From Octopus sinensis (Eukaryota): 64,000 bases of DNA. The position numbers and the translations under genes are program-made. The DNA is taken from the NCBI RefSeq assembly GCF_006345805.1, contig NC_042997.1:75144001-75208000 (forward strand), given 5' to 3'. Positions within the stretch are counted from its first letter, which is position 1. Each line of letters begins with the position of its first letter. Positions 1 through 64,000 of this stretch are shown here, one piece after another. A model generated the notes under the pieces. That model was given only the letters and a program-made list of their open reading frames with translations, ran no database searches and had not been told where the DNA came from.

Positions 1-513
1 GTAAAATTAATTAATTAATCAATTTCACCAAGTATTCAGTATGCAAAGGGACCAATTAAGGCGAATTCAAATTATTACATTATATAAAAGGGCTTAGTAA
101 AATAAATTACTTTGCCGCATACTGAACTCATTAGAAATAGCAGCTAAAAAAAACTTTTTTAAAGCTATTTCTAATATTACTAAGCCCTTTTATATAACGT
201 AATAATTTGAATTCGCCTTAATTGGTCCCTTTGCATACTGAATACTTGCTGAAATTGATTAATTAATTAATTTTACCCTCAATTGTTGAAATTATAATTC
301 ATCTCTCTCTATATAATGCCTCGGATTTTACCGAAAAAAGCATAGTGTTTACTGATTTTAACTCACGCTGGTGGAAAGGGGAGAGCAGAAATTCTTCGCT
401 TGCATTTTTGAGTTTGCTGGCACTGTTAGTTTCGAGCAGATCTTCAGAAGCGATAAGAAGCCGAAAGGGTATGCTCACACTTTCAGTGTTTTCAAATCCA
501 AACCAGGGAGTTC

Positions 514-566
514 TGAGCTGATGATAGAAATGTCGAGTTTGACTAATCTTGAATCGTACGTTCTCA
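514..566 (+). ncRNA. Type I hammerhead ribozyme, core-mutated copy (GAAA>GAAT)
   Basis: tgag-CTGATGA-stemII-GAAT-cgtacg-TT-ctca. Confidence 0.6.
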
Positions 567-1070
567 AATAACCTTTGCATTTGATTTTTAATGTCTCTAC
601 CCCCATACTTTCGTGAGTTGAATTGAGCAAACACTATATGAGAGAGGTTTTCTTTAAGTATTAGAAATAGCTTTAAAAAAGTTTTTTTAGCTGCTATTTC
701 TAATGAGTTCAGTATGCGGCAAAGTAATTTATTTTACTAAGCCCTTTTATATAATGTAATAATTTGAATTCGCCTTAATTGGTCCCTTTGCATACTGAAT
801 ACTTGGTGAAATTGATTAATTAATTAATTTTACCCTCAATTGTTGAAATGATAATTCATCTCTCTCTATATAATGCCTCGGATTTTACCGAAAAAAGCAT
901 AGTGTTTACTGATTTTAACCCACGCTGGTGGAAAGGGGAGAGCAGAAATTTTTCGCTTGCATTTTTGAGTTTGCTGGCACTGTTTGTTTCGAGCAGATCT
1001 TCAGAAGCGATAAGAAGCCGAAAGGGTATGCTCCCACTTACAGTGTTTTCAAATCCAAACCAGGGAGTTC

Positions 1071-1123
1071 TGAGCTGATGATAGAAATGTCGAGTTTGAC
1101 TAATCTTGAAACGTACGTTCTCA
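1071..1123 (+). ncRNA. Minimal type I hammerhead ribozyme
   Basis: Stem I tgag/ctca, core CTGATGA, stem II aga..gtc/gac..tct, GAAA, palindromic stem III acgtacgt, GUU triplet. Confidence 0.75.
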
Positions 1124-1315
1124 AATAACCTTTGCATTTGATTTTTAATGTCTCTACCCCCATACTTTCGTGAGTTGAATTGAGCAAACACTATATGAGA
1201 GAGGTTTTCTTTAAGTATTAGAAATAGCTTTAAAAAAGTTTTTTTAGCTGCTATTTCTAATGAGTTCAGTATGCGGCAAAGTAATTTATTTTACTAAGCC
1301 CTTTTATATAATGTT

Positions 1316-1642
<327 letters not shown>

Positions 1643-2490
1643 ATTGATTGATTGATTGATTGATTCTAGTTTCAGTATGAGCTGTGGCCATGCTGGGGCA
1701 CCGCCATTTGGTGTTGCTACTTGGTTTCACTTCATGGAGGCTTTCTAGCAAACTGCTTTTTGGTGCATGAGAGAGTTCGATGCAGCTGCCCTCATCTGCC
1801 CCTCCTGCCGTGAAGTTGGTTCATCTGGGACACCTGACAGGAAGAGATCCAGCTCCATTTTAAAGACATCTGTATCCACCCCATGCAGGTCTCTCAGGTT
1901 CTTCGGGAGGATATTGAAGAGCTATGGGCCTCGGAAGCCCAGGCTATCACAGAATCTTGTCCTACATCTTGATGGCAAGTTTGGAGTCCTAGGCACCACG
2001 CAGTGGCGCCCAGTTCTGGCATTTGCGTAACTCTCGATGCCAAAGTTCAGGACACTTCCCTCCAGGATCTTCCAGATGTATATTATGGCATATCTTTCCC
2101 GCCTACGCTCCAGGGAATATAATTTTAATCTCTTGAGTCTTTCCCAGTGCTTACATTCTGCATAGAGGCTATCTTCTTCGTGCAGCTTCGTTGGATCGCC
2201 TCAAGTTCTGTGATCAACTTGACACTGGATGGTGACCATAGCTGAGAGCAATAGTCAAAGTGGCTTAGGACAAGTGTCTTCCAGAGGACCATCATGGTTT
2301 CTTGTTCTCTTGTTCTAAAGGTTCTAAGAATCCATCCAGCCAGCCGTCTGCATTTCATTGTCAGTTTAGCAACATGTACATGAAAGATCGCGTCATCACT
2401 CATGTGAATACCCAGGTCACGCACTGATTGTGCCTCTGGGATTGCAATCCCTCCGGGTCCAGTGTATTCCTTGGGTATTGCATTCAGTTG
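1643..2490 (-). mobile_element. 5'-truncated CR1-group LINE (3' end of ORF2, 3' UTR, (CAAT)n tail)
   Basis: ORF 2125-2499 matches the ORF2 C-terminus of other copies ([19 protein letters not shown]). Conserved 3' end ccccagcatggccacagct. Confidence 0.9.
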
Positions 2491-2553
2491 GGTATACATA
2501 TGTATATGTATGTATATATGTATATATATATGTATATATAATATATATGTATG

Positions 2554-2622
<69 letters not shown>

Positions 2623-2640
2623 TGTATATATATATATATG

Positions 2641-2688
<48 letters not shown>

Positions 2689-2870
2689 GTATAATATATA
2701 TATATGTACGTATATATGATCTATATATATATATATGTTATATATATCTGTGTATAATATGTATGTATATATGTATATATATGTATATGTATGTATATAT
2801 GTATATATATATATATGTATATATATGTATTGTATATATATATTATATATATATATATTAATATATATAA

Positions 2871-3126
2871 TTTAGGGTAAAAATTGATATTTATGAATTA
2901 GAACCAGTGGTCTAGCATATAAAGAAAGAATCCGAAGATTAAAATATTTATATATACCAATTAAGGACTGCACACGAAAAGTGGACAGTCAACATGCTAG
3001 ATATAGACGTCAAATCGCCATTCTCCACATGTCTCCACATTCTCCACATTCTCCACACGGAGAATGGCGATTTGACGTCTATATCTAGCATGTTGACTGT
3101 CCACTTTTCGTGTGCAGTCCTTAATT

Positions 3127-3135
<9 letters not shown>
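2871..3135 (-). repeat. Short element ending in a ~75-bp inverted repeat; probable truncated PLE end with 5' inversion
   Basis: ~2950-3026 is the reverse complement of ~3059-3135. Spacer is made of ctccacat repeats. Flanked by (TA)n. Confidence 0.5.
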
Positions 3136-3168
<33 letters not shown>

Positions 3169-3169
<1 letters not shown>

Positions 3170-3546
3170 CTCTCTCTATATAAACGGCAGTTTGTCTGTG
3201 GTGTTTTCTGTGTGTCTGTTTGCTTGTACCCTCACCTGACCACGGCTTTCAACCGATTCTGATGAAACTTGACACACACATAGCCCAATGCCATAATTCA
3301 AAACTAACGCAGCGAAAATTTTGAAAAGTTCCCCCAGTTCTGAAAAAAATCGATAAATTCGACATGGGGTCGAAAATCAGAAACACGAACCACAAACTGT
3401 CTAGGGGACGCAACTCCCCTTTTTTAACTAAAATAAATTTACCATAATTTTTTTCCATTTTTTTGCTGTTTTTTGGCTATAACTCTCTAAAATGCTTTAT
3501 AGTTATTTCCCTTACAAACCTGAGCAACGCCGGGCGATACTGCTAG
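3169..3546 (+). mobile_element. Non-autonomous Helitron
   Basis: 5' TC..TATATAAA; 3' hairpin cctgagcaacgccggg then CTAG; inserted between A and T. 3' end shared with the 54.6-61.4 kb array. Confidence 0.8.
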
Positions 3547-3599
<53 letters not shown>

Positions 3600-3632
3600 G
3601 TATGTATATATATATGTATTGATATATATATG

Positions 3633-3664
<32 letters not shown>

Positions 3665-3909
3665 GTATATATATATATATAGATAATGTATATATATATA
3701 TATATATATATGTAATATATATATATATGTATATATATATATATTGTATATATATATATGTATATATAATATATGTATATTATATATATATGTATATTAT
3801 ATATATTATATATATATATATATATATATTATATATGTATATATATATAATGTAATATATATATATCTAGTAATTTCTGTATATATATATGTATTTATAG
3901 TATAATATG

Positions 3910-4026
<117 letters not shown>

Positions 4027-4056
4027 GTATATATATATATGTATTATATATATATG

Positions 4057-4137
<81 letters not shown>

Positions 4138-4158
4138 GTATATATATATATATATATG

Positions 4159-4199
<41 letters not shown>

Positions 4200-4210
4200 A
4201 TATATATATG

Positions 4211-4624
4211 TGCGCAGGAGTGGCTGTGTGGTAAGTAGCTTGCTAAGCAATCACATGGTTCCGGGTTCAGTCCACACTGCGTGGTATCTTGGGCAAGTGT
4301 CTTCTGCTATAGCCCGGGCCGACCAATGCCTTGTGAGTGGATTGGGAGACGGAAACTGATAGAAGCCTGTCGTATATATGTATATATATATATATGTATG
4401 TGTGTGTTTGTGGTCTGTGTTTGTCCCCCTAGCATTGCTTGACAACCGATGCTGGTGTGTTTACGTCCCCGTCACTTAGCGGTTCGGCAAAAGAGACCGA
4501 TAGAAAGTACTGTGCTTACAAAGAATAAGTCCCGGGGTCGATTTGCTCGACTAAAAGGCGTTGCTCCAGCATGGCCGCAGTCAAATGACTGAAACAAATA
4601 AAAGAGTAAAAGAGTAAAAGAGTA
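4211..4624 (+). mobile_element. tRNA-derived SINE
   Basis: A-box-like tggctgtgtgg, B-box-like ggttcagtcc, CR1-like 3' stem-loop, (AAAAGAGT)n tail. Second copy at 61435-61843. Confidence 0.85.
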
Positions 4625-4689
4625 ATATGTATCTATATATGTATATATATTATAATATATGTATATATATATATGTGTATATATATATG

Positions 4690-4720
<31 letters not shown>

Positions 4721-5045
4721 GTATATATATATATGTATATATATGTATATATATATGTATATATTAAATTAATTAATAAGGGTGAGAGAATTAGATACTA
4801 TTTAATAGTATATCTATTCAACACAAGTGGCCTAGTGCTCCGAGAAACCTGGATTATTATAATATTTTATAACATATTATAATATTTTTACAAATAAATA
4901 TAAGAGAGTGGTCACTATATGGCTCACTCGCACCAGTTAATCCAAAAGGTTTCCAAACCACGAAAATACATGTTTCCCATGAAAGTCAGTACGATTGTTA
5001 GCTCACACGGACAGGGCAAATAAAAAATAACAAAAATACAGATTA

Positions 5046-5130
5046 TTTTGGGACAATTGTTTCGCTATTAATGAATTAAATGTAATTTTACACTTACAAA
5101 AAAAATCCATTTGTAGCTCGTCAGCCAAAA
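5046..5130 (-). ncRNA. Minimal type I hammerhead ribozyme, copy 1
   Basis: Minus strand: ttttgg-CTGACGA-gcta(long loop)tagc-GAAA-caattg-TC-ccaaaa; GUC site. Confidence 0.85.
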
Positions 5131-5576
5131 CTATCTGGATGCAATCCACTCAATCACACGCCAGATTTTACCATAACGATAAATACGCGTGTGGTTCAAT
5201 TGATTACATCCGACGTTATAATTCAAATGCCCCAACCAACAGCGCGCCAAACTTTCACGGAAAACAAATACAGCATTTAGAAATAATGCAGCATAATTAT
5301 AATTAATTAATAGGTGTGATAGAATTAGATACTAATTTAATAGTATATCTATTCAACACCAAGTGGCCTAGTGCTCCGAGAAACCTGGATTATTATATAT
5401 TTTATAACATATTATAATATTTTTACAAATAAATAAAGAGAGTGGTCACTATATGCTCACTCTAGCACCAGTTAATCCAAAAGGTTTCAACAACCACGAA
5501 AATACATGTTTCCCATGAAGTCAGTACGATTGTTAGCTCACACGACAGGGCAAATAAAATAACAAAAATACAGTTA

Positions 5577-5658
5577 TTTTGGGACAATTGTTTCGCTATT
5601 AATGATTAAATGTAATTTTACTTACAAAAAAAATCCATTTGTAGCTCGTCAGCCAAAA
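5577..5658 (-). ncRNA. Minimal type I hammerhead ribozyme, copy 2
   Basis: Same core and stems intact; differences confined to the stem II loop. Confidence 0.85.
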
Positions 5659-6109
5659 CTATCTGGATAAATCCACTCAATCACACGCCAGATTTTACCA
5701 TAACGATAAATACGCGTGTGGTTCAATTGATTACATCCGACGTTATAATTCAAATGCCCCAACCAACAGCGCGCCAAACTTTCACACGGAAAACAAATAC
5801 AGCATTTAGAAATAAATGCAGCATAATTATAATTAATTAATAAGGGTGAGAGAATTAGATACTATTTAATAGTATATCTATTCACACCAAGTGGCCTAGT
5901 GCTCCGAGAAACCTGGATTATTATAATATTTTATAACATATTATAATATTTTTACAAAATAATATGAGAGTGGTCACTAATATGGCTCTCACTCTAGCAC
6001 CAGTTAATCCAAAAGGTTTCACCAACGAAAATACATGTTTCCCATGAAAGTCAGTACGATTGTTAGCTCACACGGACAGGGCAATAAAAAATAACAAAAA
6101 TACAGATTA

Positions 6110-6191
6110 TTTTGGGACAATTGTTTCGCTATTATGAATTAAATGTATTTTTACTTACAAAAAAAATCCATTTGTAGCTCGTCAGCCAAAA
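6110..6191 (-). ncRNA. Minimal type I hammerhead ribozyme, copy 3
   Basis: Same core and stems intact. Confidence 0.85.
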
Positions 6192-6710
6192 CTATCTGGA
6201 TGAAATCCACTCAATCACACGCCAGATTTTACCATAACGATAAATACGCGTGTGGTTCAATTGATTACATCCGACGTTATAATTCAAATGCCCCCACCAA
6301 CAGCGCGCCAAACTTTCACGGAAAACAAATACAGCATTTAGAAATAAATGCAGCATAATTATAATTAATTAATAAGGGTGAGAGAATTAGATACTAATTT
6401 AATAGTATATCTATTCAACACCAAGTGGCCTAGTGCTCCGAGAAACCTGGATTATTATAATATTTTATAACATATTATAATATTTTTACAAAATAAATAT
6501 AAGAGAGTGGTCACTATATTCTGTATTTTTGTTATTTTTTATTTGCCCTGTCCGTGTGAGCTAACAATCGTACTGACTTTCATGGGAAACATGTATTTTC
6601 GTGGTTGAAACCTTTTGGATTAACTGGTGCTAGAGTGAGCCATATAGTGACCACTCTCTTATATTTATTTTGTAAAAATATTATAATATGTTATAAAATA
6701 TTATAATAAT

Positions 6711-9700
6711 CATCTGCCCTCATCTGCACCTACTGCCGTGAAGTTGGTTCATCTGGGACACCTGACAGGAAGAGATCCAGTTTCATTTTAAAGACATCTG
6801 CATCCACCCCATGCAGGTCTCTCAGGTTCTTCGGGAGCATATTGAAGAGCTGTGGGCCTCGGAAGCCCAGGCTATCACAGTATCTTGTCCTACATCTTGA
6901 TGGCAAATGTGGAGACCTAGGCACCACGCAGTGGCGTCCAGTTCTGGCATTTGTGTGACTCTCGATGCCAAAGTTTGGGACACGTCCCTCCAGGATCTTC
7001 CAGATGTATATTATGGCATATCTCTCCCGCCTATGCTCCAAGGAATAGAGTTTTAATCTCTTGAGTCTTTCCCAGTAGCTTACATTCTGCATAGAGGCTA
7101 TCTTCTTCGTGTAGCTACGTTGGAGCGCCTCGAGTTCCGTGATCAGCTTGACACTGGATGGTGACCATAGCTGAGAGCAATAGTCAAAGTGGCTTAGGAC
7201 AAGTGTCCTCCAGAGGACCATCATGGTTTCTTGTTGTCTTGTTCTAAAGGTTCTGAGAATCCATCCGGCCAGTCGTCTACACCTCATTGCCAATTTAGCA
7301 ACATGTACACGAAAGGTTGCGTCATCACTCATGTAAGTACCCAGGTCACGCACTGATTGTGCCTCTGGGATTGCTATTCCTCCGGGTCCAGTGTATTCAT
7401 TGGGTATTGCATTTAGTTTTGCATGTTGATAGTATAAAGCTTGAAACTTCTCAGCATTGAACTGCATGCTATTCTTTTCAGCTCACTTGTATATTTTGTC
7501 CAGCTCACATTGCAGGCGTTTAGTGTCCTTAGGGTTCTGTATTGCCTGTGAAACTTTTGTATCATCTGCATAACTTGTGATCGTGGCTCTCTGCGTGGCT
7601 GAGGGCATGTCTGAGAGGGCTATTATGAACAGTAGTGGTCCCAAAACAGTGCCCTGCGGAACACCGCTCACTATTTGCGTGTTAATGGAAGTGGCCCCAT
7701 TGGCTACTACCACCTGACTTCTATTCTTCAGAAAGTCATGAAGCCATTCTCCCAGTTTTCCAACTATGTTGAGATCACGCAGTTTGTGACATATCATTCC
7801 GTGATCGACTTTATCAAAGGCCTTTGCAAAGTCGAGATATATCACTTCCACATTTGAGTGGTTGAGCAGTCGTTTCAGCACCCAGTCATAGTGTTGTAGG
7901 AGCTGAGTTAAACAGCTTCTCCCTGGTCGGAAACCATGTTGGGTGTCGGGCAGCAAGTCATTTTCTTCAAGGAAGGTGATCAGTTTCCTGACTATTCGTT
8001 CCATGACCTTGCTGATGTGTGATGTCAGAGAGATAGGTCTGTAGTTCTTGGCCTCCGATCTGCTACCTCCTTTATGAATGGGGCATATTTTACCTTCCTT
8101 CAGTTTTCTTGGAAGTTTGCCAGCTGCAAGGAAGCTCTGAAAGAGGAACTGCAGTGGTCTTGCTAGGATTCTCTTACATACTTTTAGGAGGATTGCTGGG
8201 AATCCATCAGGGCCAGTAGCTGAGTCTGTTTTCATTTCATCTATAGCCTTTATTACATCATCTTCCTTTATATCGATGTGATCTATCGTCGCTGCCTCTG
8301 ATTTTATATCTGCAGTGGTAAAGAAGTCAGTTGGATTGGTGATTTGGAGATGCCCAAGGGGTGGAGTGAAAACACTCGTGAATTGCTCATTCAGTATTTC
8401 ACTTACCCTCATTGGTTTTCCTGTAAGTGTGCCATCCATTTCAAGGAGTGGCCCTATTCTACTGTGCAACGTAGCTGTTTCTTTGGCATACCTGTAGAAA
8501 GCTTCGGGATTAGATTTTATGTTGTCTATACCCAGGCTTTTTGTCTGCTCTTTCCTTTTCATGGGAGAGTTGCAGACATTTTTCAATTTCCAACAGTTTT
8601 ATTTTCAGGCGGGTCTTTCACTGCTTCAATCTGTTTGTTTAGGCGATTTGAAATTTTGTACGCCGTCTCATTAAAATTTTCCTCTCTCTGGGATTTTGTT
8701 CTTGTGTGTACAGTGGCCATTCTCTCTGGACACATTTGTAGCATATGGCTTGCATTACAGACATGAATGTTGAAGTTTCACGTCGATGTCTGGCGAGGAG
8801 AGACATTTAGGCCAGTTTTGTTTGAGGATCTCTTTCTTATTTGTTTTCCAGTTTGCCTTATGGTAGTTCAAGCTGGAAGATTCTGAGGGTTTCTTGTAGG
8901 CTGCATGTCCGTGCTCTCTTTTGGCCCGTACATGGTCAGCTCTACCATGTTGTGATCCGAGAGTAGTGTCGGTGTCCTCTTCACATTATGGATGAGATCC
9001 ATATTATTTGTGAAGCAGAGATCCAGTGTGTTACCTGCCCCTGGGTGGTTGGAGTATTACTTGCTCCATGTACAGGGTGTTGATGAGGTTCAGGAGGGAC
9101 CTCGCCTGTCCTCGTTCACATCTTGTCATTCCTGGGAGAGAAAGGCCCTCAGGCCATCTGACATTGGGTAGATTGAAGTCTCCCATGTGTTGTTCTAATG
9201 TGATTAGAACTTCTTCTATTTTTGTAAGGCAGTCTTCAAACTTGCCTACATGGCTTGGGCCATCTGGAGGGCGATATGTAGCACACACATCTACATCAAG
9301 TTGCCTTATATGTACAATTAGTGTGTCACACACCGAGTTTGAGTATGACAAAAGGACCTGGGGTGTGAGGTCCTCACGGATGTACATAGCAACTCCTCTA
9401 TGACTCCTTTCTTTTCTGTCGGTCCGTAGTACAACATACTGTGGTATGTGTAATTCCGCATCTGCTATGTCCGGTTTCAGGTGCGTTTCCGTAAGTGCTA
9501 TGCATAAGGCTTGATTGCATGCGACAAAGTCTCTCAGGAACGATATTTTTGTCCTGTTACTGAGTGTTTGCAGTCCTCTGATATTCAGTAGGAGCATCGA
9601 GGTGAGGTGTATGTTGTTGCCGGCGGTGTCCATCTTGGGTCTGTTTGCTGTGGTGGTCTTGTATATTGTGGGTAGTCCCACCTGTGAGCTTGGGTTTGAT

Positions 9701-10252
9701 GAAGCCAGGTCAGCTGCTGTACAATCTTTTGTGCCATGCACAAAAAAGATTGTTGCTCAGCAGCTGCCCTTTCAACAACGTCATGTTGGCGGTTTGTGGC
9801 ACGCACCACATCTGCGTACCTCCGTTTTGGGGCAGGTGGTGCGTGGTCCATCCCTTTTCCTTGTGTTGATGGTTTGTTTATCTGTTTTCGTTTCGTGTCT
9901 CTGCGGCAGGGTCCCCGATGTGCAAAGCGGCAGCCTGCACCATCCTCTCCATGCCAGCAGGTACCTCTCAGGTAGAACCTATACACCCGTGTGCGCTGTC
10001 CGTTTCCATCCCTTGCGGTTCCACTTCTATTCCTGGCTGTTTCACCCTTTGGTCCTGCTTGAGCTTTTCCTTTAGCTCTTTCAGTCCTTCTTATAGTTCT
10101 TCCTCCCTCTACTTCTTCCGTGGGTTCTCCATCTCCATGGCCCTTGCTGCCGGTAGGAGCACTTGTACTTGGGTTCAATTCTCGGGCAGGTTTCTCACTC
10201 AAAACCCCTTCCCGGGTGTCCACCAGGTGGGGTGACTTCTTTCATCGTCTCC
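6711..10252 (-). mobile_element. CR1-group LINE, degenerate (partial ORF1, APE endonuclease, RT)
   Basis: APE motifs LLNIRGL, LTETHL, GDFN (9031-9741). RT motifs YLDFAKAFD, GVPQGTVLGPLLF, YADD (7483-8586). Frameshifts present; 3' UTR missing at the junction with the hammerhead array. Confidence 0.92.
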
Positions 10253-10548
10253 ATATATATGTATATATAGAGATATATAATATGTATTATATATATAATA
10301 TATATATATATATATATGAATATAATATATAATAATATATATATTATATATATATGTAATATATATAATATATATGTATATATATATATATATATATAAT
10401 ATATATATATGTATATAATATATATATATATATATGTAATATATAATATATATATGTAGTATATATATATATGTATATATATATATATGTATATTGTATA
10501 TATATATATATGTATTATTATATATAATATATATGTATATATATATGT

Positions 10549-10584
<36 letters not shown>

Positions 10585-10809
10585 GTTATATATATATATG
10601 TATATATATATGTATATGTATATATTATGTATATATATATGTGTATATAATATAATATATATATGTATATATATATATATGTATACATATATATGTATAT
10701 ATATATATGTATATATATATATGTATATATACATATGTTACATATATATGTATATATACTTGTTACATATATGTATATATATATATATGTATATATATGT
10801 ATATATATG

Positions 10810-10840
<31 letters not shown>

Positions 10841-10848
10841 TATGTATA

Positions 10849-10879
<31 letters not shown>

Positions 10880-12508
10880 TAATATATATATATATATGTA
10901 TATATATATTATATACAAGATATATATATATACAAGATGGCGCTGAACTAACAACAAGTGTGTTAACGTGTCTCTCCTAAAGATTAAAGAAGTCCTTCCA
11001 GAGATCGATGTTATCAGAAGCGAAATTGTCTGCAAAGCGAATATAAGTGAGAGTACAACAAGTCACTGTATTTGAGAAGAATATTTTCGCTTTTGATATA
11101 TTATTTGCAACTAGAACATACTCGCGAATACACGTGTGTTACTTCCCGAAATCGAAGTGAATTTTATTCTTTGTCTGTGAATCAACAAGACACAGTATTT
11201 TTGAGAAGGATATTTTCGTTTTTGATGTCGTATATCTGCGTGTTCTGAAAGCCTCTGAAAAATTTGCTGCTTAATACCAAATCGCTTAGGAAAATATAGA
11301 AAGTATCGTTATTTGTTTGCATGTACGAAATCGGAACTCTAATTCCTTTTGTTTACAAAATACGATTAAGGAATATAAAAGGTCTATCTTATCTATCTAT
11401 CTTCCTTTCTTATAAAAAGGAATCACGTAAGTATTCTCTCAGCCGGTAAGGTAAGGAAGATATTATTTATTTATTATCATTATCATTAGTGTTCTTTCAC
11501 TAGAAGATAAAAATTAAAAAAGATATAAAAATACGCGCTATTCTATCTTTATAATTTGTCCTCCGTTTTTGCCACACACTCTCTCCTTCTCTTACTTACA
11601 TTTCTATTTCTATCTCTCTCATACAGTTTATACCTTATCTGTCTCCATCCACCAGACCCTCTATTTCCGCTGTCACTCTCCCCTCCTCCCTCTCTCTCCC
11701 TCTGCCATCGTTTCTCTTTCTGCATCTCTCTCAGATCAACTTCTCACATCTCACCCCCCCTCTCAGTTCCTCAACTTCACTCATTCTCTCTTGTATCTAT
11801 ATACCGATAACCCGCCCTCTTCTCTCTCTCTCTGTACTCCCCCTCCCTCTCTGTTACTCTCCCCTCCTCTCTCCTGCCTCTTTCCTCTCCTGCCTCCCTC
11901 CTTCACAGGTCAAACCCCTTTTCCCCTTCCCCTTCTGTCCCCTTATTTCTTTCTCTACACCACCCTCCCTGTCCCTTTACTACACTCTCTTGCACCTCTG
12001 TTGCGCCCCCTCTCTCCCTCTTCCCCCTATTTTCTTCCTACCTTTCCTCTCCCTGCTCCCTCTAAGGCTCACCCCCTTGTGTCTTTTTTCCTCTTTCTGT
12101 CTCCTTCCTCCACACCACCCTCTCTGTCCCTTTACTTCACTCCCTGGTACCTCTATCCTGCCCTCTCTCTCTCTCCTTCTCCATTTTATCTCGCTCTCTC
12201 TCTCTCCCTCTCCATTTTATCTCTCCGCCTTTCTTCTCCCTGCTCCCCCTAGGGTCCACCACCCTCTTGTCTCACTTTTCCACCTGTCCCTTTCTACTAC
12301 AAAAACTACAACACTCTATCCCGCTCACTCTCCCCCTGCTGACCTGCTTCTTTCCCTTTCTCTTTTTTCCCTCTTTATTTTCTCTCTTCTCTTTCTCTCT
12401 TCTCTCAGGACAATCCCTCGTCTCTCTCTCTATCCCCCCTGGCTTTTCTCCTTTCTCTTCTCCCTCTCCATCTTATCCTCTCTCTGTTCTATATTTCACT
12501 AGACGAAA

Positions 12509-13459
12509 ATGGCAAGAAACTGGTCTGCGAGAGAGGTGCAATTGTTCGTCCGCGCTGGAGGATTGCTGAGGACGACTCGCCGAACAAAATTATTGCAGCG
12601 GCGGCGCTGAAAAGCAACAATTTTCGAGAACCACCCGCCCAGATAGAGGCGAAAGAAGCGAGAATTTGTCCGTTCGTACGCTCTAATCAGGCAACATGTA
12701 GACACCCTGGACATCATCCTAGGAGGCGACGGCACCAGGGAAGGCCAAAAGGATGAAGAAATCATCCAGAACCAAACGGAGAAACCTAGAACACAGGGAA
12801 ACAATGACACATGTCCAGCTCCCAACACCACAACTGAAGACCAAAGAGGTGCGATGGCCGCAAGAAAAGAAAAGCACCCTAAAATTGATGGAAAACAGGA
12901 GGTAAAAGGCGACAAAATCAAAATCAAAGCTAAAAGAAACCCTGTCCAGAGAAACAAAAGGACCCCAGCAAGAACTATAAGGGCAAAGAAAGAAACATCT
13001 GCAAATTCTACCTGAGTGGGGACTGTTGGTACGGCGTCGAAGGTGCAAACTGTCGCTTTGCACATCGGAGGCCCTACCAAAACCGCACGGACGCGAGACA
13101 GAGGTTCCTCCCTCAGGGGGAACAAAAAAAAAGTTAAAAGAAGGGAAAAAAGCGCACTGACCACTACTGAAAGACGGTATGCAGATGTGGTGCGCGGAAA
13201 CCCAACAGGTGGCCAGCTTCACCCAGATGTGAGAAGGGCGGCAGCTGAACAGCAATCTTTTTTGTGCATGGCACAAAAAATTGTTCAGCAGCTGACCTGG
13301 CTACAAGCACAAAGCTGGAACTACCACCACATAAGGCCACCTCCAACAGATGCAGGATGGCCACAGATGCAGGATAGCCACCACAGACACCAACACCAAC
13401 ACACACACCACAAAAATATTTCTACTGAATGTAGGAGGGCTGCTGCGCGGAAACTGTAA
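12509..13459 (+). pseudogene. LINE ORF1 with CCCH zinc finger (stops and frameshifts)
   Basis: ICKFYLSGDCWYGVEGANCRFAH at ~12996-13065. RRYADVVR...FLCMAQKIVQQLTWL is shared with the copies at 9585-10223 and 50887-51279. Confidence 0.7.
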
Positions 13460-16370
13460 AAAGAAAATCTCATTCCTGAGAGACCTTGCGACATGCAATC
13501 AAGCTATATGCATGCCACTCACAGAAACGCATCTTGAACCCGATATAGGTGATGCAGAGATACACATGCCGCAATATGCAGTCATACGCACAGATAGAAA
13601 AGGGAGGAGCCATGGTGGGGTTGTAATGTACATCCGAGATGACCTCATGCCCCAGGTCCTGCTGTCATATTCAAACTCAGTATGTGAAACTCAAATTGTA
13701 CACATAAGACAACTGAATATTGTCATATGCACTACATATCGCCCACCAGATGCCCCAAAACACTCAGGCATGTTTGAAGACTGCCTAGCAAAAATAGGAG
13801 AAGTCCTCACCAACCTTGAACAGCACAACAGTGTATTCTCCATGTGTGACTTTAACCTCCCCAATGTGGAATGGCCTGGGGGGCAGATGCTCCCAGGGAT
13901 GACACGCCATCAGCAGGCACAGGTGGAGTCCCTGCTCCATCTCACAAATGCCTCTTTCATGGAGAAAATAGTTCTGCAACAAACAAGGGCAGATAATATA
14001 CTGGATCTCTGCTTCACAAACAATATGGATATTATCCATAATGTTAATGTGATGCCGACAATGATCTCGGATCACAACATAATAGAGCTGTCTATGTATG
14101 GAACAAAAGCCCCCGTAGACACACAGCCTATACGAAGCACCCACCATCTCTCCAACTTAAACTTTCTTAAAGCAAACTGGAAGGTGATTGAGAAAGAGAT
14201 CCTCAAACAGGATTGGCCTGAATGTCTCTCCACACCGGACATAAACATGAAACACAAACACTTCATGTCCATAATACAAGCCATATGTGACAAATATGTC
14301 CCAGTGTGCAGGGCCAGCACACACAAGAACAAAAACAGGATCCCTAGAGAAAGGAGGATTCTTATGAGACGACGGACAAGAATTGCAAACCGCCTGAACA
14401 AGCACACCAAAAGTGGTGAGAAGTCTCGGCTCGAAAGAATGCTAATGGAAACTGCGAAAAGTCTACATCAGTCCCATGAAAAGGAGAGAGCAGATAAATA
14501 GAGAGCTTGGGTAATAGAAAATATAAAATCAAACCCTAAAGCTTTCTTTAAGTTTGCCAAAGAGACAGCCACAATGCACCAGAGAATAGGACCTCTCTTC
14601 CAAAAAGATGGCTCTCTCACAGGAAATCCCACGAGGATAAGTGAAATACTGAACGAACAGTTCCAAAGTGTGTTCACTACACCTCTAGGACACAGGCAAG
14701 TAAACAACCCAGAAGAATTCTTTGCCACTTTACCTGCGGCCAAAGAGACAAAAATTGAGTACATCAACATCGAAGATAATGATATCGCACTAACCATTGA
14801 TGAGATTGACACAAACTCAGCTGCTGGACCTGATGGATTCCCAGCGATCCTTCTCAAATCATGCAAACAAGCCCTTGCACAATCGCTACAGCTTCTTTTT
14901 CAGAGCTTTCTTGCAAGTGGTAAGCTCCCAGTCAAATTGAAAGAGGGGGTAATATGCCCTATCCATAAGGGAGGTAGCAGAGCAGATGCTAAAAATTATA
15001 GGCCTATCTCTCTGACCTCACACATCAGCAAAGTCATGGAACGAATAGTCCGTAAGAAACTAATCATGTTCCTTGAAGAAAATGACTTACTGTCTGACAC
15101 CCAGCATGGATTTCGACTAGGTAGAGGCTGCCTAACACAGCTCCTGGAACACTATGACTGGGTGTTGAAACAGCTACTAAATGGCTCAAATGTGGATGTA
15201 ATATATCTCGACTTTGCAAAAGCCTTTGATAAAGTCGATCATGGTATGATCTGTCACAAACTGCGTGGTCTCGGCATAGGCGGGAAACTTGGAGAGTGGC
15301 TGCACAACTTCCTAAAAGACAGAAAACAGGCAGTTCTGAGCAATGGAGCCACCTCCAAGGAAACGCAAATAACAAGCGGTGTCCTACAGGGCACTGTCTT
15401 GGGGCCACTGATGTTCATAGTGGCCCTTTCAGACATGCCTTCAGTTGCTACGATGACCACCCTTGCTAGCTATGCAGATGACACAAAAGTCTCCCACGCA
15501 ATACAAAACCCTGAAAATATTGCGCATCTGCAACATGAGCTGGACACAATATACAGGTGGGCTGACGACAACAACATGCAGTTTAATGCAGGTAAGTTCC
15601 AGGCCCTGCGCTACTGGCACACAAAGGTAAATGACGTGAAGACTGGATACACTGGCCCAGGAAGAATTGCAATCCCTGAGTCAAAATCAGTGCGTGACCT
15701 GGGCATTGACATGAGCAATGATGCATCTTTCCAAATGCATATCGCTAATCTGGTGATAAAATGCAGACGGCTAGCTGGATGGATTCTCCGAACTTTCAGA
15801 ACAAGAGAGAAGGAGACACTGATGGTACTATGGAAAACATTCGTCCTCAGCCGCTTGGACTACTGCTCCCAACTATGGTCACCACACAATATAAAGCTAA
15901 CAGCAGAACTCGAAGCAATTCAGAGAAGCTACACAAAGAAAATCGTCTCAATGCAAAATATCAGCTACTGGGAAAGACTGAAGGTATTAAACCTCTTCTC
16001 CCTAGAGCGGAGGCGGGAGAGATATGCGGTGATATACATCTGGAAAATCCTGGAGGGTCTTATCCCAAACTGTGGCATTTAAAGTTACTCCAACCGCAGA
16101 ACGGGGCGCCACTGCATGGTGCCAAGGATTCCAACATCACACTCAAAATACAGGTCCAGACACTGCAACAGCTTGGGTTTCAGAGGACCACAGCTCTTTA
16201 ACATCCTCCCTAAATGCCTGAGAGACTTACATGGTGTGGATGTGGGTTTCTTAAAACTAAACTGGATCTCATCTTGTTGGGAGTCCCAGATGAGCCTACC
16301 TCACGACAGGAGACGCGGATGCGGGCAGCAGCATCGAACTCCCTTGTTGATCAAGTGCCACGTATCAGAG
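13400..16370 (+). pseudogene. LINE ORF2 (APE endonuclease + reverse transcriptase), premature stops
   Basis: LTETHL, SDH, NYRPISLTS, YLDFAKAFD, QGTVLGP, YADD, LERRRER motifs. Confidence 0.92.
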
Positions 16371-16505
16371 GTGGATTCACAAATTAGTGTTGCTCATTCA
16401 GCGGTGGTGCCCCAGCATGGCGCGGCCTTGGCGGCTAAAACATTTTTAAGGATTTAAGGATATATATATAATATATATATGCATATGTATATATATATAG
16501 ATATG

Positions 16506-16544
<39 letters not shown>

Positions 16545-16824
16545 GTATATATATATTATATATGTTATAGAATATATATATATATTTATAATGTATATAT
16601 ATATATATATATGTATATATATTAGATTGTATATATATTTATATATATGTATATATGATATATATATATGTATATATATATATGTATATATATATTATAT
16701 ATATATATCTATATATATATAGATATATATAATATATATATATATTATATATAGATATAACGTATAGATATATGTATAAGATCATATTATATATATAATA
16801 TTATATATATATAGATATAGTATC

Positions 16825-16856
<32 letters not shown>

Positions 16857-16926
16857 ATTATATAATATATATATTATATATATATATTTTATGTTATATA
16901 TATATATATAAATATGTATATATATG

Positions 16927-16964
<38 letters not shown>

Positions 16965-17220
16965 TATATGTATATATATAGTATAGATATATATATGTAT
17001 TATATATATATACGTATATATATATATATATGTATATTATATATAATAAATATTAGGGAATAAATCCAAATTTACAGGGAAAAATCAGATTTAGGATTGA
17101 ATCTAATTTTTATAGTAAAATATTATATAATATTATTAGAGACAAAACCACTATTTGCAAATTAAACAAGGAAAGACTTAATCACATAAATAAAAAATTT
17201 TAATACAAAGTAATAAATCG

Positions 17221-17264
17221 CCACTACAATTGTTTCCTGTCTTCAAATGACATTCATCAGGTGG
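17221..17264 (-). ncRNA. Minimal type I hammerhead ribozyme
   Basis: Minus strand: ccac-CTGATGA-a-tgtc(atttgaa)gaca-g-GAAA-caattg-TA-gtgg; GUA site. Confidence 0.85.
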
Positions 17265-17859
17265 AATTCATATCTAAAAATACAATATTAAATAAAATAA
17301 AAAAATAAATAAATTAAAATGGCTTAAAAAACTATAAATAATATAAAATTTAAATGAAAAAATATAATATATCATCTATATATAATCTATATATAATCTA
17401 TATATAATAATCAAAGAACTAAAATAACCTCTATAAACCATTGAATATAATGGAAACCTATTATTAAAGTTCTCATATTTAAGATGAAGAATCTAATTTC
17501 AAAAAAGAAAAAACAAAAAACAAAAAACAAAAAAAAACAAAAATAAAAAAAAACTATATATCACACATGCTCATACACATAATCTAAGTATATATAAAAA
17601 CATATCTAAATACATACACTAACTAACACGCCAAACTCACCCGCCATATAATATCTCTACTATACATACACATAAACATCTAGGCAACGGTAAATTAATA
17701 AAATAGCCAAATACTTCAACACATTACTTATTCATACTCCCTCGCACACACATACAACCCTCATTCATAAAACACACTCACTCTGCATGACAACAACACA
17801 ACCAGCATCCGCAATAATCAACCACAAACAATATAAACATTTCATTCGGAGCAGAGAAC

Positions 17860-18100
17860 TACCAAATACCAAATACCACATATATACCACAACATACATA
17901 AATACTTAAACCAAACACACACACACATATCCAAATACCACATGCATGCAACAAGCATACACAAATACGCAAACAAACACACACACACACACATATCCAA
18001 ATACCACATGCATGCAACAAACATACACACACACATATCCAAATACCACATGCATGCAACAAACATACACAAATACGCAAACAAACACACACACACACAC
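17860..18100. repeat. Imperfect AC-rich minisatellite (atatccaaataccacatgcatgcaac units)
   Basis: 3-4 visible copies. Confidence 0.7.
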
Positions 18101-21100
18101 ATTTACACATACATAAACACTCAAAAGAAAAACAACATTTACACATAAACAATGCACATCCACACACATTCACACACTATCACTCTCATACAACCGCATT
18201 CCTACCGCCACTCCAACACAGATGAGTAACAAATTTAGCAGATACATACTCTCAGCCACTTACATACAGTAATATTCCCTACTCAGCAATAAACTATTAA
18301 AAAACCCCAACACCACTCTAAAACAAATTTATGAATGTGAATAATAACTTATATTGAGTTATTCTATTAATAAATCATTTAAAAACAGACCTAATATTTA
18401 TCAAAGTATGTCTAAATTATTGATAATAATAACAAAGAAAATACGATAAATAGAAACTCCATAAGCAACAAGATTAACATAAGCAACAAGATTAAAATAA
18501 GGAGAAAAAATACAAACCTTCATTCAATTTTAAAGTTATGAAGTGAATTTAAAGTCTAACCTTTATAACGTTACAAAAATTACGTTACCATAGAAATATA
18601 AGTAGAACATATTTATAATAAATTCTCTGCGCGTTATGAACGAACGTTATTTAAAAATTATGAATGGAATAGAATGGAATAATATGTTAATAAACGTAAT
18701 TAGACAGAATTTACTATAAAATTCTTTAATAAAACAATCATGATAAACGAAACCCATATATACATATAATGATAAAACCTCCCTTTAACCAAACACAACA
18801 ACATACCTATATAGCAATCCCCTAATCTATACATTCACATACAAATACACACACGTATAACACACACCCACAACATATACGTATACCCACTCACACATAC
18901 ATATACATACGTACAAAACTCACACCCACACCCATATAGATGAATAAATAAATATATATACATCCATATATATATATATATATATATCTTTATACACTCA
19001 CACATATCATCAAATACACATATATATAAAAATACACACATTCACAAAAAAATAAATAAATGAATATTTATTATATGTATATATGAGTGTGTACACGCAA
19101 ACGGGTGCAATCTCTCGCACAATCAAACATGCATGATACAATTGCATACACAAGCACACACTTTTACATAGCGCTCATGCACTCCCGCATTCCACATGCC
19201 ACACAGCACTACACGCTCACAGTGCACACACACCCATGCACATGCATATTCACGGACACCCTCCAAAACATTTAAATATACGTATATAGGGTTACAAACA
19301 ATACCCAAATAAAATAAAACTACCATGATCAACATACCAAGCTATAACTCTAAACAAATTTATGAATGTGAATAATAACTTATATTGAGTTATTCTATTA
19401 ATAAATCATTTAAAAACGGACCTATCTATTTATCAAAGTATGTCTAAATTATTGATAATTAATAACAAAGAAAATACGATAAATAGAACACTCCATAATC
19501 ATGATAAACGAAACCCATTTATCATGATTGTTTTATTACTACCCCAACTCCTCCACCACCCTTCTCCCCTCCCGATAGGCTCCATCCACCCACACCTAAC
19601 CCCACTGCCCCTCCCTACAACCCCTTCTCCCCTCCCGATAGGCTCCATCCACCTACAACCTAACCTCCTGCCCCCCCCAACACCCCCAAACGCCTCCCCA
19701 ATCCCTCCCCCTCAGACCTCCACGAGACCTACCACCCCTCCTACTTCTATTCCACCCACCCTTCTCCACTTCCGTCTGTTTTACCATTCCCCCCGATCTT
19801 CCCCTCTCTGCGGCTGAACGCTCCGTCCTTGGTAGGGGTCTGCGTTTCATCCCCCTCACTCCATCCTGTAAGGAATTCCAGACGCGAGTGATGTCCACAG
19901 CTTGTGCGCCGTGTCCGGTTGGGTGCGCATTACCACGACTCGCCACCCACACACAACGAAGAGGACTGCTTCACTGGCTGGGCCCGCCGACCATCCCCGT
20001 GGACGCCTGCCCCTGGCCAGATCCTAGCAGTGGATCTTTTCGCGGGCGCTTGTCAGCGTGCATTGGAGCGGTTCAACTTCTCCAGGCGCCAACGCCGCCT
20101 CAACATCTCCCGGGCTGAGCTCTTGGCTCTTCGTTCCCTCCAACGGCGCGCGCTGACATTATCATCAAACCGGCTGACAGGGTGGAGCTGTAGTGGTGTG
20201 GCGCGCGACCTCTATAGAGCCGAGGCTTCCGCCAACTCAATGACACCTCCTTCTATTCCCCTCTGCCCTCTAACCCCACACGTAGCTACCAACAGACGGT
20301 ATCCTCTACTGTCCAAGACCTCATCTCGTCCTCCCGTCTCCCCCGCACCTCATCCAACCTAATTGTGCGAACCCCACGTACCCCCACCATTTACTTCCTC
20401 CCCAAAATCCACAAACCCAACAACCCTGGCCGCCCCATCGTCTCCGCCTGTAACTGCCCCACGGAGCTCATCTCTAAATACCTCGACCGTGTCCTTGCCC
20501 CCCTAGTGGCATCTCTTCCCTCCCACATCCACGATACCAACCATGCTCTCCGGCTTTTCAACTCTTTCTCCTTTCCTCCCGGCTCCTCCAAAATCCTTTT
20601 TACTATGGACATCCAAAGCCTCTATACTGTTATCCCTCACCACGAGGACAGGACTGCAGGCCCTTCGACACTTTCTTGACCTCCGCTCTAACCCTGTACC
20701 TGACACCTCCACACTCATTCGTCTGGCCGAACTCGAACTTGTCCTTATCTGAACTGCTTCTCGTTCGCGGGCGAGTTCTACCATCAGGTCTCGGGAGTGG
20801 CCATGGGAACGCGAATGGGCCCCAACTATGCGAACCTGTTCGTTGGCTATGTTGAGGCCCAAATATTCTCTAATTTCACTGGTCCCGTCTACTGAACTAT
20901 ATGGTCGTTACATTGACGACATTATCGGTGCCACCTCACTCTCCGTGAACATCTAGATTCCTTCCTCTCTTTCGTCCAATCTTTCCATCCAGCCCTCCAC
21001 TTCACTTCCACTATCTCCAACACCTCTGTTCCTTCCTCGACATTTCGGTTAGCATTCTTCACTCCACTCTTACCACCTCCATTCACTACAAACACACAGA

Positions 21101-22314
21101 CTCACACTCATACCTCAACTTCTCTTCCTCCCACCAGAACAACACCAAGCTTTCCATCCCCTATTCCCCAATTCCTCCGTCTACGTAGGCTCTGTAGTGA
21201 CGACCATGACTTCGAGACTCAGTCTCAACGTATGGCTCACCACTTCACCCTACGTGGAAACCCCCTCACCACTATCCGCACCACCCTTGCCAGAGCACGG
21301 TCCGTGGACCGTGTATCTGCTCTCTCTCCCCGAACCCGCCCTGTAGTCTCCCGCCTCCCTTTTCCCCTCACTTACCACCCCATGACCCTACGTCTACAAC
21401 GCACCATTCTTCGAGCTTTCCGTCATCTCCAGTCCGACCCGTCCACTTCACACCTCTTCCCTAACCGACCCCTCCCCTCTTTCAAACGAGCCCACAACCT
21501 CCGAGACCTTTTGGTCCATAGCTCCTTCCCTGACCCTACCTCCCAACCCGGCTCGTTCCCCTGCTCCCGCCCACGTTGCCGCACTTGCCCTTACCTCTCC
21601 AACACCACCCTCCTCACTAGCACCCACCATCGACCCTATCCCATCATCCACTCCTTCACCTGCACCTCCAGCAATATTATCTATTGCGTCTCTTGCTCTC
21701 TCTGCCATTCCTTGTACATCGGACAAACGGGACGCCGCTTGGCTGACCGGTTCGCGGAACACCTTCGTGACATCCACCTTGCGAACAACACACCGGTCTC
21801 ACGCCATTTCCACTCCACCGGTCACTCCTTGCAACACCTATCTGTGTTCGGTTTGTCCTTACACAGAGGCCATCCGGATTCCCGTTTGCACCGTGAACAG
21901 GAATTAATCTTATCTCTTCGCTCTTATACGCCATTTGGTCTCAACTCTCCCTCCTCCTCATCTAACCCCCCTCTCCCCCCTCCTCACCTATCCTTCCCCC
22001 CCGACCCCTACTTCTTCAGTCCTTCATCCTTTCACCCCTACTCCCCTTCCCTTCTTCCCTCTTTCTCCCTCCCTCCTTCCCTCTTCCCCTTCCCTCTGCT
22101 CCCTCACTCCCCTTCTGTCTCCCCCTCTCCCTCTTTCCTCCTCCCCTTCCTTCTCCCCCTTCCCTCCCCGCCCCCTACTCTCCTCTTCCCCCTCTCCTCC
22201 CCTCTTCTTCCCCTCTTCTTCCCTCCCCTTCCCCTCCCCTTCCCCTCCCCTCTCCCCCCTCTTCTCCTCACTACACCACACGACTTTACACATCACATCA
22301 TATATGATGTGCCA

Positions 22315-22715
22315 TACTAATACATACACCAACTAATACATACTAATACGTACTAATACATACTAATACATACTAATACATACACCAACCCTATACATAC
22401 ACACGTCCAGACCCCTCATACGCACTTATACTCTCTCATACACACACACACACACTTATACATACTAATACGTACTAATACATACTAATACGTACTAATA
22501 CATACTAATACATACTAATACGTACTAATACGTACTAATACATACTAATACATACACCAACCCCATACATACGCACGTCCAGACCTATCCTACGCACTAA
22601 TACTCTCTCATACACACTCACACACACACACACACACCCTTATACATACTAATACATACTAATACATACACCAACCCTATACATACACACGTCCAGACCT
22701 ATCCTACGCACTAAT
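22315..22715. repeat. (CATACTAATA)n decamer and ~180-bp imperfect repeats in the PLE 3' region
   Basis: Directly visible. Confidence 0.75.
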
Positions 22716-22884
22716 AGCTGGTGATTCAACCCTATTATCAACCCTATTGTCTCCCCTTATTTCGCTCTCGCGTCTCATGTTTGATCTTTGACCTCTGGCC
22801 GAAATCAGATCGCCATGTTGATTCGTTAGTTACTGCACGCATTTTTTTCTCTCCTTGTTTCTCTCCGTGTTTCTTTTCTGTGTA

Positions 22885-22922
22885 TCTTTCTGTTGAAGAG
22901 CGTAGGCTCGAAACGTTAAAGA
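22885..22922 (+). ncRNA. Ultra-minimal variant hammerhead in the PLE pLTR
   Basis: tcttt-CTGTTGA-a-gagc(gtag)gctc-GAAA-cg-TT-aaaga; loopless palindromic stem III aacgtt. Confidence 0.65.
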
Positions 22923-23056
22923 CTTGTTTTATTTGTATTTCCTGAGCGCCATACTAATACAATTGTTTGTTTGTTTTCCACCTGCCTTCGTCTTTTGTCT
23001 ATTTTCATAAAGCTTCCCGTTATATATATATATGTATTATATATATATATATATAG

Positions 23057-23091
<35 letters not shown>

Positions 23092-23092
23092 G

Positions 23093-23125
<33 letters not shown>

Positions 23126-23256
23126 GTATATATATATGTATGTATATATATATGTATATATATATGTAGTATATATATATATATATGTATATATATGTAT
23201 ATAATATATATGTATATATATACGTATATATATATATGTTATATATATATATATTA

Positions 23257-23297
<41 letters not shown>

Positions 23298-23477
23298 TTA
23301 TATATATATATATAATGTATATATATATATATGTATATATATATATGTAATATATATATGTATATATATATATGTATGTATATATATATATATATGATAT
23401 ATATGTATATATATATATATGTATATATATACGGATATATTATATGTATATATATATATATTATATATGTATATATA

Positions 23478-23535
<58 letters not shown>

Positions 23536-23643
23536 GTAATATATATATATATATATGTATATATATATGTATATATATATGTATATATAATGTATATATA
23601 TATATGTGTATATATATATATATATATATGTTATATATATATG

Positions 23644-23713
<70 letters not shown>

Positions 23714-23714
<1 letters not shown>

Positions 23715-26661
23715 GATTTTGATTTTGATTTTTCCAGTTTCAGCTAATGAGCTGTGGCCATGCTGGGGCACCGCCATTTGGTTTGCTACACGATTTTACC
23801 TCACGGATGCTTTTTAGCAAACCCCATCTGATGCATGAGAGAGTTAGATGCAGCTGCCATCATCTGCACCTCCTGCCGTGAAGTTGGTTCATCCGGGACA
23901 CCTGACAGGAGGAGAACCAGTCCTACTTTAAAGACATCCGCATCTACACCGTGCAGGTCCCTCAGGTTCTTCGGGAGGATATTGAAGAGCTGTGGGCCTC
24001 TGAAGATCAGGCTATCACAATATCTTGTCCTACATCTTGATGGCAAATTTGGAATCCTTGGTACTACGCAGTGGCGTCCGGTTCTGGCATTTGTGTGACT
24101 CTCGATACCAAAGTCTGGGACAAGTCCTTCCAGGATCTTCCAGATATATATTATGGCATATCTTTCTCGCCTACGCTCCAGGGAATAGAGCTTTAATCTC
24201 TTGAGTCTTTCCCAGTAGCTCATATGCTGCACAGAGGCTATCTTCTCTTGTAGCTGCTTCGTTGAATCGCCTCAATTTCTGTGATCAACTTGACACTGGA
24301 TGGTGACCATAGCTGAGTGCAATAGTCAAAGTGGCTTAGGACAAGTGTCTTCCAGAGGACCATCATGGTTTCTTGTTCTCTTGTTCTAAAGGTTCTAAAA
24401 TCCATCCAGCCAGCAGCGTCTGCATTTCATTGCCAGTTTAGCAACATGTACATGAAAGGTCGCGTCATCACTCATGTGAATACCCAGGTCACGCACTGAT
24501 TGTGCCTCTGGGATTGCAATCCCTCCGGGTCCAGTGTATTCCTTGGGTATTGCATTCAGTTTTGCATGCTGATAGTATAAAGCTTGAAAATTTTCAGCAT
24601 TGAACTGCATGCTATTCTTTTCAGCCCACTTGTATATTTCGTCCAGCTCACATTGCAGGTGCTTAGTGTCTTCAGGGTTCTGTATTGCCTGTGAAACATT
24701 TGTATCATCTGCATAACTTGTGATCGTGGCTCTCTGCGTGGCTGAGGGCATGTCTGAGAGGGCCATTATGAACAGTAGTGGTCCCAAAAAAGTGCCCTGC
24801 GGAACACCGCTCACTATTTGCGTGTTAATGGAAGTGGCCCCATTGGCTGCTACCACCTGACTTCTATTCTTCAGAAAGTCATGAAGCCATTCTCCCAATT
24901 TTCCAACTATGCCAAGATCACGCAGTTTGTGACATATCATTCCATGATCGACTTTATCAAAGGCCTTTGCGAAGTCGAGATATATGACTCCCACATTTGA
25001 GTGGTTGAGCAGTTGTTTCAGCACCCATTCATAGTGTTGTAGGAGCTGAGTTAAGCAGCTTCTTCCTGGTCGGAAACCATGTTGGGTGTCGGGCAGCATG
25101 TCATTTTCTTCAAGGAAGGTGATTAGTTTCCTTCTGACTATTCGTTCCATGACCTTGCTGATGTGTGAGGTCAGAGAGATAGGTCTGTAGTTCTTGGCCT
25201 CTGCTCTGCTACCTCCTTTATGAATGGGGCATATTTTACCTTCCTTCAGTTTTTTTGGAAGTTTGCCAGCTGCAAGGAAGCTCTGAAAGAGGATCTGCAG
25301 TGGTCTTGCTAGGACTCTCTTACGTACTTTTAGGAGGATTGCCGGGAATCCATCGGGGCCAATAGCTGAGTCTGTTTTCATTTCATCTATGGCCTTTATT
25401 ACATCATCTTCCTTTATATCGATGTGATCTATCGTCGCCGCCTCTGATTTTATATCTGCAGTGGTAAAGAAGTCAGTTGGATTGGTGATTTGGAAATGCC
25501 CGAGGGGTGGAGTGAAAACACTCTTGAATTGCTCATTCAGTATTTCACTTACCCTCATTGGTTTTCCTGTAAGTGTGCCATCCTTTTCAAGGAGTGGCCC
25601 TATCCTACAGTGCAACGTAGCTGTTTCTTTGGCATACCTGTAGAAGGCTCTGGGGTTAGATTTTATGTTGTCTATAGCCAGGCTTCTTTGTCTGCTCTTT
25701 CCTTTTCATGGGAGAGTTGCAGACATTTTTCAATTTCCAACAGTTTTATTTTCAGGCGGGACTTTTCACTGCTTTCAATCTGTTTGTTTAGGCGATTTGA
25801 AATTTTTGTACGCCGTCTCATTAAAATTTTCCTCTCTCTGGGGATTTTGTTCTTGTGTACAGTGGGCTTTCTCTCTGGGACACATTTGTAGCATATGGCT
25901 TGCGCTACAGACATGAATTGTTGAAGTTTCACGTCGATGTCTGGCGAGGAGAGACATTTAGGCCAGTTTTGTTTGAGGATCTCTTTCTCAATTTGTTTCC
26001 AGTTTGCCTTATGGTAGTTCAAGCTGGAAACATTCTGAGGGTTTCTTGTAGGCTGCATGTCCGTGCTCTCTTTTGGCCCGTACATGGTCAGCTCTACCAT
26101 GTTGTGATCCGAGAGTAGTGTCGGTGTCACTTTCACATTATGGATGAGATCCATATTATTTGTGAAGCAGAGATCCAGTGTGTTACCTGCCCTGGGTGGT
26201 TGGAGTATTACTTGCTCCATGTACAGGGTGTTGATGAGGTTCAGGAGGGACCTCGCCTGTCCTCGTTCACATCTTGTTATTCCTGGGAGAGAAAGGCCCT
26301 CGGGCCATCTGACATTGGGTAGATTGAAGTCTCCCATAAGAAGTACACTTATGTGTTGTTCTAATGTGATTAGAACTTCTTCTATTTTTATAAGGCAGTC
26401 TTCAAACTTGCTTACATGGCTTGGGGCATCTGGAGGGCGATATGTAGCACACATAACTACATCAGGTTGCCTTATATGTACAATTAGTGTGTCACACACC
26501 GAGTTTGAGTATGACAAAAGGACCTGGGGTGTGAGGTCCTCACGGATGTACATAGCAACTCCTCCATGACTCCTTTCTTTTCTGTCGGTCCGTAGTACAA
26601 CATATTGTGGTATGTGTAATTCCGCATCTGCTATGTCCGGTTTCAGGTGCGTTTCCGTTAG
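23714..26661 (-). mobile_element. CR1-group LINE (APE-RT, frameshifted), 5' end lost in the gap
   Basis: ORFs 25672-26553 (APE), 24395-25615 (RT), 23801-24232; (AAAATC)n tail. Confidence 0.93.
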
Positions 26662-26761
26662 NNNNNNNNNNNNNNNNNNNNNNNNNNNNNNNNNNNNNNN
26701 NNNNNNNNNNNNNNNNNNNNNNNNNNNNNNNNNNNNNNNNNNNNNNNNNNNNNNNNNNNNN
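26662..26761. other. Assembly gap (100 N)
   Basis: N run. Confidence 1.
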
Positions 26762-27460
26762 AACTCCTCTCTTACTAAAAATGAGATAAAATTTTACTTG
26801 CTAGACGTACTATTGTAGAGTTTGAGGAAAATTAGGGACTACAAAAGATAGACCGAACAATTTTGATATCACAGTAGGATCAAGTGATTCTGCCCAAGTC
26901 ACTGATCTCTGTGGTATCTATTTATAATACTGCAAGAATTTTTTCCAAATTTGGTAGGTCTATGCTGGGACAACACTTTGTTTATTATCCCTCATAACAG
27001 TAAAATATACACTGAGAGAATTAGGAAAAAACTGAAAAAATTCTTTAAAAACTATTGCCTAAACATTATTTTTGAATGCAACCTAAAGATTGTGAACTTT
27101 TTCGATGTAACTTTGGACCTCAAATCAAGACTATTTTATCCATATTATAAACCAGTTGAGACCACAACTTGTGTAAATCACATTTCAAACCATCCCACAG
27201 GTGTAATCAACTTATTAGTAAATGGTGTTTCAAATAGAATATTACACCTCCCTGCAAATGAAAATATCTTTGACACCTACACTCAGCATTACAACAAAGC
27301 CTTAATAAAAGTGGGATTTAAACAAACCATTAGCTATTTCCCCATGTCTAGTAAAATGAAAGATCATATAACAGAGAGTTGTAGGAACAAAAATATAAAT
27401 ACATACAAAAATACAATTAGGTGCAATAGTAAAAATGACTGTAAAAAAAAGTCCTAAACT
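26762..27460 (+). pseudogene. Degenerate Penelope-like RT fragment
   Basis: FDITVGSSDSAQVTDLCG and IVNFFDVTLDL..FYPYYKP...SNHP resemble PLE RT motifs. Confidence 0.65.
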
Positions 27461-27601
27461 TCAGAATAGGGAAAGTAATAGTGAAAATAAAAATCATAAC
27501 CATTATAATATAGCTTCCCATAACATCAACTCAAAGTAGACTGTAATGTTGGTAGTAGCATTAATAATAATAATAATAATAATAACAACAACAACAACAA
27601 C

Positions 27602-30600
27602 GAAGATGAGCCTCATGCTGAATAACAACATGGATGTACAAACCCAGGCTCCCCATTCAAAAACAAATCTAATCCAATAACATCGATGGAATTAGATAAA
27701 GGAACCTGTGGAAGACTTGAAGGAAGTGGCCTTTTAACAAAAATACTAAAAAACATGAAATTTTACTTCCATACAAAGCAGAGTTTCTCCTACACACGGT
27801 GTCTCAATGAAACATGTACAAAATACACATGCAATATCAACACTGGAAAATTTACAAATTATAAAATAGAAATAGAACAAAATAGTAAGTACATAAATTG
27901 AGTAATTATGCATACACTCAAATGTCTACACAATCATATATACATTTTGATACCCATAGGACTACACATACATCTCAATGTTTACACAACTACGTGAAAT
28001 TTACAGGACACACATTCACACATATGAAAGCACTTGTCACAAACAAAGCAAAAACAAAATCAAAACTTTTTTCTTTTTTATTTTCATTTTTCGAACTAAC
28101 ACAGACAAAGTAAACCATTCGTAAGTTTAAAAACACCACACAAAAAAACCTATGTTCAGAGATAAATCTATCAACAAAAAAAATACAGACGAATACAGAT
28201 CTGCTAGCCTTAAGAAGCTACGTTACATGCAATGTTTACATGCAGAGAACATGGAGACAGTGTTGTCTCAAAAAATTAACCCTAAACAGACAGATCCGTC
28301 CCCAAATGTCAACATCGAAGCTCATCATGCCTCGTTAACTAAGCAAAATACAAACTGGAATGGTCATCGACTGAATTACAAAAGACCACGTACTCGAATG
28401 TTGAACCAGATTCGGGGCGAAAAATCAGCTACTGGTTCAAATCTTCCTGACACACAAGAGCTGGAAGTACCCAACAACTGGAATATTCCAACAGTTGGCC
28501 ATCCATGCTTGTCATCAAATAACCAAAAGAAAAAGAATGAAAAATGGTCTAGGGAAGATAATAAAGAAGTTCTTACAGCCTTCTAACATGTCCCATAGAT
28601 AAATCTAATACTGTACAAACCTACTTAAACTGGAGACAGAAACACCCTGAAGTAAGACCCTACATAGACAGTAACAAACTTGCCAACGTCAGAAGAAACA
28701 TTATGAAAAAAAATTACTGACTGAAGTAGAGATTGACCAAATTAAACAAGCATTAAGGGATAAAAAGAACGAAGCTGCCGCTAAAGAAGATACTACAGTG
28801 GAAATAATTGTAGACCAATCCAAATCTGATGAAAATGCAGTAATGATTGAAAGAGTTAATGTAATTGATAGACAAAGTGAAATACTCTCTGAACCAACCA
28901 TAAACACTAAGGCAGATGAAAATCAAATAGATGAAGCAAGTCACACAAATATTGACCCAACAGAACTACATGATCTGAAAAATCAAATCATGATTGAATG
29001 GCTGAAAATTAAAGAAACCAGAATGGATGAACGTGATTACTCTCCCAAAAATTCGCAATTCTAACCGAAAACTGGAAAATAATTGGTAAAATCTGCCTTA
29101 CACTTAAGGATATAATTTCAGCTAATGATGTTGATATCACAGATCTCAACCACCTGTACTTATGCATCTGCGAAAGTCTCAATGATTTTATGTGGTGAAA
29201 AGATTAGAAAATGACAACATTCTCACAAAAAGCCTTCTTGGCAAGAGTGTATTCAACACCAAATTAAGCAACTTAGGTCTGACATTGAATGTTTGAAAAA
29301 CCTTAAGTTTGACAAGACTACCAAACCTACAAAAACCTGAAAATTAAAGAAAAAATATATGAAAACCATACTTGACATTGATACCACCATAGAAACCATC
29401 AAGCAAAAGGTATGTACTAAAGCTGCCCACATAGCAAGGTATGAAAAGCACATTAGATTCTTCAAGGACAGCAACATGTTAAAAAATAACACCAAAATCT
29501 TTAACAGGAAGGTAGGGAAAACACCAGTTACAGTAAAGTCTGTCCCATCAAAAGTAGAAGTGCAGGAATTTTGGAATAAAATTTGGGCAGAAGAAAAAAC
29601 ATACAATGAAAAGGCCCCTTGGTTTGATAGAATATCTACAGACTTAGACTCCTTAGAGGAGCAAAAGTGGGTGGGTATCAAGGTAGAAGATATAAGATCT
29701 GCTCTCAGGAGGTCAAGCAAAGGGAAGTCTCCAGGAAAGAATAAAATTTCTAACTTCTGGTTGAATGCCTTCCCAGAGAGCCATGAACTGCTAACAGAAC
29801 TTTACAATGGTGTTTTTCAACACCCTAGTATGATTTCCTCTTGGCTAGTTAATGGTTTAACATTCCTGCTTCCAAAAAATGAAGAAATAAATGAACCAAA
29901 AAATTATAGACCCATAACCTGCTGAACAACAATGTATAAAACGCTAACATCTGTCCTGACTGAATATACCTATAGTTTTTTTATAGAAAGCAGCATATTC
30001 CCTAATGAGCAAAAAGGATGTAAATGTGGATCCTATGGTTGTAAAGATCAGCTACTCATCAATAAGATGATCTTAGAAGATTGCCGCAAGTGCCTACTCT
30101 GCAAAACTTTTTGTCTGTAAGTATGAGATCATGGAGAACCACACTGACTTTAAATGGTGACAATGAATCTCTAAATACTGGAGATGTAAAAATTTCATGT
30201 GGCATTTCCAGGGTGACTTACTATCACCACATTTTTTTTTTCTAGCCTTAATACCTCTCTCAAAATTACTCAATGATGTACAGTATGGTTATAAAATGTT
30301 TGAAAAAAATATTAATCATGGATGATTTAAAGCTCTTTGCAAAAAATGACCAACAACCCAAGGGCTTACTAGTGATTGTTAAACAATTCAATGATGACAT
30401 CAGAATGCAATTTGGCCTCAATAAATGTGCAAAAGCTACCTTTATCAAAGAAAAAATGACAGAAACAGCTAACATTAACCTTGACCAGCAGTATGTTATA
30501 AAAGAGTTAAACCCAGCAGAGAGCTACAAATACCAAGGGGTACTTGAAGGGGATGGAATCAGGCATTCAGTGATGAGGGAAAGGATCAGGAGAGAATGTT

Positions 30601-31905
30601 ATTGCAGGGTGACAGCAATACTCAAGACAGAGCTGAATGCAAGAAACAGGATCGAAACAATCAATACTTTAGCCATACCAGTCATGACTTACAGTTTCAA
30701 TACCATTAACTAATCAATTACTGAAATACGTAATCTTGACAGAAAAATACGAAAACTATTGACAATGCATAGAATGCACCACCCTAAGGCAGATACAGTA
30801 CAACTTTATCTGCCAAGAAAAGAGGGAGGCCATGGAATTTTACAACTGGCATTAACAATGAAGATTGCCACAACTGGCCTAGATACCTACCTGAAAAACT
30901 CTGAGGCCTGGATGTTAAAACTTGTCTCAAAACATGAAAACAAGAAAGCATCATACTCAGTAACAAAACAGGCAAAGGAATATCTAAGTGAATTCCAAAT
31001 ACAACAAATTCTGGAATTACCCATCAATGGATAATGGCCTCTGGCCTAAAATCTGAAACAAAAGGGTTTATCTTAGCAGCCCAAGATCAATGCCTACCTA
31101 CAAGAAACTACCAGGCCAACATATTAATGAACACGGCAGCTTCCCAACATGTTGTGTATGTCAACAACAAAATGAAACCATTGATCATGTTGTCTCCAAG
31201 TGCAGTCTTCTTGCACCCACAGAGTATCTCAAAAGGCATGATATAGCTGCACAATATATTCACTGGATAATTTGCAAAAACCTGGACCTGCCCCATGATA
31301 AAAACTGATGGGAACACAAACCACCTCCAGTGCTTGAAAATGATCGCATCTCACTCCTCTGGAACTTCACCATTCAAACTGACAGAAAGATAGAAGCAAA
31401 TAGGCTAGACATCATATTGAAAGACTTCAGACAAAAATCATGTCTACTCAGTGATATGACTGTCCCAATCGATATAAATGTATCTGTCAAGACCTACCAA
31501 AAACTGAGCAAGTATAAAGATCTTGAAATAGAAATTAGCAAAATGTGGAACCTGGAGACTAAAACAATACCTGTTGTCATTGGTGCCCTGGGAATGATAA
31601 CAAAAGGGGCTGATTGCTACCTAGCTCTGATACCAAGAAACCCCAAAATGGCAGAAATTCAAAAGATAGTGCTCATGGGAACTGCCCATATCCTATGCAA
31701 AATACTTTCTATGTAATCTCAAGTTTTAAAACAAATACGTAATTTGCTTATGGTTTCTTAAACATTCTCTAGAACAACACTATATACAAAACCAAATATA
31801 TAGCACCCTAGGCATAACATAAACATGAACTTCTAACTTGTCTCTTGAGGTCTCTGGGTGAGACTTGGACCAACTTGTACAAATGTAAAGTAAAAGTCAA
31901 ACATA
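27602..31905 (+). mobile_element. R4/Dong-type non-LTR retrotransposon (RT + CCHC + restriction-like endonuclease), degenerate
   Basis: KSPG, NYRPITC, EQKGC..GCKDQLLI, MDDLKLF, CCVC..ETIDHVVSKC, RHD, LWNFTIQTD..NRLDI, KYKDL, PVVIGALG; flanked by (TAA)n. Confidence 0.88.
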
Positions 31906-31906
31906 A

Positions 31907-31952
<46 letters not shown>

Positions 31953-31989
31953 TAATAATAATAATGTCAATAATAATAATAATAATAAT

Positions 31990-33440
31990 AAAGCTGTTCA
32001 CAAAAACAGAGCCTGAAATGGAGAGGCTGGTTGAGATTGTGCAAATGCACAGTAAAGATATCGGGATGGAATTCGGTATCTCAAAGTGTGTGGTGCTTAC
32101 TTTGAAGCAAGGGAAAAGAGTAAACTGTAAGGGCATAGAATTTCCAGAGTGAGAATGGAAGACCCGGATGATGATAGGTACAAGTACCTTGGGATCCTGG
32201 AGCTGGACAACATCTTGCATAAAGAATTGAAAAACAAGATCATCGCTGAATATTTCAAGTGCCTTAAACTTCTCTTGAAATCAAAACTCAACTCAAGGAA
32301 CTTTGTGACTGCCATCAACATATGGGCAGTTGCTGTAGACGCCTATAGTGCACCCATCTTGAAATGGATACAAACGGAGATTAACCAACTCAATCGCACT
32401 ACCTGAAAGACAATGACAATGTATGGTGACCTCCACCCTAAGGCGAATGTACACAGGCTTTACATAAAGAGGAGTAAAGGTAGACATGGGCTAATTAGCA
32501 TATGAGAGTGCATCAACAGGGAAAGAAGAAACATGGCAGAATATTTGGTAAATAGCAAACAAGACCTACAGTATGTTACTAATGCAGAAGGATTTAACAA
32601 AAATAGACTTGAGAGTGTTCATGAATTCTAATCAAGAACAGCCGAGAGAGAAGAAACTTTACCCCGCATGGAATTACATGGTCAGTTCCACCTTGAAGCC
32701 AACAAATTAAAAGACCAAGAAGTATCATGGGCGTGAGAATATATACCACACAAGTGCAATGAACCTCTGCAGAATGTGTGGGAAGTGGGTCAAAAGCATG
32801 ACTCACATGGTTAGTGCTTGTGAAAGTTTTGCGCAGAAAGAGTACAAGCATAGACACAACAAGGTAGCCCAAAAATCTCCACTGGCTACTATGATATAAG
32901 TATGGATATGATGTTATGGGTGCTTGGTACCAACATACACTGGAGAAAGTAATGGACAAAGAGGGGAAGGCAAAAATCCTCTGGGACTTTGACTTCCAGA
33001 CAGACACAGTATCAGAGCACTGAAGTCTGGATATAGCAACTTTTAGGAGGGACAAACAAGAGTGCCTAATAATTGACGTGGCAATGCCAGATCAACATAT
33101 CATCATAAAAGAAAGAGAAAAGATTAATAAATATGGAAACATGAGAATTAAGATCGCTTAGATGTGGCAGGTTTGAGAGTCAAACATAAAGGTTATCCCT
33201 ATGGTCATTGGTGTATTGGGTTCAATACCACCCAATCCGAAAAAACATCTGAATACTTTAGAAATACCCTACAATTTAGGCATATTGTAAAAGTCAGCAT
33301 TATATGGAACTGCATGCATATTGCATAAAGTACTGTCTGCCTGAGGTCCTTGTAGTGACTTGATAAACAGTACAAACCCCTGGTAGATGCAATATCTTCA
33401 ATCAGCAGCTTCACGATATTGTATATTGTGTGACATATAT
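31990..33440 (+). mobile_element. Second, 5'-truncated R4/Dong-type element (different family)
   Basis: DIGMEFGISKC, YKYLGILE, LWDFDFQTD and VIGVLG in translation; between (TAA)n tracts. Confidence 0.8.
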
Positions 33441-33554
33441 AATAATAATAACTTCTTAACCAAAGTAAATAGATGGCTCAGATATGTAATTTGATCAACT
33501 GCAGATATGTAATTTGATCAACTGCAGAGGCCCTCTGCGACTGCAAGGGTTGCA

Positions 33555-35650
33555 GGGGCTTAGCAACGGCCCTGAGCAAGACACATGGTCACTTATAAAT
33601 GCAAAGACCTTCCCTGGTGAAGAATGTACCCACCAACATAGATTAGTCATTAGTGACTTTAGCCTTCAGGCCAGAAGGGTGCCAAGAAGAAGACCGATCT
33701 GGAAAAGGAGTTAGCAGCTTAAGGATCCTCTGTATGGTCAGAGATTTAGGGACATCCTAATTGAGAAATTTGATGAAGAGGAGGAACTACAGATTTGTAA
33801 CATAGAGGTCAACTGGGAATTCCAATGAGACCGCTTGCTGAGTACTACAGACCAAATCTGAAAATGGTGTAAAGTCCCATCCAGACCAAGGGTGATGTGG
33901 AATGATGCTGTAGACAAGGCCATTAGGGCAAAGAAACTGGCCTGGAAGTGTGGTGGTAGCAAGTCATTGTATCAGACAGCCAGAAGGGAAGCTACAAGTA
34001 GTTTGCCAATGTTCTGTGACATGAGGACCAGAAACTTGAAGTGTTTTGGATTGCAAGACAGGTTGTGGGAGAAAATTGTGATGTTATAGGAAAAATATGT
34101 TTACATGGATGATGGTTCACTTGCATTTAATGACTCTGCAAAGAAAGAGGCTTGAAGACACCATTACAAAAGGCTGCTAAATGAAGAGAATGAATGGGAG
34201 AAGGAGAGTCTGCCAAATGTTGACCCAACTGAGGGCCCAACCATCTGAATCAACAGTACTTTGGTAGATAAAGCAATTAAGGACATGAAGATAGGAAAAG
34301 CCCCCAGCCTAGCAGGAATCACTGCTGAGATGCTTAAAATATCCAGTGATGTAGGATATGGTCTAATCACCTATATAGTTAACCAGGTTGTACATGAAAG
34401 AGTCATACCCAATAACTGATGTAGCAGCACCATAGTCAACTGCTACAAAGGTAAAGGTGGTGCCTTAGATAGAAATAATTACAGAGGCATTAAATTGTTG
34501 GATCAGGTGATGAAAGTCATGGAGAGAGTCATAGCCCAACTAATAAGGGAGAGAGTTAGTCTAGATGAGGTGCAGTTTGGTTTTGTGCTAAGGAGAAACA
34601 TCACCGATGCTATATTTCTAATAAGGCAGCTGCAGGAGAAATACCTAGCCAAAGATAGACCTCCATATATGGCTTTTGCTGACTTAGAGAAAGCCTTCAA
34701 CAGAGTACCCCGACCCCTTATCTGGTGGTCAGTGAGGAAACTAGAGAGACAAGTGGTTGGTGAGAGCTGTATAAGCCATGTACAGGAATGCTGTCAGTAA
34801 GGTGAGGGTTGGCGACGAGTACAGTGAAGAATTCAGGGTACAAGTAGGGGTCACCAAGGATCAGTCCTCAGCCTCCTCTTGATCATCTTAGTCCTCCAAG
34901 CAATAACAAAGAAATTTAAGATGACCTATGCTGTTAACTTGTTCTTATAGCTGAATCACTACCAGAACTAGAGAAGAAGTTTCAGGTGTGGAAGCAAGGT
35001 CTAGAATCAAAGAGCCTTATCAAAAATCAAAGTCTTAGTAAGTAGGAAAGCAGACAAATCACAAATCCTCTTAAGTAGATGGTCCTGCTCAATCTGTTGG
35101 AAAGGTGTAGATAGAAATTCCATCTGATGTACCCAGTGTAAGCTATGGACATATAAGAGGTGCAGCAATATCAGAGGAAGTTTAACGAGGAAACTAGTTT
35201 TTGTGTGTGGCAGATGCACAGGTACAATTAACACTAAAAATGTACAGAAAATAGGGTTCATCAAATGTCAGAGGGGAAAACTAGAAGTTGGTGATAACTT
35301 CCATTACCTAGGTGACCAAGTCAGTAGAATAAGAATAGGTTGGTCAAAGTTCAGAGAGCTCCTACTTCTGTTGGTAACAAAGGTTCTCTCGCACAGAGTG
35401 CAAAGTAGATTGTTTGATGCCTGTGTGTGAACAGCCATGCTACACAGTAGTGAAACATGGGTTGTTACTGCCAACGACATGCATAGGCTTGAAAGAAATG
35501 AAGTTAGTGCGCTTCGTTGGATGGCCAATGTCAGTTTGCATGTACGACAGCATGTAAACGTCTTGAGAGAAAAGTTGGGCATAAGAGGCATCAGATGTGG
35601 TGTGCAAGAGAGACAACTGCATTGGTATGGTCATGGGATGTATATGGATG
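33555..35650 (+). mobile_element. Degenerate RTE-clade LINE
   Basis: QHRLVISDF, NYRGIKLL, AFADLEKAFNRVPR, HQGSVLS, FHYLG, SETW, RQLHWYGH. Confidence 0.85.
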
Positions 35651-35774
35651 TCCTCATGGAAGCAATGACAAATAATCAAGACCTTTGACAATATGTTGTG
35701 TTTGAGAAGAAGATCCATCAAGCCAAGTGAAATTGTAGTCATAGTAGATACTGGTGTTGTGCAATTGATGCTCA

Positions 35775-35962
35775 TGCCAGTGGCACGTAAAAGCACACAT
35801 TAAATTCTCGGAGTGGTTGGTGTTAGGAAGAGCATCCAGCCATAGAAACCATGCTAAATCAGACTGAAGTCTGGTGCAACCTCTCAACTTACCAGCCCTG
35901 GTCAAACAGTCCAGCCCATACTAGCATGGACAACAGATGTTAAATGTTGATGATGAAGATGA
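35775..35962 (+). mobile_element. SINE-like repeat fragment with (GAT)n tail; longer relative on the minus strand at 37337-37855
   Basis: Shared ggcacgtaaaagcac..ctcggagtggttgg..aggaagggcatccagc core. Confidence 0.6.
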
Positions 35963-35963
35963 T

Positions 35964-36004
<41 letters not shown>

Positions 36005-36007
<3 letters not shown>

Positions 36008-36165
36008 GATGGGTTTCTTTCACTTTCCATAGACTAAGTCCACACACAAGGCTTTGGTTGGTCTGAGGCTATAGTAGAAGACATTCGCCCAAGGTGCCAC
36101 AAATTGCGACTGAACCCAGAACTATGTGATTGGAAAGCAAGCTTCTTATCACACAGCAATTCCTG
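36005..36165 (-). mobile_element. Degenerate 5' part of the 4211-type SINE
   Basis: Similar to the reverse complement of 4215-4370. Confidence 0.6.
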
Positions 36166-37336
36166 TAGAAATAAAATAGAAATTTCATATCTAGAGTTCA
36201 GTAGGTCAATATAGTTCTAAGATCTAAACAGGATATTAGATTTATCCAGTATAGAAAGCCTGCACTTCTTTGATACATTAGCACATGATGTGGATTGTTC
36301 CACACTGCTCTACTTAATAGTGAAGCATGTCTGGTTGTTTGTTGTTTAATAGACTGGAGGATTATTACCTCATTTGGAAATGAAAAAAAGTTGTCAGCTA
36401 GGGTATCAGACCAGTTTTAGCCAAACTGAAATGGATTCTCACATGGAAAATTTTTGCATGCATCACCCAGAAAACTATTTTATTGCTTTAATTTGTTGCA
36501 ACATCACATATTTATAGTGCATAGAAAAATGTAAATGCTTATGCCATTTTAAAAACAGGGGTCATGTAATGACATAACTGGAAATCCAGTTATGGAAATT
36601 CAGTTATTTAGAAAGTTGCCTGTTAGATTCCAGTTAGTTAGGTTCTTGTTGAGTATGGTTAATCTGTTTGTAAATAGTGTTAGTTTTAGTGTAAGATTTT
36701 TTTTTTCATTTTGCATGTGTTGTATGTCATTGGATAGGCAAAAATAATTAGAGCCTTGGACAAAATACCTTGTGCTATTTAGTTATGATACTTTCATTTG
36801 TAAGTTCAAATCCCATCGAAATCAGTTATGCCTTTTATCTTTTTGGGTCATTTTAATGACCCAGATATTGTGTCTACCAGGGGTTTGCACCAATCAAGTA
36901 CTGGAGTTGATAAAACAACTCACCCCATTCCCTCAGAATTCCCTAGTGCCTCTAAATTAAAAACTATTATTATCTAATGGGAGGTGTAGAAACTCAGTCT
37001 TGAGACAGTCAGTTCTGAGTTCAAATCTTGTTAATCAATCTTGAGGTCAATAAAATAAGAAACAGGTAAATAGTAGGCTTTATCCAATCAAGTGTTTCCT
37101 CTCCCAGAATATGTAAGCTATTTTAGAAAATGCTAGCAGAATTGTTAGAGCAATATTTGTGAGCTCAAAATCCACCAAGCTCAGCTTTGTTTTTTATCAT
37201 TTCAGGGTTGATAAAATGAGGCACCAGTTAAATACTGAGGTCAATGGTATTAAATAACTCCTTTGCTGTTCTTGTGCCTAAATTAGAAACAATTATTATT
37301 ATTAAGACATTTCACAGTATCCAATATTGTGATATT

Positions 37337-37855
37337 CATCATCATCATCATCATCATCGTTTAGCGTCCGCTTTCCATGCTAGCATGGGTTGGATGATTT
37401 TGACTGAGGGCTGGCGAACCAGATGGCTGCACCAGGTTCCAATCTTGATCTGGCAGAGTTTCTACAGCTGGATGCCCTTCCTAATGCCAACCACTCCGAG
37501 AGTGTAGTGGGTGCTTTTTACATGCCACTGGCACGGGGGCCATTCAGGTGGTATTGGCAATGACCTCACTTGAATCTTTTTACACGTGCCAGTGAAGCAA
37601 CATTGGTAACGATCACGCTCGAATGGTGCCCTTTTACATGCCAGTTGGCTGCTCTGGCAATGATCACGCTCGGATGGTGCTCTTGGCACCCTACTAGCAC
37701 ATGCACAAGTGCCAGTAAGGCGACGCTCGTAATGATCATACTCGAATGGTGCCCTTTTATGTGCCACTGGCACGGAAGCCAGTTAGCCGCTCTGTCAACA
37801 ATCACACTCGTATGGTGCTCTTTGCACCTCGCTAGCACGGATGCCAGTCATCGAA
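37337..37855 (-). mobile_element. SINE-like repeat with internal ~60-bp subrepeats and (GAT)n tail
   Basis: Repeated gatcacgctcgaatggtgcc units; similar to 35775-35962. Confidence 0.6.
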
Positions 37856-37875
37856 TTGATTTTGATTTTGATATT

Positions 37876-38157
37876 GATTGAAGATATTGTGTTTACTGGG
37901 GGTTTGTACTGTCTGTCAAGTCACATCAAGGACCTCAGACAAACAGTACTTTATACAATATGTGTGCAGTTCCAAGTAATGCAGATTTTTGCAACACACC
38001 TAGATTGTAGGGTTTTTCTAAAGCTTCTAGATGTTTCTTCAGGTTGGGTGGTATTGAACCCAATGCTCTAATGACAACAGGGACAATCTTTATGTTTAAC
38101 TCTCGTAGTTGCCACATCTTGGTAATCTCAATTCTCAGATCTCCATATTTATCAATA
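37876..38157 (-). mobile_element. 3' fragment of R4/Dong-type element
   Basis: IDKYGDLRIEITKMWQ..PVVIRALG..ALLGTAHIL; similar to 33120-33400. Confidence 0.8.
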
Positions 38158-38384
38158 TGACAAGGTCTATTTGAAAGTGGGAGTGAGCTAATGTACAGCA
38201 CATGCATTTGATTACTATAAAGAAGTCATTTGTGCAAGTAGTTCAGCAAAAACTGAACAGTCATATGTTGTCTTCGACAGAAGAGACCATCATCATCATC
38301 ATTATTATTGTTGTTCTTTTTGTTTGGAAAACAGAATTTACAAAATACCAAAAAATGCATTGCAATATCTCATTACTTCCTTTC

Positions 38385-38625
38385 GTGTCTTTAATTCTTT
38401 CTGAGTCAATAAAATATTCCTTTCTACTATAGGTTCAAGGCCTGAAATTTGGTGGGAGGTAGTTAGTTGATTACATTGATCCCAGTGCTCATCTGGTATT
38501 TATTTCATCAACCTCAAAAGGTGAAAAGCAAGCAACTAAACCTTGACAGAATTTGAACTCAGACTGTAAGGATGGACAAAATGCTGCAAAACATGTTGTC
38601 TGGAGTGCTAACAATTCTACCAGCT
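38385..38625 (-). mobile_element. Old degenerate tRNA-SINE (relics also at ~36740-36970 and 37110-37300, + strand)
   Basis: B-box-like gagttcaaattc and a central domain shared among the three relics. Confidence 0.45.
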
Positions 38626-40407
38626 TGCCATCAAATCTCAACCCAAGCTGTGAATGAATGGCCTTGTGACTGTGTTTTAAAAACACATTGTCAATACCAT
38701 CATTTTATCATTAAAATGTAAATTGCAGCAGACCTTACAATCTAATTTCTCACTTAGTTGCTTGTTTTTCTGGTCACTTACTACAAATACAAGTGGAATC
38801 AAGGTAAAGCTGTTTCCAATATTGAGATATTCATCACCTAACATTGTTTGGGCCTGACTTGTTCTCCATCTTTGTGTATGTGCATGTGAATGTATATTGT
38901 TTGAGTATTTTCCTATATAATCACATATTTTGTACAAATAAATGGCAGTCATTTCAGACAACAAAACTGATGTAACCATCATCATGGAAATTGACCAATT
39001 GCCCAAATCTGTGGCCTTCTAACCAAAGCACAACATCAGATCCTACATATATATATATATCAGCATTTTTAATGCTAAAATGCTGATTGTAGATGTAATG
39101 AACTGTCAAGGTTAATGAGTGATAGAATATCAATATTGCATGTGTATAACATCACAGTATAAAAAATTGCAATAGTGATTCAGAAGGATTCTGGGATCTT
39201 TTCTCTTTGGCTGCCAGTATTCAATCTCTTCAATTTTTGCTTGAATTGATTTCATATTTGGTGTAATGATATAGTTTTATATGCTAATCACTGCTTTTGT
39301 TTTCACAATAAATCAATAAATATAGAGTTATTAGATTTTAATGTTTGCAAAATTTTGAGTAATTTTAGCCAATCGTAAGCCATAGACAAATTCCTGCCTG
39401 TTTCCAAAGTAGCAAAGCCAAGCATGGGAACTCTTTTGTCTGTGAGAAAGCAAGTGTTGACAAATGATTTTCACTCATTGAGGTGGCCATCAGATGTGCT
39501 AAAAATAACAGTCAAATAGGCCTTAAATCACACACCAAAACATTTTAAAATTTATTTTTGGATAATCAAATTGTGTAGAATACAAATTTGCAAAAATTCT
39601 CTGAAAACTCCAAAACATAAAAAAGTGATGAGAGGTTATAAAGCAGAATTTGATTTGTTTACACACAAAATGACAGCTTCCAAATCCTGTTTTCTAAGTG
39701 GGTGAAAATTATCAAACTTTAAACCTCTAACCTTTTTCTTAAGATTTTTCTATAAAAAGTGAAATATCTTCTGAGATTCAGCTTAGAAAACTACATTAAT
39801 GTACCAAATTTTAAAATTTTCAATAAACTTGAACTTTTGAAATTTGGCAGTCAAACTGAAAAGATCCAGATTCTGCATTAAAACATCTGACTAAACAAAA
39901 GATCAGTACCAATGGCCAATGTAGAATGCATGTAGCTGTTACATTGTGGATTACTCCATACAGAAATGAAAAAGATACCAACGAAAAAATCCACTGTTGA
40001 TACTAACTGAATGAACTTTTTTATAAACAAATCAGTATTATTTTACAAAATAATTTCATGGAAAACACATCCTATGTTTGGTACTATATGCAATTAAATT
40101 TTGATCAAATTGCTACAGATAAATGAGCCCATTTTAAAGAAGTGATAGGCTTTGTGAAGCATAGGTTGCCTCTTGAGTTGGATAATTAGTTGTATTATTA
40201 CCCTGGGAACTATTTTATGTAGGATAACTTGGTAAATTGAAAGAAAAAAATTTTTATCAATAATATCTCATTTGTTTAAAAGCATACTTTTGTTCATTTC
40301 CATAACTTAAGCCCACTGTGATTAATAGAAACATTATCATTGGCATCATCATAATTATCCTCTTTGTGGTTATAAATAACATTTTTCATAATCATTTTTT
40401 TTTCCAG

Positions 40408-40920
40408 AACACTGGAATGCAGTTTCTTCAGTTTGATGGTTCAGTGAAGAAATGCTGGTTTTACCATGACAACACGACAAAGACAAATGATGAACATGAC
40501 AAAGACAAAAATGAAAGCCATACATACACACCTTTCAACACACCATACCACCGACCCTGGAATAAGCCTGGTCACAATTCCCAACATGAGCAACATCATC
40601 ACATACCCCATCATAAATCACATCACAAAGTTCATCATAAAAATCATCACAAGGCTCACCATAAACCACATCACAAACATCATGTCTTTAAAAAACTCAT
40701 AAACATTATAAGAAAAATCGCAAAACCCATAGAAGACACTTTAGAAAAACCAAAAAATACATGTATTATGGAGTTTAACTTTATATACACATACAATACT
40801 GAAACATGCCTACTGACATACATACACACATGCACATACATACATAGATTGATTGGCTGGCTGGCTGGCTGGGTTGGTTGGTTGGTTTGGGTGGGTTTGG
40901 GTGGTAAGATGCAAGAATAA
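40408..40920 (+). CDS. Putative exon of an unknown His/Lys-rich protein
   Basis: Strong acceptor (T9)CCAG at 40407. Open frame with HHKx repeats using mixed codons. AATAAA at 40916. No upstream exon identified. Confidence 0.4.
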   Translation, partial: NTGMQFLQFDGSVKKCWFYHDNTTKTNDEHDKDKNESHTYTPFNTPYHRPWNKPGHNSQHEQHHHIPHHKSHHKVHHKNHHKAHHKPHHKHHVFKKLINIIRKIAKPIEDTLEKPKNTCIMEFNFIYTYNTETCLLTYIHTCTYIHRLIGWLAGWVGWLVWVGLGGKMQE

Positions 40921-41329
40921 ACATCGAATAGATATACACAGAATTGGACCTCGGGTCGGTCACATTCTTAAACTCCAATTTCCCAATTAGGATAAAGTCT
41001 AGCAGAATAAGAGTTGGCTATAAGATATGCAATGCTCAAGTGAGCAAAAAACTGACAGACAGTGTTGGATGGCAGTATTTCATTTATATAAGATTTTGGC
41101 AATGGTAAGTTATCATAAGAAGAATGAATAAAAAAAACTTAGTCAAAATGTGCTCCACTTCTATATTTCATTCCAGCTTACTTTTCTCTTAGTTATGTGA
41201 TCCTCCCATCTTGCCATCCCTCCTTTCTGAAAACATTGAATCAAATGGAGCCTTTTTCTCTCAGCTTCTCTTGCCTTGACAGTGTTACTAACAATAAATC
41301 TGCAATTGCTCTACTTCATACTTGAAAAT

Positions 41330-42110
41330 GATCTGAGCCAAATCCAAGTCTCTTTTGATCAATTTGCATGGTACCCATCATATTTCAGTGTTTAAGTGAA
41401 GACAGGATGTCATCAGTTTCTACTTATGCATTCCTGGCTGTTTTTTCCATCTAGTAGATTATTCCTGATTTGTATATCCTTCGACTTTCTTAGCATCATC
41501 ACTGTTCATGTCTTCCCTGCTTTAAAAATTTTGACAATTGGTATCAGTGGTAATTGCAGTGAGTCCCTTTTATAATAAAGAGCTAAGCTATTCATTATCC
41601 ATGGTGCACCTAGCCATTTCCTAATAAACATATTGCACTTTTGCTCAATGACTTGAACTTGTGACAGTACCACCTTGTATACTAATAGAGGCCACAAAAA
41701 GTGTGGATGTAAGCCAAATTTTAGACACTTTCCTGGTAACTTTGAACCATCAATTACTTTTAGTTCATCATCGATTTGCTTCATAGTCTGCATCCTGTAA
41801 CTTCTGTTTGACAATGTTCTACCATATGCACACCCCAGTCTTGACTATTGGTGTTCTCTCTTTTCTGCTATTCTAAATTTCACTTCTTTCTGCACTCTCC
41901 TAATAAATGTCTGAACCACATTTTTGACCCCTTTATCAGCTCATCTAGCCTTGACAGGGGATTCTGCATGATCTTGCATATGGGCCATTTGTTCTGAAAA
42001 TTCTGTTACTTTCAAAATCATGTCCATGACTAGAGTAAACCACATAACAGATATTGAGCAGCCAGCAGTAATGCCAGTCTCCAGACAGTGCCAGTTAGTT
42101 GTGCCCAAAG
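41330..42110 (-). mobile_element. Degenerate HERO/R2-group non-LTR RT fragment
   Basis: WHCLETGITAGCSISVMWF and LPGK..LWPLLVY..FIRKWLG. Confidence 0.6.
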
Positions 42111-42719
42111 CTGTAATATTATTTCTTCATTAATTTTGTCATTTTCTCCAGTGTATTGTATGTATTTTTTCAGAGAGATTAGCAACTAATAAAACTAATT
42201 TATTATATATCAAATAGAAGTCAGTTCTCATTCCTAATTTATATTTCAGTGCATACACAACTTGATCTGTTAAGAGCTCTGTAATAATTATAAGAGTACA
42301 CCTTCCTCTACACTCAAACATATCAATTCCATGTCTTGATATTGTTACTAAGCTTAGTCTAGATGACAGGGCCAAATCCTTTGCACCTAGGACACAACGC
42401 ATTAATATTAAGGGCAATTAACCTAGTTGTGAATACAAGTCTACAGTCAGACTCACCTGCTCATCTAGATCAGATGGAGAGGGAATTAATAAAAAAAATA
42501 GATAGAATAACCCTTATACTTAAATTTAAACTTACACTTAGCTTATGGTCTGACATGACAAAAGTTATAGTATGGTATTGGAAATTTGGAGATAAGATGT
42601 GGTGTGCAAGAGAGATGACTGCACTGGTATAATCATGTGTTATGTATGGATATACAATTTCTTATACGTAGTTATTATTCTCACTAGAACATCATCTTTC
42701 TCATTGTACTTCACAATCC

Positions 42720-44190
42720 TTTCTCCTAGTGCATTTTTTCGGGGTGACGGGTTTCGACTTGGGGGTGGGGGAGTTTTTCTGTGTGTTTGCGTTTTGTGTA
42801 AATGTTTTTTTTTGTCAAGAGAGAGGAGTCTGGGACATAGGCTTTTTTTCTTTTATGTGAAGTCACTATATTAAATTCCATTTCCTCTTTGGCATCCTTC
42901 TGTTGTGTGTCTTCTACGTTTTGTTTATTCCTTTCTCCCACTTTTCCTGTGATGCTTTCTGTGATGCTTTCCATCGCTTTATTGTTACTTTCTTTTTGGG
43001 GAGGAACTTCAGCCTTTTTCTGTTGTTGATTTTTAAAAATTTTTCGCATTCCGAGCAGAAAGTAACAGAATTTTCAGAACAAATGGCCCATATGCAAGAT
43101 CATGCAGAATCCCCTGTCAAGGCTAGATGAGCTGATAAAGGGGTCAAAAATGTGGTTCAGACATTCTCTTCACACTTAAAACATATGGATCTACGTCCCT
43201 CGACTGATATTCTAGTGCTCAGTCCCTCCCCTATAAAAATGTGGTCTGGCCTCAATTCAAGCACATCGTTTGAGGTTTATACCACCATCTCAAGTGTTTG
43301 GCCATTCCAGTTTAGAGCCTCTCTCTTTTTCATCTGGAGTATTGTTATCTCCTCGTCTGCATCATATATTATGGCTGCTGCCATTCATGTTACATCGTAA
43401 CCAGCTAGTATTTCCTCTATAGTTATTTTTGCAGCTCTCCGGCTTAGGTAGGTCGGGAGCAAAATTATTTCTTCATTTTTTTAGCGTTTGGGTGGATATT
43501 TCCTTTACAATTTTAGTGTTCTCAAATTGCGCCTCAACAATGGCATTTCTTCCTCCTCGACAGACATAGGTAATTTTCTCTAAATGGGGGCAACACACTT
43601 CTCTATCACCTTGTTCTTCACCAGCATAATTCTTTTCTCCTTCCAGTTGTATATCTTGTAGACTACCATTCTGGCAGTTAAGTTTTGTAGCATGTCCTGT
43701 GGTGGCAATAGTTTTGTTTCATTTCCACTATTTTTTTATAAGGTTTAAATAGTTGTGCCTTGGACACCTCCAACTCACAAAAATTTCCACCAACAGCAGC
43801 AGAGAAACTGGGTTTTTCCTTTTCTTCCTGATTAGAAACTTGGTTGTTTTCTTTCATTGCCGGGAAGTCCACGATTGAGTACAAAAAGTCAATATTTGAC
43901 AATAAATTCAATTCCATTTTTACAAATGGCCTCCAAATTCCGGTAAAAGCATAAATATTTTTGTCAAAATGAAAAAATTTACTTTTTACCCTGCAACGAG
44001 TACAAAAACAGTCCAAGAAGTTGTGCAAAAACAATTTTCCGCACCATAGAGCGAAACTTTTCATCGAACGACTACAACAGTTCAATTCCAACAAGAGCTC
44101 AAACAGAAATTTCAACAGATAAATCAACAACAACAAAAATACTTTAACCAAATCAACTCACGAAGCAACAGCAGCCGAACACAGAAGAGT
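42720..44190 (-). mobile_element. Degenerate gag-like ORF1 with broken CCHC knuckle (L1/Tx1-like 5' portion)
   Basis: PSFSAAV near the N-terminus; ISVEGRRSICFKCEE interrupted by an insertion; K/E-rich tail. Confidence 0.45.
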
Positions 44191-44399
44191 GACAAGACTG
44201 TTTTTCTTTATTATGATAATAATTATCTATTACAAACATATAAATGTGCTAAGTTACAAACATATAAATATTATCATTACAAACGCATAAATGTGCTAAG
44301 TGAGTTTATATTTAGAAATTTGATGAATCATATAAATATAAATTTAAAATTTTACACAAACTTATTTTCACAAAATATGGCTGGAGGCCAGCAACTATA

Positions 44400-45590
44400 C
44401 CTCACTTTTACCATGAGTGGAATTAAGTAGGGACAGTCACTCTCAACTTCCTCACAACATCCTTCCATCTTTTCTCATACTTCGCGACAGGTGTCTTCTC
44501 TCCAGCCCTATCTTGCTCTTCAGATGGCACCTGAAGTAGAATAGCAACCCAAGGCAGGAGATGAAGGATCCTGTCATGATTCCTTGCATTCTGGTTCTCC
44601 ATGCACACTCTTTCATTACTGCGACTGTACACAGAAAACATGCCTCAACTTCCTTTGATAGTCCGGTTGGAAGTACAATCTTTATCACAGACTCAGCTGA
44701 TAGTGGACTCTTCCCAGGTGCGACAACGTGAGTTCTACGTAAACCATCAAGCCCGAAAGCTCTGGGCACTGTACAAGAGCATGCAGGACAGTTTCATTGG
44801 CCTGCCTGCACTTTGGGCATGCCGGTGGCACTGATATTCCGTGCCTGGACAATTTATCGTGGACAGGTAACGCATTCTTGTAACACTGCCAGGTCTTTGG
44901 TAATTATCCATATACCCCGTCTGAAGGGTTTTTGAAACAGGTTGGCTAGCTGGTTCTCATCGAACCCTAGAGCCTCTCCTAGGACGTCATCACTCTTATA
45001 TTCTACCATCCCTTTATAAAATATAGAGGTGGTATTCCTGTTGCCGGCCTTACCCACCCTGTATATTACTGCGAGTGCCTTTTGGCATTACTTTTGCCAT
45101 TCAGTCGTATTCTGTCTTTTAATCAAATCGGGTGTAAATTCCTCCAAGGAAGCTGGTTGTGGAAAGAATTCCCCTGCAAGCGAATTCCACATCTGGCTAC
45201 CATCCAGGTAGAGCCAGAGATGCTTTAGCCTCAGTGCATGCCTGCACATCAATAGCCATGGCATCCCTAACCCACCCTTTAGCGAATTAGGGCAAGGGAT
45301 AATGGTCAGATGGTAGGTGATAACAGACGCAATAAACACACCAACTCCACCCTCCCTTTCAGTGACAATGCCCTTCCAAACCAGGTCTGGACTAGGGCCT
45401 CCACCCTGCCTGCCACCTCACTCCAATTCTTTTCCGTCTGGGAATCTGGTCCAAACCAATTTCTGAGCAACTTAACAGGACCATCCGTCCAGTGCATCTA
45501 CACAATGTAACTGAGCTACATTGGACACAGTGATGGTGACGTCATCTGCATATGCAGAAACAGACTTACCACATCCGATTTCATTGGAGC
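44400..45590 (-). mobile_element. Degenerate L1/Tx1-clade ORF2 3' half
   Basis: VSAYADDVT (~45535-45562), W.GRALSLKGR, GGLGMP. Confidence 0.75.
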
Positions 45591-45779
45591 ATAATCACTC
45601 TGTTGAGCCCTTAGATGACTTTTAAGATCAGCTACTGACTGACAGGGTTTAACCACACGAATGACATATTCAAGTTTCTTCTATATCTTTGCACTTTGGA
45701 ATCTGATTCTGAAGGAATGCTTTTGTGAACTAGCATATGTCTTTTAAGTCCAGATATTGTCTTATAAGTTTTTCTTATA

Positions 45780-46140
45780 TATGACACAAGTGTGCGGGCA
45801 TGTATATATGTACATGTGCATGGTTGCATATATATGTGGATGTACATGCATGTATTTCACGCGAATGTGAGTGAGCATATGCATATATAGCAGGTGCATA
45901 TCTAGACATGTATTTGAATATCATTGTACATGTATTGGTATGTGCACATGTGTGTGTGCACGCATGAGTGCAGACATGTATATCTGTACATGTATGGTTG
46001 CATATGTGCATATATTGGTGTATCTGTGGGTGTGCATGTATGAGTTTCACGCAAGTGTGAGTGAGCATATGCATATAGGCACATGTACGTGAGTGTGCAT
46101 GCATGTATTTGTATGTATGTACATGTGCGCATATGCAATT
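45780..46140. repeat. Degenerate (TG/CA/TA) simple repeat
   Basis: Low-complexity purine-pyrimidine alternation. Confidence 0.8.
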
Positions 46141-47270
46141 TCTATGAGCATTTTCACTTTTATACTTTTTTACTTACTCCCCTTCGGTCTATTCCACTTA
46201 TTTAATGGTAATTCTAATAGCTCTTTTGTCTTAATAATGGTGAATTACATAGTAATTTCATTTTGTTTAATGGTCAATCTCATAGCATTTTTTGATTGCC
46301 TTGATAACTGACAAGATGCCAGAGCAGAATTCTGCCCCTACATCCGAAACTCAGAGTTTTATTATGGCAACCAAATAATTGTCACATATTATATTACAGA
46401 TATGTATATATATATTTGTATATATATGTATATATATATCCCGAGACAAAAAGGATGCCAACAAGTATATGTATATATATATATATATTACGTCAGGTCA
46501 CTTTCGAGTGCTACTGGTAACATGTAACCCAGTACAACCTGTTCCATGGTTGGGCCATCGGCGACTAAACCGGCAACACCACCAAGCTTGCTTGGTGAGG
46601 AGGATGTTTATTGGACACCCTGCAGGATGAAAAACAAAACCCGTCAAAGGGTGGAGGAACTCTTGGGAGTCAACGGCCATCCAAAAAATGTGTAATTTTT
46701 TTTTCTTAAGGCTTGAGGCTGTATCATGCGCGGGGACATAGAAATAATCGGACTGAATACCCGATCGCACGCTTAAACCATTGGAAGGGAAGGACTCCTA
46801 GCCCTTGTTAGGGCATCCTTCTAGGAGAAGGTAACTCAGGTAACTGGGATAACTCCAACATAAAACCTGCGGCTCAGTGGTTACCGATGATGTTGACTTG
46901 TTCTTCTTTTCGGATTATGGCTGCTGTTGCTTAATGAGTGGGATTGACTCAGTGCACAGCCTTTCCTCACTTTAAAAAAAATCTTCCTGCACAGGCATTG
47001 CACAATAACAACATTGTTCATGATTTTTTATGGTGCTGTGAGTCTCAACTGAATGGCTGGCTGTAGCCTTAAAAAGCAAATAAAATTCACATTCGATCAC
47101 AGCACCAATAACAGTTAAGCCTCGTGCAATGGCCATACTCGATAATGAGGGGACAGCCACCATCATCATATATATCTATCTAATATAGGATAAAATTTTT
47201 CGAAAAAAATTTTATCAATGGCCAGCATATTAAAAAATACTTTCAAAAGTTAAATTTATAAACAAGGGCG

Positions 47271-47502
47271 CAATGTAGAGGCGCAATGGCCTAGAGGTTA
47301 GGGCAGCGGACTCGCGGTCGCAGGATCGAGGTTTCGATTCTCAGACTGGGCGTTGTGTGTGTTTATTGAGCGAAAACACCTAAAAGCTCTACGAGGCTCT
47401 GGCAGGGGGTGGTGATCCCTGCTGTACTCTTTCACCACAATGGCGGTGTCCCAGCATGGCCACAGCTCAAGAGCTGAAACTGGAAAAACAAAAAAAAAAA
47501 AA
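47271..47502 (+). mobile_element. tRNA-derived SINE with CR1-type 3' end and imperfect TSD
   Basis: A box tggcctagagg, B box ggtttcgattc; 3' cccagcatggccacagctcaagagctgaaact + A-rich tail; TSD aacaagggcg / aacaaaagggcg. Confidence 0.85.
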
Positions 47503-47636
47503 AACAAAAGGGCGAAAGAAAAAATTCTAATGCCAAATATGCCGAAAAAAGTCAAATTGTCAATAACCATATGATTTATCACTATAAATACGTGTCTTGA
47601 AGTAAGCCAACAGAAATTTCTAAAAAATTCCGTTAT

Positions 47637-47695
47637 TACCATATCGGTCCCAATTTCAGAGTTAATTCATAAGAATTTTCTCCTCATCAGTGATA
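47637..47695 (-). ncRNA. Type I hammerhead ribozyme
   Basis: Minus strand: tatca-CTGATGA-ggag(loop)ctct-GAAA-ttgg(ga)ccga-TA-tggta; AUA site. Confidence 0.75.
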
Positions 47696-48188
47696 AATAC
47701 GTAAGACATAAATGAAATACTTACTCATACCCATGGAAGAAGCAAGCAGTAAGTCATGAGCAGACCAAAGTACCCCAAATATATCCAAAATAGAAATACT
47801 TCAGCACACCTCGAGACACGTGCAATTCGAACTGAAAACTCTCACAGGGTGAGAGAGTCCGGAAGTGAACACTATTAAATTTACATCTAACATAGGATAA
47901 AAGTTTTCGAAAAAAATTTATCAATGGCCAGCATATTAAAAAATACATTCAAAGGTTAAATTTATAAACAAGGCCAAAAGAAAAATTTCTAATGCCAAAC
48001 ATGCCGAAAGAAGACAAATTGTCAATAACCATATAATTTATCACTATAAATACGTGTCTCGAAGTAAGCCGACAGAAATTTCTAAAAGATTCCATTATTT
48101 ATTGTGATAAATTATATGGTTATTGACAATTTGTCTTTTTTCGGCATATTTGGCATTAGAATTTTTTCTTTTGTCCTTGTTTATAAAT

Positions 48189-48279
<91 letters not shown>

Positions 48280-48383
48280 CACGCATATATATATATACAC
48301 ACACATATATATACACACACACACATATATATATGCATATATATATACACACATGGATATACACACTCACATATATATAAACA

Positions 48384-49276
48384 CTAGCAGTATAGCCCGG
48401 CTTTGCCCGGGATTAAGCTAATCAAGTTCCTTATTTCAAACTAAACTAGGTAACATCGACGTCAAATTTGGGCGAAATCCGTTGAAATTGGTAAACTTTT
48501 GGCTGAAAATGAGTTGCAGACAACTTGATTGAGTAATCTCATAAGGAATCGGTTTATCGATTTTTTTTCCACTCGTCGATTTTTTTTTTTTTGTTTTTGG
48601 AGAACTTAAAGCATTCAACGATCCCATGAGTCCTAAGTAATGCTGACATCAAGTTTGAACAAAATACATCAAAATTAGTAAAAGTTATGGTTGAAAATGG
48701 GTGTAGCCAATTTTATTGGGAAATCCTATAAGGAATCGAGTTATCGATTTTTATCCTGATTAAATGGAAAACCCCATAAGGAATCAGTTTATTGATTTTT
48801 CACCCCAAATAGGACTTAACCGAACGTGATATTGCTGATTCAAAACATCTATATTTATACTTTACAGTTGGTTTTCACACCCAACCAAGTTCTGCAGAAA
48901 CAGTGTCACGACGGGAATGCATGGGTTGAGAGTTTGATTGGCAGAGGTGATCAGGTTGCACATGCCAACACTTTTTTTCCTCAAGTGAAAAAAAGCAACA
49001 TAACTCTTAACAGAAACTTAGTTGTCGCTAGAGGGGACTTAACTCCTGTTTGTAAACAATGGTGATTTCTCCGACTTGAAAATTGTTAAAAGTTTTGGTT
49101 GAAAATTTATTTTTACTGCTATTAGCTGGTGCCTCCTGGAAAAATAAGTTGACGAAAATACAGCTACGATCATGATGAACGTCCTCCTACAATTGGAGCG
49201 ACATGCATGCTAATTTGTGGACGTGCTTAAATTACATTCACGTACACACACACATCTTGCTTTTTATATATACAGA
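48384..49276 (-). mobile_element. Non-autonomous Helitron
   Basis: Minus strand 5' TCTGTATATATAAA; 3' cccgggcaaagccggg hairpin then CTAG. Confidence 0.75.
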
Positions 49277-49316
49277 TATATATATAAATACATATATATA
49301 TATATATATATATATG

Positions 49317-50620
49317 TTTCCAGTTTGCCTCATGGAAGTTCAAGCTGGAAAGATTCTGTGAGTTTCTTGTAGACTGCATGTCCATGGTTTCCTTTGGCCC
49401 GTACATGGTCAGCTCTACCATGTTGTGATCCGAGAGTAGTGTCGGTGTCACTTTCACATTATGAATAAGATCCATATTATTTGTGAATCTGAGATCCATA
49501 TGTTACCTGCCCTGGTTGGTTGGAGTATTATTTGCTCCATGTACAGAGTGTTGATGAGGTTCAGGAGGGACCTCGCCTGTCCTCATTCGCATCGTGTTAT
49601 TCCTGGGAGAGAAAGGCCCTCGGGCCATCTGACATTGGGCAGATTGAAGTCTCCCATAAGAAGTACACTTATGTGTTGTTCTAATGTGACTAGAACTTCT
49701 ATTTTTATAAGGCAGTCTTCAAACTTGCCTACATGGCTTGGGGCATATGGAGGGCGATATGTACCACACACAACTACACCAAGTTGCCTTATATGTACAA
49801 TTAGTGTGTCACACACCGAATTTGAGTATGACAAAAGGACCTGGGGAGTGGGGTCCTCGCGGATGTACATAGCAACTCCTCCATGACTCCTTTCTTTTCT
49901 GTCGGTCCGTAGTACACATGGTATGTGTATTTCTGCATCTGCTATGTCCGGTTTCAGGTGTGTTTCCGTAAGTGCTATGCATAAGGCTTGATTGCATGCA
50001 ACAAGGTCTCTCAAGAAAGGGATTTTTGTCCTGTTACTGAGTGTTTGCAGTCCTCTGATGTTCAGTAGGAGCATCGAGGTGATGTGTGTGCTGTTGCTGG
50101 TGGTGTCCACCTTGGGTCTATCTGCTGTGGCAGTCTTGTGTATTGTGGATAGTCCCATCTGCAAGTTTGAGTTTGATGGAGCCAGGTTAGCTGCTGTACA
50201 ATCTTTTGTGCCATGCACAAAAAAGATACTTGTTCAGCAGCTGCCCTTTCAATAACATGTTGGTGGTTTGTAGCACGCACCATATCTGCGTACCTCCGTT
50301 TTGGGGCAGGTGGTGCGTGGTCCATTCCTTTTCCTTTTGGCAGTTGGTTTATGCCTTGTTTAATGTTTATGTGGCAGGGTCTTTGGTGTGCAAAACGGCA
50401 GCCTGCACCTTCCTCTCCATGCCAGCAGACACCTTTCGGGTAGAATTTACACATTCGTGTGCGCTGTCTCCTTCTATCCTTTTGGTATATGGATAGTCAG
50501 GTTTGCGTCTATCCTTGGCTGTTTCATCTTTTGGTTTTGTTTGAGTTTTAGTTTTTCCTTCTATGGCTGTTTCATCTTTTGTTTTTCTTTTAGTTTTTCC
50601 TCCTTTTACTTCTTTTTTAT
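49317..50620 (-). repeat. Inverted duplicate of 50721-52024 (CR1 ORF1/APE)
   Basis: Mirror-image ORFs with identical translations; coordinates sum to 101341. Confidence 0.92.
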
Positions 50621-50629
50621 ATACATACA

Positions 50630-50665
<36 letters not shown>

Positions 50666-50720
50666 TACATACATATATATATATGTATGTATATATATAT
50701 GTATGTATGTATGTATGTAT

Positions 50721-53700
50721 ATAAAAAAGAAGTAAAAGGAGGAAAAACTAAAAGAAAAACAAAAGATGAAACAGCCATAGAAGGAAAAACTAAAACTCAA
50801 ACAAAACCAAAAGATGAAACAGCCAAGGATAGACGCAAACCTGACTATCCATATACCAAAAGGATAGAAGGAGACAGCGCACACGAATGTGTAAATTCTA
50901 CCCGAAAGGTGTCTGCTGGCATGGAGAGGAAGGTGCAGGCTGCCGTTTTGCACACCAAAGACCCTGCCACATAAACATTAAACAAGGCATAAACCAACTG
51001 CCAAAAGGAAAAGGAATGGACCACGCACCACCTGCCCCAAAACGGAGGTACGCAGATATGGTGCGTGCTACAAACCACCAACATGTTATTGAAAGGGCAG
51101 CTGCTGAACAAGTATCTTTTTTGTGCATGGCACAAAAGATTGTACAGCAGCTAACCTGGCTCCATCAAACTCAAACTTGCAGATGGGACTATCCACAATA
51201 CACAAGACTGCCACAGCAGATAGACCCAAGGTGGACACCACCAGCAACAGCACACACATCACCTCGATGCTCCTACTGAACATCAGAGGACTGCAAACAC
51301 TCAGTAACAGGACAAAAATCCCTTTCTTGAGAGACCTTGTTGCATGCAATCAAGCCTTATGCATAGCACTTACGGAAACACACCTGAAACCGGACATAGC
51401 AGATGCAGAAATACACATACCATGTGTACTACGGACCGACAGAAAAGAAAGGAGTCATGGAGGAGTTGCTATGTACATCCGCGAGGACCCCACTCCCCAG
51501 GTCCTTTTGTCATACTCAAATTCGGTGTGTGACACACTAATTGTACATATAAGGCAACTTGGTGTAGTTGTGTGTGGTACATATCGCCCTCCATATGCCC
51601 CAAGCCATGTAGGCAAGTTTGAAGACTGCCTTATAAAAATAGAAGTTCTAGTCACATTAGAACAACACATAAGTGTACTTCTTATGGGAGACTTCAATCT
51701 GCCCAATGTCAGATGGCCCGAGGGCCTTTCTCTCCCAGGAATAACACGATGCGAATGAGGACAGGCGAGGTCCCTCCTGAACCTCATCAACACTCTGTAC
51801 ATGGAGCAAATAATACTCCAACCAACCAGGGCAGGTAACATATGGATCTCAGATTCACAAATAATATGGATCTTATTCATAATGTGAAAGTGACACCGAC
51901 ACTACTCTCGGATCACAACATGGTAGAGCTGACCATGTACGGGCCAAAGGAAACCATGGACATGCAGTCTACAAGAAACTCACAGAATCTTTCCAGCTTG
52001 AACTTCCATGAGGCAAACTGGAAACAAATCGAGAAAGAGATCCTCAAACAAAACTGGCTTGAATGTCTCTCCTCGACATACAACTTCAACAATTCATGTG
52101 TGTAATGCAAGCCATATGCTACAAATGTGTCCCAGAGAGAAAGGCCACTGTACACAAGAGCAAAATCCCCAGAGAGAGGAAAATTCTAATGAGACGGCGT
52201 ACAAAAGTTTCAAATCGCCTAAACAAACAAATTGAAGGCAGTGAAAAGTCCCGCCTGAAAATAAAACTGTTGGAAACTGGAAAATGTCTGCAACTCTCCC
52301 ATGAAAAAGAAAGAGCAGACAAAGAAGCCATAAAATCTAACCCCAGAGCTTTCTACAGGTATGCCAAAGAAACAGCTACGGTGCACTGTAGGATAGGGCC
52401 ACTCCTTGCAAAGGACGGCACACTCACAGGAAATCCAATGAGGGTAAGTGAAATACTGAATGAGCAATTCAAGAGTATTTTCACTCCACCCCTAGGGCAT
52501 TTTCAAGTCAGCAATCCAACTGATTTCTTTACTACTGCAGATATAAAATCAAGGGAGCGATGATTGATTACATCATGAAAACTAACTCAGTTACTGGCCC
52601 CAATGGATTCCCAGCAATCCTTCTAAGAGTATGTAAGAGAGTTCTAGCGAGACCACTGCAGTTCTTTCAGAGCTTCCTTGCAGCCGGCAAACTTCCAAGA
52701 AAACTGAAGGAAGGTAAAATATGCCCTATTCATAAAGGAGGTAGCAGAGCGGAGGCCAAGAACTACAGACCTATCTCTCTCACCTCACACATCAGCAAGG
52801 TCATGGAACGAATAGTCAGAAGGAAACTGATCAGCTTCCTTGAACTAAATGACTTGCTGCCTGACACCCAACATGGTTTCCGACCAGGAAGAAGCTGCTA
52901 AACTCAGCTCCTACAACACTATGACTGACTGCTGAAATGACTGCTTAACCACTCAAATGTGGAAGTGATATATCTCGACTTTGCAAAGGCCTTTGATAAA
53001 CTCGATCATGGAATGATATGTCAAAAACTGCGTGATCTTGGCATAGTTGGAAAATTGGAAGAATAGATTCATGACTTTCTGAAGGATAGAAGTCAGGTAG
53101 TAGTAGCCAATGGGGCCACTTCCATTAACACGCAAATAGTGAGCGGTGTTCCGCAAGGCACTGTTTCGGGACCACTACTGTTCATAATGGCCCTCAGAGA
53201 GCCACGATCACAAGTTATGCAGATGAGACAAAAGTTTCACAGGCAATACAGAACTCTGATGACACTATGCACCTGCAATGTGAGCTGGACAAAATCTACA
53301 AGAGGGCTGAAAAGAATAGCATGCAGTTCAATGCTGAAAAGTTTCAAGCTTTATGCTATCAGCATGCAAAACTGAATGCAATACCCAATTAATACACTGG
53401 ACCTGGAGGGATTGCAATCCTAGAGGCAAAATCAGTGCGAGACCTGGGTATTTACATGAGTAATGATACAACCTTTCATGTGCATGTTGCTAAATTGGCA
53501 ATGAAATGTAGGTGGCTGACCGGATAGATTCTTAGAACCTTTATAACAAGAGACCAGGAAACCATGATGGTCCTCTGGAGGACACTTGTCCCAAGCCACT
53601 TTGACTATTGCTCTCAGCTATGGTCACCATCCAGTGTCAAGTTAATCACAGATCTTGAGGCGATCCAACGAAGCTACATGAAGATAGCCTCTGTGCAGCA

Positions 53701-54217
53701 TATAAGCAACTGGGAAAGACTCAAGAGATAAAGACTCTATTCCTTAGAGTGTAGGCGGGAAAGATATGCCATAATATACATCTGGAAGATCCTGGAAGGC
53801 CTTGTCCCAAACTTTGGCATCGAGAGTTACACAAATACTAGAACTGGGCGCCACTGCATGGTGCCAAGGACTCCAAATTTGCCATCAAGATGTAGGACAA
53901 GATACTGTGATAGTCTGGGCTTCTGAGGCCCACAGCTCTTCAATATCCTCCCGAAGAACCTGAGAGACCTGCATGGGGTGGATGCAAGTGTCTTTAAAAT
54001 AAAACTGGATCTCTTCCTGTCAGGTGTCCCAGATGAACTAACTTCACGGCAGGAGGTGCAGATGAGGGCAGCTGCATCGAACTCTCTCATGCATCAAATG
54101 GCAATTGCTAAAAAGCATTCATGAAGTAAAATCATGTAGCAATAACAAATGGTGGTGCCCCAGCATGGCCACAGCTCGTGAGCTGAAACTAGATAAAATA
54201 AAATAAATAAAATAAAA
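50721..54217 (+). mobile_element. CR1-group LINE, degenerate, 5'-truncated within ORF1
   Basis: CKFYPKGVCWHGEEGAGCRFAH; APE and RT motifs with many stops; 3' stem-loop and (TAAAA)n tail. Confidence 0.92.
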
Positions 54218-54230
54218 TATATATATATGC

Positions 54231-54341
<111 letters not shown>

Positions 54342-54424
54342 GGTCCCGGGTTGATCCGGGGTTAACCACAGTAAGTAAGGTACTCAATACATAGCAGAGT
54401 AAAATTAATTTATTATATAGAAGG

Positions 54425-54475
54425 AGCTTCTACAGGACTAGTACTGTTTCATTCAAGAGAAATCTTCAGGAAGCT
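54425..54475 (-). ncRNA. Type I hammerhead ribozyme (full stem III)
   Basis: agcttc-CTGAAGA-t-ttc(tctt)gaa-t-GAAA-cag(tactagtc)ctg-TA-gaagct. Confidence 0.85.
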
Positions 54476-54571
54476 ATTTAACAAGAATTGTATTAGCATT
54501 TATACATTTAGGCAGGTTTAAAGGATTAAACCTGCCTAAATGTATAAATGCTAATACAATTCTTGTTAAAT

Positions 54572-54622
54572 AGCTTCCTGAAGATTTCTCTTGAATGAAA
54601 CAGTACTAGTCCTGTAGAAGCT
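54572..54622 (+). ncRNA. Type I hammerhead ribozyme (inverted copy)
   Basis: Identical motif on the + strand. Confidence 0.85.
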
Positions 54623-55284
54623 CCTTCTATATAATAAATTATATATATATATATATATATCTCTTATTATAAAAGGCAGATTTTATCTGCCTCCCTTTGG
54701 GAGTTATAGAAATCTACAATATAGGATTTCTTCAATTACAATTTACCTAGCAATTTTAAGAGTACAATGCATCGCGTCATGCCAGGTCCAGTTTTTAAAA
54801 TTTAAACTCCAATTAAGCAAAATTTACAGAAAACTCACATTCTGGTGTGTGTGTCAAACGCTTTTCTTAGTCTGGTTTACACCACACGCAAACGCACACA
54901 CACACACAAAGGGAGCGAATTGTTTCACTGACGCTATCACCTTTCTCCTCCTTTGTCTTTGCAAGTTGGCAGCTATTAAAGTGAAAACAGTGAATCCGAC
55001 AGCGATTAAGAACACGAATTAGCACCTGAATGGAGTGAAAATTTAAAAACTGTTTCTTTCGGTGATTTTTCTGAAGAAACTGCACCAAGCCACAGACTTT
55101 CCCAGAAGAGTAAAGCCTTACACTATTTCTATTTACTTTTTCGAATGAGCCCATTTGAAATCATTACGGCAGAAACGAACTGTTACGCTAAACGTAAACA
55201 AAACGAAAGAAACGATAGTTTGTTATTTCCCCCACCCTTAAATGAAATTAAGGCCTATTTTACCATAAATATTATTATGGGTAT

Positions 55285-55655
55285 CAGAAAGTTACCCAGA
55301 ATAACAAATTCTATCGTAAAATTTTGTTGTATACCCAATTGAATATTAGCTAATAACCCATTTTCTATAGCGATGTTTGAACAAAATTTTAATAATTTTA
55401 CAGAAAGTTACCCAGAATAACAAATTCTATCGTAAAATTTTGTTGTATACCCAATTGAATATTAGCTAATAACCCATTTTCTATAGCGATGTTTGAACAA
55501 AATTTTAATAATTTTACAGAATGTTACCCAGAATAACAAATTCTATCGTAAAATTTTGTTGTATACCCAATTGAATATTAGCTAATAACCCATTTTCTAT
55601 AGCGATGTTTGAACAAAATTTTAATAATTTTACAGAAAGTTACCCAGAATAACAA
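55285..55655. repeat. 116-bp tandem repeat x3 within Helitron unit 1
   Basis: Unit starts at 55285, 55401, 55517, 55633 (partial). Confidence 0.93.
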
Positions 55656-56557
55656 ACGAGCCCTTCTGGGTATTAGCGCGCGTCTACGATGAGTCTACGA
55701 TTTAAAAAAAAATTACCATCATATTTTTTAATTTTAATGCATTTTTTTCGCTTTTATATAAGGGAAGTAACTCTCTAAAACTATCTACGATGTGTCAACG
55801 ATTTAAAGAAAAATTTACCTTAATTTTTTTTCAATTTTTAATGCATTTTTTTGCTACTTTTTGGCTATAACTCTCTAAAAATGCTTATATAGTTATTTCC
55901 CTTACAAACCCGAGCAACGCCGGGCGATACTGCTAGTCTTATTATAAAAGGCAGATTTTATCTGCCTCCCTTTGGGAGTTATAGAAATCTACAATATAGG
56001 ATTTCTTCAATTACAATTTACCTAGCAATTTTAAGAGTACAATGCATCGCGTCATGCCAGGTCCAGTTTTTAAAATTTAAACTCCAATTAAGCAAAATTT
56101 ACAGAAAACTCACATTCTGGTGTGTGTGTCAAACGCTTTTCTTAGTCTGGTTTACACCACACGCAAACGCACACACACACAAAGGGAGCGAATTGTTTCA
56201 CTGACGCTATCACCTTTCTCCTCCTTTGTCTTTGCAAGTTGGCAGCTATTAAAGTGAAAACAGTGAATCCGACAGCGATTAAGAACACGAATTAGCACCT
56301 GAATGGAGTGAAAATTTAAAAACTGTTTCTTTCGGTGATTTTTCTGAAGAAACTGCACCAAGCCACAGACTTTCCCAGAAGAGTAAAGCCTTACAATATT
56401 TCTATTTACTTTTTCGAATGAGCCTATTTGAAATCATTACGGCAGAAACGAACTGTTACGCTAAACGTAAACAAAACGAAAGAAAGGATAGTTTGTTATT
56501 TCCCACAACCTTAAATGAAATTAAGGCCTATTTTACCATAAATATTATTATGGGTAT

Positions 56558-57739
56558 CAGAAAGTTACCCAGAATAACAAATTCTATTGTAAAATTTTGT
56601 TGTATACCCAATTGAATATTAGCTAATAACCCATTTTCTATAGCGATGTTGAACAAAATTTTAATAATTTTACAGAAAGTTACCCAGAATAACAAATTCT
56701 ATCGTAAAATTTTGTTGTATACCCAATTGAATATTAGCTAATAACCCATTTTCTATAGCGATGTTTGAACAAAATTTTAATAATTTTACAGAAAGTTACC
56801 CAGAATAACAAATTCTATCGTAAAATTTTGTTGTATACCCAATTGAATATTAGCTAATAACCCATTTTCTATAGCGATGTTTGAACAAAATTTTAATAAT
56901 TTTACAGAAAGTTACCCAGAATAACAAATTCTATCGTAAAATTTTGTTGTATACCCAATTGAATATTAGCTAATAACCCATTTTCTATAGCGATGTTTGA
57001 ACAAAATTTTAATAATTTTACAGAAAGTTACCCAGAATAACAAATTCTATCGTAAAATTTTGTTGTATACCCAATTGAATATTAGCTAATAACCCATTTT
57101 CTATAGCGATGTTTGAACAAAATTTTAATAATTTTACAGAAAGTTACCCAGAATAACAAATTCTATCGTAAAATTTTGTTGTATACCCAATTGAATATTA
57201 GCTAATAACCCATTTTCTATAGCGATGTTTGAACAAAATTTTAATAATTTTACAGAAAGTTACCCAGAATACAAATTCTATCGTAAAATTTTGTTGTATA
57301 CCCAATTGAATATTAGCTAATAACCCATTTTCTATAGCGATGTTTGAACAAAATTTTAATAATTTTACAGAAAGTTACCCAGAATAACAAATTCTATCGT
57401 AAAATTTTGTTGCATACCCATTTGAATATTAGCTAATAACCCATTTTCTATAGCGATGTTTGAACAAAATTTTAATAATTTTACAGAAAGTTACCCAGAA
57501 TAACAAATTCTATCGTAAAATTTTGTTGCATACCCAATTGAATATTAGCTAATAACCCATTTTCTATAGCGATGTTTGAACAAAATTTTAATAATTTTAC
57601 AGAAAGTTACCCAGAATAACAAATTCTATCGTAAAATTTTGTTGCATACCCAATTGAATATTAGCTAATAACCCATTTTCTATAGCGATGTTTGAACAAA
57701 ATTTTAATAATTTTACAGAAAGTTACCCAGAATAACAAA
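56558..57739. repeat. 116-bp tandem repeat x10 within Helitron unit 2
   Basis: Same unit; 56558 to 57716 is 10 periods. Confidence 0.93.
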
Positions 57740-58489
57740 CGAGCCCTTCAGGGTATTAGCGCGCGTCTACGATGAGTCTACGATTTAAAAAAAAATTACG
57801 ATCATATTTTTCCATTTTAATGCATTTTTTTCGCTTTTATATAAGGGAAGTAACTCTCTAAAAATATCTACGATGTGTCAACGATTTAAAGAAAAATTTA
57901 CCTTAATTTTTTTTCAATTTTTAATGCATTTTTTTGCTATTTTTTGGCTATAACTCTCTAAAAATGCTTATATAGTTATTTCCCTTACAAACCCGAGCAA
58001 CGCCGGGCGATACTGCTAGTCTTATTATAAAAGGCAGATTTTTTCTGCCTCCCTTTGGGAGTTATACAAATCTACAATATAGGATTTCTTCAATTACAAT
58101 TTACCTAGCAATTTTAAGAGTACAATGCATCGCGTCATGCCAGCTCCAGTTTTTAAAATTTAAACTCCAATTAAGCAAAATTTACAGAAAACTCACATTC
58201 TGGTGTGTGTGTCAAATGCTTTTCTTAGTCTGGTTTACAGCACACGCAAACGCACACACACACTGTGTAACGAATAAAATGAAACTAGATGTAATATTTG
58301 TTACTGTCCATGAACGCTGATAGATACATGAGTAAAATGTATGGGAAGCTAACAAATAAGAGTGAGTGAAAATGTTCTTGGAAGAGAGTAAATTTGAAGC
58401 TTGAGAACAATCAGATACACATCTGTTGAAAATATTATTATTCACACACATACATATACATATATACATACAGACAGACAGACAGATAG

Positions 58490-58520
<31 letters not shown>

Positions 58521-58806
58521 ATCCAGCATGGCCACAACCTCAAGGCTGAAACATATAAAAGAATAACAGAATATAAATGTGTGCATGTGTGTGAGAGAGA
58601 GAGTGTGTGTGTATATGTATGTATGTATGTATATATATATAATAATGCGGTTTTTTCAACAGCTTGAACTAAAAGTCAGAGGGGAATGGGATAAACTACT
58701 TATATTAACTTGCTATAAAAGCAGGTAGTAATTTTATCTTGTCCTTATTCATAGTGCAAGTTTTGAAGAGTGCATTTCGATTTTAACAGCTATTTTTTTC
58801 AAAGCT

Positions 58807-59115
58807 ATGTTGGAAGTAACAAAGGAGCATATTTGGCATATTTTGCTTTATGAGTTCAATAAAGACAACAACGCAACGGAAAGTACAAGAAATATTAATG
58901 CAGTATATGGGGATTGGACAATAAGCGTAAGGCAGTGTCAATGGTGGTTCCAGAAATTCCGAGCCATAAACTACAGCCTAGAAGACGAGCCTCATCCTGA
59001 AAGATCTGTAGAACTCGACAAGGACATCCTGAAAACCCTGGTGGAACAAAATCTCATCGTAACTGTTGAGGAACTAGCAGAGAAGCTTGGATTTGGTCAT
59101 TCAACCATTCATTGA
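58807..59115 (+). pseudogene. Mariner (Mos1-like) transposase N-terminal HTH fragment
   Basis: HILLYEF..INAVYG..CQWWFQKFR..SLEDEP..TVEELAEKLG..STI. Confidence 0.85.
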
Positions 59116-60044
59116 GACCCGAGCAACGCCGGGCGATACTGCTAGTCTTATTATAAAAGGCAGATTTTATCTGCCTCCCTTTGTCAGTTATAGAAATCTA
59201 CAATATAGGATTTCTTCAATTACAATTTACTTAGCATTTTTAAGAGTAGAATGCATCGGGTTTTGCCAGGTCCACTTTTTAAAATTTAAACTCCAATTAA
59301 GCAAAATTTACAGAAAACTCACATTCTGGTGTGTATGTCAAATGCTTTTCTTAATGTGTTTTACACCACACGCACACGCACACACACAGTGTGCAAGGAA
59401 TAAAATGAAAGTAATTCACCTTTTGTAGTGAGTGACTCTTTCAGTCTGCCACTTCCTCTTTACACACATAGACACGCAAATATATAAATAAAATTGTAAG
59501 CTAACGTGCGTGTGTGTGTGTGTGTGTGAGGGTGCGCGTGTGTGTGTGTGTATGTGCGTGCGTGTGCGTGAGTGTGTGACAGGAAAGTATTTTAGGACGA
59601 ATATAAGACCTATATCGGCGATGTTTCGCTTGTCGTAGCACAGGTTTCCGTCGATTTCCGTAAAAAACTTATTTTTTTACATAAGTAATGAGAGCGAAAG
59701 AGACTAAGAGAAAGCGATTGTATGACGAGGGAAGTTCTTTTGAAGTTACCGTGCATGGGAAGCATTGATGGACATGTGTGTGTGTGTGTGTGTGTTAGAT
59801 GGGGTGTGGGAGACAGACAGTATGTTGTGTAAGTGAAGTGCTTCTGTTAGTATGTGTGAAGAGACAGAGTAATGTGTGAAAGAGAGAGATAACTGAAATT
59901 TTTTACTCGGTTTATGTGTATATGTATTTATGCATGTATGTGTGTGTGTGTGTGTATGTATGTATGGCCGATTCAGTGTTTACATTTTTTACGGAAATCG
60001 ACGGAAACGTGTGCTACGACAAGCAAAACATCGCCCCTATATCC

Positions 60045-60522
60045 AAGTAGCAGAAAGATCGCCCAAAAGTGTATATAGATATTTAAATGTATTTATATAT
60101 TCATCTATACACAGATGTATGTATAATGTGTGTGTATATATTTCCATACATGTAACCATTCACTCCGCACAAAGTTTTTTAGGACGAAAATAAGATCTAA
60201 AGTTATCTCTAAGTAGCACAGAGATCGCCCAAAAGTGTATATAGATATATAAATGTATTTATATATTCATCTATGCACACATGTATGTATAACGTGTGTG
60301 TATATATTTCCATAGAGGTAACCATTCACTCCATACAAAGTTTTTTAGCACGAAAATAAGATCTAAAGTTATCTCTAAGAAACAGAAAGATCGCCCAAAA
60401 GTGTATATAGATATTTAAATGTATTTATATATTCATCTATACACACATGTATGTATAATGTGCGTGTATATATTTCCATAGAGGTAACCATTCAATCCAT
60501 ACAAAGTTTTTTAGGACGAAAA
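60045..60522. repeat. ~167-bp tandem repeat x3
   Basis: agatcgcccaaaagtgtatatagata recurs three times. Confidence 0.85.
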
Positions 60523-60761
60523 TATTTATATATAAAAGAAAGGTTGTGTGTCTGTCCACTCCGATTTAGATTCCTAACTACTCCCACATTTTGCGATGCA
60601 GTTTAACCAAAACCGGGTATCTTATAGTCGTGATTCATATCGAGCCCTTCTAGGTATTAGCGCGCGTCTACGATGAGTCTATGATTTTACAAATAATTTA
60701 CCATCATTTTTTCCATTTTAATGCATATTTTTAAAAATAAACGGAAGTAACTCTCAAACTT

Positions 60762-61292
60762 CACACCAATATGCGTGCTCATATGCGACGTAATATCACA
60801 TCAGCAGCATTTCCTCACACCCTCCTTGCACTTGGCGAAGGCAAAATACCAGGGGATGAAAATGGTAATATTGCCATCGATTCCATTTGTACCATTGTTA
60901 AGACGCCTTCTGATCTCAGAGATGCAGTGTTCCCAGATCTACAAGCCAATTATCAGAATATGGATTGGATTGGCAAAAAGGCTATACTGGCCCCGAGGAA
61001 TAAAACTGTTCACCATATTAATGATGAAATGCTAAAACTCATTCCTGGGGAAGTCTATGTATATCAGTCTATCGATACCACTCCTGACCCAGAGGACGTC
61101 ATCAACTATCCAATAGAGGTACTCAATTCCTTTGAGCACCCCGGACTACCACCACACTTTCTCAAACTTAAAGTTGGTGCCCCTATAATGCTCATCAGAA
61201 ATTTGGTTCCCCCAAAACAATGCAATGGCACACGTTTGATCGTTAAGTCCTTATCTCCCACCGTAAGCTTATATCAATATTTGCCTGAATAA
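60762..61292 (+). pseudogene. Helitron PIF1-like helicase fragment
   Basis: AILAPRN..V..IN, YQSID, GLPPH.LKLKVGAPIMLIRNL..CNGTRLIV; lies just upstream of a Helitron 3' end. Confidence 0.9.
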
Positions 61293-61434
61293 TCATCATA
61301 ATTCAGTGCAATCATTAACAGTACTTTCAAGCAATTCAGCCCCGAGCAACGCCGGGCAATTCTGCTAGTACATATATATATATACATATATATATATATA
61401 CATACATATATGTATGTATGTATATATATATATA

Positions 61435-61841
61435 TACTCTTTTACTCTTTTACTTGTTTCAGTCATTTGACTGCGGCCATGCTGCAGCACCGCCTTTAAT
61501 CGAGCAACTCGACCCCGGGACTTATTCTTTTTGTAAGCCCAGTACTTATTCTATCGGTCTCTTTTGCCGAACCGCTAAGCAACGGGGACATAAACACACC
61601 AGCATCGGTTGTCAAGCAATGGTAGGGGGACAAATACAGACACACAAACACACACACACATATATATATATACATATATACGACGGGCTTCTTTCAGTTT
61701 CCGTCTACCAAATCCACTCACAAGGCATTGGTCAGCCCGGGGCTATAGCAGAAGACACTTGCCCAAGATGCCACGCAGTGTGACTGAACCCGGAACCATG
61801 TGGTTGGTTAGCAAGCTACTTACCACACAGCCACTCCTGCG

Positions 61842-61843
<2 letters not shown>
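61435..61843 (-). mobile_element. tRNA-derived SINE (same family as 4211-4624)
   Basis: Reverse-complement similarity over the full length. Confidence 0.88.
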
Positions 61844-61896
<53 letters not shown>

Positions 61897-61914
61897 TATA
61901 TACATGCATATATA

Positions 61915-61969
<55 letters not shown>

Positions 61970-62175
61970 GTATATATATGTTAATAAAATAGAACATATG
62001 CATATATATAAACATATATGTACGTACCTACCTCTACATGTACATATACACGCATATATGTGTACAGGACACCTATATATATACATATATGTATATATAT
62101 ATATATATATTTGTAAAAAATGAAGTTCGAAAATGCTGCTGTATTATACAATTTTTAATTTTTATATATATACAT

Positions 62176-62216
62176 TATAACATGTTTCAGTTCCTGAAAT
62201 GAACTTTATCAAAAAA
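62176..62216 (-). ncRNA. Degenerate hammerhead (TTGATAA core)
   Basis: TTGATAA-agttc(atttcag)gaact-GAAA-catg-TT; stem I poor. Confidence 0.4.
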
Positions 62217-62944
62217 AGTTATATATAAAAAAAGACAGCTCATGCCGTCAAACACAAGAAATTCATTTATAATACACAACGGAGTCAGACATCTTAGAGT
62301 TCATGTATAGTTGATATATAGTTCATGTATAGTTGATATATAGTTTGAAGTATATGTTCAAAGTGTTCGATGCAGTGGCCCACGGTGGCGATACGTATTC
62401 AATACAAAAAACAGATCAAAGTGGTGGAAAGCGGTCAATACAGAAGATTGATGTTTCCGAAAGAGCGAGGAATTCATTTTTACCTTAAGAAAATGTGATG
62501 ACCCATGGTGGATGTTCGCTGGGTGGTTCTAATGAGTTTTTGTGAAGTGTTCGGTTTTATAATGCCTGTTAGATGGTCAATTCAGCGTAGCGTGACGTCA
62601 TCAACGTTTTGACCAATCGTTTCGTTAGGTGGCTTTAGTCAAGTAGAACGGGACGTCATCATTATTTTGACCAATCGCTGCATTATAACTGCCTCTTGTT
62701 TGTTTCCTGTCCTGACCAGTCGCTTCGTTAGTCAAGCAGAACGGGACGTCATGCAGATTCTGCCCAATCACGACTTATAGCTACATTAGATCTGCCCCCT
62801 GTCTGTAATCAGAATCGGGTCTGACCCTTAGCTGTATCGTATGTATCAGGGTCAAATTTGCACGAAAGAATTTTTTTCCCTTTTTTACTTAGGTATATTT
62901 CCGTCAGAGTGAGTGTCTGTTTGAAGGATTTGCTAGAAGGATTT

Positions 62945-63741
62945 GCACCATAATATCAGACACAAACACCCGACACACACGTCTCCAGGAACTTAGAACC
63001 ACACTCACAAATAGAAACTATCCACAGCCCCTAATAGACAGTGCAATCCAACGGGTACTTAAATTAAGTATAGAAGACCTGAGACAAACAAAACCAAAAA
63101 AGAAAGAACAATTAAAAACCCTTCCCTACATTTCTACACACAACCCACTCAACAATGAGGCCTTCAACACCATACTACAAAGCACAGCCCTACTAAAGGG
63201 AGACCCAAAGATGAACCGGATCCTCGAAACACACACCATCATTAAAAGTAAACGGCAACCAAAATCCTTGAAAACGATTTTAAACCAAGCTACACTGCAC
63301 TCAACATCAACCACAAAACCAGCAGTTAGAAAATGTGGAAGGCCCAACTGCGGAATCTGTGTCATCTTGAAAGAAGGATCAGAATTTATACTGGAACAAG
63401 GCCACCAGTTCACCATTAGAACAAACTTCACCTGCGCATCAGAAAACTTAATTTACGTCATAACATGCGCAGGCTGCAATAGGCAGTATATAGGCCATAC
63501 AAAAAATAGCTTACGTAACAGGATGGCGGTGCATAAATCACAAATTAGAAACCCTGATTACCGCAAAATACCGGTCAGCGGACACATAGATAGATGTGCT
63601 GGAAATGTAAATCCGAAATTTACAACTAACCCGCTCTATAAATTCAGTGACAACGCAACCTTCACACAACGCCAAAATAAAGAACTATATTTCATAAAAA
63701 AATTTAGACCAAGTTTAAACACCCTGGGCCAGGAATACTAA
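62945..63741 (+). CDS. PLE polyprotein C-terminus: RT thumb, Cys linker, GIY-YIG endonuclease (5'-truncated)
   Basis: KCGRPNCGIC, LIYVITC..QYIGHT..LRNRMAVH, KELYFIKKFRPSLN. Confidence 0.88.
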
Positions 63742-64000
63742 AACAAAAGATAAGTCCTCCGAAAAGGAGAAGCAAAATTCCACCACGACCGCTACTTCAA
63801 ACAGACACTCACTCTGACGGAAATATACCTAAGTAAAAAATTCTTTCGTGCAAATTTGACCCTGATACATACGATACAGCTAAGGGTCAGACCCGATTCT
63901 GATTGGTCAACAAGTTGATGACGTCTAGCTCAGCTAGAATGGACAGGATACAAACAGGGGATCTTTTCAATTCTGAAGCCAGGACCACAGATCTTTCTAC

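Follow-up and report, generated by a model that had tools for sequence, protein, structure and literature searches.

A non-coding tandem repeat that carries two hammerhead ribozyme motifs, one of them with an altered core, raises two questions: what kind of element it represents, and which bond, if any, its transcript would cut. The repeat occupies the left end of the window analysed here, a 64-kb stretch (64,000 nucleotides) of Octopus sinensis contig NC_042997.1. The locus is likely a cephalopod example of a described class, the non-coding derivatives of Penelope-like elements. Its layout, the motif, the core change at position 554, the junction with a (TA)n tract and the absence of a protein were directly seen, and the main useful point of the analysis is a corrected cleavage prediction for the natural pair of motifs.

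The direct array (177-1314, plus strand) consisted of two complete 557-nt units (177-733 and 734-1290) followed by the first 24 nt of a third (1291-1314), i.e. 2 × 557 + 24 nt. Compared at an offset of 557 nt, units 1 and 2 differed by nine substitutions (198, 249, 293, 363, 394, 428, 477, 483 and 554) over 581 aligned positions, with no indels. GC content of the unit was 35%, thus below 50%. The array alignment and the motif scan agreed on a tandem 557-bp unit with one intact and one core-mutated hammerhead, as the original prediction had it; the repeat was also called a family there, and while the repeat is real, this was its sole locus within the 64-kb window, where no further 557-unit sequence was found. 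The leading stretch (1-176, minus strand) had been read as an inverted partial unit of 175 bp, and it was indeed the reverse complement of 659-833, with 175/176 identity and one extra homopolymer base. This inverted arm runs leftward in its sense direction and continues past the window edge, so that 175 nt is its minimum length; it meets the direct array head to head at 176/177, the two sense directions diverging. An extent of 1-1315 had been given for the array, which stands except for its end: the element stops at 1314, where it abuts a (TA)n microsatellite tract (1315-1642) that is the likely insertion target. The insertion thus closes at its 3' end with the start of the third unit, 195 nt beyond the cut predicted in unit 2.

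The type I hammerhead motif of copy 2 (1071-1123, plus strand) possessed an intact core, with the CUGAUGA box at 1075-1081 and GAAA at 1108-1111, a helix I of 4 bp (1071-1074 paired with 1120-1123) and a helix III formed by the palindromic ACGTACGT at 1111-1118 (ACGUACGU). The succession CUGANGA ... GAAA ... NUH, closed at its ends by helix I, agrees with a type I core. Helix II comprised 3 bp, a 3×3 loop and 4 bp, with a U.U at its base; alternatively, the base can be drawn as an A-U pair with one extra base on each side, and the G10.1-C11.1 pair is missing. A U.U at the base of helix II has a precedent in the axolotl retrozyme, reported to cleave better as a dimer (PMC7229834). The cleavage triplet was GUU (U17), with a predicted cut after 1119. 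By our own count, 24 of the 56 motifs shown in PMC4209133 (Fig. S3) have U17, all three rows from molluscs among them; as U17 is this common among natural Penelope-type motifs, GUU is normal here and U17 was ruled out as a sign of decay. Another minimal register of the motif (CUGAUGA, two bases, GAAA at 1084-1087) was rejected on inspection for want of a helix I partner after it. A 16-codon open reading frame (1078-1129, plus strand) begins within the hammerhead core box and may be a vestige or chance; in the Anolis Penelope element, the main ORF is described as starting at helix II (PMC11167929).

Copy 1 (514-566, plus strand; predicted scissile bond after 562) had GAAT at 551-554. The contrast with GAAA-CGTACG-TT in copy 2, already pointed out from the sequence, was thereby confirmed. 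The T at 554 removes the A15.1-U16.1 pair (A15.1>U), and the copy was found by the descriptor scan only when U was allowed at 15.1. That GAAT breaks the palindromic stem III, as had been proposed, is true of this core pair, but the inner CGTACG is still palindromic and seven of the eight dimer pairs are kept. Given that activity is reported to fall more than 100-fold when A15.1 is changed (PMC4075628) and that GAAA is present in 56/56 Penelope-type motifs (Fig. S3 of PMC4209133), the core of copy 1 is very likely crippled.

When the unit was shuffled by dinucleotides and scanned on both strands, the type I descriptor, composed after the motif had been seen, matched 11 of 20,000 shuffles, and none of 20,000 once a palindromic helix III was required. 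Over the whole window the descriptor returned five complete motifs, namely copy 2, three of the 532-bp family at 4763-6711 and one at -17260. The Rfam hammerhead models gave no match at the gathering score, nor at E up to 10 on 1-7000; they recognised none of the five motifs, including those of the 532-bp family, which are the more canonical ones. Rfam matches to CRISPR-DR50 and microRNA models, below the gathering score, were attributed to hairpins or (TA)n and set aside as noise.

Hammerheads that act as dimers are reported to be marked by a helix III of only 2 bp and a palindromic loop (PMC4209133, PMC7229834). A helix III of 2 bp would be too short for a monomer, and two copies would pair instead through the 8-nt palindrome, the CUGAUGA-helix II-GAAA strand of each copy pairing with the GUU and helix I strand of its partner. 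Each core would then cut its partner's bond: the defective core would act on the bond after 1119, the intact one on that after 562. When this double fold was built on 514-1123, the sole pair lost was 554-1118 and 7/8 helix III pairs were kept, so that the site of the "mutant" copy would be cut and that of the "intact" copy spared. The core change at 554 would thus likely block cutting at the partner's site, not at its own, and from the topology of the fold we infer crossed activity, with a cut after 562 and not after 1119. The two copies had been proposed as a natural active/inactive control; the core defect of copy 1 supports half of that proposal, but the assignment of active and inactive does not hold, since the double fold puts the GAAU core opposite the copy 2 bond. 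The copies also differ at eight sites besides 554. The natural pair would make at most one cut, after 562, weakly or only with the help of a protein, and the 557-nt monomer (563-1119) would not be releasable in cis. For the natural transcript without protein, a cut after 562 is a tentative expectation that we place somewhat below an even chance.

It is also quite possible, if short of probable, that neither copy cuts alone, the motif being decayed or dependent on the Penelope protein as a chaperone, in which case the pair offers no activity control. One of nine predicted Xenopus dimer elements is reported to have cleaved in vitro (10.64898/2026.07.22.740005), and the Anolis Penelope hammerhead, which cleaved only with protein, was described as dispensable for insertion in vitro (PMC11167929). 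The missing G10.1-C11.1 pair and the competing folds of the octopus motif fit the same reading, but copy 2 keeps all core bases, U17 and the U.U base of helix II both have natural precedents, and the array looks young (nine substitutions in 581 positions).

That each copy acts as its own hammerhead, copy 2 cutting after 1119 and copy 1 being dead, is unlikely. Invertebrate retrozyme monomers with a 2-bp helix III are reported to self-cleave (PMC7229834), but the active monomers described there have a helix I of about 6 bp and a stable helix II, whereas helix I is 4 bp here and helix II of copy 2 is weak (-3.3 kcal/mol, z -1.2). In addition, the best fold of the copy 2 monomer is not a hammerhead and pairs the cleavage site into another helix, and a Penelope-type minimal motif alone is reported to have shown no cleavage (PMC4209133). 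Folding energies favoured single copy 2 over the double fold for the whole array 177-1314 (penalty 5.8 vs 12.9 kcal/mol) and with 100-nt flanks (7.6 vs 8.9 kcal/mol), while on 514-1123 the double fold was ahead (10.2 vs 14.1 kcal/mol for single copy 2); by flank length, it was ahead at two of three lengths. Energy folding was consequently dropped as a means of telling the modes apart, being flank-dependent and non-discriminating. No hammerhead fold was the minimum-energy fold, and the canonical 532-bp family pays a similar 4.7-12.9 kcal/mol.

With its 557-nt spacer, the natural GAAU/GAAA pair offers a ready-made way of telling single from double mode, in which a cut after 562 would mean double mode and a cut after 1119 single mode. 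A literature search for a crossed-core mutation test returned no paper.

As to the nature of the element, the non-coding 557-nt hammerhead tandem is likely a non-autonomous Penelope-like element (a non-LTR retrozyme), and was likely copied into (TA)n by the RT/GIY-YIG protein of an autonomous partner. Six-frame translation of the unit contained no open reading frame for RT and GIY-YIG, its longest frame (antisense) had no Pfam match, and unit 2 was likewise without a recognisable protein. The antisense frame over the ribozyme (856-1287) had no homologue at E 0.01 among 54 candidates, and its weak five-stretch match at E 5e-4 against 1.84 billion proteins was treated as chance. The unit had no match in phages or plasmids, and no autonomous partner with matching sequence was found within the 64-kb window.

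Several marks point to Penelope-like insertion. Published insertions of this kind are described as tandem, with an inverted 5'-truncated copy and a microsatellite target (10.1101/2021.04.23.441226; PMC2377424), and the octopus locus combined an inverted 5'-truncated copy (1-176 versus 177-1314) with a (TA)n target from 1315. A tail of 30-40 bp at one end is a further mark of such insertions; the left end of the octopus element falls beyond the window. Penelope-type motifs are characterised by a short helix I, an extra base after A9 and a palindromic helix III (PMC4209133), all of which were present in the 557-nt unit. Three other hammerhead-bearing elements in the window likewise have a (TA)n end, some 100-290 nt beyond the motif, and one of them follows a decayed Penelope-like ORF. 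A purified Penelope-like protein has been reported to nick and extend both strands at AT-rich DNA, and to start within the RNA, downstream of the hammerhead (PMC11167929). Both-strand nicking and an internal start would account for arms that stand head to head and for a 3' end lying 195 nt beyond the cut. In such a course of events, the RNA of the element would have been multimeric or circular, the partner protein would have nicked both strands of AT-rich DNA, reverse transcription would have begun inside the RNA, about 195 nt past the ribozyme, and two cDNAs primed from opposite strands would have been joined head to head at 176/177.

A 2026 preprint ties retrozymes to Penelope pseudo-LTRs and describes units of 51-972 bp (10.64898/2026.07.22.740005), a range that includes 557 nt, which lies above the range of 150-450 nt given earlier (PMC7229834). 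The motif was present in both full units, one of them core-mutated; with one complete core out of two, the array falls outside the preprint's description of an "active" retrozyme (10.64898/2026.07.22.740005). Folded as a circle, 563-1119 had a z of -5.2 to -5.5 and was more stable than 23 of the 24 control tiles run out of 30 (the single exception was a perfect palindrome). The antisense circle was nearly as stable (z -5.0), and this stability may therefore just reflect palindromes in the DNA.

Further features of the unit were a TATA-like box some 200 nt ahead of each hammerhead (308-314 and 865-871) and, about 50 nt past the cut site, a GTGAGT resembling a splice donor (613-618 and 1170-1175). 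Penelope pseudo-LTRs carry a promoter and sometimes also an intron. A 47-nt hairpin at 659-705 (plus strand), repeated at 1216-1262 and within the inverted arm, was the strongest short one of the unit (-16.2 kcal/mol, z -5.2; none of 200 shuffles equally stable). The 5' base of this hairpin is precisely where the inverted arm begins, and a pyrimidine-rich stretch ending in AG directly precedes the arm start (659-705 / 164-176).

A solitary pseudo-LTR duplicated as DNA, through unequal crossing-over or the birth of a satellite, could also produce a tandem, and is an improbable but not negligible origin compared with a retrotransposed multimer. Local tandem expansion has been raised as a route (10.64898/2026.07.22.740005), and the several palindromes of the unit could promote rearrangement. 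Such duplication leaves the head-to-head arm unexplained, however: this arm matches copy 2, not the neighbouring copy 1, at both informative sites, and the unrelated 532-bp family has the same layout. The junction of the inverted arm, with a 12-nt overlap and a 29-nt skip, would fit a fold-back at the 659-705 hairpin, but the direct sequence adjacent to the junction differs from the arm at those same two sites, and a fold-back origin was disfavoured. An assembly artefact, in which the A>T change at 554 or the inverted arm stems from read error, mis-polishing or a fold-back read, is very improbable: many small indels among the 532-family copies hint at long-read trouble, as does a perfect inverted repeat of 1356 nt around a 6-nt spacer at 49312-52029 (which may itself come from a fold-back read, a point that matters for confidence in the assembly), and transversions make up six of the nine differences, but the 557-nt copies differ by substitutions only, except for one homopolymer base in the inverted arm, and this arm is no mirror of the adjoining sequence.

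All nine differences between the copies lay within 198-554 of unit 1, the last of them (554) 8 nt before the cut site at 562, and 555-757 was identical to 1112-1314. The inverted arm, as noted, carries copy-2 alleles at its two informative sites. The copy 1 segment 177-562 could then come from a different RNA, the reverse transcriptase having jumped templates at a hammerhead-cut end near 562/563, which is the site that a crossed double hammerhead would cut; we consider this a long shot. The inverted arm of the 532-bp family, which starts 5-9 nt downstream of its own predicted cut, points the same way. Mosaic statistics gave P = 0.0025 with boundaries chosen afterwards, P = 0.02 for the terminal clean run and P = 0.20 in a boundary-free form; a mosaic of templates in copy 1 is a weak lead, and the same clustering would be expected from gene conversion or mis-polishing. 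If true, the array would record ribozyme-cut RNA ends used in Penelope retrotransposition in vivo and would point to an in vivo role for Penelope hammerheads, one that work in vitro was unable to reveal. Loci of this sort, whose copies are young and can be told apart, could reveal whether insertions are shaped by cut ends.

Several other repeats were noted in the window. A third hammerhead type at 17221-17264 (minus strand) possessed a 4-bp helix I, a palindromic helix III and A17, and its element reaches a (TA)n end some 170 nt further downstream, near 17055. A hammerhead-like motif recognised by eye at 22884-22925 (plus strand; CUGUUGA box, 5-bp helix I, 4-bp helix II, U17) is located where a decayed Penelope-like ORF (about 19800-21950) has its 3' end; this ORF had a CxxxxCxxC motif and a GIY-YIG-like stretch and no Pfam match; this element ends in (TA)n at 23020, and the A6>U of its motif would be an unusual core variant if family-wide. 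In the 532-bp family (4763-6711), three hammerheads of canonical form lie on the minus strand, with about 50 nt in loop II, and an inverted arm runs from about 6519. At 62893-63741 (plus strand), the end of a Penelope-like RT was followed by GIY-YIG (PF01541), with a zinc-finger-like linker; its nearest named matches were from Octopus vulgaris and Argonauta hians, and a short inverted stretch apparently flanks it (about 62790-62875 versus 63835-63915, by eye). Over 37% of its length, a neighbouring Penelope-like ORF fragment was 95% identical to a protein of Octopus vulgaris.

Beyond the Penelope-like sequences, one family of LINE-type retrotransposons, with an RT domain (PF00078), has left several decayed copies (6730-9756, 13335-16457, 23801-26793 and 49440-53700). 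There were also a 116-bp tandem array with 99% identity at 55285-57739, a fragment with a mariner Mos1-type HTH at 58732-59115 and a Helitron-like Pif1-helicase fragment at 60741-61292. A long inverted repeat (2999-3119 / 2878-2998) is centred on a short CATTCTCCA tandem at 3019-3057, and adjoins a stretch (about 3168-3547) that, by eye, we take to be Helitron-like.

No literature on octopus hammerhead repeats was found in our search, and the supplements of related retrozyme and Penelope papers could hold examples. Compared with known systems, the 557-nt array shares with the animal non-LTR retrozymes described in PMC7229834 and 10.64898/2026.07.22.740005 its non-coding tandem units with a type I hammerhead in each, a GC content below 50%, the presence of Penelope-like elements in the same genome and possibly a self-paired predicted circle. 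Unlike the canonical retrozyme motif of those accounts, the 557-nt unit has the Penelope type with a short helix I, and one of its two visible cores is complete. The samples named in the main accounts of these two reports include no cephalopod.

Among the Penelope-like pseudo-LTR hammerheads presented in PMC4209133, the closest were the variants of fly, mosquito, shrimp and rotifer in which helix III is small and palindromic; these have in common with the octopus motif a 4-bp helix I, CUGANGA with one extra base, GAAA, a palindromic helix III, frequent U17 and presumed action as a dimer. In the D. willistoni row (PMC4209133), helix II likewise opens with an A after CUGAUGAU. In contrast to the pseudo-LTRs described there, the 557-nt unit is without an RT/GIY-YIG ORF, has a 3×3 internal loop in helix II and lacks the G10.1-C11.1 pair. 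With the autonomous EN+ Penelope-like elements (Penelope/Poseidon, Neptune), it shares the partial tandem, the inverted 5'-truncated copy, the AT-rich target and a 3' end 100-300 nt downstream of the hammerhead, but differs in being non-coding.

The nearest comparison within the window is the 532-bp family, judged unrelated in sequence but similar in layout by the original prediction. Both judgements were borne out: the best local alignment score between the two was 24, at the level of shuffles (means 23.6, with 134/300 as high, and 21.9, with 67/300), and both have a tandem, an inverted arm and a (TA)n 3' end. They also share a palindromic 6-nt insert in helix III, while the 532-bp family differs by its 6-bp helix I, its C17 and a helix II that has G-C at its base.

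Finally, in the double hammerheads of newt satellite 2 and the avocado sunblotch viroid, as they have been described, a short palindromic helix III is likewise rescued by the pairing of two copies in one transcript; the 557-nt array differs from these in that one core is naturally mutated. Such a one-core asymmetry was reportedly made artificially by Forster et al. in 1988 to test the dimer model.
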